Virus record (IMG/VR): IMGVR_UViG_3300020060_000009 | DNA: 64,000 nucleotides | Source of the DNA: a virus | Taxonomy: Duplodnaviria > Heunggongvirae > Uroviricota > Caudoviricetes | Reading direction: 5' to 3' (one strand) | Part shown: positions 1 through 64,000 of the stretch, piece after piece | Position numbering within the stretch: the first letter of the stretch is position 1 | How the letters are laid out: every line of letters begins with the position of its first letter | The notes under the pieces: model-generated | Told to the model about the DNA's origin: nothing | Database searches by the model: none | The model's input: the letters and a program-made list of their open reading frames with translations, nothing else | Translations under genes and position numbers: made by a program

Positions 1-197
1 TATCTTTACTAAGATATTTTAATTCACCTTGGCTTGCTTCAAACTCTGTAATAGGCGCTGTTGGCAATTTATTTGGGTTATTTACTTGCATTTGATTCAA
101 TCCGTTTCAGGCCCATTCGTTTACCATGTCTGGTTCCGACAAGAGCATTGTTTATTTTTATTGATAATCTCTGTGATAATGTCATAACTATTATAAC

Positions 198-494
198 TCA
201 TTTCTGTTTATTGAGCAACTCGTAAATAAGGACTGCTATACCACTAAGTATAAGAGTATACATAAGGAAAGTCAAGATACTTGTAGCGAGAAAAATTGCA
301 AATATACTAGCAACCCATATGGAGAGACAATAAAAGCAACTAACAAGATCGTACAGCCCACCCATACGTTTCTGACGCTGAGCTAATTTTGCTCTAAATC
401 TTACAAAGATGTCCAATGGGCCACGTTCAGACCACAACATGCGAGTTAATCGCCAAACAGCAACTCCTAATAGTACTAGAAGCCAAGAATCCAT
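198..494 (-). CDS. small integral membrane protein (DUF1360-like)
   Basis: 98-aa ORF with 3 predicted hydrophobic helices. No motif recognised beyond membrane topology. Confidence 0.4.
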   Translation of the reverse strand: MDSWLLVLLGVAVWRLTRMLWSERGPLDIFVRFRAKLAQRQKRMGGLYDLVSCFYCLSIWVASIFAIFLATSILTFLMYTLILSGIAVLIYELLNKQK

Positions 495-597
495 CTAATA
501 AGTTTTACCACTATTGATAGGAATATAGCAGCAATCCCGATGACGAACATGCCACCAGCAATCCTAACAGATAGTGGGTAATCTTGGTTATTTTTCA

Positions 598-993
598 TTA
601 CACTTCTTCCATTGGGATTGCAGCATCTTCTTCTGTTTCATCTGGGTGTTCTTCAATATATTTTAAGCGATCTTCATGACTTGTAATCGCATTTTTGTAA
701 ACATTGATTCGTCCTTGGTGAAACATTTTTTCTGTTTCTACAGGATTAACATTCTTTAGTAGACCTTCAAGAACAGCTTTACACTCTTCAAAAGAATAAA
801 AAGACATAGCAATAGGCTGGATCTCTTTTTTTAGTCCATTAATCATAAACCCGTATTTTACTTTTCTTGGTTCTAAGCTAGACGAACTGATTTGAACCGT
901 ATAATCTAAGGTATTGTCTTTAAACGCTAAACGAATAACTTTGCGGACTATCTTTTCTAGTTCCTGTACATTTTCTGTTTGTGTTTTTGTCAT
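598..993 (-). CDS. hypothetical protein
   Basis: 131-aa ORF, acidic C-terminus. Tightly packed with neighbouring minus-strand ORFs. Confidence 0.45.
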   Translation of the reverse strand: MTKTQTENVQELEKIVRKVIRLAFKDNTLDYTVQISSSSLEPRKVKYGFMINGLKKEIQPIAMSFYSFEECKAVLEGLLKNVNPVETEKMFHQGRINVYKNAITSHEDRLKYIEEHPDETEEDAAIPMEEV

Positions 994-1304
994 TATTTTA
1001 TTTGTCCTCTTAGTTTCTTTTGAGCATGATTTGATTTTGTGTAGTACGGTGGAGTTGTTGGACGCTGGCGACGAGCTGCACGATTCTTTGTGACCATGTT
1101 ACCCTCATTATCAAAGTAAGTAGTCACATCGCTAGAAAGTGTTACTCCTGGTTTCTTTGGTTTCGGGCCTTGACCAGGAAGACCACGGATTCTATTCGCC
1201 CAATATTGCTGCTTTTCAGGGGAGAGTTTTTTAACAGACTCTTCATCTATAAAAGTTGGTGGAACATATTTACGTTCTATTTTTTGTTTTGTTGTAGGGA
1301 CCAT
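993..1304 (-). CDS. hypothetical basic protein
   Basis: 103-aa Lys/Arg-rich ORF; start overlaps the stop of the upstream gene (ATGA-type coupling). Confidence 0.45.
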   Translation of the reverse strand: MVPTTKQKIERKYVPPTFIDEESVKKLSPEKQQYWANRIRGLPGQGPKPKKPGVTLSSDVTTYFDNEGNMVTKNRAARRQRPTTPPYYTKSNHAQKKLRGQIK

Positions 1305-1311
1305 ATACTAA

Positions 1312-2319
1312 TTATACCTGTTTTTTCTTCTTGTTGTCAAGTATTATATCTGTACGTTCGTTGGAGAATTTTAATCGCGCACAGACACCTATATTCACAT
1401 ACTTTGATATTTTAATACGTGAACTATCAGATTCATTAACGTGTGGTAGACCGTTCCAACTAAGTAGGTGTTTCCAAGCAAAGTCTGGATTACCATTCCT
1501 GCGATCACCCTCAAAGAGTAAAATATCTTTTAACGATGGGTATATTTTCAACACAGATTCTACCTCTGGTAAAATTCTTATAAGAACCCCCATCTTTTGG
1601 AGACTTGTCATGCCCTTTTCTACAGACTCTGATATAAGCAGCTTATCAAGTTCCTGTACCCAACGCTCAACAGATACATCGTAGATACGATCTGCGAGTT
1701 GCCTTGCCTTACCGATGAAATTGGGGTCAATTTCAAAATTATAACGAGCTGCAAAACGTGCCGCGCGAAGTATGCGAAGAGGGTCTTCTTGAATACGATC
1801 TTTAGGAAGCCCTACAGTTACAATTTGCTTGCTGTGGATATGAAGCTTGCCTCCGTATGGGTCATAGATAGTCCCATCTGGACGAAGTACCATCGCGTTC
1901 ATAGTGAAGTCACGACGAGCAAGGTCTTCGTCTAATGAAGCAACAAACTCTACTTCTGGCTTGCGAGACTTGCTTGTGTATACCTCAGAACGGAAAGTTG
2001 TTACTTCAACGTATTCGTAATCAGTGGCGACTACTTCACCAGTTTCATCTGATATGTTCACTGGGACCTTAAAACCAATAGTACCGAACTTCTTGCCAAT
2101 ACCATAAGACTTGCGCCCAGCCTTTTTAACGGCTGCTTCGATATCGTCTGGGAGCATAGGAGTAGTAAAGTCATAATCTTTTGGTTCATTACCCATAACA
2201 ATATCACGAACGGAACCACCAACAAGATAGACATCTTCTGTGCCAAGAATTTCAATTACTTGTTTTTGTATTGCTAATGCTTTTTCCATATTAATCTCTC
2301 TGTTCGCCTCTAAGGTCAC
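1312..2319 (-). CDS. cca: tRNA nucleotidyltransferase (CCA-adding enzyme, class II Pol-beta family)
   Basis: N-terminal motif GGSVRD...DYDF, which is the class II nucleotidyltransferase GGxVRD/DxD signature. RILRAARFAARY matches the head/neck region of CCA enzymes. Consistent with many phage tRNAs, some lacking an encoded CCA. Confidence 0.8.
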   Translation of the reverse strand: MTLEANREINMEKALAIQKQVIEILGTEDVYLVGGSVRDIVMGNEPKDYDFTTPMLPDDIEAAVKKAGRKSYGIGKKFGTIGFKVPVNISDETGEVVATDYEYVEVTTFRSEVYTSKSRKPEVEFVASLDEDLARRDFTMNAMVLRPDGTIYDPYGGKLHIHSKQIVTVGLPKDRIQEDPLRILRAARFAARYNFEIDPNFIGKARQLADRIYDVSVERWVQELDKLLISESVEKGMTSLQKMGVLIRILPEVESVLKIYPSLKDILLFEGDRRNGNPDFAWKHLLSWNGLPHVNESDSSRIKISKYVNIGVCARLKFSNERTDIILDNKKKKQV

Positions 2320-2626
2320 CTAATTTAATCTCTTCGCCTTTATACTCAAGATACACGGTAGTGACGTCAGAATAATAACCGTTTTGAACTGAACGCGCTT
2401 GACACCACTTAGGCATACCGTCTTTAGATGTTAGAGCAAAGCCATCTTCTTTGAGCGTTATTTTTTTAGCAAATTGCTTAGCTGTCATGTCTGGAAATTC
2501 TTGACCAACTTCAAATTGTTCAAAGTCTAGATAATTAGATGCGCAACAGTCTTCATCACCAACACCTTTAACAACTAAGCCATTATCAAACTCTAATAAA
2601 TCTTCTTCTGATTTTAATAATTTCAT
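2291..2626 (-). CDS. hypothetical protein
   Basis: 111-aa ORF in the operon. Confidence 0.4.
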   Translation of the reverse strand: MKLLKSEEDLLEFDNGLVVKGVGDEDCCASNYLDFEQFEVGQEFPDMTAKQFAKKITLKEDGFALTSKDGMPKWCQARSVQNGYYSDVTTVYLEYKGEEIKLGDLRGEQRD

Positions 2627-3312
2627 TTTCCCATCCTTATGCTATACAGCAATTCATCAATCTTTTTCCAATTAGGCTCGTCCGGAAGGATTGATTTAAT
2701 ATCTTCCATCTTTCTATCTTCAATAATGAAGGCGTCAACAACCGTTTCTGGTGTCTGTTCTCCCATCTTGAATAACCATTCTCGCTGCTCAGGAGTCACT
2801 CTAACGGTTAATTCGCCTGTTTCGAGAAGCTGTCTACATTGTAGCAGTAAACGGAAGCAATGTCTAGTGTGTTTTGCAAAACGGTTTTTAAGAGCACTAT
2901 CGTACCCCTCTTTACCCTCTTCCTGCCTCCTACTCAAGTCCATAGCTTGACCAAGAGCATAACCTCGATATGCGTTCGTGACTGCCGGAGTTGATAGAAA
3001 GATTTTGCGGTTATCTACTAACAATTTGCCAATAGGATTAAGCACAGTATAACTTTCAAGCCACAATAGTTCAGACACAGTTGGATTACCCCCACCAGCG
3101 AGCTTCATAAATTTACCAACTTCGTGATAAACTTCGTCTGGATTAGTGTTCTGTATGGTAGTTTTTTGTGGATTAAAATTGATACCTAGAACCGTGCTAG
3201 TAGGTAGTAAATATATACCTTTAACATCGGTATCACTAGACTCAGTTGCAAGCCCGTATGCTCTTGAGCCTACGACTCCCTCAAGTATAATTCGGTTTGG
3301 CTTTTTGTTCAT
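2623..3312 (-). CDS. predicted nucleotidyltransferase (GSxAYG...DxD minimal NTase fold)
   Basis: N-terminus VVGSRAYGLATESSDTDVKGIY resembles the Nuc-transf_2-type motif hGS.ayG..t..SD.D. Lies next to the CCA enzyme. Confidence 0.5.
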   Translation of the reverse strand: MNKKPNRIILEGVVGSRAYGLATESSDTDVKGIYLLPTSTVLGINFNPQKTTIQNTNPDEVYHEVGKFMKLAGGGNPTVSELLWLESYTVLNPIGKLLVDNRKIFLSTPAVTNAYRGYALGQAMDLSRRQEEGKEGYDSALKNRFAKHTRHCFRLLLQCRQLLETGELTVRVTPEQREWLFKMGEQTPETVVDAFIIEDRKMEDIKSILPDEPNWKKIDELLYSIRMGK

Positions 3313-3901
3313 TTTCTAACCTTTTGTTTTCCCAGCGTTTTTTCGCTGCATCAGACATTCTCTTTTTCCATTCGTCTGACATCGTACGCCCTTTTAGCGC
3401 TTTACTCAACGATGCGCTTCTTTTTTTGTTGTAGTCTTCTTCTCTATATTTGGCTTTCATTTTTTCAGAAAAGTTCTCTTGCCAAACTGGGTCTTGCCAT
3501 CTTCGTTTTAGGGCAAGTGATATATTAGCTCTATGTTCATCTGATATTTTTCTGCCCGTTAGTGTTTTACTGATCTGCGATTTTTGGTTTTCAGTTCGAA
3601 ACCCATTTCTTCCACCAAGAGTACCGTTATAGCCGTCTGGATGTATACTATTATGCGCCACAATCTCAGATATTTCAAGAGCATTTAATTCATTTACGAG
3701 ACTTTCACTGTCTTCGGCTTCGACTATATGCAAAACTACATGTTCAAAGTTTTTCCAACCATATTTTTTTATTGCCGAGCCGAATATAGTCGCAGGAGCA
3801 TATCCGTGACCAGAATCCCAACGCCTCTTTAATGTCCCTAACGTCTGCCCTATGTACGATTTACCCGAAGGTGATGTGTGTTTATAAATATAACCAATCA
3901 T
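3281..3901 (-). CDS. GIY-YIG homing endonuclease with NUMOD3 repeats
   Basis: N-terminus IGYIYKHTSPSGKSYIGQT (GIY...YIG) and a conserved Arg/Glu/Asn region. Repeated ISDEHRANIS / MSDEWKKRMS segments are NUMOD3-like DNA-binding repeats. Confidence 0.75.
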   Translation of the reverse strand: MIGYIYKHTSPSGKSYIGQTLGTLKRRWDSGHGYAPATIFGSAIKKYGWKNFEHVVLHIVEAEDSESLVNELNALEISEIVAHNSIHPDGYNGTLGGRNGFRTENQKSQISKTLTGRKISDEHRANISLALKRRWQDPVWQENFSEKMKAKYREEDYNKKRSASLSKALKGRTMSDEWKKRMSDAAKKRWENKRLENEQKAKPNYT

Positions 3902-4111
3902 ATATTATCAATTATAAACTAATCGCCTTCTAGGATAATGTTATTTGGTTTCATAGTTCTTCTTCCAGTGCTATACATATCAACGCACGACGCGCTAGGA
4001 TGCCTCTATATATAAGAGTGCCTTCAACATCTCCGATGGTTTCCGCACTCGCTATTCGTGACTCCCAAAAAGCAACTTCTTCTTCTGTATGTGGCTTTGG
4101 GGCATCTTCGT

Positions 4112-4363
4112 TCATAAGTTCACCTTGTACTCGACTACTTTTATTGTTTCTGGGTCAGGTTTTGGATGAAATTGCATCGCGGAAGACAATGCCTTCTTGG
4201 GAGATAGATATGCCTGCACCCCACGCTTCACATATTTAGGCTTACCGTTGTGGCCAAGCGGATGCCAAAACTCCCCTGTAGATTTATCAATTAGAACGTA
4301 TATTGGCTTCACGCTGTCCCTGCTCCCCTTCTCCGACGTATGGCTTACGTCGCTTGCCGTCAT
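4112..4363 (-). CDS. hypothetical protein (internal start of ORF 4112..4492)
   Basis: C-terminal 84 aa from an internal Met looks protein-like (lysine-rich). The N-terminal part of the long ORF overlaps 4287..4577. Confidence 0.25.
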   Translation of the reverse strand: MTASDVSHTSEKGSRDSVKPIYVLIDKSTGEFWHPLGHNGKPKYVKRGVQAYLSPKKALSSAMQFHPKPDPETIKVVEYKVNL

Positions 4364-4577
4364 CTTGTTTTGCCTCTGCCACTTTAATGGCTTCTGCCAA
4401 ACCTTTTCTAGAACTCCTAAGAGCGTTAAAACGTTCTTTTTCTTCTTCTGTAATAATAGGAGCATTATTAATAGCCACCTGTACAGCTCCAAGCAATGCT
4501 CTCAGCTCATGTACGCCAACTGCAATGACATATTGTATCTTATTCTGTGGCGAATATTCTTCGTGCCTATATCTCAT
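4287..4577 (-). CDS. hypothetical protein
   Basis: 96-aa ORF. Overlaps an alternative ORF at 4112..4492, so only one of the two long frames is likely real. Confidence 0.3.
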   Translation of the reverse strand: MRYRHEEYSPQNKIQYVIAVGVHELRALLGAVQVAINNAPIITEEEKERFNALRSSRKGLAEAIKVAEAKQDDGKRRKPYVGEGEQGQREANIRSN

Positions 4578-4855
4578 ATCTTTATGTTCATTTCTTGTAA
4601 TTTTTCTATAAAATCATCATAAATAGTTTCGTAGTCATCTGTCTCATAACGACTAGCTAACTTTACTAGACGGCTGCTAATAGCGCTACCAACACGACCA
4701 CGAATACTGACATTGCCATCAGGTAAGCAAGTTCCAGAAAGAATTGTATTTTTTGTTGGGTCCACTACAATAGCAATTCTAATAGTGTAATTAGACTGTG
4801 GTGAATAAGCCACTAAATCACCCTTACCCAGTGTAGAGCCAAGAGCGTCTTTCAT
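4574..4855 (-). CDS. hypothetical protein
   Basis: 93-aa ORF; stop overlaps the upstream start. Confidence 0.45.
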   Translation of the reverse strand: MKDALGSTLGKGDLVAYSPQSNYTIRIAIVVDPTKNTILSGTCLPDGNVSIRGRVGSAISSRLVKLASRYETDDYETIYDDFIEKLQEMNIKI

Positions 4856-5820
4856 TACTTTATCTCCTTCACGTAACGACCCTTAATTCTGTCTTCTTCA
4901 CTGTAATAATTACCATACTCACGCTTAGCCTTAAACAATGTGTCAAGTAGCTTACCGTCGGTGTCTTTAAGTTTTAACTGACCCGACTTTGTTCGCGCTG
5001 GAGGCGTTCCTGTGGAGAATGAAATGTAAGTACGATCTTTCAATTCTTCTTTTAAAAATGTTTCAAGGTCTTCTGGCAAACCATTCTTGTGGGTGTAAGT
5101 GCTTAGGCTAATCCATGCTGTCATTTTAACTGGCTTTTCTAGTTTACGATATTTTGTTGCCTTACGTGAACCCCAGCGATAACTGCTGTAACTCTCTTCG
5201 ACTTCATAAGTCTCCAGAGTATCCCATACTTCGCCAAGACAAATATCAGTCTGGGTAAGAGTAGAATAAACACCTCCTATTTCCCAGTTCTTAGTCTTTT
5301 TAGCCTTTTTGAGGTCTGACTTTTGTTTCATGTCAGCTATTGCTTCTTTATAGGCTTCCATGTTTTCATGAATAAACCCAGGAACACCGCCCTTACGAAC
5401 GAACATAACTTTCTCTCTTATCACGCCCATGTCGATATGGCTATTGCGTATAAGATCAACAAGCAAAGCATCGTTCACGCCGATAATAAACTTTATGCCA
5501 TCTTTCTCAACTTCACAAGCTAAGAACGACAAACGGCCACCCTGTGATGAACCCCCAGCAGACTTAAGGATTTTTACAGTGAAGCCACCATTGTCGAATG
5601 TCTTAACGTCAGGCTCATATATTTTGGTATATTCTTTCTTAGCATAGTCATAGTTACGATCACGCGCCCAGTCCTTAGCAGATTCTAGACCTCTTTTATC
5701 ACCATGTTCTACAACGTATCCTGTAAATGTCCAAGTACTAGGCGATGTCTTTATTGCGACATCTATCTTGTCCATCATTTTCCAGCCATTATATGACATT
5801 ATAGATTCTCCAAAACCCAA
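4855..5820 (-). CDS. hypothetical protein (321 aa)
   Basis: Long ORF with no recognisable catalytic motif. Confidence 0.5.
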   Translation of the reverse strand: MGFGESIMSYNGWKMMDKIDVAIKTSPSTWTFTGYVVEHGDKRGLESAKDWARDRNYDYAKKEYTKIYEPDVKTFDNGGFTVKILKSAGGSSQGGRLSFLACEVEKDGIKFIIGVNDALLVDLIRNSHIDMGVIREKVMFVRKGGVPGFIHENMEAYKEAIADMKQKSDLKKAKKTKNWEIGGVYSTLTQTDICLGEVWDTLETYEVEESYSSYRWGSRKATKYRKLEKPVKMTAWISLSTYTHKNGLPEDLETFLKEELKDRTYISFSTGTPPARTKSGQLKLKDTDGKLLDTLFKAKREYGNYYSEEDRIKGRYVKEIK

Positions 5821-6119
5821 CCTGCAACAAGTTCTTCAGCTCGATCACGACCATCGTAACGATTATCATAAGTCTTTTTAGCCAATGCTTTTAATTCTTC
5901 AAGATCAAGAATCCAACCATCATAATCACCGTCCCAACAAGAACAACCATTAGAATCAATCCAAGTATACTCACCATCTCTTACAAATAGTGAGGATGTC
6001 TCTTCTTCATAGTCTTCACTTGTATCATGAGAAACTAAAAGTTGTCCAAACTTCTCAGCCATCTCTTCTTCTCGACTCATTTTAGAGTCCCAATTGTGTC
6101 TATATGTTACTGGTTTCAT
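5799..6119 (-). CDS. hypothetical protein
   Basis: 106-aa acidic ORF. Confidence 0.45.
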   Translation of the reverse strand: MKPVTYRHNWDSKMSREEEMAEKFGQLLVSHDTSEDYEEETSSLFVRDGEYTWIDSNGCSCWDGDYDGWILDLEELKALAKKTYDNRYDGRDRAEELVAGWVLENL

Positions 6120-6331
6120 ATATTATTCTTAAACCCTCTGACGCCCAATTGATCTTTTGGGACAATCACGTCTTCGTATACTTTAACTATTTTTAACCAA
6201 GCATCTTCATTTTTAAGCTTGACTTGATTACCCTGCTTTATCAAGTCATCCTGTTCAACCCAAGTTGTCATCTGGCGACCAGTAGTAATAGACTCTAGGT
6301 CAATCTGGACCATTAAAGGAGAACTACTCAT
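6116..6331 (-). CDS. hypothetical protein
   Basis: 71-aa ORF, translationally coupled. Confidence 0.4.
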   Translation of the reverse strand: MSSSPLMVQIDLESITTGRQMTTWVEQDDLIKQGNQVKLKNEDAWLKIVKVYEDVIVPKDQLGVRGFKNNI

Positions 6332-6738
6332 TAGTTTTGATTACCTTGTTCTCTACTGGCGCGAGTCACCCACTGAATAACTTCAATAGTTTTAGGTTCT
6401 ACTTCAAGAATTGGACCATCCCATTCGCTAGAGTCCCAGCTATCGTAAAGACCAGTCTTTAAGAAGTAACGCATGTCGCTTCCCCAACCAACAGTCATAA
6501 CACAACGCATGTTGTGGTCGCCACCCTCTTCACCGTCGAAGAACTCTTTACATTTTAGTGTTACTTCTTGGTCATTCCCTATCTTTTTAAAAGTAATAGG
6601 AAATGTTCCTTCTCGCCAAAATTCAAACTCGTCTGTAAAAGGAAGCTTAATAGGGAGATCAGGAAACATTTTTTCAATCAAAATAGCTTCGTTAATAGCT
6701 GCCTGTAGTTGATCGACTGTAAATGTTGTCTTACTCAT
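6331..6738 (-). CDS. hypothetical protein
   Basis: 135-aa ORF. Confidence 0.45.
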   Translation of the reverse strand: MSKTTFTVDQLQAAINEAILIEKMFPDLPIKLPFTDEFEFWREGTFPITFKKIGNDQEVTLKCKEFFDGEEGGDHNMRCVMTVGWGSDMRYFLKTGLYDSWDSSEWDGPILEVEPKTIEVIQWVTRASREQGNQN

Positions 6739-6837
6739 TACTTTCCCCTTTTGCTAATTTAGCCTTTTTACAATCTCCACGCTTATGAACAATTCCGCAG
6801 TAAACGTGCCTATATTTACGATTTACATTACTAGCCA

Positions 6838-7161
6838 TTAGATTCTCTCATATTCTGTGCGTTGCACTTTTGCTGCCTTCACCTCATATAGTTCTCCATC
6901 AAGTTCTCCACCATCGTAAGAAGCGTACCAACCTTCCTTGCGAAAGAATTGATCGCCGACCTTAAACACTACCCAAAACTCGTCACCAGAACCTTCACCA
7001 CCGTACTCATCAACAAACTTTAAAGTTCCAAAACCTGTAACTTCTATATCTTCTTGTTCGCCTTTTAGATCGTAGTAAACACCACCACCATAAGTTGATT
7101 CATAACCAGCTTCTTCAAATTCACTTATTTTCTCTTCTACTTCTTTTGCTGTAAAACTCAT
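6838..7161 (-). CDS. hypothetical protein
   Basis: 107-aa acidic ORF. Confidence 0.45.
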   Translation of the reverse strand: MSFTAKEVEEKISEFEEAGYESTYGGGVYYDLKGEQEDIEVTGFGTLKFVDEYGGEGSGDEFWVVFKVGDQFFRKEGWYASYDGGELDGELYEVKAAKVQRTEYERI

Positions 7162-7170
7162 ATATACCCT

Positions 7171-7938
7171 TTATAATTTTATTAGTTTATTACTATTATC
7201 TTTATGAACTTGTACATAATTAACATCCGGCGACCATAGCGCTGCGAGATTCTCGACAATAAATAATGCGAACCAACCTCTAGTAAGCGATGTAACTGTT
7301 CTGCGGAGTGCCCATGCGTAAGCTCTACGAGGGCTATAGGTATAGTTGGACGGAATTACCAAACGCTCCAAAGCTGTAGCATATACCTCTTCTCTTACAC
7401 ATTTAAGCTTATCCTCAAATGGCATAGCCTCCCATTTTGATTTATCTACTTTTACTTCTTCGTCATCTGCTAATATTCTTTCGTAAAGTGGAGTGTCATA
7501 GTAAGCAACAGAAGCATGGATAGAATCGTGAACATAAATTCTGACAACCTTATCATTAAAGAACTCACCTGCCATCTGATTAAGATTAGCTTTTTTATTA
7601 CCGTGAATTTCTAGCCATATCTTATAAAGCACTTTATAAAGAGGCCCTATAAGCTTTGCGCCATTCTCTTGCATTAACATAATATCTCTGGCGTGTTTTT
7701 CCCATGTGCCGTTGCGCAAATCCCAAAATATATGAGACACCTTAATGGAATAAAGTTCATCTAAACTAGCAGTTCTATCAACATCACTAAAATATTCCTT
7801 TAATGACTCGTGACTAAAAGGGTCATTACCACCCTTTTTAGGTTTCATGACTTCATCAGTGAAATAATCAACGTCCTGCGGAGTGCGACCAATATCAATA
7901 TGCTGTACTAGAGCAGTTGAGCCCACCAAGATTTTCAC
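7171..7938 (-). CDS. hypothetical protein (255 aa)
   Basis: ORF with a possible DVDYF Asp pair, but no secure family assignment. Confidence 0.45.
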   Translation of the reverse strand: MKILVGSTALVQHIDIGRTPQDVDYFTDEVMKPKKGGNDPFSHESLKEYFSDVDRTASLDELYSIKVSHIFWDLRNGTWEKHARDIMLMQENGAKLIGPLYKVLYKIWLEIHGNKKANLNQMAGEFFNDKVVRIYVHDSIHASVAYYDTPLYERILADDEEVKVDKSKWEAMPFEDKLKCVREEVYATALERLVIPSNYTYSPRRAYAWALRRTVTSLTRGWFALFIVENLAALWSPDVNYVQVHKDNSNKLIKL

Positions 7939-8483
7939 GAAACAAAGTCTCTGTATCCACGCATTAACAATCTCTTTAAGAAATTAGGGCGCTTAGTCTT
8001 GGGGACAGGTGTTACTTGGCTCTTAACTAACCCAACTGTATACTCGATTCTTTTAAGAGTCTGTAGCTCTTGAGAATCTGGCTTATAAGGTGAAACAGTG
8101 TTACAGTCATCGTAATCATCGTTGTCTTCATAGCCAAATAAGTTAAACGGAGCAAATATCTCTCGTTTCTGCTCGTCACTTGCATCAAACGGGACAACCG
8201 CCAATGCTGTAATAGAATAAGCGCTAATCTCATTTACACCCTCGTCAATGTAATATTGTGAATAAATACGAGCACTTTTTAAATATTCATGTAAGTTTCT
8301 GATTTGTTCAGAGTTTTCTGCTTCCAGAACTACCACAGTTCTCCTGTAGTTGTCCGCAAATTGATTACTACCAGCAACACCTTGCAACATCATAGCTGCA
8401 TGAACAGCTTGAGCTGCTGCTTTACCCGCACTCATATTAAGTTCTTTGTTCAGTACAACGTATAGTATTGGATTTTCTCTCAT
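7935..8483 (-). CDS. pth2: peptidyl-tRNA hydrolase, PTH2 family
   Basis: ILYVVLNKELNMSAGKAAAQAVHAAM aligns to the PTH2 signature ([25 protein letters not shown] in human PTRH2). The following beta-strand region is also conserved. Carries a C-terminal ~60-aa acidic extension. Confidence 0.75.
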   Translation of the reverse strand: MRENPILYVVLNKELNMSAGKAAAQAVHAAMMLQGVAGSNQFADNYRRTVVVLEAENSEQIRNLHEYLKSARIYSQYYIDEGVNEISAYSITALAVVPFDASDEQKREIFAPFNLFGYEDNDDYDDCNTVSPYKPDSQELQTLKRIEYTVGLVKSQVTPVPKTKRPNFLKRLLMRGYRDFVS

Positions 8484-8537
8484 ACTACTATTGTACGAGC
8501 TTGTGGTTAAAAAAGCAATACCTTTTTTAGATTTTCG

Positions 8538-9335
8538 TTAAACTAATCCCCATCGTGCAAGCTGTTCAAAACCTCCGAGGTGTTCTATATATTGTCTAGC
8601 AATCCCCACTATTTCCGAGTATTCCTTGCCATCAATCTTCTCGTCACCAATTGCACAATGAAGTTCAACAACTTCACCTGTCTCTTGCGCTTTAAGATGT
8701 GCATAAATATTCACAGCTACATCCGCTTTAGATAAGTCTTTACCGTGTAGACCACCACCCGTAACAGCTTCACCCATATCAGAGCCTAGTTTGCGATTTG
8801 TAGCACCAGTGTCGGCATCTAGCCCACCTGTCCAATAACCGAGTGGGTTAATGACAAGATCATGCTTATACAGCTTAGACAAAAATTCGTTTAAAACAAA
8901 TGTAGAAGCATAAGACTGACAAACGATTAACCTATTGCCAGCTAAAATATACTTACCATCTGTTGGGAAATTATCGTAGATTGTTTTAGCAATATCAGAT
9001 AAATCAGAAATATCTTTTTTAATAGGGACACCCTTAAAGATACCATTATCTCCAGCACGAGTTTCATCCTCTTGGTTCTTAGCTAACTCTACATCTTGAG
9101 GAACCTCAATATATTCAACTGTCAGATTACCAGCAATACGATTAACTATATCTTTGACAATCCAAGTGTCAATATTCACCGATGTCTCGCCAATGATATA
9201 CACCTTACCATGTCCAATGAGAACCTCGAATGCGCATCTTGGTTCATCCTCTATCTCATAAGCATAATCAACTAATGCGCCAGCAATACGATCTGCAACT
9301 TTATCTGGGTGTGATGGGTTTACTTTTTCTATCAT
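8538..9335 (-). CDS. metK: compact S-adenosylmethionine synthetase (MetK/MAT-like, ~266 aa)
   Basis: PSHPDKVADRIAGALVD matches the MetK N-terminal SEGHPDKxxDQISDAxLD motif. RAGDNGIFKG matches GAGDQGLMFG. TGGGLHGKDLSKADVAVNIYAH matches [23 protein letters not shown]. About 100 aa shorter than bacterial MetK. Start taken at the internal Met preceded by an AGGA ribosome-binding site. Confidence 0.7.
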   Translation of the reverse strand: MIEKVNPSHPDKVADRIAGALVDYAYEIEDEPRCAFEVLIGHGKVYIIGETSVNIDTWIVKDIVNRIAGNLTVEYIEVPQDVELAKNQEDETRAGDNGIFKGVPIKKDISDLSDIAKTIYDNFPTDGKYILAGNRLIVCQSYASTFVLNEFLSKLYKHDLVINPLGYWTGGLDADTGATNRKLGSDMGEAVTGGGLHGKDLSKADVAVNIYAHLKAQETGEVVELHCAIGDEKIDGKEYSEIVGIARQYIEHLGGFEQLARWGLV

Positions 9336-9345
9336 ATATTCCTCT

Positions 9346-10248
9346 CTAAAAACTATAATTAGGGTCGCCAAGTTGTGCAACATTTATTCCGTATACATCA
9401 CGAAGCATATTCGCTACTGCTACACGGTCATCGAACCATAAGAGGACATTGTATTTGCCAACAATATATTTCTCTATCATATCTGCTTTGACTAATGTGT
9501 CCTTAACTTGGTTGCCACGTTCATCTACATGTTCACTTCCACGCATATAGAGTTCATCGTATTCAATATCATTCTTCTCTAACCAAGCTTCTGTCTCTGG
9601 GCGACATACTTCATCACGGCCACTAAATATGAATAACTTTGCATGATTGATTAAAGTAACACCATCTAACATATGTGCGACACCTAAGTTGATATCATCG
9701 TTGCCAACTTTGTGCCACTCATAAGGAGAACGGTCTTTTGGGCCTAGCGTAAGAGTGCCGTCTAAGTCTGACACTACTACAAAAGGCAGTTCTGGGTCAT
9801 ATTTCAAGAAGGTGGGTAGCTTTTTAACAAAGCTATGGAACATCCCACGAATTACCTGTTCTCCTACCGAGTTATCTCTTGCTTTGTCACGTTCAATTAG
9901 TTCAGCGAGCGGGACATCGAGGAAATCCTTCTGCTCAACAGTAGCGCTAAATTCTCGCGCGATTGCGGAGAGTCCAGTGACATGTTTTGGATTGAGATTT
10001 GTATCGGAGCTAACAACATTTTTTCCTTGTGAAAGGGATTGACGAATGAGCCTATTTCTTTCTTTGAGAACAATCGACTCATCTCCTCTTTTGTGATTAT
10101 ATATCCCGTCTCGAAACAGACGTCCATCTCTTCTGATGTCATCTTTTTCAACACGAACCCACCCTTTTTCAACGAGTTCTTTGGCATAAGTGGTCTTTCC
10201 GCTTGCGGGCAACCCGCGCAGAATAAGAACTTTTAGTTTTTTTGTCAT
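9346..10248 (-). CDS. pnk: polynucleotide 5'-kinase/3'-phosphatase (T4 Pnk-like)
   Basis: N-terminal P-loop GLPASGKTT (kinase domain). C-terminal HAD motif VVVSDLDGTL (DxDGT) typical of the T4 Pnkp phosphatase domain. Confidence 0.8.
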   Translation of the reverse strand: MTKKLKVLILRGLPASGKTTYAKELVEKGWVRVEKDDIRRDGRLFRDGIYNHKRGDESIVLKERNRLIRQSLSQGKNVVSSDTNLNPKHVTGLSAIAREFSATVEQKDFLDVPLAELIERDKARDNSVGEQVIRGMFHSFVKKLPTFLKYDPELPFVVVSDLDGTLTLGPKDRSPYEWHKVGNDDINLGVAHMLDGVTLINHAKLFIFSGRDEVCRPETEAWLEKNDIEYDELYMRGSEHVDERGNQVKDTLVKADMIEKYIVGKYNVLLWFDDRVAVANMLRDVYGINVAQLGDPNYSF

Positions 10249-10254
10249 TTTTGT

Positions 10255-11538
10255 TTATACTTTTCCTTCTTCTTCCATGTCTAGAGTTCCCTCTGCCATG
10301 TTTTGGTTATCGTAACCCACGAAGGTAGCGCTCTTAGCTTTAAGAGTAAAGGGAGCAATTCCTTCTGCGCGGATTACCACGCCCTCATCACAAGGGCTAT
10401 CTTTATCTAGTGGGACAGCTCCTGGGAAGCCATCTTCTTTGTAACGGTGCATTTCTTCATGTCCAGCAAAGTCAATCCAGTCTTCTGGTTTAAACTCTTT
10501 GTACTTACCGCGCCATAGTAGTGGGACTACTTTCAGTTCACGGTCACGACAGAACTCTGCGATCTGGTCATAAGTCAGGTCGGCAACAACACCCTCTGGG
10601 TTAATCATTCCTACACGGTAAACGTATAAGTCTGCAACTCCCTGTGGAATCTGGTATGTGTACTTGCTCTGTAGTGGAGCACCCTCTGCTGTCCAGCCAA
10701 TAAGCTCACCATAGACCAAGTAGCCCTGTGGAATTTTGCCCATAAGCTTCTCACCTTCTGTGGACCAGATATCTGTGTCATAGAAGTGAACGTGGCTTGG
10801 ATTATTCTTGTCCTTAATAACACGGCGTGAACCGTAAACGTAGTCATACTCTTTTTCTTGGACAACTGCACCAATCTTCTTGGCAACTTTGTCCTTCCAT
10901 GTCATCTTGCGCTGCACGATAGTATTTGCAATACGAATAGATGTTCCGTGTAGTTTCTGTGTAACAGTAACATCTGCATTTTCAGGAATAACATGTGAGT
11001 TTTTGAAGTAGTTATCTGTGTCATAATGCTGTGGCAAGAACTTCTCATCAACACGGCTAAAGATTTTCTTGTTCTTCTCTAGTATTGTTTGTGCGCGAGT
11101 TGCCTTACGAATAAACTTCTTACAAATTTCATGGTCGCCAATGCGGTCAAACGTATCACCCTCAACGAATAATGAAGTATCTAACTTCTTAATGTAAGAG
11201 AGCGCACTTAGCTTGACCACAAGGGCATCCGAGCGATGACCACGCAGTTTAAGAGAGCGGATGTGTCGGTTATCTTCAAGATATCCAGACTCAGCCTGAT
11301 TCTCGTTCTTATCGTTGTGACGGTATAAGTTATTCTTGTAAGCAAATTCCTCTGAAAGCTGCGTACCTGCGGTAAATACCAATGCGAGGTCTCCGTAGTC
11401 AGAGGTCTTTGCTACAAGTGCTTGGCTTCCCAAAACTTGAAGTCCTACAAGGTTGTCTAAACCTTCTAGAGCCACAGGCTTTGGCAAGCGCACTATCACA
11501 CCTGCGTAGTCACTGTTTTCTGGTTCTAATAGTTTCAT
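10255..11538 (-). CDS. rnl: RNA ligase (Rnl2-like nucleotidyltransferase)
   Basis: Motif I QKLHGTSIR matches the KxHGxN covalent nucleotidyltransferase motif of T4 Rnl2-type ligases. Adjacent to pnk, the classic tRNA-repair pair. Confidence 0.65.
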   Translation of the reverse strand: MKLLEPENSDYAGVIVRLPKPVALEGLDNLVGLQVLGSQALVAKTSDYGDLALVFTAGTQLSEEFAYKNNLYRHNDKNENQAESGYLEDNRHIRSLKLRGHRSDALVVKLSALSYIKKLDTSLFVEGDTFDRIGDHEICKKFIRKATRAQTILEKNKKIFSRVDEKFLPQHYDTDNYFKNSHVIPENADVTVTQKLHGTSIRIANTIVQRKMTWKDKVAKKIGAVVQEKEYDYVYGSRRVIKDKNNPSHVHFYDTDIWSTEGEKLMGKIPQGYLVYGELIGWTAEGAPLQSKYTYQIPQGVADLYVYRVGMINPEGVVADLTYDQIAEFCRDRELKVVPLLWRGKYKEFKPEDWIDFAGHEEMHRYKEDGFPGAVPLDKDSPCDEGVVIRAEGIAPFTLKAKSATFVGYDNQNMAEGTLDMEEEGKV

Positions 11539-11603
11539 TTTGTTTTTCTCTCTTTGTTTCTGTTACTATTTTACGACACTAAAATAAAAAAAGCAATAGC
11601 ATT

Positions 11604-12383
11604 TTATAAACCAGCATGCCAAACATTACTACGGCCTAAGGGAGTTAAGTTAATCACCATAGAATCATTAGTAGCTTCAACCCATAATGTTTTGCCGTTC
11701 TTCTCTGTTAGATGAGTGACAGGTACGAACCAATCTATATAATTTTTCCAACCTAATTGCCTAAATTCTATTGCCATATTTACATCAGGACCGAGTCCAT
11801 TGCTTGAACCAAATTTGTGCATCTTATATAAATCAGCTCTGATTAAAGCACAATACAATCCACAGGCATCCACCTCTTCTACCTCGGTTGTCCCTACTTT
11901 GTTTTTCATAGATGTTATCTTTCGAGGATTATCTATATTATCAACTTTCCATGCGCCAACATATGGTGTTCCCCACCGTCCTAGTTCAACACCAGTAACA
12001 ACACCAACTGCTGGATAATTTTGGACATCGTTAACAAGCCAAGATAAAGCATTTTCAGGTAAAATTCCATCATCTTCAATTGAGAATATCCACTCAATAT
12101 CTTCTCCAATCAAACTTTTAATCTGATTATGAATTGAGCTAATTCTAGCCCTGCGTTGTGGGATTGTAACGGCTGAATCACCCCAGTTATTTGACCTAAC
12201 GCATAGTACGTCATTTAGGGGCAATGACGCAAGTTTATTATGAACTTTGATATATAAGTCATTCGAGCCGTCAACGACCACTAGAAGCGCTGTACGCTCC
12301 TCGTATGACTGGTTTAATAGTGATTCAAGTACAAGATCAAGGTAGGTCAGGCGACTTACTGGCAGTATTGTTAATATTTTCAT
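11604..12383 (-). CDS. family 2 glycosyltransferase
   Basis: VVVDGSND and a DxD-like EDDG. Overall GT-A fold pattern. Confidence 0.6.
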   Translation of the reverse strand: MKILTILPVSRLTYLDLVLESLLNQSYEERTALLVVVDGSNDLYIKVHNKLASLPLNDVLCVRSNNWGDSAVTIPQRRARISSIHNQIKSLIGEDIEWIFSIEDDGILPENALSWLVNDVQNYPAVGVVTGVELGRWGTPYVGAWKVDNIDNPRKITSMKNKVGTTEVEEVDACGLYCALIRADLYKMHKFGSSNGLGPDVNMAIEFRQLGWKNYIDWFVPVTHLTEKNGKTLWVEATNDSMVINLTPLGRSNVWHAGL

Positions 12384-12567
12384 TTTGTATTTTTAGTATT
12401 TCATTGTATTGTTTTAATATATCTTTTGATTCACGAACAGCTTTATCCCATTCACGATTTGGTGATTTGGCGCTAATAGCCTTGATATAAAGAGGCTCTG
12501 ACAAAACAGCGCGTAATAGCACAGCTAGTTTCGCATCAATTATTTCTAATCTCTCTTCTACTGTCAT
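12337..12567 (-). CDS. hypothetical small protein
   Basis: 76-aa ORF overlapping the neighbouring gene ends. Confidence 0.3.
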   Translation of the reverse strand: MTVEERLEIIDAKLAVLLRAVLSEPLYIKAISAKSPNREWDKAVRESKDILKQYNEILKIQNENINNTASKSPDLP

Positions 12568-13265
12568 TTTGTTTTAATTTTCTTAAATTTTTTGCCATTA
12601 ACTATCTCGAGCATTGTGTGGTCACCATAAGGCGTTCCATCCGCATAGGTAGAGAATGTATCAATACACCAAATATCCTTTGCAACTTCCCAACAAGTTT
12701 CACTAGGAGTATGACCAAACACCTGGGGAATTTGCGCATAACTTCCCCAACTTGGACGAACCCATAGAGGAGAATGATCTTGCCATAGATCATCCATCTC
12801 GTTAGTACCATTCCAGCCGTGTGCTATACCAGCATGTGAAAAAGTTACACCATCCTCTTCTAGAGTAATAGGTAGGCCAAGTAACCAGTCTTTTAGGTAT
12901 TTATACGCTGGCGCATTGATAGAAAGTTGTGTTACGGCGTTATAACCACTTTGTAGACTTGGAGTTTTGTTGACGTATATAAAATCATGGTTACCAAGAA
13001 CAAGCTTTACTTTGTCTTCGTTAGCTTGTTGCAACATAAAAAGTCTATGCCATGTATCAATGGATTCAAGACCGTCTTTACCAAAGTCGTCAGCATAATC
13101 TCCAACAAAAATAACACGATCATACTTAGGAAGCAGTTTTTCAACTCTATCTATTACAAATTGTTTCGTATGCACATCACCGACTGCTAATATTTTCATC
13201 TTGTTCCTTAATAAGTTTTTGTTCTTGATATTCGTTATATCTTCTTGCACCCTCTTCTGCATCAC
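12564..13265 (-). CDS. calcineurin-like metallophosphoesterase
   Basis: Motifs GDVH, GDYADD and GNHD in order, the classic Ser/Thr phosphatase / phosphoesterase signature. Confidence 0.75.
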   Translation of the reverse strand: MMQKRVQEDITNIKNKNLLRNKMKILAVGDVHTKQFVIDRVEKLLPKYDRVIFVGDYADDFGKDGLESIDTWHRLFMLQQANEDKVKLVLGNHDFIYVNKTPSLQSGYNAVTQLSINAPAYKYLKDWLLGLPITLEEDGVTFSHAGIAHGWNGTNEMDDLWQDHSPLWVRPSWGSYAQIPQVFGHTPSETCWEVAKDIWCIDTFSTYADGTPYGDHTMLEIVNGKKFKKIKTK

Positions 13266-13419
13266 CCTTGATTTTTTCTCTAGACTCGATTATTAAATCA
13301 ATAATCTTATTATTTTCGTCAACAGAAACTTGAGCTATTTCGTTACGTTGAAACAGAGAACGACTTTCCCCATCTACCATGTAAAAAGCATCTGTAGTCA
13401 TGTAACTACGCAAGGTCAT
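13177..13419 (-). CDS. hypothetical small protein
   Basis: 80-aa ORF. Confidence 0.3.
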   Translation of the reverse strand: MTLRSYMTTDAFYMVDGESRSLFQRNEIAQVSVDENNKIIDLIIESREKIKGDAEEGARRYNEYQEQKLIKEQDENISSR

Positions 13420-14440
13420 TGATCAGTTTCTCCCATTTTCCCTCAAGCTCATAATTAGAGAACTCTTCGTACCCTATATTATATGCTATCTTCTTCTCTG
13501 CTTGCAAGTCCTTTTTTGCTAAAAAGTCTAATCTCTGCCCTAAAGTAGCGTGGTTAACAGTGTAAAGATCAATTAAAGTTCTCGTCATAAACTTACCTGT
13601 TTCCGTAGCGGGGGTTAACCAATGTTGAGGTAATATTTTATCATTGGGCGAAATATCGGTCATAAGAACGGGCATTCCGGCACAGAGCGCTTCTGTCATT
13701 GGCAAACATTGTCCACCGTATCGTCTAGGAAGAATCATGGCATCAAAATCACGATACAATTCCACTTCATTTTCTGGACTTGATGTGTCAATTGTAATTC
13801 TTGGATCGTTATAAGTATTTACAACACCACCAACTTGTGTCTTAATTACTAATTCAAAGTCTTCACCACTATAGCGCATAGCTCTAATGAGGTCTTCTGT
13901 CCCATTACGATCATTTACTGCTTGTCTCCCCATGATATGCAAGAAGCGTTTTCTGCCCGTGCGTTTTAGGTTATGTTCTCTGACTTCTTTAAAGTCATCA
14001 ACAAACACAGGCGTGGGGAGATATTCGACACTGCCCCATAATGAACGTGCATCTGCTAAATGCCATCTACTAGGAGAAATAAGTTTATCGGGTAAAGTTA
14101 GTTCAGGTTGACGAAGATAATCAGCGAACTCCCAGTTGTATTGGTTGATTGTTTTGACTCCCATATGCTTTGCAAGGTCTACAAATCTAGTATTGTAAAA
14201 AATCTCACAAGTGATAACAATATCTATACCGCGAAGCCACTCTATAACCTGCTGGTTAGTCGGGAATCCGTTTATCTCCGTGACACTATATGTAGCATAG
14301 GTATCTGGATATTGTTTATTGCCGTTAAAAAATGAGCTGTTAATAAGCATAATCTCGTCTGGGCGAATCATCCGTGCTAAGTTGCGAGTCTGATTGCCCA
14401 AGCCAGTTCTATCACTTCGTGCTATTAGTCCAATTCTCAT
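13406..14440 (-). CDS. putative glycosyltransferase (GT-B like)
   Basis: 344 aa with a Rossmann-like N-terminus and an E-x7-E-like C-terminal region. Weak assignment; sits in a glycosylation cluster. Confidence 0.45.
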   Translation of the reverse strand: MRIGLIARSDRTGLGNQTRNLARMIRPDEIMLINSSFFNGNKQYPDTYATYSVTEINGFPTNQQVIEWLRGIDIVITCEIFYNTRFVDLAKHMGVKTINQYNWEFADYLRQPELTLPDKLISPSRWHLADARSLWGSVEYLPTPVFVDDFKEVREHNLKRTGRKRFLHIMGRQAVNDRNGTEDLIRAMRYSGEDFELVIKTQVGGVVNTYNDPRITIDTSSPENEVELYRDFDAMILPRRYGGQCLPMTEALCAGMPVLMTDISPNDKILPQHWLTPATETGKFMTRTLIDLYTVNHATLGQRLDFLAKKDLQAEKKIAYNIGYEEFSNYELEGKWEKLINDLA

Positions 14441-14646
14441 CTTATGCGCTCCACTTTAGATATATCTACAAATATATGCAGTTTCATCCAACAATCAAGT
14501 CTACTCGGAGGTTTAACCCTTGTAGGATTTGCAATTGGCATAAACCCAGGTATCTCAACAATTTTTCTTTTGCCACAACCAATGCAAACCACAATGCGTT
14601 CAACTCGATTAACGTTTTGTTTTCTCACTTGATATTTAGCTCTCAT
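14437..14646 (-). CDS. small Cys-containing protein
   Basis: 69-aa ORF with CIGCGKRK. Confidence 0.3.
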   Translation of the reverse strand: MRAKYQVRKQNVNRVERIVVCIGCGKRKIVEIPGFMPIANPTRVKPPSRLDCWMKLHIFVDISKVERIR

Positions 14647-15203
14647 TTTGTCGCCTCAAATACGAGGCTCTCTTTTGGCCGTGTATCATATTCACTACTT
14701 TCCAGTTGTACTACTTTCCGGAACCCCGCTTCTTCCAATACTTTCGCCATTCTTGCTGGTGTATATAGAGAATCCCTTGTGCTGTAGCCAGAGATAGCGA
14801 AACAAAGCTTATCGTCAATAGAACCCTCATCAATCGGTATGTCTTCACTTCGCCCCTCCTCATAAGATTTAAATACTTTTAGCAAATCCATATCAATCAC
14901 AACCAGCTTTGCTCCTGGCTTTAATGTTCTGTGGATGTTAATTAGCGCTTTATGCACAAGATAGTCGTTCATTGTACATAGCACATGGTTAATAACACCG
15001 CCGTCGAAACGCTCGATGTATTTATCTTCTGGTGTTTGTGTCATGTCCCAGTAATGGAAACTATCATTGCCAATGCTGCCATTGACAAAGATAGAATCAA
15101 AGTTATACCACTTCTCTTCCTCAGTACTTTCTTTTAAATCTGGTCCAGAACCGTAGTTAGCAAATTTAAACGGAAACATTTTTGCCCCACATGTTTGTAG
15201 CAA
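14643..15203 (-). CDS. class I SAM-dependent methyltransferase (putative)
   Basis: Rossmann-like core HVLCTMNDYLVHKALINIHRTLKPGAKLVV resembles the Methyltransf_11 C-terminal motifs. Confidence 0.45.
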   Translation of the reverse strand: MLQTCGAKMFPFKFANYGSGPDLKESTEEEKWYNFDSIFVNGSIGNDSFHYWDMTQTPEDKYIERFDGGVINHVLCTMNDYLVHKALINIHRTLKPGAKLVVIDMDLLKVFKSYEEGRSEDIPIDEGSIDDKLCFAISGYSTRDSLYTPARMAKVLEEAGFRKVVQLESSEYDTRPKESLVFEATK

Positions 15204-15648
15204 TCAGTTGTGCTCTTTTTTCATTTGCTATCTTTATAGCATGTTTTTTGTTTTTAGCCAAAACATCTATCCCCATAACCCATTCACCATTGTGCAATTT
15301 ATCTTCGTCTTTACCATGTGACCATCTTTCTCCGGTGTGGAAATGAGGGTATTCATGCTTAATAAAATTTGGTGTATCTAAATCCCATGAATATCTATCG
15401 CTACCGTGTTCATACACATCAAAGTCAGCAGGGTTTTGAGGCAATTCGCCGTTTTCAAACATATTAACATAAAAAATCTTATAACCATTTTGAATATAAC
15501 TTGGTGCTTCTGGATTAAGCGGATATTCTTCTACTCTTCTCTCGTAGAAAGCACCAGCAAAAAGTTCCGCCTTTTTTTCATCAGTAAATACACCAACTAT
15601 ATGATAGTCAGAGTAATCACCTTCCGTCACTACATAAGCATTATTCAT
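15166..15648 (-). CDS. hypothetical protein
   Basis: 160-aa ORF. Confidence 0.4.
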   Translation of the reverse strand: MNNAYVVTEGDYSDYHIVGVFTDEKKAELFAGAFYERRVEEYPLNPEAPSYIQNGYKIFYVNMFENGELPQNPADFDVYEHGSDRYSWDLDTPNFIKHEYPHFHTGERWSHGKDEDKLHNGEWVMGIDVLAKNKKHAIKIANEKRAQLIATNMWGKNVSV

Positions 15649-16286
15649 ATTTTATAAAACCTTTCCGGTACATACATTAAATATGGGTCTAAAATACCTG
15701 TCCCTATTTGTGAGCTGTAACACATAAGCGCTCTTATCTTATCTGCCATACGAGATTTCTCTTGAATTGTACGGGCTGGCTTGTATGCAATACCTAATTC
15801 TTTTAACCTAGTTGGAACAAGCTCTGGTTCTGTGACACGAATTGGCAAGTCCTCCCATAGCATGACTGGCAAGTCGGTCTCTAAGCTAAGAACTGCGTCG
15901 CTTACCCTTAAATGGTCTGGGTGCCCTAACCCAAGTGGGGCATAAATTCCTTCATATTCTCCACCATCTACAATTCTTTGCAGCACTTCTGCTATCTCTG
16001 ATTGTGTCACATCTTCGCCGTATTGTCCATCAGGAAAATCTAGGTCTACATTTGTCGCGCTTAATAAGGCAGTGGCAGCATCATTCTCTCGGCGACGTTC
16101 TGAAACTGCATCTTGGGCATTTTTGAACCCGCACTTTAAATCGTAAGGGGTTACTACAGTCTCCGAAGCATCTGGATATCCACCGAAAACGGTAACAACA
16201 GTAGTATCAGGGCGTTCTGCCATGAATTGACCAGCGCTAAGGATAGCGTCATCGAAGTGGGGGCTAATTATGAGTAACTTATTCAC
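15645..16286 (-). CDS. PIG-L / LmbE family N-acetylglucosaminyl deacetylase
   Basis: ISPHFDDAILSAG near the N-terminus and GHPDH, the PIG-L zinc-binding motifs. Confidence 0.7.
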   Translation of the reverse strand: MNKLLIISPHFDDAILSAGQFMAERPDTTVVTVFGGYPDASETVVTPYDLKCGFKNAQDAVSERRRENDAATALLSATNVDLDFPDGQYGEDVTQSEIAEVLQRIVDGGEYEGIYAPLGLGHPDHLRVSDAVLSLETDLPVMLWEDLPIRVTEPELVPTRLKELGIAYKPARTIQEKSRMADKIRALMCYSSQIGTGILDPYLMYVPERFYKI

Positions 16287-16388
16287 TTTCTACCTCTGCC
16301 AAAACAAAATATGATGGCGTCTCTGTTTCGCCTAACGGGATTGGTGGTTTAATGATCTCCCATTTGCTTCCATCATCAGCTGTAATTA

Positions 16389-17939
16389 TCATATCTTTTC
16401 CATCCAGAATCTAATATTATGGTTTTCCAACTCCTCACTTTTTACACTAAACTTACATTTACTATAAAAACCAGTTGTCTTTCCGTAGTGCTTTGTCGGG
16501 TCAAAGAAGTCCATAGACTGAATATCAAACCCTCTTACATGTGTCGGGTCAATCCATAAGAACTCTGCTTTCCAGCCTGGAGTCTGTATATACAATATCC
16601 CACCTGGCTTCAAAATACGATGACATTCTTCCAGAAACTTAATAACGCCATGATCTTCGCCGATATAAGGAGGAAGATGCTCAATAACATCAACTGCTTT
16701 GATCTCGCTAGCAGAATTGTCTTCAAATGGATAAGGAAATTTCATCAAATTATGGACAACATCTATGTTCGGCAAGTCGATCATATCCACATTAATCCAA
16801 CCCGGAAATGCGTCTTCACCTGCCCCTAAGTTTATTCTTAAATCTGGCTTAATTTCTATTGCTGTTGAATCTTTATCAATTGGTTTAATAGGTGACAATG
16901 GTTTGCCTTTCATTTCTTGTGTTGCTGTTATTGTTGTCGCTTTGTCAGAAACCTCAAAAACGTCGCCTGTGTGGGACTTTGGATCACCAAACGCCCCTTC
17001 GTCGTCTAAAGTATCTAAGAGGGCTTGTAGGCGCTTAGAATACGTCTGAGAGGACTTTACGAACTCGTGTCCTGCCTTGCGAATTGCTTCACGCTCTTCA
17101 TCATGCTCTAAATAGTAATTTATCTTCTCATCAAGCTCTTCAAAATTTCCGTATTCATAAAAGACTGCATTTACATTTTCTTGAAAAAGATCAGCCACAC
17201 CTTCAATCCGAGGATATATAGTGAAAGCACCGCGACCAATACTTTCAAAGAGACGATCTGACGTATAGTTTTTGTGTTTGAATCCAATATTGACAGAGTC
17301 ACCAACAGCGATTTTAGAGTTTGCATAAAGTTGATTAAGCTCTGTACCCCTGACTGTTCGTTGTGGATGTCCAAACTTTTTATATCTTTCTCCATACTTA
17401 TCCTCCAAATGTTTTACTAACTCGTAACGATAAGCCCATTCTTTGTGGCCGTATTCTGCACCTCCACCAACAAAGATGACATCTCCGCTTAATGAAGCAT
17501 CATTGTTTGGAGGGAGCATGATACACTCTTGTTCAAACACGCCGGGAAGAAGCCAGTAATGATTAATTCCTTTACTGTCGAAGAAAGCTTGTGATTCAGG
17601 ATCGCCATCTGCACTAAATACATATTCAGTTCTCCAAAACGGATCGCTCTCAATACCAGATTGTCTAGAAAGGCCAACATAAAGATCAAGGTGATAAGAA
17701 GCTGTTGGAATACCTCGCTCCTTTAATATCGCAAGATCAGCAAGTGTTACCATTTTGCCCCAAGTACGTGTATATAGAAATAGATCGGTGTCCTCTGGCA
17801 CTCTTTGAAGCCAAGATGGGTCATGATGAGCAAGTTCTTGGATGCGAACAACTTCATGACCCATGCTCTCAAGGGTCTTAGCGATATGGTTTTCTGTAGT
17901 GAAGTCTACACTATAATTTCCAACGTATGTTATTTTCAT
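16389..17939 (-). CDS. bifunctional glycosyltransferase / SAM-dependent methyltransferase (predicted)
   Basis: 516 aa. N-terminal 300 aa are GT-like. C-terminal VDVIEHLPP...ILKPGGILYIQTP is a Methyltransf_11/23 signature. Confidence 0.55.
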   Translation of the reverse strand: MKITYVGNYSVDFTTENHIAKTLESMGHEVVRIQELAHHDPSWLQRVPEDTDLFLYTRTWGKMVTLADLAILKERGIPTASYHLDLYVGLSRQSGIESDPFWRTEYVFSADGDPESQAFFDSKGINHYWLLPGVFEQECIMLPPNNDASLSGDVIFVGGGAEYGHKEWAYRYELVKHLEDKYGERYKKFGHPQRTVRGTELNQLYANSKIAVGDSVNIGFKHKNYTSDRLFESIGRGAFTIYPRIEGVADLFQENVNAVFYEYGNFEELDEKINYYLEHDEEREAIRKAGHEFVKSSQTYSKRLQALLDTLDDEGAFGDPKSHTGDVFEVSDKATTITATQEMKGKPLSPIKPIDKDSTAIEIKPDLRINLGAGEDAFPGWINVDMIDLPNIDVVHNLMKFPYPFEDNSASEIKAVDVIEHLPPYIGEDHGVIKFLEECHRILKPGGILYIQTPGWKAEFLWIDPTHVRGFDIQSMDFFDPTKHYGKTTGFYSKCKFSVKSEELENHNIRFWMEKI

Positions 17940-18196
17940 TTTTTTGTCCTTTTATTTACTGCGCGATATGCTGGTATAACACCAAGTCCTATCAGCTCTG
18001 CTGTATGTATAACGCCATCTTCGTCTGGAAAATCAGATATATAAGCCGGACTCAGTACCCAAATATTATCGCTATTTGGTCCACTCATCTCAAGGTTTTC
18101 TTCATATTCTTTCTTGAACTTTGGAGTAAATGTAACATAACCAATTATTTCTTTATCATTAAAGTCTTTTGTTATAGGAATTTCAAACACGTTCAC
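17936..18196 (-). CDS. hypothetical protein
   Basis: 86-aa ORF. Confidence 0.4.
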   Translation of the reverse strand: MNVFEIPITKDFNDKEIIGYVTFTPKFKKEYEENLEMSGPNSDNIWVLSPAYISDFPDEDGVIHTAELIGLGVIPAYRAVNKRTKK

Positions 18197-18557
18197 CGCC
18201 TAAATCTGTAGTATCGCTTTTTCTTGGTACTTTAAAAGCCAAGATACCATTGGAATTTAATAGATCACAAACATCCTGTCGGTCATCGAAGAACATCTCA
18301 ATGCCTAGCTCTTGACATTTAGCAAGCTTAAGCTCTGGGGACTCACGAGACTTCCTAAACACTACTTCGTGTACCTTATTTGAGGGAAAGTTAGGCCATT
18401 TACTCTTTACGTCAGCAGCGATTGTACCCACTCTTGTCTTACCAATAGCACTGATAACATGCACTTCATGGCCAGTCTCAACTAATCCATCAGCAATCAT
18501 CCACATCTCATCTGGATAGTGGCTAATAACCTGCCAATAATCAAATCCAACTACCAT
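18183..18557 (-). CDS. hypothetical protein
   Basis: 124-aa ORF. Confidence 0.4.
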   Translation of the reverse strand: MVVGFDYWQVISHYPDEMWMIADGLVETGHEVHVISAIGKTRVGTIAADVKSKWPNFPSNKVHEVVFRKSRESPELKLAKCQELGIEMFFDDRQDVCDLLNSNGILAFKVPRKSDTTDLGGERV

Positions 18558-18775
18558 TAGTAATCATCCCCTTTCTTTACCCATAATGAAATAAGCCAAC
18601 CGATACCAGAAAGGATAAGAATAACTACTAAGAAAAATAATCCAATAATAAACAAAGGAGGGACAGCTATACAAATTGCGAGTCCTATTAGACCCATGAT
18701 AACGTAAGTACAGAACATTACACGCTGTTCTTGCGTTCTTGTGTATTTTTTCCACAATGTCTTAATATTTGTCAT
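18557..18775 (-). CDS. small membrane protein
   Basis: 72 aa with two hydrophobic helices. Confidence 0.45.
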   Translation of the reverse strand: MTNIKTLWKKYTRTQEQRVMFCTYVIMGLIGLAICIAVPPLFIIGLFFLVVILILSGIGWLISLWVKKGDDY

Positions 18776-19035
18776 TTTTCAAATCTCCAATTACCATATT
18801 TCATTCTATTATCCAAAACTATTCTTATCCCAAATACCGTAGAGTTAGGGTCAAAAGGTCTATCTTTTGTTTTATCAACTTCTACATTTTCCAAATCTGC
18901 TGTTGCCATATCATAAAAGTCATTAAATGTCTTTTGAGAAAGTTTTAGCCTAGAGGGAGGAACCTGTATATCATCTATTGCGCGGATAAGATTAGCGAAT
19001 GTAATTGGCTCTGTGTTCATTATTCTGTTATCCAA
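18772..19035 (-). CDS. hypothetical protein
   Basis: 87-aa ORF. Confidence 0.4.
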   Translation of the reverse strand: MDNRIMNTEPITFANLIRAIDDIQVPPSRLKLSQKTFNDFYDMATADLENVEVDKTKDRPFDPNSTVFGIRIVLDNRMKYGNWRFEK

Positions 19036-19280
19036 TCTGGCTTCCTTGTTCCTGTGCCAATAAGTTTACATTTCTGCGCTAAATCCATCTGATCTACAAC
19101 ATTGTCATATTGATTCTCTTTTGAGGCAAGGATTCTCTTCTTAAACTCTGCTAAGCTCGAACGACTAGGGCTATTGTAAATGTTGTAAGAGATATATTGA
19201 GAACCTCCGACATTCACGACTACCGATGTATCACTTAGGTAATAAGTTATCCTGCCTCTTTTAACAACTTTGTGTTCCAT
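19020..19280 (-). CDS. hypothetical protein
   Basis: 86-aa ORF. Confidence 0.4.
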   Translation of the reverse strand: MEHKVVKRGRITYYLSDTSVVVNVGGSQYISYNIYNSPSRSSLAEFKKRILASKENQYDNVVDQMDLAQKCKLIGTGTRKPDWITE

Positions 19281-20164
19281 TATACGAACGCTGGCGGTAT
19301 ATCGCCATCCTTCTTCTTAATCGCGCTACGCTCACTAAACCAACCATAACATCCCTCAACATTACACTGATAACGCTGGTAGCGACCAGTCTTGGTTGCT
19401 CGAGTACCCTCTTCATGGTAATCAGATTGTAGACAATAAGGACAAGCAAGCTCAAGATTAGCAATCCTAAGTAAGCTAACTGGTGAACGATACCAAGGAA
19501 ATAACACCCTAAAGTCATCAATCGTCAATTTAACATCTTGGTTATTATAAATCGCCATCTTTTTAGCAGCTTTTAGACCAGCAGCGCCACCACAGATAAT
19601 ATCCCACCATAAATCAGCATGGGTTGTTTCTGTTTTACGTCCTTTACCTAAGAAGTCACTCAAGTAATTGAGAGAGTAGCTAGGAAGACGCATAATCTGT
19701 TTCGCAATCAATTTAGTATCGAGCTGTTGGTGGGGAACAACTGGTTTAAGTTTATGCTTAATAAAGAACATATTTGCCATCTTGTCATCGAATTGTTTCG
19801 AGTTATGACCAAGGGTTATATCTGTTTTTGTAAATAATTGATACAATTCTTTAACAAGTAATGTGTCATCTTTCGGGTCCCAGGAATACGTTTCCATTTG
19901 AGCGATTGTACGACAATGAACTTTTGGTTCATATTTAGGGTCCGATAATCTACTTGGGTCAACCCATGCATAAGAAAAGGAAAGCAAAATTGGTTGTTCA
20001 ATCACTTTATGAATATTGGTCTCCCAAACCCCGTAACTATAACCAAGTAAACCTGTACACTCTATATCATAGGCCAAGAGATTTGGTTCTCGTACCTGTA
20101 AGGTATCAATCCCACGCTCGCTGTCTTTTTCACTCATTTTTGTATTTAACCCCTTTTCCCACAT
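19280..20164 (-). CDS. DEDD-family 3'-5' exonuclease with C-terminal zinc ribbon
   Basis: AYDIECTG matches the Exo I motif of DnaQ-like exonucleases. C-terminal CPYC...C..C is a Zn-ribbon. Confidence 0.65.
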   Translation of the reverse strand: MWEKGLNTKMSEKDSERGIDTLQVREPNLLAYDIECTGLLGYSYGVWETNIHKVIEQPILLSFSYAWVDPSRLSDPKYEPKVHCRTIAQMETYSWDPKDDTLLVKELYQLFTKTDITLGHNSKQFDDKMANMFFIKHKLKPVVPHQQLDTKLIAKQIMRLPSYSLNYLSDFLGKGRKTETTHADLWWDIICGGAAGLKAAKKMAIYNNQDVKLTIDDFRVLFPWYRSPVSLLRIANLELACPYCLQSDYHEEGTRATKTGRYQRYQCNVEGCYGWFSERSAIKKKDGDIPPAFV

Positions 20165-20181
20165 TATATCGCACTTTTAAT

Positions 20182-20340
20182 TAAAACGCAAGCGTTTTCT
20201 TTTTATTCTTATTCTTATTTATATTCTTATTCTTATCTATGCTTGATAACCCTTACGCTAACCTCTGTTAATTTACACAGTTGGGTAAGGGTTTAAAAAC
20301 GCCTAACCCTTACGCTATCGTGAGCTAACTACGACGTAGT
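20182..20340. repeat. iteron/palindrome cluster (putative replication origin)
   Basis: Perfect palindrome aaaacgc-aa-gcgtttt. 14-bp direct repeat attcttattcttat x2. 13-bp repeat taacccttacgcta x2 with an inverted partial copy ttgggtaagggtt between them. Palindrome actacgacgtagt. AT-rich and located between divergent operons, upstream of the replication genes. Confidence 0.5.
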
Positions 20341-20424
20341 TGTGGTATAACCCACACACTATCGCTATGCTACACCGCTTTCGCTTATATGTCAACCAAT
20401 TATATGAAAAATCTTTCAAAATAA

Positions 20425-20456
20425 GCTTGTGTTTACGTTGGAAAAGGCGCATAATT
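20425..20456 (+). promoter_or_regulatory. conserved phage promoter (TTGTGT-N17-CATAAT)
   Basis: gcTTGTGTttacgttggaaaaggcgCATAATtc, upstream of the replication operon. Confidence 0.6.
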
Positions 20457-20496
20457 CAAAACACAAGGGGAATCGAAAAACGAGGGTATAACAAAC

Positions 20497-21168
20497 ATGA
20501 ACACATCAATTATTAAAAAGGACTTTTGGAAGTCCGACGAGTATGTAGTATTGCATTTAGATACAAAAATGGTGTATCTTTATTTGCTATCTTGTCCAGA
20601 TAAAGGCTATTTAAATGTTTTTAAATTAAATAAACATCTTGCAACTCTTTGTACGGGTGTATCTAGCAATTCTATAGAAGCTGGGCTTGAACAACTACAA
20701 AAGATGGGCTATATTGATCTATTTAATGGATATGTGGGCTTGTTAAAGGGTCATGTTACAGCAGTTGGTGGACGCTACGGAGGCGAGAATAAAGACAAAG
20801 AACTAGCATCATTACCAGTTGATATTCGTGAGCATTTTGGCTTAGATGATGAGTCTATAATAGATATAGAACCTACTAAAAGAGTAGTTAAAAAAACTGG
20901 CCCACCACCAGAGACAATTAAAAGTATAATCGCTAAACAACCAGAGGCTTTACGCGAGACTCTTCAAGACTTCGTAGAAGACCGTATTGAGCGTAAGAAA
21001 GCCCCAACTACCCGTGCCGTCAAGGGTTGGGTTAAAAAGCTAGAAGATATGTACCCCAAGAACCCAGCTAAACAAGCAATGTGCTTGCAACAATCTATTG
21101 ATCGTGGTTGGATGGGATTATTTGAAGTTAAGATGGATAGTACTACAGGAGGGGGAGAATTTATGTAA
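20497..21168 (+). CDS. replication initiation / replisome organiser protein
   Basis: N-terminal region resembles the phage replisome-organiser / DnaD-like domain. First gene after the origin-like repeats, followed by a helicase. Confidence 0.5.
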   Translation: MNTSIIKKDFWKSDEYVVLHLDTKMVYLYLLSCPDKGYLNVFKLNKHLATLCTGVSSNSIEAGLEQLQKMGYIDLFNGYVGLLKGHVTAVGGRYGGENKDKELASLPVDIREHFGLDDESIIDIEPTKRVVKKTGPPPETIKSIIAKQPEALRETLQDFVEDRIERKKAPTTRAVKGWVKKLEDMYPKNPAKQAMCLQQSIDRGWMGLFEVKMDSTTGGGEFM

Positions 21169-21473
21169 TGACAAGTCTCGTTACTCCAGAATACTGGAAG
21201 ATGTGGCTTGGTGATATGCCGATGCCAGAAGATGCTACTACAGATATGATGTGGGCAGCTCATGATGCAATGCAAGAGTTTGAGGCAAGGGATGAAGACA
21301 TACGAATGATTAATTGGTATGAAGAATCTAAGAAACACTATGTAAAAAAACGTGAGTTCTGGCTTCCACGCACAAATGAACCAGATTATGTTGATAAATT
21401 AAGAATTTACGATAACATATTGGAACAAATTGATGAAGGAATTGAATTTTTAAGGGAGCAATTAAATGGCTGA
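21168..21473 (+). CDS. hypothetical protein (possible helicase loader)
   Basis: 101-aa acidic ORF between the initiator and the helicase, translationally coupled. Confidence 0.4.
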   Translation: MTSLVTPEYWKMWLGDMPMPEDATTDMMWAAHDAMQEFEARDEDIRMINWYEESKKHYVKKREFWLPRTNEPDYVDKLRIYDNILEQIDEGIEFLREQLNG

Positions 21474-22398
21474 GAAAAAAGACTGGAAACAAAAAGCTGT
21501 AAATCGAATTGTTGAGCAGTTCGCCGATATGGATGAGCCTCAACAAGCTAAAGTCATGGATGCTATTAAGTATAACTACGCGCTCCAAGCAGCTAAAGAA
21601 GTCGGTATGACCAAGACTGTTACGTTTGGTGATATGTATGCAACAGCTATCGAGCGCCAAAAACACTTCAATAAGTTCGAGGGCTTTGGTTGCGGTCTCC
21701 CTTACTTCGACCGTGCCACCATGGGCTTTCGTGGTGGTGAGCTGATAATCATTGCAGCGCCTTCTAACTTCGGTAAAACGATGGTAGCTATGAATATTGT
21801 TGCGCAGCTAGCAGCAAATACTCTTAAAAAGGTCGTTATGATTACTATGGAAATGACACCCGCTGAGGTGAGTACTCGTTTGTTCAACATGGTGGATAAA
21901 GCAGATCATGACACACTAAAAGAAAACTTCATTATCCAAACGGAATTAACAGTTAGTGCCGAACACGTAAAAGCGATTGTCAAAAAACATAAACCTGATA
22001 TTCTTTTAATCGACCACTTAGGATTCTTAGCTAAACAAGAACCAGGGACAGAAGAGCGTCAACAGATTGACACAGCTATGGCTAAGATTAAGCGCCTTGC
22101 GATCAATGAGAATATCCCCATCATTATGATTAGTCATGTTAGCAAGACACGTTCTGGCTCAAGTGGCGAGGCGACTGTGTCAGACCTAAAGGGCAGTTCA
22201 GCAATCGAACAAGACTCTGATATTGTCTTCATGATTAACAAGCCAAAAAACCAAAACTTTATGGACCAAGGCATTATAGAGATTGTTTTGAAACTAGAAA
22301 AACATCGTACAAAGTCTCCGAGAGGATTATTTCATCAGAAAGTTTTAATCCAGGTGAAAGGTGTTCGGACTGATGGAAAATACACCGTGTATAATTAA
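21466..22398 (+). CDS. DnaB-like replicative helicase (RecA-fold C-terminal domain only)
   Basis: Walker A IIAAPSNFGKT and a Walker B hydrophobic stretch ILLIDHLGF. 310 aa. Confidence 0.7.
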   Translation: MAEKKDWKQKAVNRIVEQFADMDEPQQAKVMDAIKYNYALQAAKEVGMTKTVTFGDMYATAIERQKHFNKFEGFGCGLPYFDRATMGFRGGELIIIAAPSNFGKTMVAMNIVAQLAANTLKKVVMITMEMTPAEVSTRLFNMVDKADHDTLKENFIIQTELTVSAEHVKAIVKKHKPDILLIDHLGFLAKQEPGTEERQQIDTAMAKIKRLAINENIPIIMISHVSKTRSGSSGEATVSDLKGSSAIEQDSDIVFMINKPKNQNFMDQGIIEIVLKLEKHRTKSPRGLFHQKVLIQVKGVRTDGKYTVYN

Positions 22399-22606
22399 AA
22401 ACATAACCCTCATAGAGGTGACAAATGGAGTTCGCTATACTGGGCCAATAGATATGGAGGGCATGATACTTCACAGTGTTCAGGGTGAAGCGACAACACA
22501 TAGTAATGAACGCAAATATTTTTGCAACAACTGCCTAAAAACATTTAATGGTTCAGAAACATTTGACGAATGTAAAAACCATCTTGGTACATTTCCACTT
22601 GACTGA
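22361..22606 (+). CDS. small zinc-finger protein
   Basis: FCNNCLKTF...ECKNH, a C2HC-like pattern. Confidence 0.35.
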   Translation: MFGLMENTPCIIKNITLIEVTNGVRYTGPIDMEGMILHSVQGEATTHSNERKYFCNNCLKTFNGSETFDECKNHLGTFPLD

Positions 22607-22677
22607 TTAAAATATTATGCTCATACTTAGAGTATGAAACAACCCCAACGAAAAACGCAAAAGTTTATAATTAAAAT

Positions 22678-23319
22678 ATGGAAACAAAAATAGGAATATA
22701 TCAAATAAAAAGAGATGGCACGGTCTTGTACATTGGTCAGTCTAGAAACATAAAAAATAGATGGCTCCAACATAAATATGAACTTAAAAGAAATAAACAT
22801 TGCAATACTTATCTACAATGAATGTACAATAAATATAACGACTTAGAGTTTTCAGTTTTAGAAGATAATATACCCGTCGAAGGGTTGACACCAAAAGAGA
22901 TATTTTATATCAACAAGCTAAAACCTCTTTGTAATATTGCTATACCGAACGGAGACGACAGCTGGACATACACGGAAGATAGAAACAGAAAAGTATCTGT
23001 AGGCAATCTTGGAAAGAAAAAGTCCGCAGAACATGCTCTGCATATAAGTGAAGCAAGAAAAGGTATGAAGCTATCCTATCCCGTGTGGAACAAGGGCAAT
23101 GGTGAATATATGTCGGGAGAAAAAAACTCTTTTTATGGCAAACATCACACACTAGAAGACAGGAAAAGAATATCTGAAACTAAGTCGAAAAGTAAAGTGG
23201 ACATTAAAAAGTTAATTCAATTCAGAAATAGCGGGATGAGCTATGCTGCCGTAGGGAGAGTACTTGGTGTCTCAAGAACCTTTGTAAACAGAAAATATAA
23301 ATTATGGACGGAAAAATAA
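22678..23319 (+). pseudogene. GIY-YIG homing endonuclease interrupted by an in-frame TGA (22819-22821)
   Basis: ATG at 22678 opens ...GIYQIKRDGTVLYIGQSRNIKNRWLQHKYELKRNKHCNTYLQ, then TGA. In the same frame the next ORF continues MYNKYNDLEFSVLE...NKLKPLCN, the rest of the GIY-YIG domain. NUMOD3-like repeats and a C-terminal HTH follow. The frame was checked as (22822-22678) mod 3 = 0. Confidence 0.6.
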
Positions 23320-23681
23320 AAATGAAATTAACGGCCACAGGGACTGTTCCCTCAAAAAAGAATAGTCGTATCAACACAAGAAGTGGGCGAAGTTTTCCAA
23401 GTAAAAGATTCTCATCCTGGGAAGCTCTCGCTCTGCCGGAACTTAAAAAACAATTCAAAGGGTTACGAGTAACAGGTTATCCCATATCAATAACGATGGT
23501 GTTCTTTAATGGAGACCTTCGTCGTCACGATCTCGATAATCAATGCAGCTCTATATTAGACACATTAGTAAAGGCTGGTGTGATAGAAGATGATAATCAG
23601 AAGTTTGTAGATGGTATTCAACTACAGTATGGTGGTCTAGATAGAACGAACCCTCGTTGTGAGATTTTCCTTGACGAATAA
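23304..23681 (+). CDS. rusA: RusA-family Holliday junction resolvase
   Basis: DLRRHDLDNQCSSILDTLVKAGVIEDDNQ aligns to the E. coli RusA catalytic region [29 protein letters not shown]. Confidence 0.75.
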   Translation: MDGKIKMKLTATGTVPSKKNSRINTRSGRSFPSKRFSSWEALALPELKKQFKGLRVTGYPISITMVFFNGDLRRHDLDNQCSSILDTLVKAGVIEDDNQKFVDGIQLQYGGLDRTNPRCEIFLDE

Positions 23682-23718
23682 GCTTGTGCTTTTTTTGATA
23701 TAGGAGCATAATTAAAAT

Positions 23719-24180
23719 ATGAGCGTACTAAGAGATTTTCACGAACAGCATTTACATATCGTAAAGAGATATTGGCCTCGTGAAATTTTTAATCCATTTA
23801 ACTGGATAAGAACTATCAAGTGGCGACATCAACGAGCAGAGAGAGGATGGAGTGATAGAGATACCTGGGGCGGAGGAGAATATATTGCAGGAATAAGTGC
23901 AGGAATCCTTAACTACCTACAAAGCGAAAAGGGCCATGTTGATTGGGATGAATATTTTAATTTTAATTATCCCGAGAATCTCGGATATACATCTCTCAAT
24001 GAAGTTGCACAGGATATTGATAATTATTTAGCATGGGAAGAAGATTCTTTTAGTGACCCTATATATTCTATGTTAAAAGATGAGAATGAAACTCGATGGG
24101 CAATTGAATTTCAACTTTATGAAGATTATAGAAACGCAATGCACTTTGTTGCCGAAAATATAGGACAACTTTGGGACTAA
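23719..24180 (+). CDS. hypothetical protein
   Basis: 153-aa Trp-rich ORF. Confidence 0.45.
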   Translation: MSVLRDFHEQHLHIVKRYWPREIFNPFNWIRTIKWRHQRAERGWSDRDTWGGGEYIAGISAGILNYLQSEKGHVDWDEYFNFNYPENLGYTSLNEVAQDIDNYLAWEEDSFSDPIYSMLKDENETRWAIEFQLYEDYRNAMHFVAENIGQLWD

Positions 24181-24207
24181 AAAAGAGTTAGTTTCCTAAC
24201 TCTTTAA
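24181..24207 (+). terminator. rho-independent terminator
   Basis: aaagagttag-tttc-ctaactcttt hairpin followed by an AT/T-rich tail, directly after the stop of 23719..24180. Confidence 0.55.
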
Positions 24208-24492
24208 TAATTTCATGACCAGCGATTGACATAACCGAGTTAACGGCAGTCTGCTTTGATATCTTCCCCTGCTGGCCATACACAGTTACGAAGTGCAACT
24301 TATATTTGGAAGACTCTCTTACAGACCTCTGTGTCTATTATACTATTTTGCGGAAACGTCCGTCAGTGGAAACGGCTGATAGAATCCTTATACCATCCTG
24401 CGCGAGGAGCCACTATAACCTGCCAATTCAGGCAGCTAGGAAGTCGGTTTAATCTTCTAAGCCTTGCCCTTATTCTTTATCAAATTAAAATA

Positions 24493-24844
24493 TGGTGGAG
24501 ATGGGGGGAATCGCACCCCCGTGCCAAAAATCCACAATTAGCTTTCTATTACAAGTTTATCCAGTTTCTACTGGCAAAAGACAGTGTGACACCACCACTT
24601 ATTTTTATAGTTCAAATAAGAAACTTGTGCATTGCGTTCGGTATGCTCGTAGTCTTCATTATTGGCCGAAGACCGCCATTCTCTCGATTAAACCAGTGAG
24701 AAAGCTGGTGCTGGAACAAATGCTTGTTTAAACATTGCTACAGCGGATTTGAATGCGTTTGCATTTAGGTTTTGTTGTCTTTGACGCGGACAGGCGACTT
24801 GCTTACTAACTGTTAAAAATTCAAGGTCGAATCTAAGTCATCCC
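24493..24844 (-). ncRNA. ssrA: tmRNA (ssrA), phage-encoded
   Basis: 5' end GGGGATGACTTAGATTCGAC (E. coli has GGGGCUGAUUCUGGAUUCGAC). 3' end GGGGGTGCGATTCCCCCCATCTCCACCA, i.e. T-arm plus an acceptor that pairs with the 5' GGGGATG, plus CCA. About 352 nt. A candidate tag ORF ANAFKSAVAMFKQAFVPAPAFSLV* is only tentative. The overlapping ORFs 24256..24699 and 24492..24731 are therefore spurious. Confidence 0.75.
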
Positions 24845-24887
24845 CATAAATCTATTATACACCAGAGGTAAAATAATTGCAACATAA

Positions 24888-24920
24888 AAAGCTTGTGTTT
24901 TTTTGAAAAAAGGAGCATAA
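24888..24920 (+). promoter_or_regulatory. conserved phage promoter (TTGTGT-N17-CATAAT)
   Basis: aagcTTGTGTttttttgaaaaaaggagCATAATtaaa. Confidence 0.6.
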
Positions 24921-24960
24921 TTAAATTTGATAATAAAGAACACAATAAAAGGGAGCATTA

Positions 24961-25059
24961 AATGGTAATTTATGCAGATTCAAAAAGAGAACATCTACTA
25001 GCAGCAGTACTATCAATCGTCACAGCGATTGCAGTTGTTATATTAATTTTAGTCAAATA
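24961..25059 (+). CDS. small hydrophobic peptide (32 aa)
   Basis: MVIYADSKREHLLAAVLSIVTAIAVVILILVK preceded by AAGGAG. Not in the supplied track because it is shorter than 60 aa. Confidence 0.35.
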
Positions 25060-25072
25060 ATAAGGAGAAATA

Positions 25073-25654
25073 ATGGTTCCAACTCAAACTCCGTGGTATG
25101 CTACGAAGAAAGCTATTAATGGGTACATTATTGGCGGTGCTGTAATCGTAGGATTGCTAATCCTATTTACAATAATTGGTTCTTTGAACAACACATATGT
25201 TTCCAAAGACCAGAATGTACAAACTAGTGAGAGCAACATCAGCAAAGAAAGCCAGCGTCGTGTTGATTTATTCAACAACTTAGTAGATGCAGTGGAATCA
25301 GCGAAGACATTTGAGCAAAATACTCAAACAAGAATTGCTGAGGCTCGATCACAGGGTAATAAAGGGCAAGTTGATGAAGCAATGCTAACAATTAATGCAG
25401 TTGCTGAGGCTTACCCAGAGATCAAGAGTACTAAGTTGTATGAACAGACCATGATTGAATTTAGTATTACCGAGAATCGCCTAGCTTCATACCGAGAACA
25501 GTACAATAATGATGTTCGTGATTTTAATGGTTATGTTCAGGGATTCCCTCAGTCTATGTTCTTGCCTTTTGTTGGTAAAGACACAGCGCCTAAAAAATAT
25601 CTAGACTATAAGGTTAACGACGCAGAGGCTCGTGACCTTTTCAAAAAGGATTAA
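25073..25654 (+). CDS. lemA: LemA family membrane protein
   Basis: N-terminal TM helix plus the LemA pattern RRVDLFNNLVDAVESAK...AEAYPEIKST...YNNDVRDFNGYVQGFPQSMF. Strong AAGGAG ribosome-binding site. Confidence 0.7.
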   Translation: MVPTQTPWYATKKAINGYIIGGAVIVGLLILFTIIGSLNNTYVSKDQNVQTSESNISKESQRRVDLFNNLVDAVESAKTFEQNTQTRIAEARSQGNKGQVDEAMLTINAVAEAYPEIKSTKLYEQTMIEFSITENRLASYREQYNNDVRDFNGYVQGFPQSMFLPFVGKDTAPKKYLDYKVNDAEARDLFKKD

Positions 25655-25656
25655 TT

Positions 25657-26385
25657 ATGTATATAGGAAGACCTCCTTTTGTAGAACAGCTAAACGATAT
25701 TAGTTTCTGGTTCCCAATTCTCAGTAAGATTGGAATGAGGACACCAGAAACTAAGTTGTTCTATGTATCAAATGAAGTTGGACATATTGTAGATGGAAAA
25801 GAAACCGATGAGTTTAAACAACTCGTAAAAGATATCACATCTACAAAAGAATCATTTGGAAGGACGGCCTTCCTACGTACAGGACAAACAAGCAACAAAC
25901 ACGACTGGAAGCATACTTGTTACTTGAGTGAGAACTCTGATGTTAAGAAACATCTAGCTGCGCTAATAGAGTTTAGTATGATGGTTGATCTACCATATAA
26001 CACGTTTGCAGTTAGGAAGATGATAGATACTGTTCCTCTTACTACTGCGTTTAAAGATATGCCAATTGCTCGTGAATTAAGAATTTTTGTTAAAGAGGGT
26101 AAACTTATTTGCGCACATCCTTATTGGCCAGAAGAAGCATTTAGAGGTGGGCAACATCCAAATAACGAAGTGACCGAGGAACAAATTAGACAATTACAAG
26201 TTATGCCAAAAATGACAGAAATTACACAAATGGCAGAATATGTAAGTAGTAGTTTCCAAGGATCATGGAGTGTTGATTTTCTAGAAGACAAAGACGGTAA
26301 TTGGTGGTTAACAGATATGGCGCTTGCTTCTACAGGTTACCACTGGCCCAACTGCGAGAATAAAGATAAATTTGGCGACAATTAA
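25657..26385 (+). CDS. ATP-grasp fold protein (putative)
   Basis: ELRIFVKEGKLICAHPYWP and surrounding strands resemble the ATP-grasp central/C-terminal domain. Weak. Confidence 0.4.
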   Translation: MYIGRPPFVEQLNDISFWFPILSKIGMRTPETKLFYVSNEVGHIVDGKETDEFKQLVKDITSTKESFGRTAFLRTGQTSNKHDWKHTCYLSENSDVKKHLAALIEFSMMVDLPYNTFAVRKMIDTVPLTTAFKDMPIARELRIFVKEGKLICAHPYWPEEAFRGGQHPNNEVTEEQIRQLQVMPKMTEITQMAEYVSSSFQGSWSVDFLEDKDGNWWLTDMALASTGYHWPNCENKDKFGDN

Positions 26386-26387
26386 TA

Positions 26388-27197
26388 ATGAACGATCTAC
26401 ATCGCGTCGGTATTATTTTCACCGCACTTGTAGTCGTTGTATTAGGTGTTTTGGGTATTAAAAACTTAGCGGAAGACTCGGGCTACAAAAACCAAGTCCG
26501 TTATACGACTGCTATTCGCGCAGAAGATAAAGATCGTTTTAACTACGCCGTTGACTCTCAACAGGGAAACTTGTTGGTTCACGGCGTTTTTAAAGCAGAA
26601 GATAAAAACCTAGTTAAGTTCCCAGAAATGACAAAAGCATTCACATTTGTGGAACGTGTAAAAGAACATTACACTAGACATGAGAGTTGTTCTACTGATA
26701 GCGATGGACATGAAAGTTGTACAACCTATTACACATGGGATGCTGTAGACTGGGAACACCAATCATCACCAGAATTGACATTATATGATCGACAATATCC
26801 TGCTGGGTTATTTAAGATGGATGATTTTAGTGATCGCCAAAGCTGCGAAGGCATCACCAAAGCCAATGCTCAAACAGGTTGGTTTAGTTCTAAAGATGGT
26901 TGTGATAACGGAGAATATTATTTAGATAGTAATGATCGTTACGTTTATAATGTTGTTCCTCAGAGCTTCTCTGCCACCTTTATTGCCAATAGCCTTCATG
27001 GTGGTTTAAAGCCTGTTGAGGGCAATCGTATTACTCTACAAAATAAATCTATAGACCAAACCATGAAAGAAGTAGGACAATACAAAGTGTGGGCATTCTG
27101 GATAGCATTTGTGTTTATCGTCTTACTGGTAATCGGCGCTTGTGTCGGAGCCTACTATTGGGTAATGGAGGATGGGGAATGGAGTCTACACAGATGA
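26388..27197 (+). CDS. Cys-rich bitopic membrane protein
   Basis: TM helices at the N- and C-termini. Multiple Cys in the central (likely extracytoplasmic) domain. Confidence 0.45.
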   Translation: MNDLHRVGIIFTALVVVVLGVLGIKNLAEDSGYKNQVRYTTAIRAEDKDRFNYAVDSQQGNLLVHGVFKAEDKNLVKFPEMTKAFTFVERVKEHYTRHESCSTDSDGHESCTTYYTWDAVDWEHQSSPELTLYDRQYPAGLFKMDDFSDRQSCEGITKANAQTGWFSSKDGCDNGEYYLDSNDRYVYNVVPQSFSATFIANSLHGGLKPVEGNRITLQNKSIDQTMKEVGQYKVWAFWIAFVFIVLLVIGACVGAYYWVMEDGEWSLHR

Positions 27198-27328
27198 CCA
27201 CAAGAACTGTAACAGTTAACGGACAAAGTGTAACTATTTATTATTATGAATTATTCGTTGATCTTTTAAAGGAATGGAAGGCCAAAGGGATGTCACGAGA
27301 AGACATAGAGGAGTTGATATTGTCATAA
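27195..27328 (+). CDS. small protein (44 aa)
   Basis: MTTRTVTVNGQSVTIYYYELFVDLLKEWKAKGMSREDIEELILS, translationally coupled (ATGA). Confidence 0.3.
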
Positions 27329-27488
27329 TGTACAAAATATATTTTATTATTACCCATCTCTACTTTAAACTATTGTACCCCATGAGAAAACTAGAGCAAC
27401 ATGCAAGTGGGCTGCGAAACGAATCTGTATTCCACAGAAAATATGGTAAAGGTAAAGATTGTAAATTGGTAAATTGTAGGTGTAAGAT

Positions 27489-27785
27489 ATGAATTATATT
27501 GACGAGGTAAAAGAAGAATTAGCAAAGCACATAACCGTTGGTAAGGGGCTTATGAATGTATATGCTCTACTTGTTTTAGTTAAAGGTGAAGAAACGACGC
27601 TAGAGGACGTTCACGACGCTTGGAGTGTTAATATAAACCAAACGTGGAACTTTGCCCAGAACGGTAATCATCGCTCTCTAATCGCGTTTAATGAGCTTGC
27701 TAAAGAGATACAAGAAAAAGACCGTGCTTATGTCGAAGCTATACACGAAACTGCTCGTATTCTGAGAACCAAAAAGAGCCTGTAG
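27489..27785 (+). CDS. hypothetical protein
   Basis: 98-aa ORF. Confidence 0.45.
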   Translation: MNYIDEVKEELAKHITVGKGLMNVYALLVLVKGEETTLEDVHDAWSVNINQTWNFAQNGNHRSLIAFNELAKEIQEKDRAYVEAIHETARILRTKKSL

Positions 27786-27933
27786 GGAGTGTCTGGCGCT
27801 AACCAGTCTTGCCTCAGGCTCGAAACGACTTTCCTGTGACGCCGTATATAAACGCATATACCACAGCTCGTTCTCTTTATACTCTTATTATAGTCTTGCT
27901 AAATTGCTATGTCAAGAGTTTTTTATAATTTCA

Positions 27934-28006
27934 TGGCTCCCTCGCTAGGACTCGCACCCAGATAACAGCCTTCAAAGGGCTGCGTCCTACTTTAGACGAC
28001 GTGGGA
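27934..28006 (-). tRNA. tRNA-Gln (anticodon UUG)
   Basis: Anticodon stem CAGCC/GGCTG with loop CTTTGAA. T-arm CTGGG-TGCGAGT-CCTAG. CCA encoded. Confidence 0.6.
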
Positions 28007-28011
28007 ATATT

Positions 28012-28098
28012 TGGCGGTGACAGTAGGATTCGAACCTACGGGGCTTTTGGCCCACAGCTTTAGCAAAGCTGCTCGATAAACCACTCTGACATATCACC
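28012..28098 (-). tRNA. tRNA-Ser (anticodon GCU), type II
   Basis: T-loop GGTTCGAATCC, long variable arm, anticodon loop TTGCTAA. CCA encoded. Confidence 0.65.
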
Positions 28099-28103
28099 GT
28101 ATT

Positions 28104-28180
28104 TGGCTGGAAAGGTAGGGGTCGAACCTACGAATTTTCTGGTTCAGAGCCAGGTGCCTTGCCTACTTGGCCACTTTCCA
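28104..28180 (-). tRNA. tRNA-Gln (anticodon CUG)
   Basis: Anticodon loop CTCTGAA flanked by CTGG/CCAG. T-loop GGTTCGACCCC. CCA encoded. Confidence 0.6.
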
Positions 28181-28621
28181 TTATTTAAATAAGTTATTAG
28201 CGACTACTACAATAATTGATATTATCGCAACTGCTGCTGCAATCGCACCGTATATTCTACCTACTGTTAGCTGGGAGCCTTTAGCCTTACCATCAGATAT
28301 ATTAATTCTGTCTGTAAGATCGCTTAACTTGCCTTCTAATGCTTTATGCTGAACAGTATATTCCTGCCTTGGCATTAAAGTACTAGATTGGTCTGCTAGT
28401 TGAGCTCTGAACTCATTAACGCTCTCAAATCGTTTCTCAGTAGAAACTTCTGCTTTATTAATAGCTTCTTTTGTTGCAGCTAAAGCAGCAGCTACTGCTT
28501 TCTCTTGCGATACAAGCGCAGCATCTATAGCTTTTTGATTATCTTCAAACCGTTGAGCGACATACTCTTTTAGAGTATCTACTGTCCAACCACTTTCATT
28601 TTTTTGTGTTTCACCTGACAT
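28181..28621 (-). CDS. coiled-coil protein with C-terminal membrane anchor
   Basis: 146 aa with a long Ala/Glu/Lys-rich helical region, then GAIAAAVAIISIIVVV TM. Embedded in the tRNA array. Confidence 0.45.
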   Translation of the reverse strand: MSGETQKNESGWTVDTLKEYVAQRFEDNQKAIDAALVSQEKAVAAALAATKEAINKAEVSTEKRFESVNEFRAQLADQSSTLMPRQEYTVQHKALEGKLSDLTDRINISDGKAKGSQLTVGRIYGAIAAAVAIISIIVVVANNLFK

Positions 28622-28651
28622 ATATACTCTAAGTATATAGGAAAGCTAATT

Positions 28652-28730
28652 TGGGGTGTAGAACGAGAATCGGACTCGCATCTCCTCCTTCACAGGGAGG
28701 CGCTTGCAACCAGTAAGCTACCTACAACAT
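28652..28730 (-). tRNA. tRNA-His (anticodon GUG)
   Basis: Anticodon stem CCTCC/GGAGG with loop CTGTGAA. Extra 5' G(-1) opposite C73, typical of tRNA-His. T-loop TCCGATT. Confidence 0.55.
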
Positions 28731-28733
28731 ATA

Positions 28734-28826
<93 letters not shown>

Positions 28827-28845
28827 TTTGGTGTGCCAGGTGGGA

Positions 28846-29241
28846 CTAATAACCAGTTTTTAAGTAAATTTCTCTACGTTTTTCTGGTGTATAAGCCTTT
28901 CTTCGACACGCTGATTTTGCGTCTCGGCAAGGCTGGCAATGACAACCTCTGTTGTACATTCCAATCTGACCATGATCTGCTAATATTTTCCTTGATGCTG
29001 CGACATTACAAGGCAGGTGGCTATAACCTATATTCTCCAAGTCAAAAAATAATTTGATTGGGTCTTCGCTATCTAACCAAGGTTCCATATGCTCTATAGA
29101 AAATGTTTCTCTATCTAGTGGCTTTTTACACCTGTAGCATACATGACCAGCTTTAACGGCAAAGTCGAATAATAAGTCTTTTAACAGCCGACCATTAGCT
29201 GTGCTAGGATTCATTCCTAGCTGTTCTTTCTTTTTGTCCAT
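28846..29241 (-). CDS. HNH homing endonuclease
   Basis: CYRCKKP...HMEP...N...H motif with flanking Cys pairs (CHCQPC). Lies between tRNA genes. Confidence 0.65.
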   Translation of the reverse strand: MDKKKEQLGMNPSTANGRLLKDLLFDFAVKAGHVCYRCKKPLDRETFSIEHMEPWLDSEDPIKLFFDLENIGYSHLPCNVAASRKILADHGQIGMYNRGCHCQPCRDAKSACRRKAYTPEKRREIYLKTGY

Positions 29242-29319
29242 AACAATCCTCGGATGTTTATTTTGGTTATTAATTTAATTATAACCTTTTCCGATTCTTG
29301 TCAAGGAAATGGTGGCCTC

Positions 29320-29396
29320 AGATGGACTCGAACCATCAGTCCCGAAGGATGGGAGGTTTAAGCTCCCTGCGTGAACCGTTTCGCCATGAAGCCATA
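29320..29396 (-). tRNA. tRNA-Leu (anticodon UAA), type II
   Basis: Anticodon stem GGGAG/CTCCC with plus-strand loop gtttaag. Long variable arm. CCA encoded. Confidence 0.6.
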
Positions 29397-29483
29397 TGGT
29401 GGGTCGTGAGAGACTCGAACTCTCAAGCCCTTGCGGGCAATAGGTTCTAAACCTATCGTGTATACCATTCCACCAACAACCCG
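29397..29483 (-). tRNA. tRNA-Leu (anticodon UAG), type II
   Basis: Acceptor GGGTTGT/ACGACCC. Anticodon stem ATAGG/CCTAT with loop TTTAGAA. Variable arm GCCCGCAAGGGC. T-loop TTCGAGT. Confidence 0.6.
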
Positions 29484-29572
29484 TGTGGTGCGCTTAGCTG
29501 GACTCGAACCAGCATGAGCTCTCGCTCGGACGCTTTTGAAGCGCCTGGGTCTACCTCTTCCCCCATAAACAC
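29484..29572 (-). tRNA. tRNA-Leu (anticodon CAA), type II
   Basis: Anticodon stem GGCGC/GCGTC with loop TTCAAAA. Variable arm GAGCGAGAGCTC. D-loop AGGTAGAC. Confidence 0.55.
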
Positions 29573-29624
29573 ATGTTTGTTAAAGACTCTTGACCATTTT
29601 ACCTGGCATATTTTCTCTTTCTTT

Positions 29625-29698
29625 TGGAGCGCCATACTGGAATCTAACCAGTTTAAACCGCTTTGCAGGCGGACGCGTGGACATTCCGCCAATGACGC
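29625..29698 (-). tRNA. tRNA-Cys (anticodon GCA)
   Basis: Acceptor GCGTCAT/ATGGCGC. Anticodon loop CTGCAAA. T-loop TTAGATT. Confidence 0.6.
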
Positions 29699-29782
29699 AT
29701 ATTTTATCTTGATTCCTCCGCTTATCCTTTAGGGATAGCTTGCTGATGTTTCATTGGGCGCAAGACGCGCGGAAGTTATTTT

Positions 29783-29860
29783 GGTGGCATCGGAAGGTTT
29801 CGCGCCCTCGACCCCCTGTGCTTCAAACAGGTGCTCTAACTATCTGAGCTACAATGCCAT
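29783..29860 (-). tRNA. tRNA-Phe (anticodon GAA) with atypical T-loop
   Basis: Acceptor GGCATTG/CGATGCC. Anticodon stem CCTGT/ACAGG with loop TTGAAGC. T-loop reads CGCGAAA instead of the canonical TTCGAAT. Confidence 0.5.
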
Positions 29861-29865
29861 AATTT

Positions 29866-29942
29866 GGTCGGGATAGTAGGAGTCGAACCTACCGCTTGAG
29901 ACGTCCAAGGTCCCCGTCACGCCTCGCAACTTCACCCCGATA
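29866..29942 (-). tRNA. tRNA-Pro (anticodon UGG)
   Basis: Anticodon stem GGGAC/GTCTC with loop CTTGGAC. T-arm GTAGGTTCGACTCCTAC. Confidence 0.55.
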
Positions 29943-29944
29943 TT

Positions 29945-30030
29945 TATTTGAACTTAGTCGAGATCGTCGGACTTGGACCGACATCGCCAGTCCCCGTGAC
30001 TGGTGTTCTTCTTAAACTATCTCTCGTTAT
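29945..30030 (-). tRNA. tRNA-like element, probable pseudo-tRNA
   Basis: T-arm-like GTCGG-TCCAAGT-CCGAC and a 5-bp anticodon-like stem CCAGT/ACTGG with loop CACGGGG (no U33). No encoded CCA, and two acceptor mismatches. Confidence 0.3.
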
Positions 30031-30031
30031 T

Positions 30032-30108
30032 TGGCTCCCAGTGTTGGAATCGAACCAACCGCCTTGACGTTAACAGCGTCCTGCACTACCGATGTGCTGA
30101 CTGGGAAT
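30032..30108 (-). tRNA. tRNA-Asn (anticodon GUU)
   Basis: Plus-strand T-arm gttggaatcgaaccaac and anticodon stem gacg/cgtc with loop ttaacag. Confidence 0.6.
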
Positions 30109-30204
30109 ATTTAGACACCCCGTGGAACTTGACATCCACATCTTCATCTATGTTACTTTGCTAGCGTTCACATAGGGTTGTTTTCTTTAAACTATGGGGC
30201 ATAT

Positions 30205-30282
30205 TTGGCGGACTGTACGAGACTCGGACTCGTTTCATCTCCGTGACAGGGAGACGTGTTACCCATATACTAACAATCCATA
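30205..30282 (-). tRNA. tRNA-Asp (anticodon GUC)
   Basis: Acceptor GGATTGT/ACAGTCC. Anticodon stem TCTCC/GGAGA with loop CTGTCAC. Confidence 0.6.
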
Positions 30283-30285
30283 TTT

Positions 30286-30362
30286 GGCAGGGAATGTAAG
30301 AATCTAACTCACGCCAAGAGGTTTGGAAGCTCTTGTGCTAACATTACACCAATCCCCTATAT
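30286..30362 (-). tRNA. tRNA-Trp (anticodon CCA)
   Basis: Anticodon loop TTCCAAA. T-loop GTTAGATTC. Acceptor AGGGGAT/ATTCCCT. A C-C mismatch closes the anticodon stem. Confidence 0.5.
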
Positions 30363-30363
30363 T

Positions 30364-30466
30364 TGGTGGAGGACTTTTCGTGGTATCCCCCGTTGAATGT
30401 GACATTTACAGTACACAAGGAACTGTAAACCGTTACTGTCTAGAACAGCACCAAAGTCCGAAGACT
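30364..30466 (-). ncRNA. tRNA-like structured RNA with 3' CCACCA
   Basis: 5' GGACTTT pairs with 3' AAAGTCC-T-CCACCA. Internal 8-bp hairpin TTTACAGT...ACTGTAAA with a 9-nt loop. About 100 nt, no canonical T-arm. Confidence 0.3.
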
Positions 30467-30829
30467 TTATATACATAACCTCGCAGACGGCTAGCTAATC
30501 CAACGTCTGTGACACATTGCAGCCATAGCCTGCTGTGCCTACATGTACATGACCACTCGCTACCCATCCCAGTTTCAGCACGATCAGGGTTTCACTCCCG
30601 CAACCGTCGTACATACTGGGCCAAAGCCTTGTCCGTCGTGTACTTGTATATCTATTATATCTAATTGTTAAATAAAAAGCGACCCTACATTTTTGTGGGT
30701 CGCTCGGAGATATTTTTGTTTTTCTATACTACAGTGAAAAACCTACAGCCCGAGCGCCACTAAAACTATCTGAATTATTCCAGAGTTGCGGTAGTTGATG
30801 CTGACACGATAAGTTCTTCATACTTTTAA

Positions 30830-30872
30830 TTATACACCATTATGAAAATAAACACAAGCGTTTTATTTAGTT
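30830..30872 (-). promoter_or_regulatory. conserved phage promoter on the minus strand driving tRNA array 1
   Basis: Reverse complement reads cgcTTGTGTttattttcataatggtgTATAATtaaaag (TTGTGT-N17-TATAAT), oriented towards the tRNA genes at 30466 down to 27934. Confidence 0.55.
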
Positions 30873-31070
30873 TTGTGCTTTTTCAGCTTCATCTGCTCCT
30901 GCTGATGTCTCTTCATTCGCGTAAACAGAACATAATAACGTGTAAAATAGAAGTATTTTTTCATCTGTTAAAAAGTAAAGTGCAATAGCAACAGGATAAT
31001 TCGCTCGCCAGAACCATTTTTTATAGAAGTGTTCTCTCTTCTGATATTTCTTATAAAATTTTCTAAACAT
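30867..31070 (-). CDS. small membrane protein (questionable)
   Basis: 67-aa ORF with one hydrophobic segment; its 3' end overlaps the promoter element. Confidence 0.25.
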   Translation of the reverse strand: MFRKFYKKYQKREHFYKKWFWRANYPVAIALYFLTDEKILLFYTLLCSVYANEETSAGADEAEKAQN

Positions 31071-31163
31071 GTTTATAGTATACTTGGTCGAGCCAGCGGG
31101 GGATGATCCCGTATCTCCATCTTGAGAGGATGGTGTCCTAACCGATTAGACGAAAGCTCGATA

Positions 31164-31250
31164 TGGTACTGAGGGAGGGATTCGAACCCCCGAAGTCCGA
31201 AGACATCTGGTTTACAGCCAGCTTACTTTAACCACTTGCATACCTCAGCA
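31164..31250 (-). tRNA. tRNA-Tyr (anticodon GUA), type II
   Basis: T-arm GGGGGTTCGAATCCCTCCC, long variable arm. Plus-strand anticodon stem ctgg/ccag with loop tttacag. Confidence 0.6.
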
Positions 31251-31253
31251 TAT

Positions 31254-31327
31254 TTGGTGAACCACGCGAGACTCGAACTCGCTTCTACTCCTTGAAGGGG
31301 AATCGACTTAACCCATGGTCGAGTGGT
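31254..31327 (-). tRNA. tRNA-Glu (anticodon UUC), position 33 = C
   Basis: Acceptor GGACCAC/GTGGTTC. Anticodon stem ATTCC/GGAGT with loop CCTTCAA. T-arm GCGAGTTCGAGTCTCGC. Confidence 0.5.
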
Positions 31328-31486
31328 CCAGATATTAAAAAAATCGCCTATGGGCGACTACAATTTTATGACAAAAGAAGAAGCCCTGTTATAGGTTAGA
31401 TTCTTCCTCGTAATATGTATTACTGTTTATCATATTATCTATTATAGCGTATTCAATTAAATAACACAATAGCTAAAATAAAGCTT

Positions 31487-31518
31487 GTGTTTTTAACCAC
31501 ATAGGCGCATAATTATAA
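31487..31518 (+). promoter_or_regulatory. conserved phage promoter (TTGTGT-N17-CATAAT)
   Basis: aagcTTGTGTttttaaccacataggcgCATAATtat, upstream of 31543. Confidence 0.6.
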
Positions 31519-31542
31519 GTATAAGCGAATAGAAGGGTAGAA

Positions 31543-32694
31543 ATGGCAAAAGAAAAAGCGTTAAATATGATCAGTTATCATAGTAAACTAGTGGGTGTAA
31601 CATTTGAGGGTCGTCAGGACGTCATTAAGCAATTAAAAGGTAATGAAGAACTGCGTTTCAGGCGCGAACCAGAGAACGCATACGATGCGAACGCGGTTGC
31701 TGTAGATGTATTAGTTTATACAGGTGATATCCCTAATCAAAGTTCGCTCGAAGAATGGATACCAATTGGCTATATTGCTCGTGATAAAAACTCTGATCTT
31801 GCAAAACTTCTTACAGATGGTAAACACGCAACTATAAAAATGAGTGAAATTACTGGCGGTGGCGAAGCAAGCAGCTACGGCGTTAACGTTTATATCGAAT
31901 ACGAACGAGAACGCAAATTAGAGCGTTCAGAATATGCAGTATTAGTTAAAGATTTTTTTGGCAATGAAATATTCTACGACCCTATCCTACATGAATACAC
32001 AAATCCTCTAGGAGAAGTTTATCTGTCTGGTAGTGCTTTTGCTGCCGAGCCTGAGTTTGATTCAGAGTTCTGGGCTAATGACGCAATCGAACGTTACGGT
32101 CTACCACCAGAACACAAGCAACGCATTCTTGATATGTGGAAGACAAATGGTGAGGCTTCTCGAAGCTACGGAACAGCAATCCACGCTGCAATCGAACTCT
32201 ATGGTCAATATCACGATATTGCAGATATCATAGATATGGATAAGAAAACTGGTAAACGTAAAAAGGTAGACGCTAAAACAGAAAAACATTCAGCACTCTC
32301 AAAGCTTCCTTACTTAAAAGAAGTAACATTAAATTTCTTCACAGAAGAACGTCTTAAAGAAGTTGCTTTCTATGAAGTCCTCATTGTAGATCACAAGAAC
32401 AAACGTGCTGGCCGTATTGACCGTTTGGTGATTCTTGAAGATGGACGATTTGAAATTCGTGATATGAAAACAAACTTCAAACTTGCACCAAAAGACTTAC
32501 GTGGTTATGCAAAACAGTTAAGCTTCTATGCAGATCTTGTAGTAGCTAATGGTGGTATATTGGGCGATAACCCAACTATGATTCACCATCTAAAGGATAC
32601 GCAATGGGAAGATATCAAACTAGAAAAGATTGATACTCTCGAAAAGTTTGAAGCGCCAGAATTAAATAATAATAAAAGCCTGAGTAAACAGTAA
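31543..32694 (+). CDS. HIRAN-domain protein with C-terminal PD-(D/E)xK-like nuclease region
   Basis: N-terminus VGVTFEGRQDVIKQLKGNEELRFRREPENAYDANAVAV is the HIRAN signature. C-terminal RIDRLVILEDGRFEIRDMK resembles a D...E.K restriction-like core. Confidence 0.55.
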   Translation: MAKEKALNMISYHSKLVGVTFEGRQDVIKQLKGNEELRFRREPENAYDANAVAVDVLVYTGDIPNQSSLEEWIPIGYIARDKNSDLAKLLTDGKHATIKMSEITGGGEASSYGVNVYIEYERERKLERSEYAVLVKDFFGNEIFYDPILHEYTNPLGEVYLSGSAFAAEPEFDSEFWANDAIERYGLPPEHKQRILDMWKTNGEASRSYGTAIHAAIELYGQYHDIADIIDMDKKTGKRKKVDAKTEKHSALSKLPYLKEVTLNFFTEERLKEVAFYEVLIVDHKNKRAGRIDRLVILEDGRFEIRDMKTNFKLAPKDLRGYAKQLSFYADLVVANGGILGDNPTMIHHLKDTQWEDIKLEKIDTLEKFEAPELNNNKSLSKQ

Positions 32695-33008
32695 TGAGTT
32701 TAAGTAACCCAAACAGCACATTTGAGGTTATGCTTCCGGCAAAGTATGATGAACTGACTTCTTTGCAGCGTAGAGCTGTAAGGGAGCAGTACTCTCGTCT
32801 GCAACATTGGAACTGTTTCTTTTGTAAGGCTTCGTTATTCGGTAAGCCTATTCAGAAAGTTATGGATGCAGAAATAAATTGGGCATTATTCCCAGAAAAC
32901 TTTACAAAATATCCAGTTCATTTACAACATGATCACGATACAGGATTGACCGAAGGTGCTGTTCATGCACTATGTAACGCTTATATGTGGCAATACCACA
33001 GGAGGTAA
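32694..33008 (+). CDS. endonuclease VII-like (HNH/His-Cys box) protein
   Basis: CFFCKASL...LQHDHDTGLTEGAVHALCNAY matches the T4 endo VII family core C..C...HxDHDHxTGxxRGLLCxxCN. Confidence 0.65.
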   Translation: MSLSNPNSTFEVMLPAKYDELTSLQRRAVREQYSRLQHWNCFFCKASLFGKPIQKVMDAEINWALFPENFTKYPVHLQHDHDTGLTEGAVHALCNAYMWQYHRR

Positions 33009-33014
33009 AAACAG

Positions 33015-33545
33015 ATGCAGACGATAACCGTCTGTACAGATGCAGGACATAAGAACGCTTGGAAGGACTCAGTATCAATTTGGGCGACGTACATACGAAC
33101 ACCGTCTGAAACTATACATGCTTCCGGAATAATCAAACAAAAAACCAAAGGAAGTTCTCATGCAGAACTATATGCTGTTGCTAATGCGCTTTATATCCTT
33201 AGTAAAAAATATGATTTGAGCAAATACAAATTAATCTTATATTCTGACAATCTGTACGCACTTCAAAACCACAGAGAAGGTACTCTAAAGAAGCGAAAAG
33301 CAGACAACATGAAGGTCTATAATAAATGGATTAAACCACATGTTGATAACGCTTGTGAATTTGAAACTCGACATGTTAAAGGTCACTTACCGAGATCACA
33401 ATGGGGAGCTAACCCAACAAGATTCTATATGCAGTGGTGGTGTGACAATGAAGTACACCGAATAATGAAAATAGGAGTGCAAATAGTATATGAAAAATGG
33501 AAACAAAAAAGGCTTGTGTTATTAGCGAAAAAAGAGCATAATTAA
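33015..33545 (+). CDS. rnh: RNase H
   Basis: ITVCTDAG, SSHAELYAVANALYIL and LILYSDNLYA give the D-E-D catalytic pattern in RNase HI order. The C-terminal residues are encoded by the downstream promoter sequence. Confidence 0.65.
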   Translation: MQTITVCTDAGHKNAWKDSVSIWATYIRTPSETIHASGIIKQKTKGSSHAELYAVANALYILSKKYDLSKYKLILYSDNLYALQNHREGTLKKRKADNMKVYNKWIKPHVDNACEFETRHVKGHLPRSQWGANPTRFYMQWWCDNEVHRIMKIGVQIVYEKWKQKRLVLLAKKEHN

Positions 33546-33546
33546 A
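33514..33546 (+). promoter_or_regulatory. conserved phage promoter (TTGTGT-N17-CATAAT)
   Basis: ggcTTGTGTtattagcgaaaaaagagCATAATtaaa, overlapping the 3' end of rnh. Confidence 0.55.
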
Positions 33547-33578
33547 GCATAAGAGAAAAGGCCTAAAAAGGGGATAAA

Positions 33579-34613
33579 ATGTCAAAAGTAGAAAACATTA
33601 TTAACCACATTGTATTAGTGCTTGATGCGTCAGATTCAATGACACATCTTGCAAAGGATGTAATCAAAGTAGCAGATAACCAGATTGAGTATTTGGCTCG
33701 TCGCTCTAAAGAACTCGACCAAGAAACTCGCGTTACTGTCTATTCGTTTAATACTACTTATACTCAACCTAGCAGTTATCGCTACAGCCACACTCCACAA
33801 ATTGAATGCCTTGTCTATGACAAAGACGTTCTTCGTGTGCCAAGTATTGCTGAAGTGTACAAGACTGATGGTGCTACTCCACTTATTGACGCTACTATAC
33901 TAGCTCTTGATGATTTAGCTCTTACCCCAGAGAAATATGGCGAACACTCATTCCTCGTCTACGTTCTTACCGATGGCGAGGAGAATGTCTCTAGCGCTAC
34001 TCCAGCATCTTTGAGCGCTCGTATAAATAACTTACCTGATAACTGGACACTGGCTACATTCGTACCTAACCAGGTCGGTGTTATGGAAGCAAAGCGTTTC
34101 GGGTTCCCTAAAGACAATATCGCCGTTTGGGATGCTACTAGCACCGCTGGTGTTCAAGAGATGGGTAAGCAAATCCGTGAAACTACAGAACGCTTTATGC
34201 AAGCTCGTTCTACTGGTAGCCGTGGAATCCGTAATCTATTTGCACTTGAAGACGTTAAGAGTGCTGACCTTTCTAAACTTACTGCTCTCCACTTTGGTCA
34301 GTTCCGCTTATTCGATGTTACTGAAAAGCAGCGTATTGATGAATTTGTAGAAGGTACTACAGGACGTGCCTATAAATTGGGCGAAGCTTATTACCAACTC
34401 TCTAAACCAGAGATTATCCAACCGCAAAAACAAGTTGCAATTCTTAATAAGAAAGGTCTGTTCATCGGTGACGAGGCTCGTACTATCCTTGGTCTTGGTG
34501 ATGAACATGTAAAGGTTGGCCCAAACCACAACCCTGACTACACAATCTTTATTCAAAGTACAAGTAATAACCGTAACCTAATGCCAAACACTAAACTGTT
34601 GATCTTGAGTTAA
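33579..34613 (+). CDS. von Willebrand factor A (vWA) domain protein
   Basis: MIDAS motif LVLDASDSM, plus a downstream Thr and an Asp (LTDGEEN) at canonical spacing. Confidence 0.65.
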   Translation: MSKVENIINHIVLVLDASDSMTHLAKDVIKVADNQIEYLARRSKELDQETRVTVYSFNTTYTQPSSYRYSHTPQIECLVYDKDVLRVPSIAEVYKTDGATPLIDATILALDDLALTPEKYGEHSFLVYVLTDGEENVSSATPASLSARINNLPDNWTLATFVPNQVGVMEAKRFGFPKDNIAVWDATSTAGVQEMGKQIRETTERFMQARSTGSRGIRNLFALEDVKSADLSKLTALHFGQFRLFDVTEKQRIDEFVEGTTGRAYKLGEAYYQLSKPEIIQPQKQVAILNKKGLFIGDEARTILGLGDEHVKVGPNHNPDYTIFIQSTSNNRNLMPNTKLLILS

Positions 34614-34720
34614 TATGGTTGATTCAATTATGGTCATGATGCTCTACCAACCAGCGCAATTCTTCATAGGATTAGTGATAATTTCTGCTGTTTATTTCGG
34701 AATAATATGGTTGATAGAAA

Positions 34721-34957
34721 ATGTATGGTGGAAAGATGAGTAATCCAGTCTACAAAAATGAATTTGATAAACCTGTATTTGCAGTTAATAATGCTCATAT
34801 CAAGAAACTAGCTGACGGCGCTAGAAACACTCCTTATGGAAAGCAGTACTATGAGTTGCAATTGAATATGGAATATTTCATAATTTCAGAAGACATGTTA
34901 GAAACAATATCAACAATAACTAGAGCGCCAGAGGGTGTTTCTATCTCTATAGGATAA
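34721..34957 (+). CDS. hypothetical protein
   Basis: 78-aa ORF. Confidence 0.4.
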   Translation: MYGGKMSNPVYKNEFDKPVFAVNNAHIKKLADGARNTPYGKQYYELQLNMEYFIISEDMLETISTITRAPEGVSISIG

Positions 34958-34958
34958 T

Positions 34959-35150
34959 ATGAACCCAATATCAAAAACATTATTAGGTATAGTAGCTTTT
35001 GTAATATTTATGTTGCCCGCATTAGTTATACTGTGGCTTAACCTATTACAACGACTTTCTTTTGATGGTGGCGTGTGTTTTCTAGCGAGCGTGTTATTTG
35101 TTATTGGATGTATTTTTGAAGTGTTACTTATTGTTGAGGGAGATGAATAA
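34959..35150 (+). CDS. small membrane protein
   Basis: 63 aa with two TM helices. Confidence 0.4.
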   Translation: MNPISKTLLGIVAFVIFMLPALVILWLNLLQRLSFDGGVCFLASVLFVIGCIFEVLLIVEGDE

Positions 35151-35491
35151 TGAGCGAAATGAGACATTACAAAGGAAAACTAGTTAAATTACCAAGAAGA
35201 TTTGATCAAACGCTTGAAGAACAAGCTAAAGAGCTCGTCAATGAGAAGGTACTAGAGCAGTGGAATAAAACTTATTTAGATCAGCTCCTTGACGAAGGTG
35301 ACTACAAAGAATACATGGTTATTAATGGCGACCTTTACAAGACCAAAAACCTTACAGAGAAAAATGCAGATAATGGTCTTTTTAATGCTCGAAGAATCAA
35401 CGGAAATGATTATGAATTTGAAGTTCGTTTTTACGACGGGGGATGCAGCTTAAGCGAAGCAATAAACACTGCGTTAGGGGTGACAAAATGA
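35150..35491 (+). CDS. hypothetical protein
   Basis: 113-aa ORF. Confidence 0.45.
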   Translation: MSEMRHYKGKLVKLPRRFDQTLEEQAKELVNEKVLEQWNKTYLDQLLDEGDYKEYMVINGDLYKTKNLTEKNADNGLFNARRINGNDYEFEVRFYDGGCSLSEAINTALGVTK

Positions 35492-35805
35492 GTGTAACAA
35501 TTAACGGTGAAACTTACGAAGGCAACAATATAAAAGTTGTTAATGATAAAGTTTGGATTGATGGCAAGCGTGTAGATAATGCAGAACCTAATAATAAGGG
35601 CATTCTTCAAGTCAAAGTTACTGGTACGCTCCATAATCTTGAGGCAGATGGTTCTGTCACTTGCGACAATGTTACTGGCACTGTTAAAGCAGGTGGCTCA
35701 GTAGCTTGTGACGATGTAGGTGGAAATGTACAATCTGGTGGAAGTGTTAGCTGCGACAACGTTGGGGGTTCAGTTATGGCAGGTGGTTCTGTAAGTCACG
35801 GCTGA
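35487..35805 (+). CDS. beta-helix repeat protein (bactofilin-like repeats)
   Basis: Tandem degenerate repeats GSVTCDNVTG-TVKAGGSVACDDVGG-NVQSGGSVSCDNVGG-SVMAGGSVS. Start taken at the ATG at 35487 with a GGGGTGA ribosome-binding site. Confidence 0.4.
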
Positions 35806-35844
35806 GAGGCTCTGTATGAGCTTCAAAATTAAAAAGGTAAACAT

Positions 35845-36126
35845 GTGCAGGTATTAGATAAAGACAGCTCACAGGCGCTTAAAATGCCCTCTGCGGATGA
35901 AATAGACCACATAACACCCGAAGAGCGTAAAGCTTTAATGGGATTTTGTGAAAGTGATGAAGCATGGTGGAAATTTACACGAGATGGTAGCCCTGAATTG
36001 TGCCCAATATGTGGCCATAAGCCAAGCCAACAAATTGGGTTCCAAGTTATGACTCAACGAACATTTGACCCTGTCTTACATGGCAAAAAGAAACTGAAAA
36101 ATAAAGGTGGAAAACGCTTGCGCTAA
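35845..36126 (+). CDS. hypothetical protein with Cys/His cluster
   Basis: 93 aa; CPICGHKP suggests a zinc ribbon. Confidence 0.4.
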   Translation: MQVLDKDSSQALKMPSADEIDHITPEERKALMGFCESDEAWWKFTRDGSPELCPICGHKPSQQIGFQVMTQRTFDPVLHGKKKLKNKGGKRLR

Positions 36127-36197
36127 CTCGTTTCATTCTGTATAATAGTAGTAGAGGAATTAACCTCGTACAAACTAAAAAGAATGGGAGTAAGTCA

Positions 36198-36881
36198 ATG
36201 AGCTTATCAAACCAAACATCAACAGTCAGCCCTGCAAAACATTTTTTGCGAGTTAAGAGCGGAACCGTAAACTATTACGACAAGGAAGCACAGAAGAACA
36301 TCGACGTTCCACTACCTTTGTCATTCGTAGTTCTCGATCAGCTTGCAACAGTTAAGGGTTGGTCTGACAGTGACCAAAGTGGTTATTGGAGTAACGAGGT
36401 AAAATCAGCAGGACAAGATGTTCTAACCGTTCGTACATCGAAGGGCCAAAAAGCATCAGGTATCTGGAAGGAAATTAAAAGCGACCCAGCAGTGTCAGGT
36501 GCGAAGTTCAACGCTTCTGTCTACATTGCAGCACCAGGTCGTGAAGGTCTAGAAATTCAGAACATCGCATTTAGCGGTGCAAGTCTAAACGCTTGGATTG
36601 AATTTGTTAATGCAAATAAGGGCGTAACTCGCGGTAAGAACAAGGTGGTTATCACTGGGTTCAGCGATGAGAAAAAGGGTGCTGTGAAGTATCAAGTGCC
36701 TGTGTTTGCGGCTGAGGAGATCACTGAGTCTGAGCTAGGGGAAGCTATGGAACTGGATAAGGAGTTACAGACTTACTTGGACAGTTACTTTGCAAACCGT
36801 CGTTCAGAAGAGTTAGTAGCAGTTGCTACCGACGACGAAGAAGAGGGAAAGCCAGTTGACCTAAGCGAGATACCTTTTTAA
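36198..36881 (+). CDS. single-stranded DNA-binding protein, T7 gp2.5-like (putative)
   Basis: 227 aa with an acidic C-terminal tail TDDEEEGKPVDLSEIPF ending in Phe, as in gp2.5-family SSBs. The OB-fold region is not independently verified. Confidence 0.4.
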   Translation: MSLSNQTSTVSPAKHFLRVKSGTVNYYDKEAQKNIDVPLPLSFVVLDQLATVKGWSDSDQSGYWSNEVKSAGQDVLTVRTSKGQKASGIWKEIKSDPAVSGAKFNASVYIAAPGREGLEIQNIAFSGASLNAWIEFVNANKGVTRGKNKVVITGFSDEKKGAVKYQVPVFAAEEITESELGEAMELDKELQTYLDSYFANRRSEELVAVATDDEEEGKPVDLSEIPF

Positions 36882-36890
36882 GGAATCGCT

Positions 36891-37040
36891 ATGGGACAGG
36901 TTCTAATTATAGCCCTGTTGGTCGCAGTTATAGCTTTGGGAGGTCTCGCCATCTCCCAAAGCAAGACCATTGAAAAATACGAAAATGAGCTTATTAAAAA
37001 AGCCGGAAAGAACAAGAATGGGCCAAAGCAGTCAAAGTAA
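36891..37040 (+). CDS. small membrane protein (49 aa)
   Basis: MGQVLIIALLVAVIALGGLAIS...; overlaps the start region of the next gene. Confidence 0.3.
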   Translation: MGQVLIIALLVAVIALGGLAISQSKTIEKYENELIKKAGKNKNGPKQSK

Positions 37041-37830
37041 TTTAGTTCGGAAAATCGTAAAATGGAGCGCTATTGGTGTATTAGCACTATTGCTAATCAT
37101 CACATTTACAAGCGCCACTCGTAATATTGATACTGGTAAGATCGGTGTTGTTACACAATATGGTCGCGTTACTGGTCGTGAACTTGACGAAGGTTTTAAC
37201 TGGGTTCTGCCTTGGGGTGTGAACAATGTTACAGTCTACGATGTTAAGACGCAAAAAGTAGAAGCCCAAGCAGGTGCAGCTACCAAGGACTTGCAGGATG
37301 TGAACGCGACAATTGTCCTGACATATAGTCTTAATCAGGGTAAAGTAAAAGAAGTTCACCAAGCTGTTGGTAAAAACTTCCAAGCTATTGAAATTGACCC
37401 ACAGGTACAAGAAGCATTTAAGGCTGTTTCAGCAAACTACACCGCTAGTGAATTGATTACTAGTCGTGCAGAAGTAAAAGCAGCAGTTGTAAAGAACCTA
37501 AAAGAACGTGTAGAAAAGAATGGCCGTTATAATATCCAAGATGTAGCCATCACAGACTTTAAGTTTAGCGCAGCATTTAATGCAGCTATCGAAGCAGTGC
37601 AGATTGCAAACCAGCAAGTTGCACAGAAGCGTCAAGAACTCGAATCGGTAAGAGTTGAAGCAGAAAAAACAATTGCACAAGCTAATGCAGCAGCCGAAGC
37701 TCAACGTGCGCAGCAAGCTTCCTTGACACCAGAACTCTTGCAAAAACAAGCTATAGAAAAATGGGACGGTAAACTACCAGTTTACTCGACGGGTGGAAAC
37801 ACATTCTTCAACATCCCTACAGGAAAATAA
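37017..37830 (+). CDS. SPFH/band-7 (prohibitin/HflKC-like) domain membrane protein
   Basis: N-terminal TM, then GKIGVVTQYGRVTGRELDEGFNWVLPWG...VYDVKTQK, the characteristic PHB-domain start. Long Ala/Gln-rich coiled-coil C-terminus. Confidence 0.65.
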
Positions 37831-37834
37831 GCAT

Positions 37835-38203
37835 ATGCTTCTAATTACTGCCTTAACAGGTATGTTGGAAGCAAGAAACAGCCTTCAAAAAACGGAGGCT
37901 ATTTCTAACCCTACATACATATCCGAACAAACACAAACACTTGCGCAGTATACAGGTGCAGTTGAGGAAGTCCTCGCCGAAGATGAAGCTGACCTCATAA
38001 TGAAAGAATCTAAAAGATTCAAGACTTATATGGAAGAAAAGAAGTCAGCCAACATGGCAACCAACTTACTTAAATATGATTTTACAGAAGAAAAAGCCGA
38101 GATAGTTAAACTAACTCGACTCTGTAATAGTAGTTGGAAGATTATCAGTGTGGCTCAAAGCAGGGTGAAGCACTTAATTGCCGAAGCAACTAATCAGATT
38201 TAA
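37835..38203 (+). CDS. hypothetical protein
   Basis: ORF from the ATG at 37835 (MLLITALTGMLEAR...). Confidence 0.4.
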   Translation: MLLITALTGMLEARNSLQKTEAISNPTYISEQTQTLAQYTGAVEEVLAEDEADLIMKESKRFKTYMEEKKSANMATNLLKYDFTEEKAEIVKLTRLCNSSWKIISVAQSRVKHLIAEATNQI

Positions 38204-38529
38204 ACCCAATCAGCAGGAACACCGTCGTCGGCTTCGGAGGCTTCTCTTTCTATTAACTCATCAAATGCTTCACGATCACAGTCTGCCACCTCTTGTAGGT
38301 TTATGTGTGCAGGGTAACCATTTTCTTCCATGAAACCAGTGACCTCTTCAAAAGCCGGATGAACGCTAAAGAGATAAGTACCTTTGCTTTCTTCTTCATC
38401 AGCGAAAAATACGTGATCGTATAAAGCTAGTTCACCCATGTGTCTGAACATTGATGTATTGTGACGAGTTGCTTCAAACTCTCCATCGGGCATCTGTATC
38501 GTAAATTTAGGTTCATTTTCTATTGCCAT
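38200..38529 (-). CDS. hypothetical acidic protein
   Basis: 109-aa ORF, convergent with the upstream gene. Confidence 0.45.
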   Translation of the reverse strand: MAIENEPKFTIQMPDGEFEATRHNTSMFRHMGELALYDHVFFADEEESKGTYLFSVHPAFEEVTGFMEENGYPAHINLQEVADCDREAFDELIEREASEADDGVPADWV

Positions 38530-38569
38530 ACCCTAAGTATACAACTCAGGAGCAATAAATGCAAGCCTA

Positions 38570-38827
38570 TTATACTTTACGTTTTTGGACAGCGTTCAAT
38601 ATAGCGCAGAACACGATAGCTCCAGCTAATGACCACAGTAATCCGGATAGATCAAATGCTAGAAAAGCTTGTTTACCACCACCGATAGCGTAACTAACGA
38701 GGTTACCTAGAAAAGCACCAACGATACCGATTAAGGTACTAATCAAGAACCCTGAATCGCGTCCGGTAATGCGTTGTGCTATCCAGCCTACAAGCGCACC
38801 TAATAAAATTGCAATAATTAATGACAT
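38570..38827 (-). CDS. GlsB/YeaQ/YmgE family membrane protein (transglycosylase-associated)
   Basis: 85 aa; GALVGWIAQ...GIVGAFLG motif pattern of the PF04226 family with 3 TM helices. Confidence 0.65.
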   Translation of the reverse strand: MSLIIAILLGALVGWIAQRITGRDSGFLISTLIGIVGAFLGNLVSYAIGGGKQAFLAFDLSGLLWSLAGAIVFCAILNAVQKRKV

Positions 38828-38873
38828 ATATTTTCTCCTGTTATCTATATCTATTATAACAGTAATAATCTTA

Positions 38874-38951
38874 TGGTGGGTCTTCTGGGGATCGAACCCA
38901 GGACATTCTGCTTAAGAGGCAGATGCTCTAACCTGCTGAGCTAAAGACCCA
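38874..38951 (-). tRNA. tRNA-Lys (anticodon CUU)
   Basis: T-arm ctggggatcgaacccag. Plus-strand anticodon stem ctgc/gcag with loop ttaagag. Confidence 0.6.
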
Positions 38952-39237
38952 TATGTTTGCAAACACCTACTGTCCTAGTCGTTATTCCGCAGTTTACACA
39001 ATAAATGCGAATGAGTTTAAAAACTCGAGCTGGCATAAAAACTGCTATCATTTCATTGCAACAAAAGCAACGTGGACGGCCGTATTCGTTAAGGTATTTA
39101 TCTATGAACTCGTGATTTAGTAATCCAGCTCTTAAATGCTGTCGCACTGGTAAATCATTTGTTCTCTTTTTTATATCCATGTATTTATTATATATGGTGG
39201 AGTCGCAGGTAGTCGAAACCTGATATCTATCGTGCAA
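38941..39237 (-). CDS. hypothetical Cys-rich protein
   Basis: 98 aa; CFCC...CVNCG. Its 3' end abuts or overlaps tRNA-Lys. Confidence 0.3.
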   Translation of the reverse strand: MHDRYQVSTTCDSTIYNKYMDIKKRTNDLPVRQHLRAGLLNHEFIDKYLNEYGRPRCFCCNEMIAVFMPARVFKLIRIYCVNCGITTRTVGVCKHMGL

Positions 39238-39270
39238 GGATAGTGTAATAGCCGTTATACGACGACCCCA
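39195..39270 (-). tRNA. tRNA-Ala (anticodon UGC)
   Basis: Acceptor GGGGTCG/CGACTCC. Anticodon stem CTATC/GATAG with loop CTTGCAC. T-loop TTTCGACT. Confidence 0.55.
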
Positions 39271-39352
39271 TAAATGAAATGTACTAAGGGAAGTTTTCGT
39301 ATAACTTACAACGAGGCAATTCCTGCTGAGTTTGACCCCTTAATCATACTTA

Positions 39353-39430
39353 ATTGTCGCATAGCAGGATTTGAACCTGCGCCATGAACCCCTAAAATGG
39401 GGCTGCTCTACCGCTGAGCTATATGCGACA
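39353..39430 (-). tRNA. tRNA-Lys-like (anticodon UUU), no encoded CCA
   Basis: 8-bp acceptor GTCGCATA/TATGCGAC. T-arm GCAGGTTCAAATCCTGC. Anticodon region CCCC-ATTTTA-GGGG with an imperfect stem. The 3' end is followed by AATT, not CCA. Confidence 0.45.
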
Positions 39431-39434
39431 TATT

Positions 39435-39512
39435 TGGTGACTCACGAAGGATTCAAACCTTCAACCTTCACGTTCGTAGCGTGATGCTCTATTCGATTAA
39501 GCTAGCGAGCCA
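39435..39512 (-). tRNA. tRNA-Arg (anticodon ACG)
   Basis: T-arm gaaggattcaaaccttc. Plus-strand anticodon stem cacg/cgtg with loop ttcgtag. Confidence 0.6.
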
Positions 39513-39742
39513 TATAGTGCCAAGTTACTGATTACAGACAGAACTTGGGCTGTAAGAAACTGGAGCTAGACGGTGCTACCCCGTCAATGGCATTACTAGT
39601 AAGTCCATTTACATTCCATTTGCCCATATTTGGTGGACTGAGTTTATAGTCATCTGCCCGTAACGACTAAACAGTTTAACGACATATTCAGGTCAATTAT
39701 TTCTTGGTTGCGGAGCTGGGTAATGCTCCCAGTGTCTCCTCC

Positions 39743-40105
39743 TTATGAGAGAGGCGAGATAACTTTTTCTCCACTCCGCAGTATTTGTGCTTTGCCAAAG
39801 GTTTTTATATCTACGGTTAGCGTCTTAATAACATGGCAATTTGCACAGAGCATTTGTAGATTATCCTTTGTTATTTTACCTCTATACAGTTTTCGCCAAG
39901 TCTGATCACCACCAAAATCTTCTTTATTTTTTCTAAGTAGGGGCTTTATATGATCTATTTGAAATGCCAATATATTTTCACAGTAACCACATTTAGCGCA
40001 TCTGTTATTAAACATCTCTGATACTTTTTCTCGTATCATCAATTGTTCTTTTTGTTTCCAAAGACGTTCATATTCACGCTGTTTGTTTTTATCTTTATAT
40101 GGCAT
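39743..40105 (-). CDS. HNH endonuclease
   Basis: CAKCGYC...IDHIKP...N...LCANCH, the HNH core with zinc-coordinating Cys pairs. Inside the tRNA array. Confidence 0.7.
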   Translation of the reverse strand: MPYKDKNKQREYERLWKQKEQLMIREKVSEMFNNRCAKCGYCENILAFQIDHIKPLLRKNKEDFGGDQTWRKLYRGKITKDNLQMLCANCHVIKTLTVDIKTFGKAQILRSGEKVISPLS

Positions 40106-40150
40106 AATCTTATTTAATTATAACCTTTTTGTGTTTTGTCAATGTACGTT

Positions 40151-40226
40151 TGGTGGTTCATCAAGGAATCGGACCTTGTGCACTCGGTATGTAACACCGA
40201 TGCTCTACCAATGAGCTAATGAACCA
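40151..40226 (-). tRNA. tRNA-Val (anticodon UAC)
   Basis: T-arm caaggaatcggaccttg. Plus-strand anticodon stem tcggt/accga with loop atgtaac. Confidence 0.6.
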
Positions 40227-40320
40227 TATGGACTTTTTGATTAACTTCTGTGTCCAAAGAAGCCGAGGCGATTTTACTCTTTATTTTCTGTTCGCGCGAA
40301 CATATACCTCTGGGAGCATT

Positions 40321-40396
40321 TGGTCGTGCCAGAAGGGGTTGAACCTTCTTCGTCAAGATATAAGCTTGATGCTCTAACCGTTGAGCTATGGCACAG
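40321..40396 (-). tRNA. tRNA-Ile (anticodon UAU)
   Basis: T-arm agaaggggttgaaccttct. Plus-strand anticodon stem tcaag/cttga with loop atataag (codon AUA). Confidence 0.55.
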
Positions 40397-40401
40397 TATT
40401 T

Positions 40402-40472
40402 TGGTAGCCACGCTGGGAATTGAACCCAGTATTAAGGTTTAGAACGCCTGTTACTTATCCTAAGACGTAGCC
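40402..40472 (-). tRNA. short tRNA-like gene with defective anticodon arm
   Basis: 71 nt. Acceptor GGCTACG/CGTGGCT and T-arm CTGGGTTCAATTCCCAG are good, but the anticodon region has only a 3-bp AGG/CCT stem around CGTTCTAAA. Possible anticodons UCU or CUA cannot be decided. Confidence 0.35.
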
Positions 40473-40608
40473 GTATTTGATTCACCACTAGCAGAGTCGA
40501 TACAAACGCACAAAAGGTACAATTTTCCAATGCTCTCGTCGCTGCATACAGGTTACTCCTTATCCTGCGTGGGTCGCCGTTTTTTCGTGTGAATCTTGGT
40601 CGTGGTGC

Positions 40609-40684
40609 AGGGATTCGAACCCTGACGATCTGATTGGAAGTCAGACATGCTAATCCGTTAAACATCACATCACGATAATTTCAC
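40609..40684 (-). tRNA. tRNA-Gly (anticodon UCC)
   Basis: T-arm cagggattcgaaccctg. Plus-strand anticodon stem ctga/tcag with loop ttggaag. Confidence 0.6.
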
Positions 40685-40761
40685 GAGCTAGTCCATGTCA
40701 TGCTGGATACTATCAATGCCACTTCATGCAAAGTTGGGCGCTCTCATTACTAAATTGTTAA

Positions 40762-40857
40762 ATTGGAGTCTTTAACGGAATTGAACCGTTCTACTCGGAG
40801 CCTACCTAGGATGGCCAGCCGAGTGTGCTACCGTTACACTAATGCGACATATATGGA
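40762..40857 (-). tRNA. aberrant ~96-nt tRNA-like element
   Basis: Good 5' half (GTCGCAT-TA-GTGT-AACGGTA-GCAC) and T-arm AACGGTTCAATTCCGTT plus CCA, but the 3' acceptor AAAGACT does not pair with the 5' end. The anticodon region CTCGG...CCGAG encloses about 20 nt. Confidence 0.3.
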
Positions 40858-40930
40858 GCCGACTTTCGGACTTGAACCGAACACCTGGTACTTACAAGAT
40901 ACCTGCTCTACCTGATGAGCTAAATCGGCA
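40854..40930 (-). tRNA. tRNA-Thr (anticodon UGU)
   Basis: Acceptor GCCGATT/AGTCGGC. Anticodon stem GGTAT/GTACC with loop CTTGTAA. T-arm TTCGGTTCAAGTCCGAA. Confidence 0.55.
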
Positions 40931-40931
40931 C

Positions 40932-41008
40932 ATGGTTGGCAATCTAAGACTTGAACTTAGGACACCTACTGTATCGGAGTAGCGCTCTACCACTGAGCTA
41001 ATTGCCAT
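40932..41008 (-). tRNA. tRNA-Ile (anticodon GAU), position 33 = C
   Basis: Perfect anticodon stem CTACT/AGTAG with tRNA-sense loop CCGATAC. T-arm ctaagacttgaacttag. Confidence 0.5.
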
Positions 41009-41113
41009 TATTGGAGGCAGGAGGAGAATAAACTTCTTGTGAGTACTACACATCATCTCCCACGTCCTAGCTAAGTTCGATAGGGAGTCCTACCTTTTGA
41101 ATTGTTAAAATCT

Positions 41114-41190
41114 AATTTGGAGGGTCTGATGGGTGCTGCCCCCATGACATTTTGCTTAAAAGGCAAATGCTCTACTGTTGAGCTACAGAC
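41114..41190 (-). tRNA. tRNA-Lys (anticodon UUU)
   Basis: Plus-strand anticodon stem tttgc/gcaaa with loop ttaaaag. T-arm ATGGG-GGCAGCA-CCCAT (unusual T-loop, plus strand reads tgctgcc). CCA encoded. Confidence 0.5.
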
Positions 41191-41344
41191 CCCTACTAAA
41201 AAAGGGACTGATTTGTCCCCTATTATTTTTCATGCTATAAGCTAAAAATAATAGGGCTACAGTTTGGCCTTGCCTCCGCGAATGACCATAGCAGTAGCTT
41301 GCACAATTGGGGTTGTACGCTTCGTCATAACTGCTATTCTTTCA

Positions 41345-41395
41345 CTCATACTTCCATTATACATTATTTATAAAATAAACACAAGCCTTTTTATT
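41345..41395 (-). promoter_or_regulatory. conserved promoter on the minus strand driving tRNA array 2
   Basis: Reverse complement reads ggcTTGTGTttattttataaataatgTATAATggaag (TTGTGT-N17-TATAAT), directed towards the tRNAs at 41190 down to 38874. Confidence 0.55.
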
Positions 41396-41397
41396 TC

Positions 41398-41430
41398 GCT
41401 TGTGTTATTAATGCAAATAGCGCATAATTG
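41398..41430 (+). promoter_or_regulatory. conserved phage promoter (TTGTGT-N17-CATAAT), divergent partner
   Basis: tcgcTTGTGTtattaatgcaaatagcgCATAATtg, upstream of 41438. Confidence 0.55.
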
Positions 41431-41437
41431 ATAATAC

Positions 41438-41704
41438 ATGGAAGATATTAAAATAGGGGATATAGTTCAGGGCGCGACATCTTTTAAACAAAAGAAGTTT
41501 GGCTTTGGTATCGTAATTAGTGTTAAGCAATCGAGCATTACCCCAATAACCGCTATATTCCTTTCCGAATATCTTGACTTTAGGGTTCACGACTTTAAAG
41601 ATACTGGCTTGAAAAAAGCAACTGTAAGCAAAATATTACATAACCAACTTAATAAATTATCTTACAACTATTCACAACTACTGGAAGAATTAAAACGTGC
41701 GTGA
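41438..41704 (+). CDS. hypothetical protein
   Basis: 88-aa ORF. Confidence 0.45.
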   Translation: MEDIKIGDIVQGATSFKQKKFGFGIVISVKQSSITPITAIFLSEYLDFRVHDFKDTGLKKATVSKILHNQLNKLSYNYSQLLEELKRA

Positions 41705-41707
41705 AAA

Positions 41708-41740
41708 CGCTTGTGTTTTAAATAAAAAAAGAGCATAATT
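41708..41740 (+). promoter_or_regulatory. conserved phage promoter (TTGTGT-N17-CATAAT)
   Basis: aacgcTTGTGTtttaaataaaaaaagagCATAATtg. Confidence 0.55.
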
Positions 41741-41763
41741 GCGTTCAAGAAGGGGAAAACAAA

Positions 41764-41994
41764 ATGGTAGAAAACAATAAAGAACAAAAAGCAGAAGAGC
41801 AACCAATAGAATGGTCTCTGACAGAGCAAAAAGTTCCGCTTATGGACGTTAGTTCCAAGTTTCGCCTAAGTCGAACCTTCGGTAAGAAAGACCCGTGGAT
41901 TGTTCGAGCGGTGGGGACAACTGTTGATGCAGTCGTTACATTCTTCTTTGACGTATACACGGCAATAAAAATAATAATGAAGGAGGTAATGTAG
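41764..41994 (+). CDS. hypothetical protein
   Basis: 76-aa ORF after the promoter and a GAAGGGG ribosome-binding site. Confidence 0.45.
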   Translation: MVENNKEQKAEEQPIEWSLTEQKVPLMDVSSKFRLSRTFGKKDPWIVRAVGTTVDAVVTFFFDVYTAIKIIMKEVM

Positions 41995-42371
41995 TGTCAG
42001 GCGAAAATACCATGTACTTTGCGTACGATAATCTAGAAGGGGACGAATTTGGAGTTGGCTATTTGTCAACTAAGACCGACTGGGTTGATAGAACTAATAG
42101 TTGGGGAAGACAAGACGGCAATCGTCATGACTTTACAGAAAAATCTTGGGATAGTATATATCCTACTAATTTACGTGGCTGTGTTTTAGCAAAAGTTGAA
42201 TCAGATAACTCAGCGTTTTTAGTAACTTGGAAAGCCGATAATAAAGAAAATACCGTCAGAATTAGCAACAAAGGCGAATTTTCTTGGGAAAATAATTCAG
42301 CAAAAAGTTCATCAATTCCAAGGTGGATGAATCGACTTAAAAAAGCCATAAAAGAAAAGAATCTTGAATAA
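41994..42371 (+). CDS. hypothetical protein
   Basis: 125-aa ORF, translationally coupled. Confidence 0.45.
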   Translation: MSGENTMYFAYDNLEGDEFGVGYLSTKTDWVDRTNSWGRQDGNRHDFTEKSWDSIYPTNLRGCVLAKVESDNSAFLVTWKADNKENTVRISNKGEFSWENNSAKSSSIPRWMNRLKKAIKEKNLE

Positions 42372-42374
42372 AAC

Positions 42375-42407
42375 GCTTGTGTTTTTAGGAAAAAAAGAGC
42401 ATAATTG
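42375..42407 (+). promoter_or_regulatory. conserved phage promoter (TTGTGT-N17-CATAAT)
   Basis: aacgcTTGTGTttttaggaaaaaaagagCATAATtg. Confidence 0.55.
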
Positions 42408-42460
42408 TTTTCAGTGAACGACAAAAGAACGTCACAAATAAAAAGGAAGGCTCAAAAAGT

Positions 42461-42728
42461 CATGTCAAATAAAGATAAAAAAGTAACAGAAACAAAAGTA
42501 GAAACTACTAAGGCTAAAAGCTTAGAAGAAGAAAACAAAGGTATGAATAACGTCATCGTTCGTGGTATACTGGGCATAGTGTTGCTTGCAGTATTTGGAA
42601 GTATTCTGTTTAGCACTTGGGTAATTTGGACTGGGACAGATAATCCTATGTACAAAATATTCACAGGCCCCGCTGCATTGTTTGATGTATTCATCGCATT
42701 CGTAGCATTTTCTAAAATACTTAAATAG
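42461..42728 (+). CDS. small membrane protein
   Basis: Start MSNKDKK after AAAGGAAGG. Two TM helices at the C-terminus. The supplied ORF 42405..42728 probably starts here. Confidence 0.45.
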
Positions 42729-42786
42729 TAAAGGAACAAATTGTTGGCTAAACTTCCCTGAGTAATGTCTGATAAGCCAGCGGATT

Positions 42787-43482
42787 ATGCGTAAAGCACA
42801 AATCATAGTAGCTATAGTGGCAGTGTTAACCCTCGGTGGTTTTACATGGTTAGCCATTAATAGTGGGATTACAACTAAAAATCTTGACATCAAGACGATA
42901 AAGTTGCAATCGACAGAAGCCAAGTTAAAAGATGTCAACGTCCAAGTTGAACAACTCAAGACTCAATCTTCTAGAGATAAAGAAAAAGCAGAACAACTCG
43001 AAAAAGAAAAAAAAGAACTAGAAGCAAAGCTTGTAGCGAAAGCAGAAGCAAAAGCTAAACTAGAACTTGCAGCAGCTCAAGCAGAAGCAAAGCTCACCGC
43101 TACGCAAACTGTATCAGCTAAAGCAACTGCTTCGTTACCGTCCGGTTCACACAACGACTGGATGGCACAAGCAGGAATCGCTGCTAGTGATTATGGTTTT
43201 GTAGATTACATCGTTATGCATGAGGGCCATTATGAACCCTGTGTAGTAAACGGTGGAACGGTGGATTGTAGTTATGCAATACCTGTCGATCAAGGCGGAA
43301 AAGGTGGACAAAAAGCTTACGGTGTTTGTCAGGCACTCCCAGGAAGCAAAATGGCTTCTGCCGGAGCTGATTGGGCAACGAACCCTATCACACAGCTTAA
43401 ATGGTGTCATGGTTATGCGATAGGTCGCTATACCACATGGGCAAACGCCTACAACTTCTGGATAAATAATAGATGGTGGTAA
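42787..43482 (+). CDS. membrane-anchored peptidoglycan hydrolase (transglycosylase-like domain) with coiled-coil linker
   Basis: N-terminal TM, Ala/Lys/Glu coiled coil, then C-terminal WMAQAGIAASDYGFVDYIVMHEGHYEPC...AYGVCQALPG...W..GY..RYTTWANAYNFW, resembling lytic-transglycosylase-like cell-wall binding or hydrolase domains. Confidence 0.5.
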   Translation: MRKAQIIVAIVAVLTLGGFTWLAINSGITTKNLDIKTIKLQSTEAKLKDVNVQVEQLKTQSSRDKEKAEQLEKEKKELEAKLVAKAEAKAKLELAAAQAEAKLTATQTVSAKATASLPSGSHNDWMAQAGIAASDYGFVDYIVMHEGHYEPCVVNGGTVDCSYAIPVDQGGKGGQKAYGVCQALPGSKMASAGADWATNPITQLKWCHGYAIGRYTTWANAYNFWINNRWW

Positions 43483-43490
43483 CCACCCGT

Positions 43491-43520
43491 TAAAAGACCC
43501 CTTGCGAGAGGGTCTTTTTT
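43491..43520 (+). terminator. rho-independent terminator
   Basis: aaaagacccc-ttgcgag-agggtctttttt, a GC-rich hairpin plus T-run right after the stop at 43482. Confidence 0.7.
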
Positions 43521-43524
43521 CTTA

Positions 43525-43557
43525 TGCTTGTGTTTTATTGTCTAAAAGAGCATAATT
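43525..43557 (+). promoter_or_regulatory. conserved phage promoter (TTGTGT-N17-CATAAT)
   Basis: atgcTTGTGTtttattgtctaaaagagCATAATtc. Confidence 0.55.
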
Positions 43558-43588
43558 CTCCCCATAAGTAAAAGAGAAAGGCTTATCA

Positions 43589-44080
43589 ATGATCGCAAGT
43601 AAACTAATCATCAGTCAAGAAACTAGAGAAAAACTACTAAACCCTGTACTAACACCAATGAAGAAACGCGAACTACGTGAAGAACTCATTAAAGATAGTA
43701 TCCGAAAGGCAGTAGCTGGTTCTCGTACTAAACAAGAACTAGTTGCAGCAGCGGGATTTAACCCTGATGCCACATCGAATGATTATGCTAATGGCAACGG
43801 GCTTGTTAATAGTATGATCAAACGAGGCATTATCTCCCATAACCCTACTAGATCGTTTAGGAAAACTTGGACGGTGTGCGAAGATGTTAGAGTCACACCG
43901 ACTCCTAAGCAAGTAGCCGATGCTATTGTTCAACCTGAAAAAGAAATTATTGTTCAGACCAAGGAAAAGGTTCAAGTTAATAAAGGCACTTTAATTAACT
44001 TAGCTAAAGAATTTGCATGGAAGAATAATTCCGATAGTCTTCGTGACTTTATTATGTATACAGAAAATCGCTTAAAATAG
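43589..44080 (+). CDS. hypothetical protein
   Basis: 163-aa basic ORF. Confidence 0.45.
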   Translation: MIASKLIISQETREKLLNPVLTPMKKRELREELIKDSIRKAVAGSRTKQELVAAAGFNPDATSNDYANGNGLVNSMIKRGIISHNPTRSFRKTWTVCEDVRVTPTPKQVADAIVQPEKEIIVQTKEKVQVNKGTLINLAKEFAWKNNSDSLRDFIMYTENRLK

Positions 44081-44089
44081 GCTCTGTAC

Positions 44090-44503
44090 TCATTTTAGGA
44101 GTTCGTATATAGTTTCGTTAGAATAGCCACTATTGTGCAGGTCTATAATATGTTGCACCACGCCGACATTAGCAACTTTGTTTTTTATGTTCGTACCACG
44201 AGAACTCCACCTAAGATTTGAAGCCCTGTTGTCGTGTTTGATTCGATTAATGTGGTCTACCTCTGGTAGATTGTCAGGATTCGATAAGAATGTCTTAGCG
44301 ACTAGTCTATGTACTCTGAACGTAATAAGATTCCGATTAGTATCGTAGAGACTGTGTGTCTGGTATCCAGTGGATCTGTTATTCTTTTTTAATATTCTAT
44401 CAGTCTTTACGTTTCTGACATCCCCCATATTTGACACCTCATAATTTGGGAACCCGTCTATTTTGCGCCATTCTGTTTGTGTTTTCATTTTGTCCCTAAA
44501 CAA
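44090..44503 (-). CDS. HNH_3-type homing endonuclease (NUMOD4 + HNH)
   Basis: NYEVSNMGDVRN (NUMOD4-like) followed by GY...HRLVAKTF...VDHINRIKHDNRASNLRW, the HNH_3 pattern. Confidence 0.7.
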   Translation of the reverse strand: MFRDKMKTQTEWRKIDGFPNYEVSNMGDVRNVKTDRILKKNNRSTGYQTHSLYDTNRNLITFRVHRLVAKTFLSNPDNLPEVDHINRIKHDNRASNLRWSSRGTNIKNKVANVGVVQHIIDLHNSGYSNETIYELLK

Positions 44504-44533
44504 AAAACTCCACAGTTAGGGCTGTGGAGTTCT
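44490..44533 (-). terminator. rho-independent terminator (minus strand)
   Basis: 10-bp stem aactccacag/ctgtggagtt. On the minus strand it is followed by TTTTTTGTTT. Downstream of the vWA gene. Confidence 0.55.
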
Positions 44534-44753
44534 TATATATCTATTTTAGCAGACACCCTAACGTCTACTTTAAGTATAACCTTTATCGTTTTTGTCAAAT
44601 AAAATTACAATAATTGCTATTTTCGGCTTCTGTAACGCGACTTAGAACTCAAGACGCACATTTTCCCTACTTTATAACAAAAAGCCCTCACAGAGCCTTA
44701 GAAAAGGCCACAGAGGGCTTATTGGATTAGGTTGCAACGCCTAGCATGTTATA

Positions 44754-45542
44754 TTATTTAGTTTTTTCGTTTTCTTCCTGCTGTGTGCGAGTGAAGTACG
44801 AGTCGGTCGTCATAGTAGGCGATGCACTGTACGAACGAGTAGCACTTGAGAGGCTCACGACCATAGCCTTGATACCTGCTCCTGTAGTGTTGAAGTTACT
44901 CGTGTTTGAGGTTGAGAACCCATAGGCTGATGAAGTAGCGAACGCGTCTTGGTTTGCACCAAGGTACACGAATGTCCAGTTACCTTCATTTTCTTTTTGC
45001 TTTTTAAGTTCTTTCATATCTTTAGCGGTGAACTCTTTAGACATATTCTCACCACCATCTGTCAATACGACAAAGAGGTGTTTCTCGTCTTTACGAGACT
45101 TCACATCCTTCAACACGGTGCAGAACGCATCATGAAGCGGTGTGCCGCCGTCTGGAACGTAAGTCTCTCTAGTGAGTTCTGGCACATCATCAACATACAT
45201 TGAATCATGTATCTTGTTGAGACGGAGACTGCCATTTCTGTCGCTGTCAAAAGCTGTAAGGCTGAATTTATATTTGCCACCATCTTTCTTGAGAGAGTTT
45301 ACATACTCGTTGTATCCTTCGATAGTTGCATTGCGCGCGGACTCCATAGACCCCGAGCTGTCTAGCAATACGTGAACAACTGTCGTCAGCTTAGAGGCAT
45401 CTTCGCGTTTACCTTTATTGAAGATAATATCGCGCGCTTCATCTGCCGTAAGTACGTTTAGTTTTACCAACTCTGCAATCTCTGCACCCGTTGGTTGGTT
45501 TTTTAGTTTCCAAGTTAAATCTTTTGTCATCTTATTATTCAT
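44754..45542 (-). CDS. von Willebrand factor A (vWA) domain protein
   Basis: MIDAS VHVLLDSSGSM, VVLTDGGEN and a Thr at canonical spacing. Confidence 0.65.
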   Translation of the reverse strand: MNNKMTKDLTWKLKNQPTGAEIAELVKLNVLTADEARDIIFNKGKREDASKLTTVVHVLLDSSGSMESARNATIEGYNEYVNSLKKDGGKYKFSLTAFDSDRNGSLRLNKIHDSMYVDDVPELTRETYVPDGGTPLHDAFCTVLKDVKSRKDEKHLFVVLTDGGENMSKEFTAKDMKELKKQKENEGNWTFVYLGANQDAFATSSAYGFSTSNTSNFNTTGAGIKAMVVSLSSATRSYSASPTMTTDSYFTRTQQEENEKTK

Positions 45543-45875
45543 CTTTCGTTTTTAACACTATCATGTGAGGGAGTGCGTTTGTTTAACTTGGCGTTGCAAT
45601 CAAATTGTTAAGGATGAAACCGACTAAACCATTCAAGTAGTCTGCATTTCACTCTCCCTATTATAACAAAGAAACTCCCTAAGTGGAAGTCTCTTGTGTT
45701 TTGCCCGGCTGATAACTATTTTATTATAGCAATTATTGGCAACCTTCGCAAGCAGTTGCATCTGCTGGGTCAACAATGGCATCTAGGAATGTACGTTCTC
45801 TGTCGGGGTCGTTCTTAGCGTTCTCCATAGCTTCGTTGATTAGTCTTAGTTTTTCGTTTAGTTCTTCTGCTGACA

Positions 45876-46097
45876 TTAGATTAGCCCCATTAGTTTAGAA
45901 GGATTCCAGCCAACTACGACTGATTCCCCATTTGTTGTTATTGGTACGGACGACACGCCGGAAAGTTTGAATGCCTCTTCTTGCTTCTCTGGCTGTTCTT
46001 CTATGTTAATCGTTTCATATTCCACGCCTTTTTTATCTAGGAAGTGTTTTACCATTATGCAGTATGCACAATGTGTTGTAGTATAGATTTTTAGCAT
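45876..46097 (-). CDS. nrdH: glutaredoxin / NrdH-like redoxin
   Basis: 73 aa; CAYC active site in a KIYTTTHCAYCIMVKHFL context, and C-terminal VP...G...GW typical of glutaredoxin/NrdH. Confidence 0.7.
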   Translation of the reverse strand: MLKIYTTTHCAYCIMVKHFLDKKGVEYETINIEEQPEKQEEAFKLSGVSSVPITTNGESVVVGWNPSKLMGLI

Positions 46098-46228
46098 TAA
46101 ATCTCCTTATTTTAATGGGAAAAAAATATGTCTCTCGCCACTAAGACATATTTTTCTGTTAATTGTTCTATTCTAATTATACACTGTTATTATCACAAAA
46201 CATAGCTTAAAATTGCGCAACAATGGGC

Positions 46229-46260
46229 TTGTGTTTTTCGTTAAATGAGAGCATAATTAA
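46229..46260 (+). promoter_or_regulatory. conserved phage promoter (TTGTGT-N17-CATAAT)
   Basis: gggcTTGTGTttttcgttaaatgagagCATAATtaaa. Confidence 0.55.
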
Positions 46261-46288
46261 ATTATAAGTTAAGAAAGGCTTAGACAAT

Positions 46289-46456
46289 ATGAACGAACCA
46301 GTACATATCGACGAAAACGATAACGTGATCATAAATATTAGTCAAATCACGCCATCGTCAAATGTATTCACAAACTGTAAAGAATGCGGTTGTGAACTAT
46401 TTGGTGGCGAGCGTGAGGGGGAGGATGCGAATGGATACTGCGATACCTGCAACTAG
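46289..46456 (+). CDS. small zinc-ribbon protein (55 aa)
   Basis: MNEPVHIDEND...CKECGCELFGG...GYCDTCN. Not in the supplied track because it is shorter than 60 aa. Confidence 0.35.
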   Translation: MNEPVHIDENDNVIINISQITPSSNVFTNCKECGCELFGGEREGEDANGYCDTCN

Positions 46457-46838
46457 CACTTGGGATAAAGTGATGGCATTAAAGTCTAAAGACAAAAGGA
46501 ACAATGGGCTTACTAACAATTTAACAGATGAAGAGTTAGAGTGTGTCCTTGGAACTGTTGATTATTTCGGCGGGAATATTGGTATGACATACCACGATCT
46601 AAGTCGGAATGCTAAAGCAAATGTGAATGGTTCTATTGTACCTTTTGCACCTTGCTATCGTATATTCGACTGGCTCGGAATGTGTGTTATGGGCGACAGA
46701 ATCTCAAGTACCGATGCTACTAAGGTTCTTGTTTATTCGTTCTTGAAAGTTGATGGTGATATCGACAAATGGATTACCGATCTTCGAGAAGTAGATTATG
46801 ATATGGACGAAAGCTGGAAAGAGATTATTCTACGATGA
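46431..46838 (+). CDS. hypothetical protein
   Basis: ORF from an internal Met (MDTAIPATS...) of the supplied 46362..46838 frame; the N-terminal part overlaps the zinc-ribbon gene. Confidence 0.4.
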   Translation: MDTAIPATSTWDKVMALKSKDKRNNGLTNNLTDEELECVLGTVDYFGGNIGMTYHDLSRNAKANVNGSIVPFAPCYRIFDWLGMCVMGDRISSTDATKVLVYSFLKVDGDIDKWITDLREVDYDMDESWKEIILR

Positions 46839-47026
46839 AAGTACCGAAGCCTCAAGACCATGCCAAAACAGAAGACGAAGCTCGACAAGAAGCCATTAAC
46901 TGGCAACAATGGCAGAGTGATAAAAGCCTGAGCATGGGTGTCATCGCCCAATGGAATGCTTACTTCACTAAACTAGCAAAGAAATTTGACTTAACTGATG
47001 AGTTCAAGGAAAATGGGATTATATGA
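46835..47026 (+). CDS. hypothetical protein
   Basis: 63-aa ORF. Confidence 0.4.
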   Translation: MKVPKPQDHAKTEDEARQEAINWQQWQSDKSLSMGVIAQWNAYFTKLAKKFDLTDEFKENGII

Positions 47027-47268
47027 AAATATTTGTTTATAGAACATTTGATAGTGCAGGTGATATCATATGCCAGGGTGTAATTGACCATAGTGAAGAT
47101 GTATCTATCGAAGAAGTAACAACTCTAGACACAACATCAGACCGCGATCTTCATGACGTACAAGACTTTATCGAAAGACATTATCCCGAATATGATATGC
47201 ACTTTGAATGGCAGGAAATGCAAATTCTACCTAGATGGGAAATACCAGGGGAAATTAAAAGAAGCTAG
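47023..47268 (+). CDS. hypothetical acidic protein
   Basis: 81-aa ORF. Confidence 0.4.
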   Translation: MKIFVYRTFDSAGDIICQGVIDHSEDVSIEEVTTLDTTSDRDLHDVQDFIERHYPEYDMHFEWQEMQILPRWEIPGEIKRS

Positions 47269-47369
47269 TAACGCTAGCTTCTTAAAGATTTACTTTCTGT
47301 TGGGAGATACCCAAGCTGCTAAATCAAACAGTAGGGAGCCAAGCTTACTACGAATCTTACGAAACATAT

Positions 47370-47618
47370 TTAGCCTTTAGGAATTGTCTTAACAGCAAGC
47401 GAAGCTGAGTCACTGGATGTAACAGTAGCAGATACGATACTTGTTAGAATCGAGATTACACCAGCGCCAACAGCAACACCTAGAGCTTGTTGCCAGTTAA
47501 CCGTAAGTATGTCAAATACTTGATCGCCTACTACCATAAGAGCTAGTAGAGCTTGTGCAACAGTTTTAAGTGAGCGTTCGGCTGTATCAGCCCAGAACTT
47601 AGTTGTGAAAATTGTCAT
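47370..47618 (-). CDS. holin (putative)
   Basis: 82 aa with two or three TM segments, immediately upstream of the endolysin on the same strand. Confidence 0.5.
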   Translation of the reverse strand: MTIFTTKFWADTAERSLKTVAQALLALMVVGDQVFDILTVNWQQALGVAVGAGVISILTSIVSATVTSSDSASLAVKTIPKG

Positions 47619-47627
47619 ATTTTTTCC

Positions 47628-49259
47628 TTATTTTTTATTTGTTAATTTAGCAATGATATCGTTGATGAACTTACCAATAGCTACGAATATTGCCCATAGA
47701 GGACTTTTAGTTGGGTCATCTGGTTCAACTGGGTCTGTAGGAGTTGTTGACTCATCTTTATAACCACCACCTTCTACTTTATAGTATTCCTCAAGTGTTA
47801 GAACACCTGTGTTGCGCATATCTGTCGCAACAATTATCCCTACGTAACGCCAGTGCCAAGGTTCGCTCATGTAGCCTGTGATAGGCTCTTTTGGAGCTGT
47901 GTAACGAAGAATCCAACCATACTTGTAAGCATTGGCGGTTAACCAAGTAGAAGCAGCAGAAGTCGAGAAAGAATCCTCGATAGGCGAGAAGTCCATAGTT
48001 AACCCAGTTTGATGTTCGCTGAATCCTGGACGAGCAGAATAGCGATCAGCAGCCTCTTTCCCATCTTGCTTAACATAATTATTGTAAAGCGTTTCTTGCG
48101 TCTCGTAAGAACGATAACCAGAAGCAGGAGTTAAGGTTTGTTGTGTCTGCATCAACTTAAGACTATCAGCAGCTTCTTTGCGAAGTCTTTGTCCAGAGCC
48201 AACATCAACAAGATCAGCAGGGACATAACTTTTATCAAGCCCGTGCTTTTTATTAACAACCTTAGTCACCTCTTTATCTATTGTAGGGACTGGGTAAACG
48301 GGAGGCGTGACTACCGGAACCGTATCTACTGTCACTTCTTGAAGATCATGAGTGGTTTGGTCCGTGAAACCACCGGAGTGTGCCCAACCACCTGTGTATT
48401 TGCCACGGAACCAAACATCACTACCGTCAACAAGCGTACCGTGTGTCCAGGCATCAAAGTCTAGAACGTCGGCAGGGTTAAATGTCTTAATAACATTATC
48501 CGGTGCTGGGACAGGAGTTTTGCGATAGTTAATAACAGAGTTAGCAACTTCACGTTGATACCCAAGTAGAACTGGCTTAGTAGCTGGAGTTAGATCAGGA
48601 AGATCATGTGTTCCCTTATCGTCGAATGCACCGCTCCAAACATAGCCACCTGTATAACGCCCGACAAACCAAATATCATTACCGTCTACGCTTTCACCAT
48701 GTACAAATCCCTTGAAATCGTAAGCTAAGCCACCTACAAATGTTTGTAGTAGGTTACCTGACGAACTAGCTGCATCACGGTATTTGGCAGCATAACTCGC
48801 TACACGCTGGAAACCTTCGAGTGGAGCATCATCCCCAATAGTGAAGGGAGCGTTACCGTTAGGACGTAACCAACCTTGAACATAACTTGCATAAGCATTG
48901 AATACCCCTGTATAAACAGGAACTTGCATAAATGAATCTTGTTGATAAATTGTTATGTTTGGACCATTAATAGCCACAACTACACCAGTGTGCCCGAAAC
49001 CACCACCCATTTGTCCATTAGAAACAAATATATCTCCTAGGCGTGGAGCATTTCCTGCTGGAATTTTATCAAGATAAGTAGAAGACCAGAAGCGATATAT
49101 ATCTACAGCATTTCCCCAACCCGCGCTTTGAGTCCAAGAAACATCAGTAAGATATTCTACCCAACTTTTTGATACGTCAACACAATCATAACTTTGGTTA
49201 TCTAGGTCTATTTTTTTATTGTATACTTGGTTCATCCAAGCTTGTAGTGATTTTGCCAT
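47628..49259 (-). CDS. endolysin: N-terminal CHAP peptidase + C-terminal M15/VanY-like D-Ala-D-Ala carboxypeptidase domain
   Basis: N-terminus with a conserved Cys (YDCVDVSKSW) and His (GFGHTGVV) as in CHAP. Central repeated ~90-aa modules (HDLPDLT... / HDLQEVT...) look like cell-wall-binding repeats. C-terminus SGYRSYETQETLYNNY...PGFSEHQTGLTMDF...EPWHWRYVG is the VanY/M15B zinc peptidase motif set. Confidence 0.7.
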   Translation of the reverse strand: MAKSLQAWMNQVYNKKIDLDNQSYDCVDVSKSWVEYLTDVSWTQSAGWGNAVDIYRFWSSTYLDKIPAGNAPRLGDIFVSNGQMGGGFGHTGVVVAINGPNITIYQQDSFMQVPVYTGVFNAYASYVQGWLRPNGNAPFTIGDDAPLEGFQRVASYAAKYRDAASSSGNLLQTFVGGLAYDFKGFVHGESVDGNDIWFVGRYTGGYVWSGAFDDKGTHDLPDLTPATKPVLLGYQREVANSVINYRKTPVPAPDNVIKTFNPADVLDFDAWTHGTLVDGSDVWFRGKYTGGWAHSGGFTDQTTHDLQEVTVDTVPVVTPPVYPVPTIDKEVTKVVNKKHGLDKSYVPADLVDVGSGQRLRKEAADSLKLMQTQQTLTPASGYRSYETQETLYNNYVKQDGKEAADRYSARPGFSEHQTGLTMDFSPIEDSFSTSAASTWLTANAYKYGWILRYTAPKEPITGYMSEPWHWRYVGIIVATDMRNTGVLTLEEYYKVEGGGYKDESTTPTDPVEPDDPTKSPLWAIFVAIGKFINDIIAKLTNKK

Positions 49260-49280
49260 ATATTTTTTACCTTACTACTA

Positions 49281-49556
49281 TTATCTCATAGCCTCTACTT
49301 TTACTTTAGCTTCTTCGTTGCATCTGTCAATAGTCTCTTCTCCACGTTGTGCAGTCGGGACAAGTAGTAAACACTTAGTAGCAAGAGATTCTTGCAACAC
49401 TGTAAACGTTGTAGTCCTGCTAATTTCACGTTGTTTTTGGTTGTAATTTTGGTTACTAATCGTAACTGCAATCAAACTGAACTCACTAATCAAAATAAGT
49501 ATAATAAGTGGTATAACTACTGATGATAGATCTTCTTTGAGATTTATAAATTTCAT
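49281..49556 (-). CDS. small membrane protein
   Basis: 91 aa with a central TM helix. Confidence 0.4.
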   Translation of the reverse strand: MKFINLKEDLSSVVIPLIILILISEFSLIAVTISNQNYNQKQREISRTTTFTVLQESLATKCLLLVPTAQRGEETIDRCNEEAKVKVEAMR

Positions 49557-49569
49557 TTGTACCTCTCCT

Positions 49570-50097
49570 TTAAGGACAACTTTGTAGTGGTGAGAGATAA
49601 TACTCTACCTGCCAATTTTCATCACCTTCGTTGCGCCATTCCATACGGCGCTCTTCGGCGTTACAGCGTCTTTCTGTTTTCGGCCCCGGTTCACCCTTTT
49701 CTCCTGGTGGTCCTTGAGTTCCCTCAGCGCCGTCCTTGCCATCAGCACCGTTTGTGCCATTCTCACCATTTACGGCATCTTTACCGTTTGCTCCAATTGT
49801 ACCACTATCGCCCTTTAGCCCTTGTAAACCCGTAGCACCTGTATCGCCTTGTGGCCCACGACAGTTATTAGGGTCAGCAGCACAATATTGCGCAACAGCT
49901 AGGACAATTTTAGATTCATCGAGACTTAAATTATCAGTATTTATATGATACTTCTTTAGCTCTTCTTCTACACTCTTCTGGACAACGGAAGTAATATCTT
50001 GGGGGTGTGTAACATAGTAAAAAAGAATACCTACACTCGTCAAGAAGGCCAGCAGCAGCAATATTACCATGGAAATTAGTAGTTTTTCTTTTTTCAT
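49570..50097 (-). CDS. collagen-like repeat protein (probable fibre component)
   Basis: N-terminal TM/signal, then about 20 Gly-X-Y triplets: GPQGDTGATGLQGLKGDSGTIGANGKDAVNGENGTNGADGKDGAEGTQGPPGEKGEPGPK. Confidence 0.6.
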   Translation of the reverse strand: MKKEKLLISMVILLLLAFLTSVGILFYYVTHPQDITSVVQKSVEEELKKYHINTDNLSLDESKIVLAVAQYCAADPNNCRGPQGDTGATGLQGLKGDSGTIGANGKDAVNGENGTNGADGKDGAEGTQGPPGEKGEPGPKTERRCNAEERRMEWRNEGDENWQVEYYLSPLQSCP

Positions 50098-50099
50098 AT

Positions 50100-50477
50100 T
50101 TAAGTAGCCTTACCTGACAGTGTAATAAGAAACACAATTAGTTGTCCAACAACAGCAAACATAGTACCAACAATCAACCAGAGCGCTTTAGAAATATTCT
50201 TTTTAACGGGACTATACTCAAGGTGAATTTTTTTTATCTCGTCTTCTAATGAAGCGCGAGACTTTTTATCCAAAGCTAAAATATTGTCATTCATCTGTTG
50301 TGGGCTAACCTGAGTATCTGTTTTAAGAAGGAGGGCTTTTAAACTCTCCTTAATATCAGCAAATTCTGAGTTAGCTTGGCGCTCAAAGTTATCAAATTTA
50401 TCATTCAAAGCGTCTAGTTGGTACACCTTTGCAGGTTGTTCCGATTCTTCCTGTGTTTTCTTAGTCATTTTAGGCAT
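50100..50477 (-). CDS. membrane-anchored protein
   Basis: 125 aa with a C-terminal TM helix. Confidence 0.4.
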   Translation of the reverse strand: MPKMTKKTQEESEQPAKVYQLDALNDKFDNFERQANSEFADIKESLKALLLKTDTQVSPQQMNDNILALDKKSRASLEDEIKKIHLEYSPVKKNISKALWLIVGTMFAVVGQLIVFLITLSGKAT

Positions 50478-50478
50478 C

Positions 50479-50943
50479 TTAGTATTGTGTTGCTACAAAA
50501 TAAATTGGTTGTGTGCCAGATAACGTATCAATGTTGATCGTGAACTCCCCAGCAGTAGACATGCTGTTAAAGCTACCTTGGAGAACTTTAGTTATTACAC
50601 CACCAGATAGGTTATAGTGCAATAAACATTTATTATTAACTTGTTCAGTTTTTCCACCAAGAGCACTGCTTGCAAAAATAAGAGCCTTAGTAGTTTGCTG
50701 CGTAGGTGTCATCATTCCATTACTAGAGTGGCATATACCATCACTCCCCGTTGCGGATGGCCCATTCGAGAACTGGATAACATCTGCGAGCAGAGTGCCG
50801 TCATTAAAAAACACCGTTGTAGTGAAAGGTGGCGTACCGTTTGGTGTAAATGAACCGCGTTCTATCTTAGCCATTAGATTCCTCCACAAATTGCCAGTTA
50901 GTGTCACCATCAACTCGGATGATAGTAACTTTCTTGCCATCAC
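50479..50943 (-). CDS. hypothetical structural protein
   Basis: 154-aa ORF. Confidence 0.4.
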   Translation of the reverse strand: MMARKLLSSELMVTLTGNLWRNLMAKIERGSFTPNGTPPFTTTVFFNDGTLLADVIQFSNGPSATGSDGICHSSNGMMTPTQQTTKALIFASSALGGKTEQVNNKCLLHYNLSGGVITKVLQGSFNSMSTAGEFTINIDTLSGTQPIYFVATQY

Positions 50944-50983
50944 GCATTATTTTCTTTTTTTCTATCTTTGCCATACTGGCCTC

Positions 50984-51361
50984 CTAAATGTAGTTAGCTT
51001 TGCTAACAGGAACAAGTTGTACTGTTACTTGTCCGTACTTACATTGGTTAATTAATTTAATGTCGTGGTCAGCAGCATAGTATTGAGCGGTCTTTTGTGA
51101 ACTAGTTTGAGTGTCCCAATAGGTTACTGAAAAATAGTCATCGTTTAATGCTGAGGAAAGTGATTGAGCATGTGCAAAATCTAATATGGAAGTGACCACA
51201 CTAATGTTAGGATATATACCGATAAGTGTTGCCGATATGTTACCGTTCATATCCCTATTCGCATTTTTCCAGAGCTTGCTATATGTCAAAGTATAGTCAT
51301 TGATTTGACTGGTAGACAATGATACGCCATTGATGATAATTAAGGGGTTAGTTACGGCCAT
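50984..51361 (-). CDS. hypothetical structural protein
   Basis: 125-aa ORF. Confidence 0.4.
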   Translation of the reverse strand: MAVTNPLIIINGVSLSTSQINDYTLTYSKLWKNANRDMNGNISATLIGIYPNISVVTSILDFAHAQSLSSALNDDYFSVTYWDTQTSSQKTAQYYAADHDIKLINQCKYGQVTVQLVPVSKANYI

Positions 51362-51544
51362 TTTTTGTTTTTATCTCTGTGACTTATTATAACAGACTGG
51401 TCATTGTTCATCTGGTAGTTAAAGGGGCTCTTACTCCTCTGTTATGGTATAATTAAGGTAATAGATACCTGATTAAATATCTGGTTAAAATAAAAATAAT
51501 AGAAGAGTCTAAATAATCTTAAGACCTACTACGGAGAATAAAAA

Positions 51545-52114
51545 ATGGCATTACCAAACCCAGGAATGGACGCAGTACCGTTCACACCTCTTACTGCTGA
51601 ATTTCTAGATGACATGATAGAAAATATCGAGTTTACTTACAGCGGTCTATCAACTGGTAGCGGTATAGGGTCTGGGACTATTACTAATGCCAAACTATCT
51701 ACTACAGCAGGAGAACCAGGAGCTGCGTGGCAATCTTATACCCCAACATGGACTGCATCTAGTGTAAACCCTACACTTGGTAACGGGACACTCACAGGAG
51801 CCTACAATAAAGTAGGTAAAATGATAACTGCAAGGATATTTTTGCAGTATGGTAGCACAACATCTTCTGGAACAGGGGCATTCCGATGGTCTCTACCTGT
51901 GACGCCAAAATCTAGTACATTCTTTATGGGTTCAGGATGGGGTTTAAGAACTGGTTCAGCCTTTGAAGCTTGGCCCGTATCTAACATAGATACCTTTGGG
52001 GCTGTTCAAGCCTATATTCAACTTGTCAATACTGGTGGTGGAGTCTCTAGCAGTACTCAGAGCTGGACAAACGGCGATAAATTTGTCTTAGAGATAACTT
52101 ACGAATCAGTTTAA
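51545..52114 (+). CDS. Gly/Ser/Thr-rich protein (possible fibre or adhesin-like)
   Basis: 189 aa with low-complexity G/S/T stretches. Plus strand inside the late region. Confidence 0.4.
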   Translation: MALPNPGMDAVPFTPLTAEFLDDMIENIEFTYSGLSTGSGIGSGTITNAKLSTTAGEPGAAWQSYTPTWTASSVNPTLGNGTLTGAYNKVGKMITARIFLQYGSTTSSGTGAFRWSLPVTPKSSTFFMGSGWGLRTGSAFEAWPVSNIDTFGAVQAYIQLVNTGGGVSSSTQSWTNGDKFVLEITYESV

Positions 52115-52680
52115 GAGTTGCTATCCACGTAAGCAAAAGAACCAGTACTCTCTATTTCTTCTATCTGTTTACTTGTTACTTTTTGCAAAAGTGATTCAAA
52201 TAGTTCTTCTATTGAAGATTGATCGCTATTCGTTGTCCACACAAAGAAGGCAAATTTCTTGCCTTCTTTTTCATAGTTTTTACCATATGAGTAAAGAGGA
52301 CTAAGAGTGTTAGAACGGACTAGCGTTCCATTATTAAGATATGGATAACCTCCAGAAAATGTTCTAACATACATATCATCTCTTCTAAGCGCGTGGAAGA
52401 TACCAACTTTATCGTGTTCTGCATATTGTTTCATATACTCATTGTAACAAAATAAGATAAGTTTTGCAAGATTGGGCTTGTGTTTTTGATAAAAAAAGAG
52501 TATAATAGGTCTTATGAAAATGATTAATTCGAAATTTAGCAATATCCTACTATTAGTCCTTATCTCTATCTTAGGAGCTATTGCTATAGTAATAATTATA
52601 TTATCAGTCCATAAATTACAGGCCCCGGCAACCCCAGTAAATAATTCAATTCCAGAAACTAGTAACTGGGAAGACTGCAC
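52111..52680 (-). CDS. hypothetical protein
   Basis: 189-aa ORF; the first ~60 codons overlap a plus-strand promoter and gene, so the true start may be an internal Met. Confidence 0.35.
   Translation of the reverse strand: MQSSQLLVSGIELFTGVAGACNLWTDNIIITIAIAPKIEIRTNSRILLNFELIIFIRPIILFFYQKHKPNLAKLILFCYNEYMKQYAEHDKVGIFHALRRDDMYVRTFSGGYPYLNNGTLVRSNTLSPLYSYGKNYEKEGKKFAFFVWTTNSDQSSIEELFESLLQKVTSKQIEEIESTGSFAYVDSNS
52480..52511 (+). promoter_or_regulatory. conserved phage promoter (TTGTGT-N17-TATAAT)
   Basis: gggcTTGTGTttttgataaaaaaagagTATAATagg. Confidence 0.55.
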
Positions 52681-52852
52681 AAACGCTTCTGAAGTTGAGT
52701 ACAGATCTTATGTCCTGACTAAGGATTCTTATACTGAACCTGACGGGGATATTATGTATAAGCTTTCACCATCTGAGTGGGAAACTATAAATAAAAAACG
52801 CGCCGATCAGATAGACGCATGTTCAAAAAAGTATCCTGACCAAGTTCACTAA
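52514..52852 (+). CDS. secreted/lipoprotein-like small protein
   Basis: N-terminal signal-like hydrophobic segment. 112 aa. Confidence 0.45.
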   Translation: MKMINSKFSNILLLVLISILGAIAIVIIILSVHKLQAPATPVNNSIPETSNWEDCTNASEVEYRSYVLTKDSYTEPDGDIMYKLSPSEWETINKKRADQIDACSKKYPDQVH

Positions 52853-53331
52853 ACAAATGGTGGTCGCATAACTCTAACTTTAACATTTAAAGTAAAACCA
52901 CTAAGAGTTATAGTACCGAGAGTCTGGTTTGATCTACCAACATTGATTATCAAATTATTATTTGAATCAGAAGACGTGTTTATAATAAAAAGTTGATTCG
53001 CACTTGCGACTACTTTATTATCGTACCAAAGAAATTGTCCAGTAATAGGATGCCAGACGTCATCCTCTATCCCCCCAAGCTGAATTTGAAGACGATTTAA
53101 AGTGTCAGTTCTTTCTAGGGGTATAGCTATCCTTGTAGAAGTAGTACCTCCAGAGATCATGCTAATAGGTGCTATGACGTGTGAAGAGGCTAGAGTTTGA
53201 TTATTCCCTAACCCAGCAAATTGAGAAGCAAATTGTATTTTAGTAATATCAATCATCGCCGTAAGTCCTGACATAAAGTTTACCTGCAAATGCTGTAGCA
53301 CCTGCGCCAATCGAAACAACCGTATTAGCAT
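52849..53331 (-). CDS. minor tail/baseplate protein (putative)
   Basis: 160-aa ORF in the tail module. Confidence 0.35.
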   Translation of the reverse strand: MLIRLFRLAQVLQHLQVNFMSGLTAMIDITKIQFASQFAGLGNNQTLASSHVIAPISMISGGTTSTRIAIPLERTDTLNRLQIQLGGIEDDVWHPITGQFLWYDNKVVASANQLFIINTSSDSNNNLIINVGRSNQTLGTITLSGFTLNVKVRVMRPPFV

Positions 53332-53998
53332 CTGTAAGGTATATACCGGAGCTGCCGGAACCTGTCTCTGATTCGTTAGGCACAGTTACAGTGGAAAGAA
53401 AGCGCATTACGGTATCAAGCTCATATAGCGCTGCTGGGAGAACTCCATAGGTAGCATCTGTCTCAAGATACGCCATAGCTTGTGGAAAATATCCCAAATT
53501 ATGAGGGTCTCTATGTTTGGTTGTCCCACCAATTCCTAGAGAGATATTGGTTGTACTATCGTTGACAATTTTTAAATAGTTCTCTTCAGAATTAAATATA
53601 ATTTCCGCTATTGTTGGTTGTGGGTCTATTCTGCCCTGATCTGGTTTGGCAATTAGAGCAACTCTATAAAAGACATTAAAAGACACCGGAGAACTAGTCG
53701 TTGAATTTACTGCTGTAAGAGTTAATGACCCAGGAGTTGAACCCCCGTATACAGACACCTCACTCCCTAACACAACAATACTAGTATCATTGTTAAACTT
53801 AAACCATTTAATACCATCTATAGAAAATATACCCTGAAAGAATGTTGACTCTGGTATATTTGTAGTTATAACTTTATTTGTCGATTCGGGCGACCCCCCG
53901 AATGTAGGCGCATTAGCCGTGAAATTTCCGGCGTAAGACCCTATAATTTGATCAATGCCATAACTACTATGAAAATATAGTTTACGGAGATCAACCAT
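53249..53998 (-). CDS. minor tail/baseplate protein (putative)
   Basis: 249 aa, Gly/Thr-rich. Confidence 0.4.
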   Translation of the reverse strand: MVDLRKLYFHSSYGIDQIIGSYAGNFTANAPTFGGSPESTNKVITTNIPESTFFQGIFSIDGIKWFKFNNDTSIVVLGSEVSVYGGSTPGSLTLTAVNSTTSSPVSFNVFYRVALIAKPDQGRIDPQPTIAEIIFNSEENYLKIVNDSTTNISLGIGGTTKHRDPHNLGYFPQAMAYLETDATYGVLPAALYELDTVMRFLSTVTVPNESETGSGSSGIYLTDANTVVSIGAGATAFAGKLYVRTYGDD

Positions 53999-54252
53999 TA
54001 AAGCACCTCAAATACGTCGAATCCTGGCTTGCTAATAACAATTCCAACTGACCCGTCTGGTAAGAGGCCAATAACCATACGATAATTAGTCCCGTCGTGA
54101 AGAATAAGACGGTTATTTCCCTCTTCAAATCTAAGCTGCCCGCTAAGAACAGAGGTAGATTGTTGTCCTGTATATTTCTTCTTTACTTGTATCGCCATTA
54201 TGGTGCCAAAACATCTGTTCCATCCAATGTAGAAGTGTTTAACATAAACCAC
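53998..54252 (-). CDS. hypothetical tail protein
   Basis: 84-aa ORF. Confidence 0.35.
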   Translation of the reverse strand: MVYVKHFYIGWNRCFGTIMAIQVKKKYTGQQSTSVLSGQLRFEEGNNRLILHDGTNYRMVIGLLPDGSVGIVISKPGFDVFEVL

Positions 54253-55763
54253 TCTCTTGGGTTGTAACGCTTAGCTTTTATTATTTGATCAACTCCACCT
54301 GGGTTTATTGAATTGGATATTTTTATTATTTGGAATTGACCAGTTATCTTAGTTGTATCTACCCATATTATATCACCTAGTTGTAGCGCAGGATTACCTT
54401 TAACAGACATTTCGATAATACTATCAAACTGTGAATAGGCATCAATTACGGTATAAGCGAATGATTCACAGTTTGATTCAGAACCAAAAAGATCATTCTC
54501 AATTGGTAATAAATGCTCTCCGTACTCATCAATACTATCTTGATCGAAAGCTTCGTAGTTAATAGTATCAACGATTTTAGCTGGTTCACCATACACCTCA
54601 ATAGCATCTATATACACATCAAAAAGATTGACATTTGTGAAAGTCAAAGTTAAAGTATTAATAGAAATAGACGAATCAGTGACGGATGTACCTGTTATAA
54701 CAGGAGTGCCACCAACCGTTGTAGTCGTAAACCATGAGTCCCCTGATAAGTATCCTAAAGCTGGTTCGCTATACCCAGCAAGTGGGTCTGTAAGTTTTAT
54801 CTGGTATAATCCAGTGCTTCCAGCAGGAATAACAACAGGCTGTGAAAGAGTAGGGCTAGATAATTCACCAGAACCAGCATGGATAGGCTGGAACTGTTGT
54901 ACAGATCTTATATTAGATGTTATTTTTACTCTGTTAATAATTTCAGTATCGCCAGTAGTAGAAATAGTAGAAATGTTTGATTCATTGAATGTAAAAACTG
55001 GGCCATCTACAGGGACAAGACGCTGATCAAATCTAATAACTCCCTGCTCGTCAATCCATAGTTGTCCACCCTCTGCTTGCATAATATCTCTAAACGCATC
55101 AGCAGCACTTTTCCCCTCTTCTAAGAATAGAAACGGGATAACATTTCTTCCGCGCGCGAGAACATATTGGTAAGACTCAATACCAAACTGTTGTAATAAA
55201 GCAGCAAGAGCTTCATCAGTTCTGACATTAGACATAGCGACTGATTCAGAAAGTTCAAGTTTAAAGATTTCATTCAGGTAATCAAGAGATTCGAACTTAG
55301 CAGTTCTTGCAGACTGGTCTAACTCTGGCTTATCTTGGGTTAGACCAACAAACTGTTGCAGCAAAGGCTCATTTTCATATCCAGCAAATAGTTTAGTCGG
55401 CCTACCGGGGATCAAGTATTGGTTAATTGGGCTATTAGTATGGGAAGAGAAATAATTATCAAAGTTATTAAGAACAACACTGGCTGTCGATGACTGCACA
55501 GAGAATGGAAAATCTATTTCTCTGCTCCACTCAAGTGAAATAACTCTATCTGTATAGGCAGTGTAAGAATAAAAGTCCCAGAATTGAATTGGATTATCTC
55601 CAACGGGCGAAAGTACATCTGTTCCATCTAAAGTTGAAGAATCTAGCGTAAAAAATGTTCGAGAATCATCAAATTCCTTATCAAAAGACATAGCAAGAGA
55701 CCATCTGTGTTTACGGATGCCAGCTTGAGACTTTTGATGGAATGATGGTGATACGGCTTGCAT
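54198..55763 (-). CDS. tail-associated protein (Tal-like) / receptor-binding component (putative)
   Basis: 521-aa ORF downstream of the tape measure and distal tail gene. Confidence 0.4.
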   Translation of the reverse strand: MQAVSPSFHQKSQAGIRKHRWSLAMSFDKEFDDSRTFFTLDSSTLDGTDVLSPVGDNPIQFWDFYSYTAYTDRVISLEWSREIDFPFSVQSSTASVVLNNFDNYFSSHTNSPINQYLIPGRPTKLFAGYENEPLLQQFVGLTQDKPELDQSARTAKFESLDYLNEIFKLELSESVAMSNVRTDEALAALLQQFGIESYQYVLARGRNVIPFLFLEEGKSAADAFRDIMQAEGGQLWIDEQGVIRFDQRLVPVDGPVFTFNESNISTISTTGDTEIINRVKITSNIRSVQQFQPIHAGSGELSSPTLSQPVVIPAGSTGLYQIKLTDPLAGYSEPALGYLSGDSWFTTTTVGGTPVITGTSVTDSSISINTLTLTFTNVNLFDVYIDAIEVYGEPAKIVDTINYEAFDQDSIDEYGEHLLPIENDLFGSESNCESFAYTVIDAYSQFDSIIEMSVKGNPALQLGDIIWVDTTKITGQFQIIKISNSINPGGVDQIIKAKRYNPREWFMLNTSTLDGTDVLAP

Positions 55764-56158
55764 TATGAGACGAAGTACCCTGTGGTTGATTGTATTGTTT
55801 CTCGCAGGATGAGTTGTACGTTCTCTACCAACCCAGATTCGTCTGTAATATTTTGGTCATTTAGACTAGCTTTAACAACTACAGAACTTACTCCTAAATC
55901 TACTATGGTTACATCTGGAAACTCCAGATTTGTAAATTGACGATTATAGAAACCTCTTAATGCAGCATAATCTACCGCATTCATGTATCCAAAGTTAATT
56001 GTCCAGCTGCGTTTAGTGTTCAATAGATCAACATAGATATTAAGATCTAATGTTGTCACTTCAGAAGAAGCCTCGATTACCTGTTCAGATAATGGGGTGT
56101 TGGGAGCAGGAGAAGTCCAAGTAGTTGTGCTATCATGTAGTCTTATTTCATATGCCAT
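55763..56158 (-). CDS. distal tail protein (putative)
   Basis: 131-aa ORF immediately after the tape measure gene. Confidence 0.4.
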   Translation of the reverse strand: MAYEIRLHDSTTTWTSPAPNTPLSEQVIEASSEVTTLDLNIYVDLLNTKRSWTINFGYMNAVDYAALRGFYNRQFTNLEFPDVTIVDLGVSSVVVKASLNDQNITDESGLVENVQLILRETIQSTTGYFVS

Positions 56159-59100
56159 TAGAATGTTCCCCTTAATCCTTTAGCGCGGAGTGAATTTTCT
56201 AGTTGTTTACCAATCATTTCCGCTAGTTTTCTCTTTTCTTGTTCACTTGTAGCCAATACACCAGACATATTAATTTCTATGCGAGTAGTTGGTTGATCTT
56301 TAATATTTGTAACAGGAATCATGTCTGGGCCAGCGTTACTTACACCTGTATTATTGCCACCATTAATCTTTGAAGCAAGCTTATCAATCCACTCAGTATT
56401 ATTCTCTAATGGCATAACTGCTTCTGCACCATTTTCGCCGATCTGAGCAAAGGTAGGAGATGTTACAACACCACCTGTAGCAAGACGAGGGAGGTTTACT
56501 TTAGGCAATTTACCAAGCTTTACACCTGGAATCTTGTTAATAAGATCAAGTGCCCCATTAATCAAATCAATAACTGTATTTACGATGCCGGAAACATAGT
56601 TTAAAACCGCATTTACAACGACCTTAAATGCTCCACCAATTGCATCACCAATAGTTGCGCCAATTGACCCGAATATATTAACAATCGAATCCCAAACCCC
56701 ACGGAAGAAGTTTCCTACAGCACCAAATGCACTCTTAATGCTTTCCCAGGCTTTATTGAATATATCACCGAAGAAGCCAGCTACAACACTGAACACATTA
56801 GTAATACCGTTCCAAACATCTTGGAAGAACTGAACTGTAGCGCCAAAGGCATTAGCTATCCCCTCGGCAGCAAATTTAAATATAGCGATATAAGTATCCA
56901 CATAGAACTTGATGACAACACCTATCCCTGCGAATATATCTGAGAAAAATTTACCAATTCCAGCTAGAGCATCGCCAATAAATTTTCCAATGCCTACAAA
57001 TAATTCTTTAATGAAATTGCCAAATCCAGATACTACATCTGTAATAGCTTTCCACACTGCATCCCAGTTTTTAAAGAGTAAAATGGCAATCGCAATAATA
57101 GCAGCAATTGCAACAACAATAAGCGTTAGAGGAAGTGTTGCTAGCCCTATTGAAACTGCACCTGTAACGAATAGAGCAATAATAATACCAAGAATAACCG
57201 CGAATGCAATAAAGAATGGGACTGGATTAGAATTGATAAATTTGCCAATAGCATCGAATGGGTTAGGGAATCCCTCATCGAATTTACCTTGTAGATTCTC
57301 AAATTGTTTTGTCATATCTCCAAGTGTTTTGTCAAAGTCTTCTGTGTTAATCTCGGGAGTGACAACACCACCACCTGCACCAAGGCCACCTAAGTCAGCA
57401 GCAGGAAGACCAGGAAGCCCAGCAATCCCAGCACCAGCAGCAGAGTTATCAGTTAAGACATTCATCTTATCAAATGAAGCCAGATTACCAGTAGCAGCTT
57501 CTGTGGCAGTGCCTACTTGATTAAGTTGGTCTGTAAGGTTACCTAAGCCTCCTGTAGCAGCTTTGTTGCCACTTGAACCTACATTCTTCAATGATTTCTG
57601 TAGAGCGCTTAGAGATCCCCCTAGGCCAGTTGAAGCAGTTTGTGTTTCCTTTGCTTTACTAGAGAATACTCCAAGCATACCAAGAATAATAAGCACCCCA
57701 ACAGCAGCAGCAAGTAACGGTACTAATGCAGCCTGTAGAAACAAAGCGCCACGGGCAGCGAAGCTTAGACTTGTGCCAGCAGCCAGAGAAGCCTCTGCCA
57801 TACCGATCATTGTGACCGCAGCCATATTAGTTGTGAAAGCCAATATCTCTTGAGAACCAGCGGTCGCTATTGAAGCAGAACCTTGGCGGATAAGAGCTTG
57901 TGCAGCAGCATTACTCGCAATAGTTAGTACATAGGATAGGCCAATATAAGTGGCAATCGCAACTCCGATAATAATAAATGCGCTACCAAGTGGCCCACGG
58001 ATAATTGAACCAAGTATTACTAGCCCACCAGCGACAAGCAAGGCAATAGAAGCAACTGCTCCTAGAGCACCTACCATAACAATCGCCTGTTCAATGAAGT
58101 TGAATATTGTAACTGCTAGCACACGAACAGCTAGGTATAATTGAGAGAAGTAACTTACAACAGGGCGAATCACCAAAGCAGATGCTAAGAAGTTAACAAT
58201 CATTTGTTGTACTACAGGGTTTAGGCTGGAAATAACTTGCAAGATAGAAAAGAATGAGCTCAAAGCTTCACCAACTACATTTGCAACCGTCTTAATCGTA
58301 AGAGCTGTGAACTGAAATAGAGCTGCAAGTTGAGCTTGACCTTTTGCGCTGTTTACCCAGGCGGTCATTTGATTTACAATTCCTGTAATTGTTGCAATAA
58401 GAGATGTACCACTAGCCACAGATGTACGGAATACTGATGTCAAAAAGCTGAATACTGATCCAACAAGACTGCCGATTTGTTGCAATGCCACAATACCTTG
58501 CTGGATTGCCAAGTTAAGAGAAGCTTGGCCTCTTGCACTACTTAGATATGCAGCACCTGCATTTGTTAGATCAACTATAAATTGAGATAGTAATTGAACA
58601 TATGGAGCTGTAATAGTGTATAAGTTACTAAATATAGTTAGAAGAGGGGCAAGCGCACCGGATAATGTGTCTACAGTACGAGCAGTATCATTAAAGATTT
58701 GACCTAATAAACCACTAAAAGCAGGGCTGCCTGCGAGTTCAGCAGCTTGATTAAAGGCGCGATTCATGCTTTGTCCGATTATCTGAAAACCTGCATTAAC
58801 TGTAGGGAGAACATTAGCACCCAATTGTAGAAGCGTATCGCCAATTCCGGCTAATAATGCTTGCTGAGTATTGAGTTTAATGCTATTTAAAGCTTTATTA
58901 AGGCCACCAATAGCGAATGCGACTGATGTTGCTGCGGGGCCAAGGTTCTGTAGTGATTCTTGGAATGCTTTACCATCATTCTTGCCAATAGCTTTGAAAG
59001 CTTCGCCAAGACCAGATACACCAGTCTTAAAGGCTGTTGAAGCAGCTATACCCTGCGCGAGAACAGGCACAAGAACCGAAATAGAGCTTCCGGCAGCAGC

Positions 59101-59397
59101 CAAAGCCCCGGATAGCTCTAAAAACGCCCCTGAAAGCGCTGTTACACCAACAATTGCTGTTGTTGTATTAAATGCTTGGAATGCAACACCAAAGTTACGG
59201 ATTGACGAAGCAGCAGTTTGCGCATTAGCACGTATATCTTTGAAGTTATTTTCAGAGCTCTTAGATGTCTTAGAAAGAGAACGATTAATTCTTGTACCAG
59301 CAGCATCTGCTTGTGCAGCAGCGGAAACCATACCTCTAGAAAAGCCAGAGGTATCAGCGTCGATAATATATTTTACTGTTTCGCCTTTGCCTGCCAT
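56158..59397 (-). CDS. tail tape measure protein
   Basis: 1079 aa. Extensive Ala/Gly/Leu low-complexity, multiple TM-like hydrophobic stretches and a long predicted helical character. Located between the chaperone pair and distal tail genes. Confidence 0.8.
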   Translation of the reverse strand: MAGKGETVKYIIDADTSGFSRGMVSAAAQADAAGTRINRSLSKTSKSSENNFKDIRANAQTAASSIRNFGVAFQAFNTTTAIVGVTALSGAFLELSGALAAAGSSISVLVPVLAQGIAASTAFKTGVSGLGEAFKAIGKNDGKAFQESLQNLGPAATSVAFAIGGLNKALNSIKLNTQQALLAGIGDTLLQLGANVLPTVNAGFQIIGQSMNRAFNQAAELAGSPAFSGLLGQIFNDTARTVDTLSGALAPLLTIFSNLYTITAPYVQLLSQFIVDLTNAGAAYLSSARGQASLNLAIQQGIVALQQIGSLVGSVFSFLTSVFRTSVASGTSLIATITGIVNQMTAWVNSAKGQAQLAALFQFTALTIKTVANVVGEALSSFFSILQVISSLNPVVQQMIVNFLASALVIRPVVSYFSQLYLAVRVLAVTIFNFIEQAIVMVGALGAVASIALLVAGGLVILGSIIRGPLGSAFIIIGVAIATYIGLSYVLTIASNAAAQALIRQGSASIATAGSQEILAFTTNMAAVTMIGMAEASLAAGTSLSFAARGALFLQAALVPLLAAAVGVLIILGMLGVFSSKAKETQTASTGLGGSLSALQKSLKNVGSSGNKAATGGLGNLTDQLNQVGTATEAATGNLASFDKMNVLTDNSAAGAGIAGLPGLPAADLGGLGAGGGVVTPEINTEDFDKTLGDMTKQFENLQGKFDEGFPNPFDAIGKFINSNPVPFFIAFAVILGIIIALFVTGAVSIGLATLPLTLIVVAIAAIIAIAILLFKNWDAVWKAITDVVSGFGNFIKELFVGIGKFIGDALAGIGKFFSDIFAGIGVVIKFYVDTYIAIFKFAAEGIANAFGATVQFFQDVWNGITNVFSVVAGFFGDIFNKAWESIKSAFGAVGNFFRGVWDSIVNIFGSIGATIGDAIGGAFKVVVNAVLNYVSGIVNTVIDLINGALDLINKIPGVKLGKLPKVNLPRLATGGVVTSPTFAQIGENGAEAVMPLENNTEWIDKLASKINGGNNTGVSNAGPDMIPVTNIKDQPTTRIEINMSGVLATSEQEKRKLAEMIGKQLENSLRAKGLRGTF

Positions 59398-59399
59398 TG

Positions 59400-59705
59400 T
59401 TATTTCTCGAGTATCTTTCTAAAATGTTCCATGAGTGATTTAACACCCTTACCGTCTTTACTATGAGGAGCAGATGCAATCATTGTCAGATTATATAAAT
59501 GTGCTGCTTCTATTTGACTTGCTGTTTGAAGTAAAAGTGCAACATCTCTATAAGGCATTGCCTCTACATCTTCAAGTTTGTACTGCGGAAAGTGATAACA
59601 CACAGTAGCATAGAGAATACGATTCTCGCCAAACGCTGGGTTAGTAGACTCAACCTTTGCTTGATGGACAGACTGAACTTCAACAGTTCTGCCTTCCGTT
59701 TCCAT
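59400..59705 (-). CDS. tail assembly chaperone, downstream frame (gpT-like)
   Basis: 101-aa ORF directly after 59710..60045, in a different frame, preceding the tape measure. Confidence 0.45.
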   Translation of the reverse strand: METEGRTVEVQSVHQAKVESTNPAFGENRILYATVCYHFPQYKLEDVEAMPYRDVALLLQTASQIEAAHLYNLTMIASAPHSKDGKGVKSLMEHFRKILEK

Positions 59706-59709
59706 GAAA

Positions 59710-60045
59710 CTATCCTAGATTGATTTCTTTAGACATCATGCTACGGAAGTCACGAACTACATTAATAGGTTGGTCTTCAAGGACTTCGCTAATAGTGTTT
59801 TCGTGTCCAACTGGTGTAACAAGTGCATTCATTTTTGCTTCGCTTGCATCGCTCTGCTTTTTGATGACTTTTTCATCAGCTTTTTCTTCTACAAGCTTTT
59901 GTAACTCTTGATTCATTTTACTGAGCTCGCGCATTTCGCGAGTAGTCGGGTAACGGAAAGAATAGACAAGGTCGCCTAGCGAAAATGTGAATGCTTTTTT
60001 AGTGTTATCTGTACCTAATTGATATTGTACTGGTGCGTTTTCCAT
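59710..60045 (-). CDS. tail assembly chaperone (gpG-like)
   Basis: 111 aa, acidic, between the major tail protein and the tape measure. Confidence 0.5.
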   Translation of the reverse strand: MENAPVQYQLGTDNTKKAFTFSLGDLVYSFRYPTTREMRELSKMNQELQKLVEEKADEKVIKKQSDASEAKMNALVTPVGHENTISEVLEDQPINVVRDFRSMMSKEINLG

Positions 60046-60203
60046 ATTAATTGTCTCCTGTGGACTTAATGGTTCTATATATGCTCTGTGAGCTGTTCTA
60101 AGCCGTTCTAAGGCGTGTTAGGCGCGAAGTAGGGAACTTGTCCCCCTCCGCTACCAAAGGCGCTTAAAATGGCTGTTTTTGCATGTTTATTTTTTAAGGG
60201 GTA

Positions 60204-60710
60204 CTAGCTGATTGAATCAGTTGAAGATGTGAACACCTGTACTGCTGCATCTTGGCTTGCTGGCTCACCAACGAACTTAACTGTGAACGTAAGAACTGTA
60301 GAGTCCTGTAGATCAATTGAGTCAATTGTTGAACGGGCATTTACTAGACGCACAACTGTAGCGTTTGTACCACAGCTAATGATGTCTAGGTTATTATAAA
60401 CAGGAGTAGTGTTACAGCTTGCTGCTACGATGTCAATCGCACCAGTTGAGTTAGCTACTATTTCACCTGTAGACATTGTTCCGCCTTGTGGAACAAAGTA
60501 CTGTGGGAGTACAACCGCTAGAGCAGCTACATCACTTCGTAGAAGTTGTAGCGATACAGAAGCTGAAATTGCACCCTCAATTGTAATTTTGTTACCGTCA
60601 ATAGTGGTGTAGTCGTTTGAGTCTACGCTGTAATCGAATGAGTAGTCTTGCACGTTTGATAGTGTGTTGCTTCCCCATTTTACAATGAATGGACCTTTTA
60701 ATGTTGCCAT
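60204..60710 (-). CDS. major tail protein (siphovirus-type)
   Basis: 168 aa. Ser/Thr/Val-rich beta-sandwich-like composition, upstream of the chaperone pair. No sheath gene. Confidence 0.55.
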   Translation of the reverse strand: MATLKGPFIVKWGSNTLSNVQDYSFDYSVDSNDYTTIDGNKITIEGAISASVSLQLLRSDVAALAVVLPQYFVPQGGTMSTGEIVANSTGAIDIVAASCNTTPVYNNLDIISCGTNATVVRLVNARSTIDSIDLQDSTVLTFTVKFVGEPASQDAAVQVFTSSTDSIS

Positions 60711-60732
60711 TTTTATTTCCTTTTTCTTTTAT

Positions 60733-61134
60733 TTAACTAACATATATTTGAATCGCTACAACAAATGAACCTTGGCGACGATTTTCGGCATCTCTGTCGT
60801 TATCTTCTGGCATGGATGCTTCGATTGAATAGAGATCGAAACCATCTATTGCGAATATACCACGCGCATTCACTTGTTGGTTAAGAGCGAACAGATTATG
60901 CTCGACTACTTCACCGGATTTGTTTCGGTAGAATATCTGTGTGCTGAATTGCTGTATACTCTCCCGAGTAACATTCAACTGAGTGACATCTCCTCCTGCT
61001 GTGACAATCCAATAGGCATTATCAGGGGCGGTATCTGGTATTTGATTCAGATAGATATCTGTGCCAAACGTACCGTAACTGTTGTCTTCCATCCATTTAA
61101 TGAATGATTCTGAAACTGTCGTTGGAGTTATCAT
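60733..61134 (-). CDS. tail completion / tail terminator protein (putative)
   Basis: 133-aa ORF between the head-tail genes and the major tail protein. Confidence 0.4.
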   Translation of the reverse strand: MITPTTVSESFIKWMEDNSYGTFGTDIYLNQIPDTAPDNAYWIVTAGGDVTQLNVTRESIQQFSTQIFYRNKSGEVVEHNLFALNQQVNARGIFAIDGFDLYSIEASMPEDNDRDAENRRQGSFVVAIQIYVS

Positions 61135-61550
61135 ATCTTTTTACCGAAATACTTCTTAGAACTTGATGTTACTTTTTTTACAGATTCCTCTGCAAAGTGT
61201 GCCTTCGTACCTGGAGTTGTGTACCGCTTTACGGGGCCACTTGTATAACCACGCTCTTGATACCATGCATAGGGTCTTGCCCACTCGATTACACCTCTTA
61301 CTCTATCACCTAGACGAGATACGGATTTCTTCACATCTCCTCGTAAGTCACCTGTGAGCATAGGAGTAATTGGGCGAGAGGTTCTATGGATGTCCTCGAT
61401 CAACTGTCTCATTCCGGTTTGAGCTTGGAGTTGGACTTTAGCGGTTTTTCCTCTAAAGTCGAAGTTTCCTTGCTTCTTCACCTTGATTCTGATAGTTGGC
61501 ATCTTATGCTCCTGTTGGGTCGGCAGCCACTTGTAGGTTGACCAGCACAT
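61131..61550 (-). CDS. head-tail joining protein (putative)
   Basis: 139-aa basic ORF. Confidence 0.4.
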   Translation of the reverse strand: MCWSTYKWLPTQQEHKMPTIRIKVKKQGNFDFRGKTAKVQLQAQTGMRQLIEDIHRTSRPITPMLTGDLRGDVKKSVSRLGDRVRGVIEWARPYAWYQERGYTSGPVKRYTTPGTKAHFAEESVKKVTSSSKKYFGKKI

Positions 61551-61875
61551 TGTTTACTTCATTGGTTAGAAGCTTTCTCTGTGCGACCTCTACTGTAGTT
61601 ATTATATACCAGTGGTCAATTCCGAAGACGTTAGTCTTGAAATACAGACCCTGTAGCATATAGCCTAAACCTTTAATGAAAGCATTATTTACATCTAAGT
61701 ATGCATAGGCATCAGATTGCGTTAGCTCCTGGTTCGAGTCTTGCTCTTGTGAGAACGAGTCAAAGAAGGCGCAGGCAATTTCGTTTTCCTCTGTTATAGT
61801 AACATCACCATACCCATTTTTAGTGAGAGAGGTGATGTAGGCTATATCAGGAGTTTTTACTGGGCGATTAGACAT
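61504..61875 (-). CDS. head-tail adaptor (putative)
   Basis: 123-aa ORF. Confidence 0.4.
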   Translation of the reverse strand: MSNRPVKTPDIAYITSLTKNGYGDVTITEENEIACAFFDSFSQEQDSNQELTQSDAYAYLDVNNAFIKGLGYMLQGLYFKTNVFGIDHWYIITTVEVAQRKLLTNEVNNVLVNLQVAADPTGA

Positions 61876-62633
61876 TACGCAGGGTTCCTAGAGGCAGCAG
61901 TGCCATTTGGCCCAGCATATTGACTAAGGATTTTACTCCCTCCAACAGATTCATCAGGAGAAAGATCTTCACCTTTTCCTCCGCCAGAATTAGTTCTAGA
62001 CCAACTATGACCATTTACTGATTCAGATTTTATACTACCCGATACCGAGTAATTGTCGTCTGAATAATAAGTCACCATATCTGCCCAAAGGTAAGCAAGA
62101 TCACTTGGCATATTAGTGCAATCAAGCCAATCAGCATCAACTGCGACCATAAGCCCGTTTCCGCTTCCAACTTTTCTAACTAACCAACTATACCAGCCCC
62201 AATTGAACCAAGTGGTTGACTTCTGAATCCATTTGCTGAACTTTCGAGCATTCTTGCTAGTAAAGTCGTCCAAGTCCCAAATAGTAACGAACTCGTCATC
62301 ATTTTGGGCTTGTACCAATTTTACATGGTAGATATTACGAGCAGGGTCTGTCTTAATGTAAGGGTCAATATCGTTGTAGTAAAACAAGCGATAGTCGCCT
62401 TCTTGTTCGTCAGCCGGAAGAAGTGTTTCTTGAGTCACAGGGTAGTAAGGATACGCACCCTGAAATTGTACTTTTCCAAGTTCTTGTTTGTCAAGGTTCT
62501 TGTTTTGGGAGAGAGAGTAACCTAGCGCTGATTCTAGCAGGACGTTACTTCTACGAATGGTAGCGTTTACACGCACCTTATCCGCTTCGGCAACAGTTGT
62601 ACCTGTTAGTTCTTCATATTTAGCTAGGTCCAC
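61875..62633 (-). CDS. head-tail connector-associated / head completion protein (putative)
   Basis: 252-aa ORF immediately downstream of the capsid gene. Confidence 0.35.
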   Translation of the reverse strand: MDLAKYEELTGTTVAEADKVRVNATIRRSNVLLESALGYSLSQNKNLDKQELGKVQFQGAYPYYPVTQETLLPADEQEGDYRLFYYNDIDPYIKTDPARNIYHVKLVQAQNDDEFVTIWDLDDFTSKNARKFSKWIQKSTTWFNWGWYSWLVRKVGSGNGLMVAVDADWLDCTNMPSDLAYLWADMVTYYSDDNYSVSGSIKSESVNGHSWSRTNSGGGKGEDLSPDESVGGSKILSQYAGPNGTAASRNPA

Positions 62634-62709
62634 TCTAGTTCCCTTTTTGTTTTAGTTTCTATGTTGTACCCCTGCCCAGAAGACAGGGGTAAGTTCATGC
62701 TAATTTCGA

Positions 62710-63996
62710 CTAGGAAACAGCAACGCTTGCGATAGCAGCAATCAGACGGACGTCTCTTACTACACCACCACGTTTGAATGAACCACGAAGCACGATTTCG
62801 TTACGTTGGAAGGCTGAGTAAGTCTTACCACCGATTTCGTATGAAGCAGAACCATCAACGTCGTACTTTAGGCCACCAGACACACGACCTGTGAAGGTAG
62901 ATAGGTCACCGTAGAATACAGCAGTTGTGATAGTCACAGCTTGTCCGTAGACCATGAATGAACGTGTCTCAGTAGTGTTAATAGTAGGTAGGATGTCGTT
63001 AGGTACAACTACGAATGGAGTTCCGAAGATTGTTCCCTGTGATACTTCCTGTAGAACAGCAGCGTTGTTTGTAGAAACAGCCTGACCGATCAAGAAAGCC
63101 TTTGTCTTGTTGTTGAATACAAGAGTACCTGTGCTTGTTGCATCAGATGCAAGAGCTACAGTTTGTGCCCAACCTAGTAGACCATCAGATAGGTCCATTG
63201 TGTGAACTTGTCCGTTGCCGTTAACAGCTTGCTGTAGACGAGCTACAACTAGTTGTGCGCGCTTACGGTCATAGTCTGAACGGTAACCTTCTGCAACGTC
63301 AGCAAGGATATCAGCAGCAGCGTGTTGGATAACGTTGATAGAGATAGGTGTGATAGCAGCGATCTCTTCTAGTTTGTCCATGTGTGCGCCGTAACCAGGG
63401 ATGCTTACAGGCTTCAAACGAGCGTTAGTAGGTTGACCAAGAACTTCACCGTCAAGTGTGTCTGGAGATTCAACATCACCTAGAGCACCCATTGCAACTG
63501 ATTGCATGTCGATGTCAGAGTCACGTGTTAACCAACCAAACTCAAGAGAGCTAGTTTCTTTCCAAGTTGTGATATTCAATAGAGCAGTGTAGTCGTTACG
63601 CTTGTTAGCGATCTCTGTGTAAAGCTCAGGAGCAATAACGAAGTTACCTAGGTCTTCAAGAGTAAGGGAGTTTTTAACAATCTTAGCTTCTTTAAGAGCA
63701 TTTAGGTTCTTTACGTTGATTGCGTTAAGAGTTTTAGCACCTTCAACACTGTTCATACGTTCTACTAGTACAGCAGCATTTAACTGCATACCGAATAGTT
63801 CTTCTGCTGATAGTTCATCAAGTGCGTCGCTTTTAGCTTTTTCAGCTTCGGCAATAGCACGGAACTCAGGAGCTTGAGCAGATTTGTCAAGGGCGTTCTT
63901 AGCGTCAGCTTTAGCTGTTGCTAGTTCTTCTTGAATAGGCTTAAGAGCAGCAGCGATGGCATTAGCAATAACTTCTGCTTGTTCTTCTTTAGTCAT
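62710..63996 (-). CDS. major capsid protein (HK97-like with N-terminal scaffold-like coiled coil)
   Basis: 428 aa. The N-terminal ~110 aa are Ala/Glu/Lys-rich coiled coil, as in HK97-type delta domains. The remainder has mixed alpha/beta composition. Sits at the head of the structural operon. Confidence 0.55.
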   Translation of the reverse strand: MTKEEQAEVIANAIAAALKPIQEELATAKADAKNALDKSAQAPEFRAIAEAEKAKSDALDELSAEELFGMQLNAAVLVERMNSVEGAKTLNAINVKNLNALKEAKIVKNSLTLEDLGNFVIAPELYTEIANKRNDYTALLNITTWKETSSLEFGWLTRDSDIDMQSVAMGALGDVESPDTLDGEVLGQPTNARLKPVSIPGYGAHMDKLEEIAAITPISINVIQHAAADILADVAEGYRSDYDRKRAQLVVARLQQAVNGNGQVHTMDLSDGLLGWAQTVALASDATSTGTLVFNNKTKAFLIGQAVSTNNAAVLQEVSQGTIFGTPFVVVPNDILPTINTTETRSFMVYGQAVTITTAVFYGDLSTFTGRVSGGLKYDVDGSASYEIGGKTYSAFQRNEIVLRGSFKRGGVVRDVRLIAAIASVAVS

Positions 63997-64000
63997 TTGG

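Follow-up and report, generated by a model that had tools for sequence, protein, structure and literature searches.

A probable RNA-repair and translation-rescue gene module in an uncultured, tRNA-rich phage lineage

The gene cluster and its surroundings

Four adjoining genes lie on the minus strand of the window (the whole 64,000-nucleotide stretch of viral DNA analysed here; IMG/VR record IMGVR_UViG_3300020060_000009), which comes from a phage lineage without a cultured relative. They encode an ATP-dependent RNA ligase (10255-11538, 427 aa), a T4-type 5'-kinase/3'-phosphatase, Pnkp (9346-10248, 300 aa), a compact MetK-like protein (8538-9335, 265 aa) and a PTH2-family peptidyl-tRNA hydrolase (7935-8483, 182 aa), all with intact catalytic motifs. 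The gaps between them are 6 nt (ligase-Pnkp), 10 nt (Pnkp-MetK) and 54 nt (MetK-PTH2). These are the four consecutive reading frames of the original prediction, with one correction: metK, listed as 8538-9383, starts at the ATG at 9335, because a ribosome-binding site (AGAGGAA) precedes this codon and all homologues begin MIEKVNP. Apart from the Rnl2 subtype given to the ligase, the predicted families agree with the Pfam profile matches and motifs, and the matches are strong enough that chance is no realistic explanation. All four proteins score far below the NCBIfam equivalog cutoffs; each is therefore a divergent member of its family, and its specificity could differ.

The cluster does not stand alone on its strand. 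The next gene (7171-7938) encodes a DUF7275/DUF7277 protein (PF23940, 211 bits, with a weak PF23942 match), and there is a 4-nt overlap between the start of this gene, a GTG, and the stop of PTH2. A few kilobases off, on the same strand, lie genes for RlaP (2623-3312; PF10127, 84.4 bits; phrog_388) and a CCA-adding-type tRNA nucleotidyltransferase (1312-2319), which has a PolyA_pol head (97.8 bits) and an RNA-binding domain; its best NCBIfam model is CCA tRNA nucleotidyltransferase (E 1.2e-57, under the equivalog cutoff). Between PTH2 and RlaP is orf321 (4855-5820, minus strand), a protein conserved in relatives by tblastn for which family searches gave no informative match. RlaP and orf321 belong to the same module and had been overlooked in a parts list that otherwise held for the four genes. 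The translational setting described earlier, a tmRNA, the CCA enzyme and about 30 tRNAs, was recovered as well. The tmRNA gene (24493-24845, minus strand) was detected by Rfam (RF00023, 86.3 bits, E 4.5e-32) and not called by ARAGORN, while arrays at 27934-41192 on the same strand hold 28 tRNA genes, the union of 26 ARAGORN and 26 Rfam predictions.

The repair enzymes and PTH2

Pnkp matches HAD_PNKP (95.5 bits), AAA_33 (61.9 bits) and phrog_505 (E 2.7e-70), and its alignment with T4 Pnkp (1ltq) runs from end to end (residues 6-289 with 3-292, E 2.7e-25); its phosphatase domain also matches bacterial Pnkp1 (4xrp, E 2e-22). The P-loop (GLPASGKT, residues 12-19), D36/R39, DLDGT (161-165), SGR and FDDR are in place, so that the T4-type protein with a P-loop and DxDGT motif is indeed encoded. 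With the ligase next to it, the predicted healing-and-sealing pair is present, adjoining and intact in its motifs.

What kind of ligase is its partner? PF09414 is matched at residues 189-392 (49.8 bits), and motifs I, III, IIIa, IV and V are invariant among the homologues compared. Alignment places the adenylylation lysine at K195 in the motif K195-L-H-G-T-S; the lysine motif claimed for this product is thus present, although it reads KxHGxS and not KxHGxN. An OB-type N-terminal domain (about residues 1-170) precedes the nucleotidyltransferase (NTase) domain. Homologues about 55% identical match the OB-fold model PF21189 at residues 13-110, while the window ligase itself falls under the threshold of that model. 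When an AF2 model of the ligase (pLDDT 86) was searched with Foldseek, the top 13 matches were all NgrRnl (E 1e-12, about 430 columns), whereas T4 Rnl2 was matched over the NTase core only (E 1e-8). The Rnl2-like assignment was rejected on these grounds of domain order and full-length structural match, and the modelled fold indicates the Rnl5 (DraRnl/NgrRnl) architecture, in which an OB-type domain comes first, the NTase lies C-terminal to it and no further appendage follows. The window ligase is nevertheless about 90 residues longer than the Rnl5 exemplars (427 versus 339 aa), and scores 13 bits on the DRB0094 equivalog model, whose cutoff is 151.

Rnl5 enzymes are nick-sealing RNA ligases with recognised phage homologues, among them some from mycobacteriophages (PMC4408790). 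The characterised members favour duplex nicks with an RNA 3'-OH strand, in contrast to T4 Rnl1, which seals breaks in the anticodon loop (PMC4408790). Given this preference, the substrate of the window ligase may not be an anticodon loop.

A profile search places the 7935-8483 product in the predicted PTH2 family (PF01981, residues 7-102, with 57.8 bits where the cutoff is 23). The segment AGKAAAQAVHAA corresponds to residues 19-30. A profile of the clade matches Pth2 structures from archaea and from humans, the GK and DxG columns being in register, and K21, D80 and T92 are invariant in a 26-sequence alignment of the clade. Beyond this core the protein has an acidic linker and then a basic, aromatic C-terminal tail (residues 164-182); a net charge of at least +2 in the last 20 residues is found in 106 of 120 clade members.

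Two putative transcription units

Are the four genes a single operon, as had been proposed? A promoter-like element with a TTGCTT hexamer and a 17-nt spacer occurs in just two copies in the window, both on the minus strand: upstream of the ligase gene (11564-11598, TAAAAT) and upstream of PTH2 (8486-8520, TACAAT). The first overlaps a small AT-rich hairpin and has the same position in the related loci L004 and L020. The -10 box of the second ends 6 nt before the ATG of PTH2, and no Shine-Dalgarno sequence was found before this ATG; hexamers and spacing are kept, amid a diverging spacer sequence, in L004, L007, L009, L010 and L020. A generic promoter scan flagged neither element and overall did no better than on shuffled sequence. 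The same-strand adjacency of the four genes stands, but a single operon is doubtful, since MetK and PTH2 are separated by one of these conserved promoter-like elements. The arrangement probably comprises two co-regulated units, Rnl-Pnkp-MetK and PTH2-DUF7275, under similar sigma70-like putative promoters. From the transcription starts inferred, PTH2 is probably translated from a leaderless or near-leaderless mRNA.

Conservation of the module

In related phages the core gene order is Rnl-Pnkp-PTH2-orf321-RlaP-CCA enzyme. Between PTH2 and RlaP in these relatives, orf321 is 50-65% identical by tblastn (L004-L011, L029, L033, L035 and L038). RlaP lies 0.6-1.9 kb downstream of PTH2, and where insertions are absent both RlaP and the CCA enzyme are within 1-3 kb of it. 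Among metagenome loci with a PTH2 identity of at least 43%, Pnkp is no more than 1.6 kb from PTH2 in 13 of the 15 that could be evaluated. In two of those 13 (L044 and L045) the order is rearranged to RlaP-PTH2-Pnkp, and a rearranged order is also seen at L012 and L013, two IMG/VR loci. At 46 distant PTH2 loci, 28 of them on at least 10 kb of sequence, no such neighbours were found. The conserved linkage argues for a functional connection between PTH2 and the repair pair, as first suggested. Much of this synteny is within one phage lineage, and common descent instead of selection could explain part of it. On present gene order, the cluster is likely to be part of a larger, vertically conserved module for RNA-damage reversal and translation rescue.

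Other substrates can be considered for the same enzymes. Pnkp and the ligase might process DNA or RNA-DNA hybrid ends, such as ribonucleotide-3' nicks arising in replication or repair of hypermodified phage DNA, with PTH2 as an incidental neighbour. T4-type Pnkp acts on DNA ends too. Rnl5 seals nicks with DNA 5'-phosphate and template strands, and a role in repair of DNA with RNA patches has been suggested (PMC4408790); the cluster also adjoins a DNA-modification region with glycosyltransferases, and Tet/JBP and TAGT genes lie just outside the window. However, the linkage with PTH2, RlaP and the CCA enzyme, whose substrates are RNA or tRNA, survives rearrangement, and the genome invests heavily in translation through its tmRNA and tRNA arrays. 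We consider a DNA-directed role very unlikely.

Somewhat less improbable, though still unlikely, is a role in the rescue and repair of rRNA rather than tRNA. The basic-tailed PTH2 would free the nascent chain at stalled ribosomes, while Pnkp and the Rnl5-like ligase would mend cut structured rRNA, a logic that would match that of PrfH-RtcB2 acting on colicin E3 damage. Experiments have validated a design in which a peptidyl hydrolase is paired with an RNA ligase (PMC9304027), and the duplex preference of Rnl5 enzymes (PMC4408790) would suit such a target. The basic tail shared by those 106 clade members is consistent with ribosome binding in this scheme, and a leaderless PTH2 mRNA would presumably bypass the anti-Shine-Dalgarno end of 16S rRNA. 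The tail could equally bind tRNA, however, and the substrate of known Pth2 enzymes is free peptidyl-tRNA. The module also contains RlaP and the CCA enzyme, which work on RNA 3' ends and tRNA, a point against this reading.

MetK and DUF7275 as insertions

The shortened SAM synthetase of the original prediction is a 265-aa protein of the MAT family that has kept its catalytic motifs. Only the N-domain model (S-AdoMet_synt_N) passes the Pfam threshold (43.6 bits, cutoff 33.1), and about 44 and 52 residues are deleted relative to the MAT structure 6rjs; HPDK, GDNGIF, DGK, DxDTGxxNRK and GGGxHGKDxSKxD are invariant across the compact family. The same family, at 58-66% identity, is found in Streptococcus Javan-like prophages (12/111phiA) and related Gram-positive phages. 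The Streptococcus prophage MetK is about 135 aa shorter than that of E. coli, with the catalytic region kept (PMC8223999). In those phages compact metK adjoins DNA methyltransferase or restriction-modification genes, whereas the window, from an uncultured phage rich in tRNA genes and with only distant homologues in isolate collections, has it inserted between Pnkp and PTH2.

Does MetK belong to the repair operon? L004-L011 and most metagenome relatives have no MetK at the junction of Pnkp and PTH2; it occurs there only in the window lineage and in L020/L041. The DUF7275 gene, whose homologues in 732 phage records are all annotated as hypothetical, is likewise missing in L004-L011 and present in L020. 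By this pattern both genes are lineage-specific insertions, MetK at the 3' end of the Rnl-Pnkp unit, and entered the module in one sub-lineage. A SAM-dependent methyltransferase is nearby in all seven sampled contexts of compact MetK, within two genes in five of them. Next to the cluster, the glycosylation cassette of the window contains two class-I methyltransferase domains; a DNA methyltransferase was looked for in the window and near the Tet/JBP gene, and none was found. Since the family adjoins methyltransferases elsewhere, its likely job is SAM supply and not tRNA repair.

The least probable reading, in our judgement, is the one first offered, in which all four genes form one tRNA-repair operon and SAM serves Hen1-like protective methylation of the repaired tRNA. 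MetK does follow Pnkp by only 10 nt, has a ribosome-binding site to itself and probably shares a transcript with Rnl-Pnkp; the order Pnkp-MetK-PTH2 is kept in L020, whose PTH2 has about 53% identity in the clade alignment (68% over the best tblastn segment); and bacterial Pnkp1-Rnl-Hen1 repair uses SAM (PMC4411300). Against these points stand the absence of MetK from most relatives, its association with DNA or other methyltransferases in unrelated phages, and the conserved promoter-like element that parts it from PTH2. No Hen1-like protein was found, and none of the methyltransferase domains nearby matches Hen1. Most likely, MetK provides SAM to phage methyltransferases and would have no part in RNA repair.

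Comparison with known systems

A close parallel for the repair pair is T4, in which a same-family Pnkp and an ATP-dependent RNA ligase, Rnl1, counter the anticodon nuclease PrrC; T4 also has an RlaP homologue, NrdC.11 (PMC12776372). In contrast to T4, the window ligase is Rnl5-like, and the pair is physically clustered with PTH2, RlaP and the CCA enzyme. Bacterial Pnkp/Hen1 and Pnkp1-Rnl-Hen1 systems similarly join healing and sealing enzymes to a SAM-dependent step, but the window Pnkp is of the T4 HAD type and not the metallophosphoesterase type, and no Hen1 methyltransferase was detected. PrfH-RtcB2 pairs a peptidyl hydrolase genetically with an RNA ligase, coupling nascent-chain release to RNA sealing (PMC9304027, PMC6514570). 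The folds of the two systems are unrelated: PrfH-RtcB2 uses a release-factor homologue with a 3'-phosphate ligase, the window module PTH2 with a 5'-phosphate ligase and Pnkp. The target of PrfH-RtcB2 is 16S rRNA.

An earlier study already brought PTH2, RlaP, the CCA enzyme, Pnkp and ligases together as a phage toolkit for repair and rescue, with PTH2 proposed to clear peptidyl-tRNA (Iyer, Anantharaman, Krishnan, Burroughs and Aravind 2021, PMC7824862). A PTH2 gene beside the repair pair is therefore not as unusual as had been claimed. The window shares with the jumbo-phage toolkit the ATP-dependent ligase, PNK-HAD, RlaP, CCA enzyme, PTH2 and many tRNAs, and differs in that its genes form one tight conserved block, with Pnkp and PTH2 staying adjacent through rearrangements, and in a PTH2 clade with a basic C-terminal tail and an apparently leaderless mRNA, in a lineage not represented in culture.

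A proposed role in infection

How might the module work? We infer the enzyme activities, the RNA substrate, the attacking nuclease and the role of MetK from the established biochemistry of these families. The damage would come from a ribonuclease of the host or of a competitor, for instance an anticodon nuclease or another ribotoxin, that cuts tRNA or another structured RNA; host abortive-infection tRNases are a plausible target of the cluster. Pnkp would strip the 3' phosphate and phosphorylate the 5' end. RlaP, which extends damaged RNA 3' ends by 1-2 nt (PMC12776372), could restore one or two lost nucleotides, the CCA enzyme would rebuild damaged acceptor ends, and the ligase, adenylylated on K195, would seal the healed break. 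PTH2 would hydrolyse the peptidyl-tRNAs that pile up at ribosome stalling, so that their tRNAs return to the pool, with the phage tmRNA and 28 tRNAs as backup.

A toolkit of this kind is already known in phages, and its parts are real here. What seems new is modest: a Pnkp-PTH2 linkage that survives changes in gene order, a basic C-terminal tail in this PTH2 clade and a seemingly leaderless PTH2 mRNA. Most likely, the cluster mends cut RNAs and frees trapped tRNAs, and would thus keep phage protein synthesis going when the host sabotages translation.

Gene content of the repair locus

The four minus-strand genes of the cluster are all present in the ORF listing: a PTH2 peptidyl-tRNA hydrolase (7935-8483; PF01981), a MetK-like protein (8538-9335; S-AdoMet_synt_N, 43.6 bits), Pnkp (9346-10248; HAD_PNKP, 95.5 bits, and AAA_33, 61.9 bits) and an RNA ligase (10255-11538; PF09414, RNA_ligase, 49.8 bits). 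The gaps between the ligase, Pnkp, MetK and PTH2 genes are 6, 10 and 54 nt. Further genes lie on the same strand: a DUF7275 gene (7171-7938) that overlaps the PTH2 stop by 4 nt, RlaP (2623-3312) and a CCA-type nucleotidyltransferase identified by profile match (1312-2319). The assignment of RlaP is based on PF10127 (84.4 bits against a cutoff of 23), and the gene is kept near Rnl-Pnkp-PTH2 in relatives. For the conserved orf321 (4855-5820), Pfam, NCBIfam and PHROGs were all uninformative.

The original prediction had placed the four genes in a tRNA/translation repair operon, in the company of a tmRNA, a CCA enzyme and about 30 tRNAs. The four genes and their wider context are confirmed; the interpretation is supported only in part, as set out below for the ligase and MetK. 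The tmRNA (24493-24845, minus strand) is missed by ARAGORN and matches the full-length Rfam model with 86 bits, and the combined ARAGORN and Rfam calls give 28 tRNAs. A 147-aa ORF on the plus strand (24256-24699) overlaps the tmRNA and is probably spurious. One tRNA (39355-39429, minus strand) is called by ARAGORN without an assigned identity and with a two-base 'anticodon' (tt); Rfam also reports a tRNA here (52 bits), which may have an unusual anticodon loop.

Pnkp and the RNA ligase

Pnkp is a fusion of an N-terminal P-loop kinase (AAA_33, residues 7-136) and a C-terminal HAD phosphatase with a DxDxT motif (HAD_PNKP, residues 157-297), and aligns end-to-end with T4 Pnkp (1ltq; 6-289 with 3-292, E 2.7e-25). 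The active-site residues align with those of the T4 enzyme: GLPASGKT 12-19, D36/R39, DLDGT 161-165, SGR 209-211, K249 and DD 273-274. The T4-type assignment that had been proposed from the P-loop and DxDGT is therefore confirmed. PHROGs agrees on both this protein (phrog_505, polynucleotide kinase) and its neighbour (phrog_968, RNA ligase).

To which family does the RNA ligase belong? Motif I reads TQK195LHGTS. In an alignment of 39 sequences, neither motifs I, III, IIIa, IV and V nor the individual residues K195, E278, Y307, D384-E385-G386...R390 and K400/K402 vary. The lysine-adenylate site is thus intact. The proposed Rnl2-like identity fares differently. Rnl2 enzymes have an N-terminal nucleotidyltransferase (NTase) domain followed by a signature C-terminal domain; here the NTase, at residues 189-392, follows about 170 conserved residues, and there is no C-terminal appendage. 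Relatives with about 55% identity match PF21189 ('PHA02142 OB-fold domain') at residues 13-110. The score against the NCBIfam Rnl2 equivalog TIGR02307 is 18.6 bits (cutoff 197), and that against the Rnl5-type equivalog TIGR02306 (DRB0094) is 13.1 bits (cutoff 151). Sequence-only PDB searches, with the ligase or with an eight-sequence profile, gave only marginal Rnl2 matches; an LSm8 match from such a search (E 0.0012) was treated as spurious.

AlphaFold reached a pLDDT of 31 from the single sequence and 86 with the 39-sequence alignment, and in a Foldseek search with the model, the top 13 PDB matches were all Naegleria NgrRnl (E about 1e-12, about 425-437 aligned columns). T4 Rnl2 and REL1 align over the NTase core only (E about 1e-8). 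NgrRnl is the exemplar of the Rnl5 family, which is defined by the layout of an N-domain followed by the NTase and which has homologues in Mycobacterium phages (PMC4408790). The C-terminal position of the NTase, the NgrRnl matches and the core-only alignment of Rnl2 together argue for an enzyme that is Rnl5-like and not Rnl2-like. On the predicted fold, the ligase is Rnl5-like in architecture and forms part of a distinct, longer clade common to XacN1 and mycobacteriophages, with whose ligases it shares 43-44% identity. In L020, a related groundwater phage locus, the ligase is called as three consecutive ORFs at 7013-8857 (281, 170 and 185 aa), with PF09414 only in the last; a frameshift, an intron, an intein or an assembly error could account for this.

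A divergent PTH2 with a C-terminal tail

The family assignment of the 7935-8483 product held on profile search: it matches PF01981 over residues 7-102 with 57.8 bits, above the curated cutoff of 23. A profile of its clade matches archaeal and human Pth2 structures (24bt, 1rlk, 1rzw, 1wn2, 1q7s and 2zv3), and K21, D80, E81 and T92 are invariant in a 26-sequence clade alignment. K21 falls in the GK column and D80 in the D(A/E)G (DxG) column of the solved chains; the lysine of GK and the aspartate of DxG are the catalytic residues of archaeal Pth2. Scores are below the cutoffs of the NCBIfam archaeal Pth2 equivalogs (41.5 against 126 bits, and 30.7 against 82). Relatives in isolated phages were not found by tblastn, even with E values up to 1, and are detected only with profiles (PHROG 1866, and ORF233 of Vibrio phage ValKK3).

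The protein consists of a core of about 115 residues, an acidic linker and a basic aromatic tail (...KRPNFLKRLLMRGYRDFVS), with linker and tail occupying residues 117-182 (window 7938-8135). In 106 of 120 homologues, the last 20 residues carry a net charge of at least +2 (median +4), and the tails of the clade often end in F/YVS. The archaeal Pth2 chains of known structure that were matched comprise only 115-127 residues and therefore have no comparable extension. The phage proteins are a divergent PTH2 clade whose members have an additional C-terminal tail.

Conservation of the cluster in relatives

Metagenome contigs as long as 99 kb carry the identical locus. Among isolated phages, megablast found no match to 7000-12500 and tblastn none to the capsid protein. 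Since no isolate with similar DNA, capsid or PTH2 is detected by BLAST, the phage belongs to an uncultured lineage. The diverged relatives, which come from marine, groundwater and other metagenomes, share the conserved order GT/MT, GT1, metallophosphoesterase, GT2, Rnl, Pnkp, PTH2, orf321, RlaP and CCA.

Is the proximity of Pnkp and PTH2 merely an inherited gene order? Pnkp lies within 1.6 kb of PTH2 in 13 of the 15 metagenome loci that could be evaluated by tblastn (PTH2 identity of at least 43%). Two of these 13 (L044 and L045) are rearranged to RlaP-PTH2-Pnkp, and the order has also been rearranged in the IMG/VR loci L012 and L013. The survival of the linkage through rearrangements points to a functional connection between Pnkp and PTH2, and not just to inherited gene order. 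By contrast, 46 distant PTH2 loci (28 of them of at least 10 kb) contain no detectable homologue of Pnkp, Rnl, RlaP, CCA or MetK, which indicates that the linkage is a feature of this phage clade.

The compact MetK as a probable hitchhiker

Is MetK part of the repair pathway? The listed ORF (8538-9383) begins too far upstream. The TAG stop of Pnkp is followed by AGAGGAA and then by an ATG at 9335, and all MetK homologues begin MIEKVNP; the gene therefore spans 8538-9335 and encodes 265 aa. With the start corrected, the description of the product as a shortened member of the MAT family is upheld. The motifs for binding of substrate and metal, HPDK, GDNGIF, DGK, DxDTGxxNRK and GGGxHGKDxSKxD, are invariant in 27 compact MetK members and align with segments of MAT. 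The three-domain MAT architecture is absent: S-AdoMet_synt_N alone passes Pfam, the score against TIGR01034 is 51 bits (cutoff 309), and compared with MAT 6rjs, the central domain is shorter by about 44 residues and the C-terminal domain by about 52. At least 8000 matches make this a very large family; they are 262-268 aa long and about 65-73% identical to the window protein. A truncated 'MetK' of the same kind was noted earlier in a Streptococcus prophage (PMC8223999); a literature search found no biochemical study of the compact form.

A MetK gene at the Pnkp-PTH2 junction is confined to the window's own contigs and the groundwater phage L020/L041. For L020, the identity of MetK is 70%; that of PTH2 is about 53% in the clade alignment and 68% in the best tblastn segment. 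DUF7275 has a distribution restricted in just the same way, and this distribution marks both genes as insertions in the module. In other phages, the compact MetK directly adjoins DNA methyltransferases, and metagenomic copies have, within a few genes, Methyltransf_21, a ParB-N6_N4_Mtase with a C5 methylase, or Methyltransf_23 with a glycosyltransferase. The nearest methyltransferase domains in the window, at 14643-15203 and in the C-terminal part of 16389-17939, belong to the adjacent glycosylation cassette. A search for a Hen1-like methyltransferase that could link MetK with RNA repair found none, neither nearby domain resembling Hen1; nor was a DNA cytosine methyltransferase found near Tet/JBP or among the larger window ORFs scanned.

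The best reading, we infer, is that MetK would supply SAM to phage methyltransferases and close the Rnl-Pnkp unit, taking no part in repair. A place for it in the repair pathway is thus not borne out, given the narrow distribution of the insertion and the tendency of the family to travel with methyltransferases. This calls for caution in annotation: genes inside a repair cluster are not all in the pathway, and MetK is best viewed as a hitchhiker.

Promoter-like elements and a possible leaderless mRNA

A composite element, TATTGCTTTTTT-N13-TCGTA(A/C)AATAGTA, occurs in exactly two copies in the window, both on the minus strand: upstream of the ligase gene (11564-11598) and upstream of PTH2, in the 54-nt gap after MetK (8486-8520). 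Both copies are sigma70-like and read TTGCTT, a 17-nt spacer and TA(A/C)AAT. In five relatives (L004, L007, L009, L010 and L020), the hexamers and their spacing are kept and the spacer has diverged; the L010 element is TTGACA-17-TAAAAT. The -35 box overlaps a small AT-rich hairpin (AAAAAGC-TNTT-GCTTTTTT). A generic promoter and terminator scan did no better than on shuffled sequence and missed both conserved elements, because the -35 box matches only three of six consensus positions; the same scan, equal to the shuffled expectation, reports no minus-strand terminator-like site between the four co-directional genes.

The two elements suggest two similarly regulated units, Rnl-Pnkp-MetK and PTH2-DUF7275. 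At PTH2, just 6-7 nt separate the end of the -10 box from the ATG, and a Shine-Dalgarno sequence is missing; both features suggest that the PTH2 mRNA is leaderless. In L011-L013, which are more distant, PTH2 has a GGAG(G) site instead.

Neighbouring genes

Several genes around the module deserve mention. A calcineurin-like metallophosphoesterase (12564-13265, minus strand), closest to ApaH and NinI-like phosphatase models, is syntenic a short way upstream of the ligase in all relatives and could be an extra RNA-end-healing or Np4N-related enzyme. A variable cassette (11604-17939) adjoins the repair genes and contains glycosyltransferases, a PIG-L deacetylase and methyltransferase domains. Just beyond position 1 of the window are a Tet/JBP dioxygenase and a TET-associated glycosyltransferase (L001 19015-20548); together with the cassette, these suggest DNA hypermodification, although the search for a cytosine methyltransferase near Tet/JBP and among the larger window ORFs gave none.

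DUF7275/DUF7277 homologues are found in 732 phage records, all annotated as hypothetical. In ValKK3, a homologue lies 2.7 kb from the divergent PTH2-family ORF, and in Streptomyces phage Beuffert, one lies about 1 kb from a small PF09414 ligase. The N terminus of DUF7275 (GS...DVD) resembles the motif of Pol-beta nucleotidyltransferases; for this reading, there is a weak DUF7277 match and no support in PDB or NCBIfam. Just downstream of DUF7275 are two adjacent small acidic paralogues (6331-6738 and 6838-7161, minus strand; both phrog_18295).

Two NUMOD3-containing ORFs (3281-3901 and 22822-23319) resemble homing endonucleases. One of them runs into the start of the RlaP gene, in keeping with mobile-element activity around the repair module. 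Among the tRNA arrays are genes for LemA-family, ATP-grasp (R2K clade), HIRAN plus PD-(D/E)XK nuclease, two vWA-domain and SPFH/Band-7 proteins (25073-27197, 31543-32694, 33579-34613, 36970-37830 and 44754-45542), which may act in host takeover or counter-defence.

A model for repair and rescue

To our knowledge, phage counter-defence against translation-targeting host nucleases has been well studied only for T4, where Pnkp and Rnl1 act against PrrC. How might the larger set of enzymes in this phage work together? The mechanism proposed here is drawn from the established biochemistry of each family, and all its functional statements derive from homology and gene context. RlaP, which adds 1-2 nt to damaged RNA 3' ends (PMC12776372), would do so on the broken molecule; the CCA enzyme would restore acceptor ends and the ligase would seal the break via K195-AMP. 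PTH2 would free tRNA that is trapped as peptidyl-tRNA, recycling it. The same scheme of repair and rescue was put forward by Iyer et al. for jumbo phages (PMC7824862).

Which RNA is repaired? Characterised Rnl5 enzymes favour nicks in duplexes (PMC4408790), so a stem or rRNA, and not the anticodon loop, may be where the natural break occurs. The main rival explanation is that the peptidyl hydrolase and the ligase serve ribosome repair, as do PrfH and RtcB2, a precedent for such use of a peptidyl hydrolase paired with an RNA ligase (PMC9304027). That pairing is also the basis for a bolder idea, which we consider improbable: that the PTH2 clade is a phage ribosome-rescue factor and not a plain cytosolic peptidyl-tRNA hydrolase. 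Its conserved basic aromatic tail would dock it on ribosomes that have stalled or been damaged, or else on broken peptidyl-tRNA, and a leaderless mRNA would allow its synthesis when normal initiation is impaired. Working one after another, this PTH2, Pnkp, RlaP and the Rnl5-like ligase would make up a system that resembles PrfH-RtcB2 in function and consists of unrelated folds.

The advances made here are modest: the Rnl5-type ligase, the tailed and probably leaderless PTH2, the Pnkp-PTH2 linkage through rearrangements, and the hitchhiking compact MetK. Three enzymes of the locus lend themselves to testing: the Rnl5-type phage ligase, the PTH2 with its tail, and the compact MAT, whose family is very large. 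The stable adjacency of Pnkp and PTH2 backs the published proposal that clearance of peptidyl-tRNA is part of the repair response, and an uncultured lineage of aquatic phages keeps an extended kit of the T4 kind as one conserved block.

Follow-up and report, generated by a model that had tools for sequence, protein, structure and literature searches.

The minus-strand gene at 8538..9335 of the window, by which we mean the whole stretch of 64,000 nucleotides of phage DNA that was analysed, encodes a genuine but divergent homologue of MetK (methionine adenosyltransferase, MAT), and the protein is another member of a known and very abundant family. Of interest are the small size of the protein and, as the one unusual trait in this phage, a neighbourhood of RNA-repair and sugar-modification genes in place of a DNA methylase; current views of the family stand. 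From the homology, the AF2 fold, the conserved residues and the gene neighbourhoods we infer a catalytically competent mini S-adenosylmethionine (SAM) synthetase feeding phage methyltransferases, here likely the methyltransferase domains of a glycosyltransferase (GT) cluster, a reading that we hold with slightly more belief than doubt.

Gene call and start site

The gene, its ribosomal binding site and the gene directly upstream are as follows:

8538..9335, minus strand: compact MetK / methionine adenosyltransferase homologue, 265 aa (ORF, Pfam, PHROG, hhalign, AF2, Foldseek)
9341..9346, minus strand: Shine-Dalgarno sequence GAGAGG, 5 nt upstream of ATG 9335 (read from the sequence)
9346..10248, minus strand: polynucleotide kinase-phosphatase, PNKP (Pfam AAA_33 4.2e-27 and HAD_PNKP 1.1e-16), directly upstream of metK

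An ATG at 9335 and a minus-strand stop ending at 8538 give the 265-aa product, and the same product was called independently on a Logan contig from run SRR7015887. The N-terminus MIEKVNP/MxEKVNP is common to all aligned homologues, so that the start at ATG 9335 chosen by the first-pass annotation agrees with the Shine-Dalgarno sequence, the independent gene call and the N-termini of the homologues. The first ATG, at 9383, would give a 281-aa reading, which we discard: it has no ribosomal binding site, runs 38 nt into PNKP, and begins with 16 extra residues that are unconserved and missing from every homologue. The GAGAGG sequence of metK overlaps the TAG stop (9346-9348) of the PNKP gene, indicating that the two genes are co-transcribed and possibly translationally coupled.

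Homology to SAM synthetases

The Pfam domain S-AdoMet_synt_N is matched with an E value of 6.7e-11 (43 bits against a gathering score of 33.1), the MetK C-domain falls below threshold (12.9 bits against 25), and no match to the central (M) MetK domain was reported in the 265-aa protein. The NCBIfam metK equivalog TIGR01034 gives 51.2 bits against a cutoff of 309.4. Since these curated thresholds are missed, the phage MetK is placed in a divergent subfamily and is not an equivalog by curated criteria. The protein matches PHROG 1569, labelled 'unknown function', at 1.4e-63 over residues 1-264. A single-sequence search of the PDB matched only MetK/MAT chains, with E values down to 2.6e-11, and a family profile matched MAT chains of the PDB at 1.2e-18. 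In hhalign, residues 2-265 align to residues 8-346 of E. coli MetK (probability 98.4%, E 7e-15, 263 columns; the 384-aa reference sequence is identical to PDB 7ll3_A), at an identity of about 20-30%. The Pfam N-domain, the PDB matches and hhalign thus agree on the compact MetK homologue first proposed, and the three hallmark motif regions reported with it are present, as HPDK at residues 9-12, RAGDNG at 93-98 and GGGLHGKDLSKAD at 193-205. The protein had been described as about 266 aa long and about 100 aa shorter than its bacterial counterparts; the compactness stands, with an actual length of 265 aa, 119 below E. coli MetK (384 aa), and this gap is far beyond chance.

Predicted fold and sites of residue loss

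The AF2 model of the phage MetK, whose final alignment included divergent representatives of 34-62% identity, has a pLDDT of 96.1 and a pTM of 0.93 and consists of three beta-alpha-beta-beta-alpha-beta units (H, helix; E, strand). The central domain comprises H10-28, E34-41, E44-51, H57-68 and E72-78, the N-domain E2-5, H107-122, E127-132, E135-140, H145-155 and E159-162, and the C-domain E98-102, H204-219, E223-227, a short hairpin and H239-253. The best 50 listed Foldseek matches in the PDB are all MAT, the top one being the E. coli MetK-ATP structure 7loo_B (E 7.7e-19, query-normalised TM-score 0.79), and a Foldseek search of the BFVD viral structures gave nothing significant. A first AF2 model, from 39 close homologues (Neff 1.9), had a pLDDT of 69 and a pTM of 0.49 and was replaced; its structure matches were all MetK, with poor superposition (TMq 0.28).

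According to the model all three MetK domains are kept and no domain is deleted, and the 'domain deletion' of the first-pass annotation is therefore withdrawn. In a motif-anchored comparison with E. coli MetK the 119 missing residues are scattered over about ten places, in loops, hairpins and the C-terminus:

N-terminus: 6 residues
Loop after helix 2 (E. coli 56 to 99): 13 residues
Around the gating loop: about 4 residues
Before the D163/K165 strand (E. coli 119 to 164): 15 residues
Tip of the 166-189 beta-hairpin: 11 residues
Before FINP: 14 residues
Active-site loops: about 4 residues
C-domain: 10 residues
C-terminus: 42 terminal residues, with the conserved YGHFGR region among them

The shortest MAT chain among the PDB matches has 377 residues.

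Active-site residues

The eight substrate-binding motifs from Komoto 2004, quoted in Kieft et al. (bioRxiv 10.1101/2021.01.05.425418), are all found in the phage MetK, as HPDK, fE, gEt, GDnG, DgK, nRKl, hGKD and KaDv. By hhalign and motif anchors the following positions correspond (E. coli in mature numbering):

Phage H9, D11, K12: E. coli H14, D16, K17
Phage E37: E. coli E42
Phage E50: E. coli E55
Phage Q80: E. coli Q98
Phage D96: E. coli D118
Phage D126, K128: E. coli D163, K165
Phage W168: E. coli F230
Phage D175: E. coli D238
Phage R181, K182: E. coli R244, K245
Phage K199, D200: E. coli K265, D266
Phage K203, D205: E. coli K269, D271

In a MAFFT alignment of 166 full-length members, 45 of them representing 50%-identity clusters, 155-164 sequences keep the residue at each checked position (at least 93%), and the exceptions are mostly N-terminal gaps. 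The position of E. coli F230 is an invariant Trp (W168) in the compact family. The assignment of D126 and K128 is based on motif and strand position, the hhalign alignment being ambiguous for this short segment; hhalign sets DGK against E. coli DDGK (176-178), which we gave up for D163-A-K165, because D126-G-K128 is invariant and, in the model, lies at the start of the hairpin's first strand, off the turn.

The equivalent E. coli residues serve in metal, triphosphate, methionine and adenine binding and in acid catalysis, roles that were reportedly established by Taylor and Markham and by Komoto et al. The active sites of MetK are built with residues of two subunits, and since both sets of residues are kept, the phage MetK should be at least a homodimer with a dimeric active site. 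Judged from these alignments, the conserved residues argue for an active enzyme and against a decoy. The first-pass annotation had raised a dominant-negative role, in which a catalytically dead protein would form mixed oligomers with the host MetK and lower SAM synthesis. The protein is indeed far shorter than the host MetK, active sites at a dimer interface make mixed dimers conceivable, and phage interference with MetK oligomers has a precedent in the T3 SAMase (PMC8406200). However, H9, D11, E37, E50, Q80, D96, D126, K128, D175, R181, K182, K199, K203 and D205, and with them the metal-, triphosphate-, methionine- and adenine-binding residues, are kept at 93% or more across the 166 members, and a decoy would need none of them. 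Loss of the catalytic Lys and Asp residues and the ATP-binding loop had been named as a sign of a decoy, and no such loss is found. As DNA methylases, which consume SAM, are the usual partners of the family, lowering SAM would be counterproductive, and we regard the decoy as highly improbable.

The compact family and its usual partner

At least 8000 clusters at 90% identity match the phage MetK in a word-indexed search, all significantly, and the best 120 of these are 258-282 aa long and 65-73% identical to it. Over the clusters the length is largely constant, at 262-268 aa, which speaks for selection. The phage protein has the traits of this clade, namely a length of about 260-270 aa, the N-terminus MxEKVNPSHPDK and the C-terminus GGFEKLAEWGL, and some of the clusters are named 'S-adenosylmethionine synthetase' by JGI or NCBI. 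Among 1.84 billion representatives at 50% identity, an exhaustive HMMER search gave 179 matches with an E value below 1e-30 and 627 with one below 1e-10. The carriers among GenBank phages are mostly Ca. Heliusvirales phages of gut Bacillota, Javan prophages of Streptococcus and a phage of Gardnerella. A count over one genome per species gave more than 511 loci; Clostridia and Bacilli account for most of these, and Bacteroidaceae, spirochaetes and others for a few. The family is thus found in prophages of more than 500 bacterial species.

The usual partner is a DNA methyltransferase, with an ORF of this kind no more than 400 nt from metK in 126 of 160 loci (75 of the 80 from IMG/VR, 51 of the 80 from genomes); these counts were made with six DNA methyltransferase seeds and phmmer and are lower bounds, as the seed set is small. 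In the annotated phages MetK follows a small terminase or HNH gene and precedes a DNA methylase (about 410 aa, ParB-like at its N-terminus), after which comes the large terminase. For the closest sequence relative, P0002 (71%), the genes that precede metK are two C5 methylases and one methylase of the N6/N4 type, and at one further locus of the family a Methyltransf_21 gene is found two positions upstream of metK.

The family has already been catalogued as the viral auxiliary gene metK; no enzymology of any compact phage SAM synthetase was found in the literature searched. Viral metK ranks among the most frequent auxiliary genes. Of the Ca. Heliusvirales genomes, 58.9% carry it (K00789), alongside dcm (PMC11283538), and it has been described as a widespread auxiliary gene under purifying selection, in clades apart from bacterial MetK (bioRxiv 10.1101/2021.01.05.425418). 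The earlier statement that phages usually destroy SAM is contradicted by its frequency in Ca. Heliusvirales, by the size of the compact family and by the survey of Kieft et al.

Gene neighbourhood in the window

From about 20.1 kb down to 0.2 kb every gene is on the minus strand. The order of transcription begins with a DNA polymerase exonuclease-like gene and continues with a glycosyltransferase-methyltransferase fusion, DUF7336, a PIG-L deacetylase, a small methyltransferase, GT1, a metallophosphoesterase, GT2, an RNA ligase, PNKP, MetK, PTH2 and DUF7275, followed by small unknown genes and a NUMOD3 endonuclease-like gene, RlaP and a CCA-adding enzyme. The annotated members of this block, apart from metK and PNKP, are:

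16389..17939, minus strand: glycosyltransferase with a C-terminal class I SAM-dependent methyltransferase (Glyco_trans_1_2 1.7e-24, Methyltransf_11 3.9e-05)
15645..16286, minus strand: PIG-L family de-N-acetylase (Pfam PIG-L 1.9e-10)
14643..15203, minus strand: small class I methyltransferase, 186 aa (weak Pfam matches to Methyltransf_23/11/31, 4.6e-4 to 5e-3)
13406-14440, minus strand: GT1 glycosyltransferase (Pfam)
12564-13265, minus strand: metallophosphoesterase (Pfam)
11604-12383, minus strand: GT2 glycosyltransferase (Pfam)
10255..11538, minus strand: RNA ligase (Pfam RNA_ligase 5.6e-13)
7935..8483, minus strand: peptidyl-tRNA hydrolase PTH2 (Pfam 1.6e-15), directly downstream of metK with a gap of 54 nt
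7171..7938, minus strand: DUF7275/DUF7277 protein (Pfam 1.7e-62; PHROG 6944, 'unknown function', 2.2e-100)
2623-3312, minus strand: RlaP nucleotidyltransferase (Pfam RlaP 1.3e-23)
1312-2319, minus strand: CCA-adding enzyme / poly(A) polymerase family (Pfam PolyA_pol 7.9e-28)

Two candidate SAM consumers are found in this block. The methyltransferase domain of the fusion spans approximately residues 395-516 and carries the motif INLGAGED, and the small methyltransferase, with a likely start at ATG 15179, carries the motif ANYGSGPD. The nearest methyltransferase gene is about 5.3 kb from metK, whose immediate neighbours are RNA-repair and translation genes; RlaP and the CCA-adding enzyme are further RNA-repair genes of the same block, and the RNA ligase shares 43-44% identity with proteins annotated as such in Xanthomonas phage XacN1 and in many mycobacteriophages. 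The phage has 26 tRNA genes. No minus-strand terminator-like site was seen between 18.6 kb and 7 kb, in a scan that performed at chance level; the promoter and terminator scans were both at chance level, and the limits of the operon are not defined by them.

No homologue of the six seed DNA methyltransferases was found in the 64-kb window, and no Pfam family of DNA methylases among the approximately 40 larger window proteins that were scanned. A regular expression for methyltransferase motifs I and IV missed even the Pfam-supported methyltransferase domains. The typical adjacent DNA methyltransferase, mostly fused to ParB-N and near the terminase, has no homologue in the window or in the flanks seen; this is a feature of the context, and the clade membership of the protein stands.

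Bacterial Pnkp-Hen1 systems 2'-O-methylate the repaired junction, which prevents a second cut, and by analogy SAM from the phage enzyme might be used for methylation in RNA repair. The position of metK between PNKP/RNA ligase and PTH2, the overlap of its ribosomal binding site with the PNKP stop and the same order in the related contig L005 (see below) would suit such a role, but Pfam and PHROGs gave no Hen1-like methyltransferase among the scanned neighbours and the only methyltransferase domains lie within the glycosyltransferase cluster, making this very doubtful. Less far-fetched, though still improbable and drawn wholly from the context, is a general insurance of the SAM pool, perhaps against depletion by a host response or by a competing element, or support of tRNA modification (at least 26 tRNAs), in either case with no dedicated phage client. 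It would be in keeping with a block of PNKP, RNA ligase, CCA-adding enzyme, RlaP, PTH2 and HAD_SAK_2 that sustains translation, with the 26 tRNA genes, and with the existence of warfare directed at SAM, such as the T3 SAM lyase (8bb1). No SAM-depleting defence was identified here, however, and the linkage of the family is to methyltransferases, away from RNA repair.

A related phage and the flanking DNA

The groundwater phage contig L005 is collinear with this phage over 14 genes, with protein identities of 41-91%. Its MetK orthologue is 70% identical, inside the range of its neighbours, PNKP is in the same position (83%), and the C-terminal half of the fusion (79%) and the small methyltransferase (46%) are present, so that both methyltransferase domains and MetK are kept; GT2, the metallophosphoesterase and GT1 are collinear as well. 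The best match of P0008 is the MetK of this phage, and the GC content of metK is 0.392 against a window mean of 0.399. Together with the collinearity of L005 this indicates that metK is a long-standing resident and no recent insertion. Megablast of window positions 6000-14000 against 50,697 phage records and tblastn of the major capsid protein gave no match, and the phage is therefore unplaced. The phage also encodes a CHAP+VanY endolysin, which hints at a Gram-positive host.

The flanking DNA (contig L091, about 10 kb past the left end of the window) contains a hypermodification module located 0.5-2.7 kb downstream of window position 598, just outside the window and about 10 kb downstream of metK:

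L091: ParB-like protein, 213 aa (PHROG 723 at 2.6e-7; LLDGHQR motif)
L091: Tet_JBP dioxygenase, 287 aa (Pfam 4.4e-18, above threshold; HxD present)
L091: TET-associated glycosyltransferase, TAGT (Pfam 5.3e-9, above threshold)

A protein with a HAD_SAK_2 RNA-repair domain is encoded further along the left flank, and a 3.5-kb contig beyond L091 was recovered by homology search. No DNA methylase Pfam family was reported in approximately 23 kb of flanks. The module matches the subclass of ParB-associated 5-methylpyrimidine dioxygenases, which according to a 2026 paper convert thymine to 5hmU and mostly occur without a C5 methyltransferase; glycosyltransferases and O-methyltransferases are among the genes co-occurring with them in the same paper. 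A SAM synthetase is unmentioned in the earlier work on phage TET pathways that was found, and no MetK in surveys of TET/glycosyltransferase systems or jumbo phages was found in the literature searched.

The client could instead be a phage DNA methyltransferase outside the regions read, or a host or orphan DNA methylase, the location among RNA-repair genes being accidental; metK would then have the same anti-restriction role as in most carriers of the family. The family overwhelmingly adjoins DNA methyltransferases, P0002 following three methylases, and some 20 kb or more of the 99-kb contig, and the sequence beyond the capsid side, lie outside the regions read. Against this, the window has no seed homologue, Pfam reported no DNA methylase family in the approximately 23 kb of flanks or among the approximately 40 window proteins scanned, and the MetK of L005 is in the same methylase-free block, and we therefore consider a client of this kind rather unlikely.

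Proposed role

In our preferred reading, that of an active enzyme supplying the methyltransferases of the glycosyltransferase cluster, the phage MetK would keep the three-domain fold and convert ATP and L-methionine to SAM, PPi and Pi. The gene should be expressed together with its neighbours from the long leftward transcription block, and would make more SAM available, during infection, to the SAM-dependent methyltransferases that the phage encodes. In most carrier phages the client would be the adjacent DNA methyltransferase, shielding phage DNA from restriction. This lineage has no DNA methyltransferase close to metK, and the likeliest clients are the two class I methyltransferase domains located 5-9 kb upstream on the same strand. 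A supply of SAM to the two methyltransferase domains of the glycosylation cluster had been suggested from the start, and fits the conserved gene order. These enzymes probably O-methylate the glycan built by the cluster, and the glycan might be attached to hypermodified phage DNA, because of the ParB-like/TET-JBP/TAGT module about 10 kb downstream of metK, or alternatively to virion proteins.

Tentatively, and with considerably more doubt than for the preferred reading as such, the mini-MetK may have moved from a partnership with DNA methylases to DNA hypermodification, and the outcome would be a methylated glycan, linked to DNA, for which the phage itself supplies the cofactor. The ParB-dependent TET/JBP-type dioxygenase would then make 5-hydroxymethyl-pyrimidine in the phage DNA, TAGT and GT1/GT2 would build the glycan, the PIG-L enzyme would de-acetylate it, and the two methyltransferase domains would O-methylate it with SAM from the phage enzyme.

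Comparison with known systems

E. coli MetK (384 aa; PDB 7ll3, 7loo) has the same fold, aligns end to end and has the same catalytic and substrate-binding residues, whereas the phage protein is 119 aa shorter, has Trp in place of F230 and scores far under the TIGR01034 cutoff. The MAT of Ureaplasma urealyticum (PDB 6rjs, 6rk5; 377-382 aa), the shortest solved MAT among the PDB matches, shows that some trimming is tolerated, yet it is about 115 aa longer than the phage MetK.

The 'MetK' of Streptococcus agalactiae prophage 12/111phiA has been described as a SAM synthetase 135 aa below E. coli MetK in length, with the catalytic region intact, and deletion of its gene changed aggregation and biofilm formation (PMC8223999). 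It is likewise compact and may belong to the same family; proteins of the Streptococcus Javan prophages, the group of 12/111phiA, are 58-60% identical to the phage MetK. The gene is carried by a temperate siphophage, beside an endonuclease and a restriction-modification or methylase module. The Heliusvirales NatCom phages have proteins 58-66% identical and of the same length, but their copies adjoin DNA methyltransferases near the terminase genes whereas metK is here in an RNA-repair/glycosylation block, and this phage is large and tRNA-rich with no DNA methylase in view, unlike the Heliusvirales loci. The SAM lyase of T3 is likewise a phage protein acting on the SAM pool of its host, in connection with the evasion of restriction and BREX, but with the opposite effect, as it destroys SAM and inhibits MetK; its fold is unrelated, with no sequence or structural similarity to the protein described here.

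Implications

If active, the 265-aa MAT would be about 30% smaller than every SAM synthetase among the matches that has been solved or characterised, and would represent the minimal catalytic core of a universal enzyme, of use in enzyme engineering and for SAM analogues. Should the hypermodification pathway also be true, these 265 aa would be the smallest functional MAT core. The abundance of the family in gut prophages would, given activity, mean that phages widely boost, rather than drain, the methyl-donor supply of their hosts. Because the context of metK in this phage is atypical, the finding suggests that SAM supply is a portable module, attached to whichever methylation chemistry a phage runs, and that here it may serve the methylation of glycans on hypermodified DNA.

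DNA hypermodification genes

Three consecutive genes lie 0.5–2.7 kb outside the left end of the window, on L091, the contig that extends about 10 kb past that end:
L091 10903–13130, on the strand that carries metK: ParB-like protein (213 aa), Tet_JBP dioxygenase (287 aa) and TET-associated glycosyltransferase (253 aa)

The dioxygenase has an HxD motif, and the trio forms a module for hypermodifying DNA that belongs to the ParB-associated 5mYOX type. No C5 methyltransferase was seen near the module, and its product is probably 5hmU. The module may act jointly with the glycosyltransferase, methyltransferase and deacetylase cluster located upstream of metK (11604–17939, minus strand).

Lineage, host and other genes

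Further genes are distributed over the window as follows:
25073–27197: LemA-family protein, then an ATP-grasp protein of the R2K clade
31543–32694: fusion of HIRAN and PD-(D/E)XK nuclease
36970–37830: SPFH/Band_7 protein
47628–49259: endolysin-like protein (543 aa) with CHAP and VanY domains
49570–50097: collagen-repeat protein, adjoining the tail genes
62710–63996: major capsid protein (Pfam Phage_capsid, 1.7e-6)

A tblastn search of 50,697 GenBank phage records with the major capsid protein gave no match, nor did megablast with the 8 kb around metK. The lineage of this phage is undescribed and seen in metagenomes only (SRR7015886/87/91 and ERZ27268014), and the domains of the endolysin-like protein hint at a Gram-positive host. 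Genes for Band_7 and PolyA_pol proteins are likewise carried by L009, the phage with the closest MetK relative. The tRNA genes, 26 in number, are found in three clusters between 27934 and 41007, all on the minus strand; the one at 39355–39429 has an abnormal anticodon call of two bases only ('tt', tRNA-???).

RNA repair and translation rescue

A single strand bears an unusually complete set of RNA-repair and translation-rescue genes, which continues further along into L091:
1312–11538: CCA-adding enzyme, RlaP nucleotidyltransferase, peptidyl-tRNA hydrolase (PTH2), polynucleotide kinase-phosphatase (PNKP) and RNA ligase
L091 19271–19870, RNA-repair strand: HAD_SAK_2 'Swiss Army Knife' domain protein

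An ORF with a NUMOD3 motif (homing-endonuclease-like) lies at 3281–3901, between RlaP and genes of no assigned function.

Two neighbouring small acidic proteins (6331–6738 and 6838–7161) are paralogous to each other, both match PHROG 18295 and PHROG 8206, whose function is unassigned, and the pair is kept in the related groundwater phage (contig L005). In that phage the RNA ligase gene is in two pieces (L005 5013–6854) corresponding to residues 1–255 and 253–427, with an identity of about 90%, and divided by approximately 550 bp containing an ORF of 170 aa; the interruption is probably an intron, an intein or a homing-endonuclease insertion. The RNA-repair and translation-rescue set suggests that the phage protects itself against tRNA or anticodon nucleases of the host.

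Follow-up and report, generated by a model that had tools for sequence, protein, structure and literature searches.

Positions 11604-17939 of an uncultured marine phage genome of ~99 kb hold what is best read as one instance of a widespread, phage-restricted and modular glycan-assembly locus. The block encodes three glycosyltransferases (GTs), two methyltransferases and one sugar deacetylase. We propose that the enzymes act as soluble proteins in the cytoplasm and furnish phage (virion) proteins with a methylated glycan that is de-N-acetylated in part, a reading to which we assign a probability of about 40%. The window is the whole analysed stretch of 64,000 nucleotides.

Gene content and enzyme identities

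The original prediction described a six-gene glycosylation and methylation cluster. All six ORFs are present on the minus strand, but the block holds 11 ORFs in total; the five others are small (the 160-aa DUF7336 protein and ORFs of 37, 69, 80 and 76 aa):

16389..17939, minus strand: CgeB-like GT-B fused to a class-I SAM methyltransferase, 516 aa; core component 1
16279..16392, minus strand: 37-aa ORF lying between PIG-L and the fusion; public assemblies also call it as a gene; no family match
15645..16286, minus strand: PIG-L/LmbE-family zinc deacetylase; accessory cassette
15166..15648, minus strand: DUF7336 protein, 160 aa, accessory; Pfam match of 26.7 bits over the N-terminal 32 residues only; no homologue among the relatives examined
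14643..15203, minus strand: class-I SAM methyltransferase, 186 aa; accessory cassette, paired with PIG-L
14437..14646, minus strand: 69-aa ORF, basic (pI 10.7) with a CxxC motif, from its sequence
13406..14440, minus strand: GT4 (GT-B), retaining-type, BshA/MshA/PimA-like, 344 aa; core component 2
13177..13419, minus strand: 80-aa ORF, conserved in the relative L019
12564..13265, minus strand: calcineurin-like metallophosphoesterase of PPP/ApaH/NinI type, 211-233 aa, by Pfam
12337..12567, minus strand: 76-aa ORF, weakly conserved in L019
11604..12383, minus strand: GT-A (GT2-like) glycosyltransferase, 259 aa, by Pfam

A Pfam profile search supported each of the GT, methyltransferase, PIG-L and phosphoesterase assignments, with the 186-aa methyltransferase just under threshold. 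The 516-aa protein is, as predicted, a GT-methyltransferase fusion: it has two Pfam domains (Glyco_trans_1_2, 86.8 bits, PF13524, which we take to be the YkvP/CgeB family; Methyltransf_11, 24.6 bits) and two folded domains in its AlphaFold model, the stretch that links them (residues 321-364) being disordered. It has ~800 homologues and matches the PHROGs glycosyltransferase phrog_28745 (E 2.5e-37). In Foldseek, the fused GT gave generic GT4 matches; methylmannose polysaccharide mannosyltransferase (7qsg) was second-best, T4 alpha-glucosyltransferase was among the equally good matches, and SdgB and PglA were also found. The 344-aa GT4 lies at the Pfam threshold (Glycos_transf_1, 26.4 bits) and matches a PHROGs glycosyltransferase (E 1e-11). 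Its GT-B fold was confirmed by the AlphaFold model (pLDDT 95) and by Foldseek, where the chlorovirus NY-2A GT 3oy2, BshA, PimA and MshA were the top matches and no T4-type GT appeared within the top 50. BshA and MshA were top structural matches of both GT-B enzymes. The 259-aa GT-A scored just over the gathering threshold (Glycos_transf_2, 23.9 bits); its R, DG, EDD and GLGPD positions are conserved in eight homologues, the third motif EDY of TAGT/JGT-type enzymes is missing, and no match was found in isolated phages. It is specific to the marine lineage and is possibly the initiating GT or a branching one.

The PIG-L deacetylase (Pfam, 41.7 bits) carries the reported motifs PHFDD and HPDH. 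Among solved structures, the teicoplanin pseudoaglycone deacetylases Orf2*/Dbv21 come nearest to it (E 7e-11), and from its sequence it is predicted to de-N-acetylate GlcNAc. The 186-aa methyltransferase matched Methyltransf_11/23 at ~21 bits, while its homologues in relatives have precomputed Pfam hits at E <=1e-5; with the methyltransferase domain of the fusion it shares one short methyltransferase-motif stretch (E 0.007).

A conserved core and an exchanged cassette

Searching IMG/VR with the GT4 family gave at least 580 loci, and co-occurrence was counted in the best 80. The CgeB-like GT lies ~3 kb upstream of GT4 on the same strand in 48 of these 80. In every lineage examined, a methyltransferase is fused to or adjoins this first GT; other lineages have the GT half unfused, followed by a separate FkbM methyltransferase (L010, L115). 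The core, made up of the 344-aa GT4 and of the CgeB-like GT with the methyltransferase next to it or fused to it, is common to hundreds of uncultured phages. Among isolated phages, homologues occur only as GTs of Streptomyces phages, for example Yara gp28 (hhalign 99.3%), encoded together with a methyltransferase where the structural/lysis block ends. A search of 185,579 cellular species genomes for the CgeB-like GT family gave one match, which lies on a MAG contig of 3.4 kb.

Between the two core GTs lies a hypervariable cassette that is exchanged among close relatives, so that related phages would display different glycans. The PIG-L and methyltransferase pair recurs as an in-module cassette in two phage lineages: it is present in the window, in L022 and L023, where homologues of the 186-aa methyltransferase adjoin PIG-L, and in seven freshwater-lineage loci. 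Genes resembling this methyltransferase also occupy the corresponding cassette of L055, L098, L107 and L114. PIG-L is absent from L001, L002 and L019; the L019 cassette comprises an epimerase, a GT47-like gene and a Methyltransf_24 gene, and that of L024 an NTP_transf_3 nucleotidyltransferase. Furthermore, a PF11397 (GT60) GlcNAc-transferase (E 1e-54) is found as an addition in 26 sister-lineage loci; we take this Pfam entry to be the family of the enzyme that adds the first GlcNAc to the cytoplasmic protein Skp1.

The proposal of a functional glycan module is supported, and a methylated, de-N-acetylated sugar is a reasonable product given the methyltransferase beside the first GT throughout. 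The pathway is not self-contained, as had been supposed, because no sugar-nucleotide biosynthesis gene lies in 11604-17939; relatives carry NTP-transferase or epimerase cassettes. The assignment of two further enzymes to it was not supported. The metallophosphoesterase (Metallophos, 54 bits; NinI-like Ser/Thr phosphatase in PHROGs; ApaH-like in NCBIfam; nearest solved structure the PP2A catalytic subunit, E 1e-3) adjoins the module only in its own marine lineage, which supplied both of the loci that carry it among the best 80, and its membership in the pathway is doubtful. The MetK-like ORF at 8538-9383, cast as a dedicated SAM supplier, is a compact variant, similar to MetK in the N- and C-terminal parts only, and is absent from every relative examined. 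Both are probably bystanders.

Protein or DNA as the acceptor

In the proposed mechanism, the enzymes would draw on host nucleotide sugars and SAM. GT4 (or GT-A) would add a HexNAc, PIG-L would strip its N-acetyl group to leave a free amine, and sugars would be methylated by the fused methyltransferase as well as by the small one paired with PIG-L. The resulting short, methylated, partly de-N-acetylated oligosaccharide would be assembled directly on a macromolecular acceptor with no lipid carrier, phage structural proteins being the likeliest. Several findings point to a protein: PIG-L is nearest to a deacetylase acting on peptide-linked GlcNAc, the fused GT belongs by its Pfam match to PF13524, the family of the protein-glycosylating CgeB, the PF11397 enzyme joins the sister-lineage loci, and the Streptomyces phage homologues border structural genes.

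Such virion glycosylation would be analogous to, not homologous with, known viral systems. A064R of chlorovirus PBCV-1 is a GT-GT-methyltransferase fusion in capsid glycosylation, in which the methyltransferase methylates the sugar added by the GT to which it is fused. As proposed here, virus-encoded cytoplasmic GTs build a methylated glycan, and the 344-aa GT finds its top PDB match in a chlorovirus (NY-2A) GT. However, the GT domains of A064R are GT-A, whereas the present fusion is GT-B, and PBCV-1 infects a eukaryote; the two are alike in architecture and not by homology. In the spore crust of Bacillus subtilis, a self-assembling shell, CgeB (317 aa) attaches sugar to the protein CgeA at Thr112 (PMC13577073). 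Its size and domain layout are about those of the N-terminal GT half of the fusion, which also matches PF13524 strongly, but CgeB has no fused methyltransferase. Mycobacteriophage virion O-glycosylation is known for Che8 (gp108-110), Corndog (gp35-38) and Myrna (Freeman et al. 2023, via PMC12363180 and PMC11256854). As far as it is described in these two articles, it likewise uses a soluble phage-encoded GT set and a methyltransferase with no lipid-carrier machinery, and the Che8 glycosylation genes lie far from structural genes. Unlike that system, the present phage is marine, its cassette is hypervariable, and its cluster has no detectable sequence or profile homology to the validated Che8 and Corndog enzymes. 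Nor do its capsid and tail-tube candidates have a recognisable acceptor tail in the form of an obvious long Ser/Thr-rich C-terminal extension (tail tube ...TSSTDSIS; capsid candidate ...ASVAVS).

Other points also weigh against a protein acceptor; DNA, too, had been put forward as a target. The operon that contains the cluster is long and of early/middle type and includes genes for replication and RNA repair, while the structural genes lie elsewhere, and a ParB-like/TET-JBP/TAGT module occurs on the same strand of the same genome, ~0.5 kb beyond the left end of the window. The Tet_JBP protein (65.5 bits) has its HxD, H and R residues intact. The ParB-like gene lies upstream of TET and overlaps it (phrog_723, E 2.6e-7; Noc 7ol9, E 0.048), and TAGT lies downstream (PF20691, 36.7 bits, over threshold; motifs R..DDD..EDY; phrog_842, beta-glucosyl-HMC-alpha-glucosyltransferase, E 8e-9). 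These genes are predicted to form a base-J-like thymine glycosylation system. In the main rival explanation, which we regard as somewhat unlikely, the ParB-like/TET-JBP pair oxidises thymine to 5hmU, TAGT adds the first sugar, and the cluster extends and tailors this DNA glycan against host nucleases. The DNA would then carry a methylated, amine-bearing oligosaccharide, and exchange of the cassette would be the outcome of an arms race against modification-dependent restriction. The T4 alpha-glucosyltransferase match of the fused GT is consistent with this, and de-N-acetylation would leave the DNA with a positively charged adduct, as is common in DNA hypermodification; protein glycans less typically carry a free amino sugar.

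All four IMG/VR contigs of the lineage carry TET and at least part of the GT block (the full GT core in three; on the 12-kb contig L029, the part seen is limited to Metallophos and GT2). Published phage 5mYOX (TET/JBP) DNA glycan clusters (Burke 2021, PMC8256090; Pyle 2023, bioRxiv 10.1101/2023.12.21.572611; O'Toole 2026, PMC13229309) hold several GTs, O-methyltransferases and epimerases, and their GT-B enzymes resemble BshA and MshA (bioRxiv 10.1101/2023.12.21.572611; PMC13229309). The present genome likewise combines ParB-like, TET/JBP and TAGT genes with multiple GTs (GT-A and BshA/MshA-like GT-B) and methyltransferases, and its relatives have sugar-activating cassettes. Unlike those clusters, it shows no C5-methyltransferase, and the texts of Pyle (bioRxiv 10.1101/2023.12.21.572611) and Burke (PMC8256090) make no mention of a PIG-L deacetylase or a GT-methyltransferase fusion. 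Moreover, known pathways are tightly clustered, whereas 12-17 kb and >20 genes, including RNA-repair and tRNA genes, separate this cluster from TET/TAGT.

Co-occurrence is confined to the phage's own lineage in either direction. In the 80 best loci (78 outside the lineage; both own-lineage contigs carry TET beyond the 10-kb flank), the 10 kb on either side of GT4 contain no TET, TAGT or ParB-like gene, and none of the 76 loci of the nearest TET relatives contains a glycan-module gene. In L115/L032, the whole GT core is kept with a P-loop protein after TET in place of TAGT. The 344-aa GT also had no T4-type enzyme among its top structural matches. All cluster enzymes are acidic (pI 4.6-5.8), unlike TET (7.7) and TAGT (8.6), a weak argument. 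Judged by gene neighbourhood, the glycan cluster behaves independently of the TET module across lineages, which slightly favours virion or protein glycosylation, and the ParB-like/TET-JBP/TAGT genes are best read as a separate DNA system.

Envelope and soluble products

The third target originally named, the host surface, is disfavoured because the cluster enzymes have no TM segments and no priming GT or flippase was found, nor a polymerase. Working on the cytoplasmic side of the membrane, the enzymes might decorate a host wall polymer or a lipid-linked precursor, much as teichoic acid is decorated by TarM, TarS and TarP, and so block superinfection or alter host recognition during infection. 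Wall teichoic acid is indeed modified by GT4 and GT2 enzymes of broadly this type, TarP is prophage-encoded, and the structural search with the fused GT also returned SdgB and PglA. A CHAP+VanY endolysin and an r1t-type holin in the genome hint at a Gram-positive-type host. We nevertheless consider envelope remodelling improbable. A virulent phage, as first suggested, is plausible: no integrase family is among the precomputed Pfam hits of the window and flanks (all but ~25 kb of the ~99-kb genome), and with no lysogeny genes seen, surface conversion would have little time to pay off. To our knowledge, phage surface-conversion systems use fewer enzymes than three or four GTs, two methyltransferases and a deacetylase, and cellular genomes are almost devoid of the CgeB-like GT family.

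A soluble product is the least probable of the readings considered. It could be a cytoplasmic polymethylated oligosaccharide like mycobacterial methylmannose polysaccharide, whose mannosyltransferase is the second-best match of the fused GT, or a GlcN-thiol precursor in the style of mycothiol or bacillithiol. GT4, phosphoesterase and PIG-L together mirror the MshA/MshA2/MshB logic of GT4, phosphatase and PIG-L, with BshA and MshA heading the matches of both GT-B enzymes. Those matches, however, are generic for GT4, the phosphoesterase is PPP/ApaH-like and lineage-specific, and no cysteine ligase or acetyltransferase was found. What the cluster shares with BshA/BshB, MshA/MshB and teicoplanin Orf2* is the implied order of adding GlcNAc and then exposing its amine, with the PIG-L catalytic motifs conserved and Orf2* the nearest solved structure. 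It differs from the thiol pathways in having no thiol-ligase or acyltransferase step and in that PIG-L is an optional cassette rather than core; unlike in those pathways, the acceptor here is likely a macromolecule.

A further likeness to the mycobacteriophages lies elsewhere in the genome: several other window genes are actinophage-like, including a Myrna gp18 homologue (56% identity), and TET has relatives in actinophages.

Layout and domain identities of the cluster

The original prediction described a six-gene, self-contained glycosylation and methylation cluster at 11604-17939. This stretch is a section of a long minus-strand operon, whose start lies near 20164 at a DNA-polymerase exonuclease-like gene; promoter and terminator scans gave results at chance level.

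Genes of the cluster in transcription order
16389-17939, minus strand: 516-aa fusion of a CgeB-like glycosyltransferase (GT) and a methyltransferase
second, minus strand: 37-aa ORF
15645-16286, minus strand: PIG-L protein, 213 aa
fourth, minus strand: DUF7336 protein, 160 aa
14643-15203, minus strand: methyltransferase, 186 aa
sixth, minus strand: 69-aa ORF
13406-14440, minus strand: GT4, 344 aa
eighth, minus strand: 80-aa ORF
12564-13265, minus strand: metallophosphoesterase
tenth, minus strand: 76-aa ORF
11604-12383, minus strand: GT2, 259 aa

All six predicted domains were backed by Pfam. Support is strong for three of them (CgeB-like GT domain, Metallophos, PIG-L), and the remaining three score at the threshold or close to it; the weak ones were also supported by AlphaFold models, and PHROGs assignments agreed with Pfam. 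Sequence-profile searches of the PDB with the GT2 and GT4 alignments returned noise only, so a fold search was needed. The 344-aa GT4 adopts a confident GT-B fold (AlphaFold pLDDT 95), with a chlorovirus GT, BshA, PimA and MshA as its best PDB matches, and the 516-aa protein was modelled as a GT-B domain followed by a disordered linker and a Rossmann methyltransferase domain. As in GT4-type retaining GT-B enzymes, two Rossmann-like domains are present in the models of both proteins (pLDDT 95 and 83), and the conserved glutamate of the C-terminal acidic motif (PRRYxGxCLPMxEA), E250, is invariant. Foldseek matched the GT-B proteins to MshA, BshA, PimA and PglA at E values of 1e-9 to 1e-11; the fold matches of GT4 do not discriminate among DNA, protein and small-molecule acceptors. 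The PIG-L protein scored 41.7 bits against a Pfam cut-off of 28.2 and carries the zinc/catalytic motifs (A/P)HxDD and HxxH as SPHFDDA and GHPDHL. Its closest solved relatives are the teicoplanin pseudoaglycone deacetylases Orf2*/Dbv21 (E 7e-11).

A methylated, de-N-acetylated glycan is a likely product, as predicted, whereas the proposed self-sufficiency and the parts assigned to the phosphoesterase and MetK need correction. Profile and family matches identify the phosphoesterase as PPP/ApaH/NinI-like, and it lies with GT2 beside GT4 in 2 of the 80 best GT4-family loci, both from the lineage of this phage. Because it is PPP/ApaH-like and restricted to its own lineage, we do not regard it as acting on sugars, and a role as sugar-phosphate phosphatase was rejected. 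MetK had been proposed as the co-located supplier of SAM. Compared with cellular MetK, the MetK-like protein is smaller by ~100 residues, and its alignment to SAM synthetases is confined to their N-terminal domain and C-terminal P-loop region. Its gene is missing in every relative examined; it was therefore dismissed as a conserved partner of the cluster, and the supplier role was not sustained.

Directly downstream of the cluster, window positions 1312-11538 hold a dense set of RNA and tRNA maintenance genes, listed here with the MetK-like gene.

Genes downstream of the cluster
10255-11538: RNA ligase
9346-10248: T4-type kinase/HAD-phosphatase PNKP
8538-9383: MetK-like protein, 265-281 aa, a compact variant
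7935-8483: PTH2 peptidyl-tRNA hydrolase
2623-3312: RlaP nucleotidyltransferase
1312-2319: CCA-adding enzyme

The window also carries 26 tRNA genes in two minus-strand blocks (27934-41007). HNH/NUMOD homing-endonuclease-like ORFs are interspersed with these blocks, and the anticodon of one tRNA call (39355-39429) is aberrant, with two bases. In one relative (locus L022, 20903-21437), the gene after the CCA-adding enzyme contains an intein with Hint domains.

A conserved core with an exchangeable cassette

Relatives share a frame of fusion, GT4, phosphoesterase, GT2 and RNA ligase, and differ in what lies between the fusion and GT4.

Content of the fusion-GT4 interval in the window and in loci of relatives
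Window: PIG-L, DUF7336 and methyltransferase
L022 and L023: PIG-L and methyltransferase
L001/L024: MobA-like nucleotidyltransferase
L002: almost empty, with the GT and methyltransferase halves as separate ORFs
L019: nine genes, including an NAD-epimerase/dehydratase, a GT47/RXYLT1-like enzyme and Methyltransf_24

The split in L002 (1191-2662), the closest IMG/VR relative at 82% identity, falls in the region of the disordered linker of the window protein. A second lineage, which carries WhiB and probably consists of freshwater actinophages, has no backbone genes in common with that of the window. It encodes an unfused CgeB-like GT, an FkbM methyltransferase and a homologue of the 344-aa GT4 (46-52% identity), accompanied by variable genes: GT2, a nucleotidyltransferase, an epimerase or a GT47-like enzyme. 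Among the 80 best GT4-family loci, a CgeB-like GT lies ~3 kb upstream of GT4 in 48, and a PF11397 (GT60) GlcNAc-transferase is nearby in 26. PIG-L was found inside the cassette in seven, four of which also have a gene like that of the 186-aa methyltransferase. By its Pfam entry, PF11397 includes the enzyme that initiates the glycosylation of Skp1, a cytoplasmic protein.

The conserved frame and core, together with the differing interval content across two lineages, therefore define a three-layer module. The core layer is the CgeB-like GT, the methyltransferase and GT4; the second is an exchangeable cassette, in which PIG-L with a methyltransferase is one recurring option; and the third comprises the lineage-specific neighbours GT2 and phosphoesterase.

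Assemblies of several public metagenomes contain the ~99-kb contig from which the window derives, and a protein identical in sequence is present in a Logan assembly. Relatives abound on contigs of 85-108 kb in metagenomes, those of Tara Oceans included, and the source samples comprise ERZ27268008, SRR7015887 and the Tara runs. The module occurs in hundreds of contigs from uncultured phages of marine and freshwater origin, and isolated phages lack it. A megablast search of 50,697 phage records with the cluster gave no match, with no isolated phage showing near-DNA similarity, and tblastn of the 344-aa GT4 and GT2 against phage records was likewise negative. Counterparts of the CgeB-like GT are essentially missing from 185,579 cellular species genomes, a scan that yielded no clue to the host, and the module appears to be mostly restricted to phages. 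No WhiB motif was found when the window was searched, so this marker does not support an actinobacterial host. Precomputed Pfam hits covering the window with its flanks, all but ~25 kb of the genome, include no integrase family. To our knowledge, experimental systems for phage-encoded glycosylation are few, namely T-even DNA glucosylation, reconstructed 5mYOX clusters and the virions of mycobacteriophages. The present locus defines a widespread, cassette-variable module that has never been studied experimentally.

The window includes a tail module of siphovirus-like type, in which a CHAP+VanY endolysin (47628-49259) and an r1t-type holin are encoded. Adjoining these two genes is one for a 175-aa protein (49570-50097) that has a membrane helix at its N-terminus and a collagen-like G-X-Y repeat. 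Elsewhere, a 344-aa protein of unknown function (33579-34613) shares 56% identity with Mycobacterium phage Myrna gp18 and Phabba, an exceptionally high value in an otherwise orphan genome, and has remoter homologues in Streptomyces jumbo phages.

Candidate acceptors of the predicted glycan

We read the cluster as a cytoplasmic, carrier-free glycan-assembly module that acts on a macromolecule. The cluster proteins are all acidic, none has a membrane segment (no 19-residue window above a Kyte-Doolittle mean of 1.4), and no Pfam family of a priming GT, flippase or polymerase is present, as would be expected of lipid-carrier Wzx/Wzy, ABC or gtrABC systems. The cassette varies around its conserved core in a manner that resembles an O-antigen locus. 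The host envelope is an improbable target by our estimate, and a soluble product is more improbable still. Of a mycothiol/bacillithiol-type pathway, which uses GT4, PIG-L and a ligase, GT4 and PIG-L are present, but neither the cluster nor the surrounding 10 kb contains a cysteine ligase (MshC/BshC), and close relatives have no PIG-L.

The acceptor that we favour, at a probability of roughly 40%, is a phage (virion) protein. The CgeB-like GT belongs to PF13524, the CgeB family. CgeB itself glycosylates the spore-crust protein CgeA (PMC13577073). The isolated-phage homologues of the CgeB-like GT are exclusively Streptomyces phage GTs, which close the structural/lysis block together with a methyltransferase. 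We also count as pointers to a protein acceptor the GT60-type GlcNAc-transferases of sister lineages and the PIG-L protein, whose nearest match uses GlcNAc linked to a peptide as substrate. Chlorovirus A064R provides an architectural parallel. In virion O-glycosylation of the Che8/Corndog actinophage type, capsid and tail-tube subunits carry glycans at their C-termini. Comparison with the validated enzymes Che8 gp108-110 and Corndog gp35-38 detected no homology (phmmer E up to 10; hhalign at most 3% probability). The capsid and tail-tube candidates bear no obvious acceptor tail: judged from sequence alone, the 168-aa tail-tube candidate ends in a short TSSTDSIS and the 737-aa capsid candidate has no C-terminal extension. 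If virions carry the glycan, capsid and tail glycosylation would reach far past laboratory-grown actinophages, and aquatic virion surfaces would be under diversifying selective pressure.

A predicted thymine modification system and DNA as a possible acceptor

Three overlapping genes for a ParB-like protein, a TET/JBP dioxygenase and a TET-associated glycosyltransferase (TAGT) lie on the same contig and strand as the cluster, at 17839-20075 of L027, a locus that reaches past the left end of the window. Window coordinates equal 17939 minus the L027 coordinate, which places the trio at ~0.1 to -2.1 kb relative to window position 1.

Enzymes of the trio, on the strand of the cluster
L027 18470-19333: TET/JBP dioxygenase, 287 aa, ~0.5-1.4 kb beyond the window's left end (PF12851, 65.5 bits)
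L027 19314-20075: TAGT (PF20691, 36.7 bits, above threshold), with R..DDD..EDY motifs visible

The HxD, H and R catalytic residues of the dioxygenase are conserved, and TAGT also matches the PHROG of the T-even beta-glucosyl-HMC alpha-glucosyltransferase. The ParB-like assignment comes from PHROGs (phrog_723, E 2.6e-7); the match to Noc was weak, and hhalign against a Gordonia phage ParB was negative. The trio is conserved in three IMG/VR relatives, and the nearest TET relatives in isolated phages are ParB-linked actinophage enzymes, one of them annotated as thymidine hydroxylase. No C5-methyltransferase was seen in the parts of the contig examined. The trio resembles a published ParB-associated thymine dioxygenase pathway leading to glycosyl-5-hydroxymethyluracil (PMC13229309; bioRxiv 10.1101/2023.12.21.572611) and is predicted to be a base-J-like system of thymine hydroxylation and glycosylation; from this match, the phage very probably modifies its own DNA. 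The compact trio offers material for testing base-J-like thymine glycosylation in phages.

DNA hypermodification, one of the originally predicted targets, thus gains a very probable route through the trio, which is separate from the cluster, and it appears doubtful that the cluster acts on TAGT-primed DNA. Cluster and TET/TAGT share a genome and a transcription direction, and among own-lineage IMG/VR contigs TET accompanies at least part of the GT block in four of four and the full GT core in three. T4 alpha-glucosyltransferase is among the structural matches of the fused GT, and de-N-acetylation would yield a cationic adduct. Published 5mYOX clusters, those of TET/JBP dioxygenases, can include several GTs, O-methyltransferases and epimerases (bioRxiv 10.1101/2023.12.21.572611). 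Here, however, the GTs and methyltransferases are not clustered with the dioxygenase: 12 kb (from GT2) to 17 kb (from the fusion) and more than 20 genes intervene, among them the unrelated RNA ligase, PNKP, PTH2, RlaP and CCA-adding enzyme genes. Nor did the GT module and TET co-occur across lineages within the 10-kb flanks compared: TET, TAGT or ParB-like genes accompanied GT4 at none of 80 loci (78 outside the own lineage), and module genes accompanied the nearest TET relatives at none of 76, eight of which had TAGT. Moreover, one related contig (IMGVR_UViG_3300004463_000109) keeps the GT, FkbM methyltransferase, GT4, phosphoesterase and GT2 without TAGT. The features of a TAGT/JGT-type DNA-initiating GT are found in the TAGT gene and not in the cluster, whose GT-A enzyme has no EDY motif, and the acidity of the cluster enzymes differs from the neutral-to-basic TET and TAGT.

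In a fuller version of the DNA reading, which we consider rather unlikely, TAGT-primed glycosyl-5-hydroxymethyluracil would be extended into a DNA-linked oligosaccharide with O-methylated sugars and free glucosamine, and cassette swaps between sister phages would allow escape from modification-dependent nucleases. Such a cationic, methylated DNA glycan would be of a kind not yet described, and methylated and amino sugars would join the chemistry of DNA hypermodification.

On the same related contig, a 163-aa Walker-A (P-loop) protein, with no family assignment at significance, follows TET in place of TAGT (L032, 10840-11331); it may represent a 5-hydroxymethyluracil-kinase-type branch of thymine hypermodification. 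Clusters of Stenotrophomonas phage DLP3 (64.6-73.8 kb) and Vibrio phage V-YDF132 (56.8-65.4 kb) were rejected as homologues, as they look analogous only, with no BLAST similarity and no Pfam-detectable TET. They encode PIG-L, WbqC or WcaG/WecE, a methyltransferase and a ~500-aa GT4, and lie immediately upstream of a ParB-like gene, after which come a gene without annotation and that of the large terminase. The methyltransferase of the DLP3 cluster was read as Erm in the DLP3 paper.
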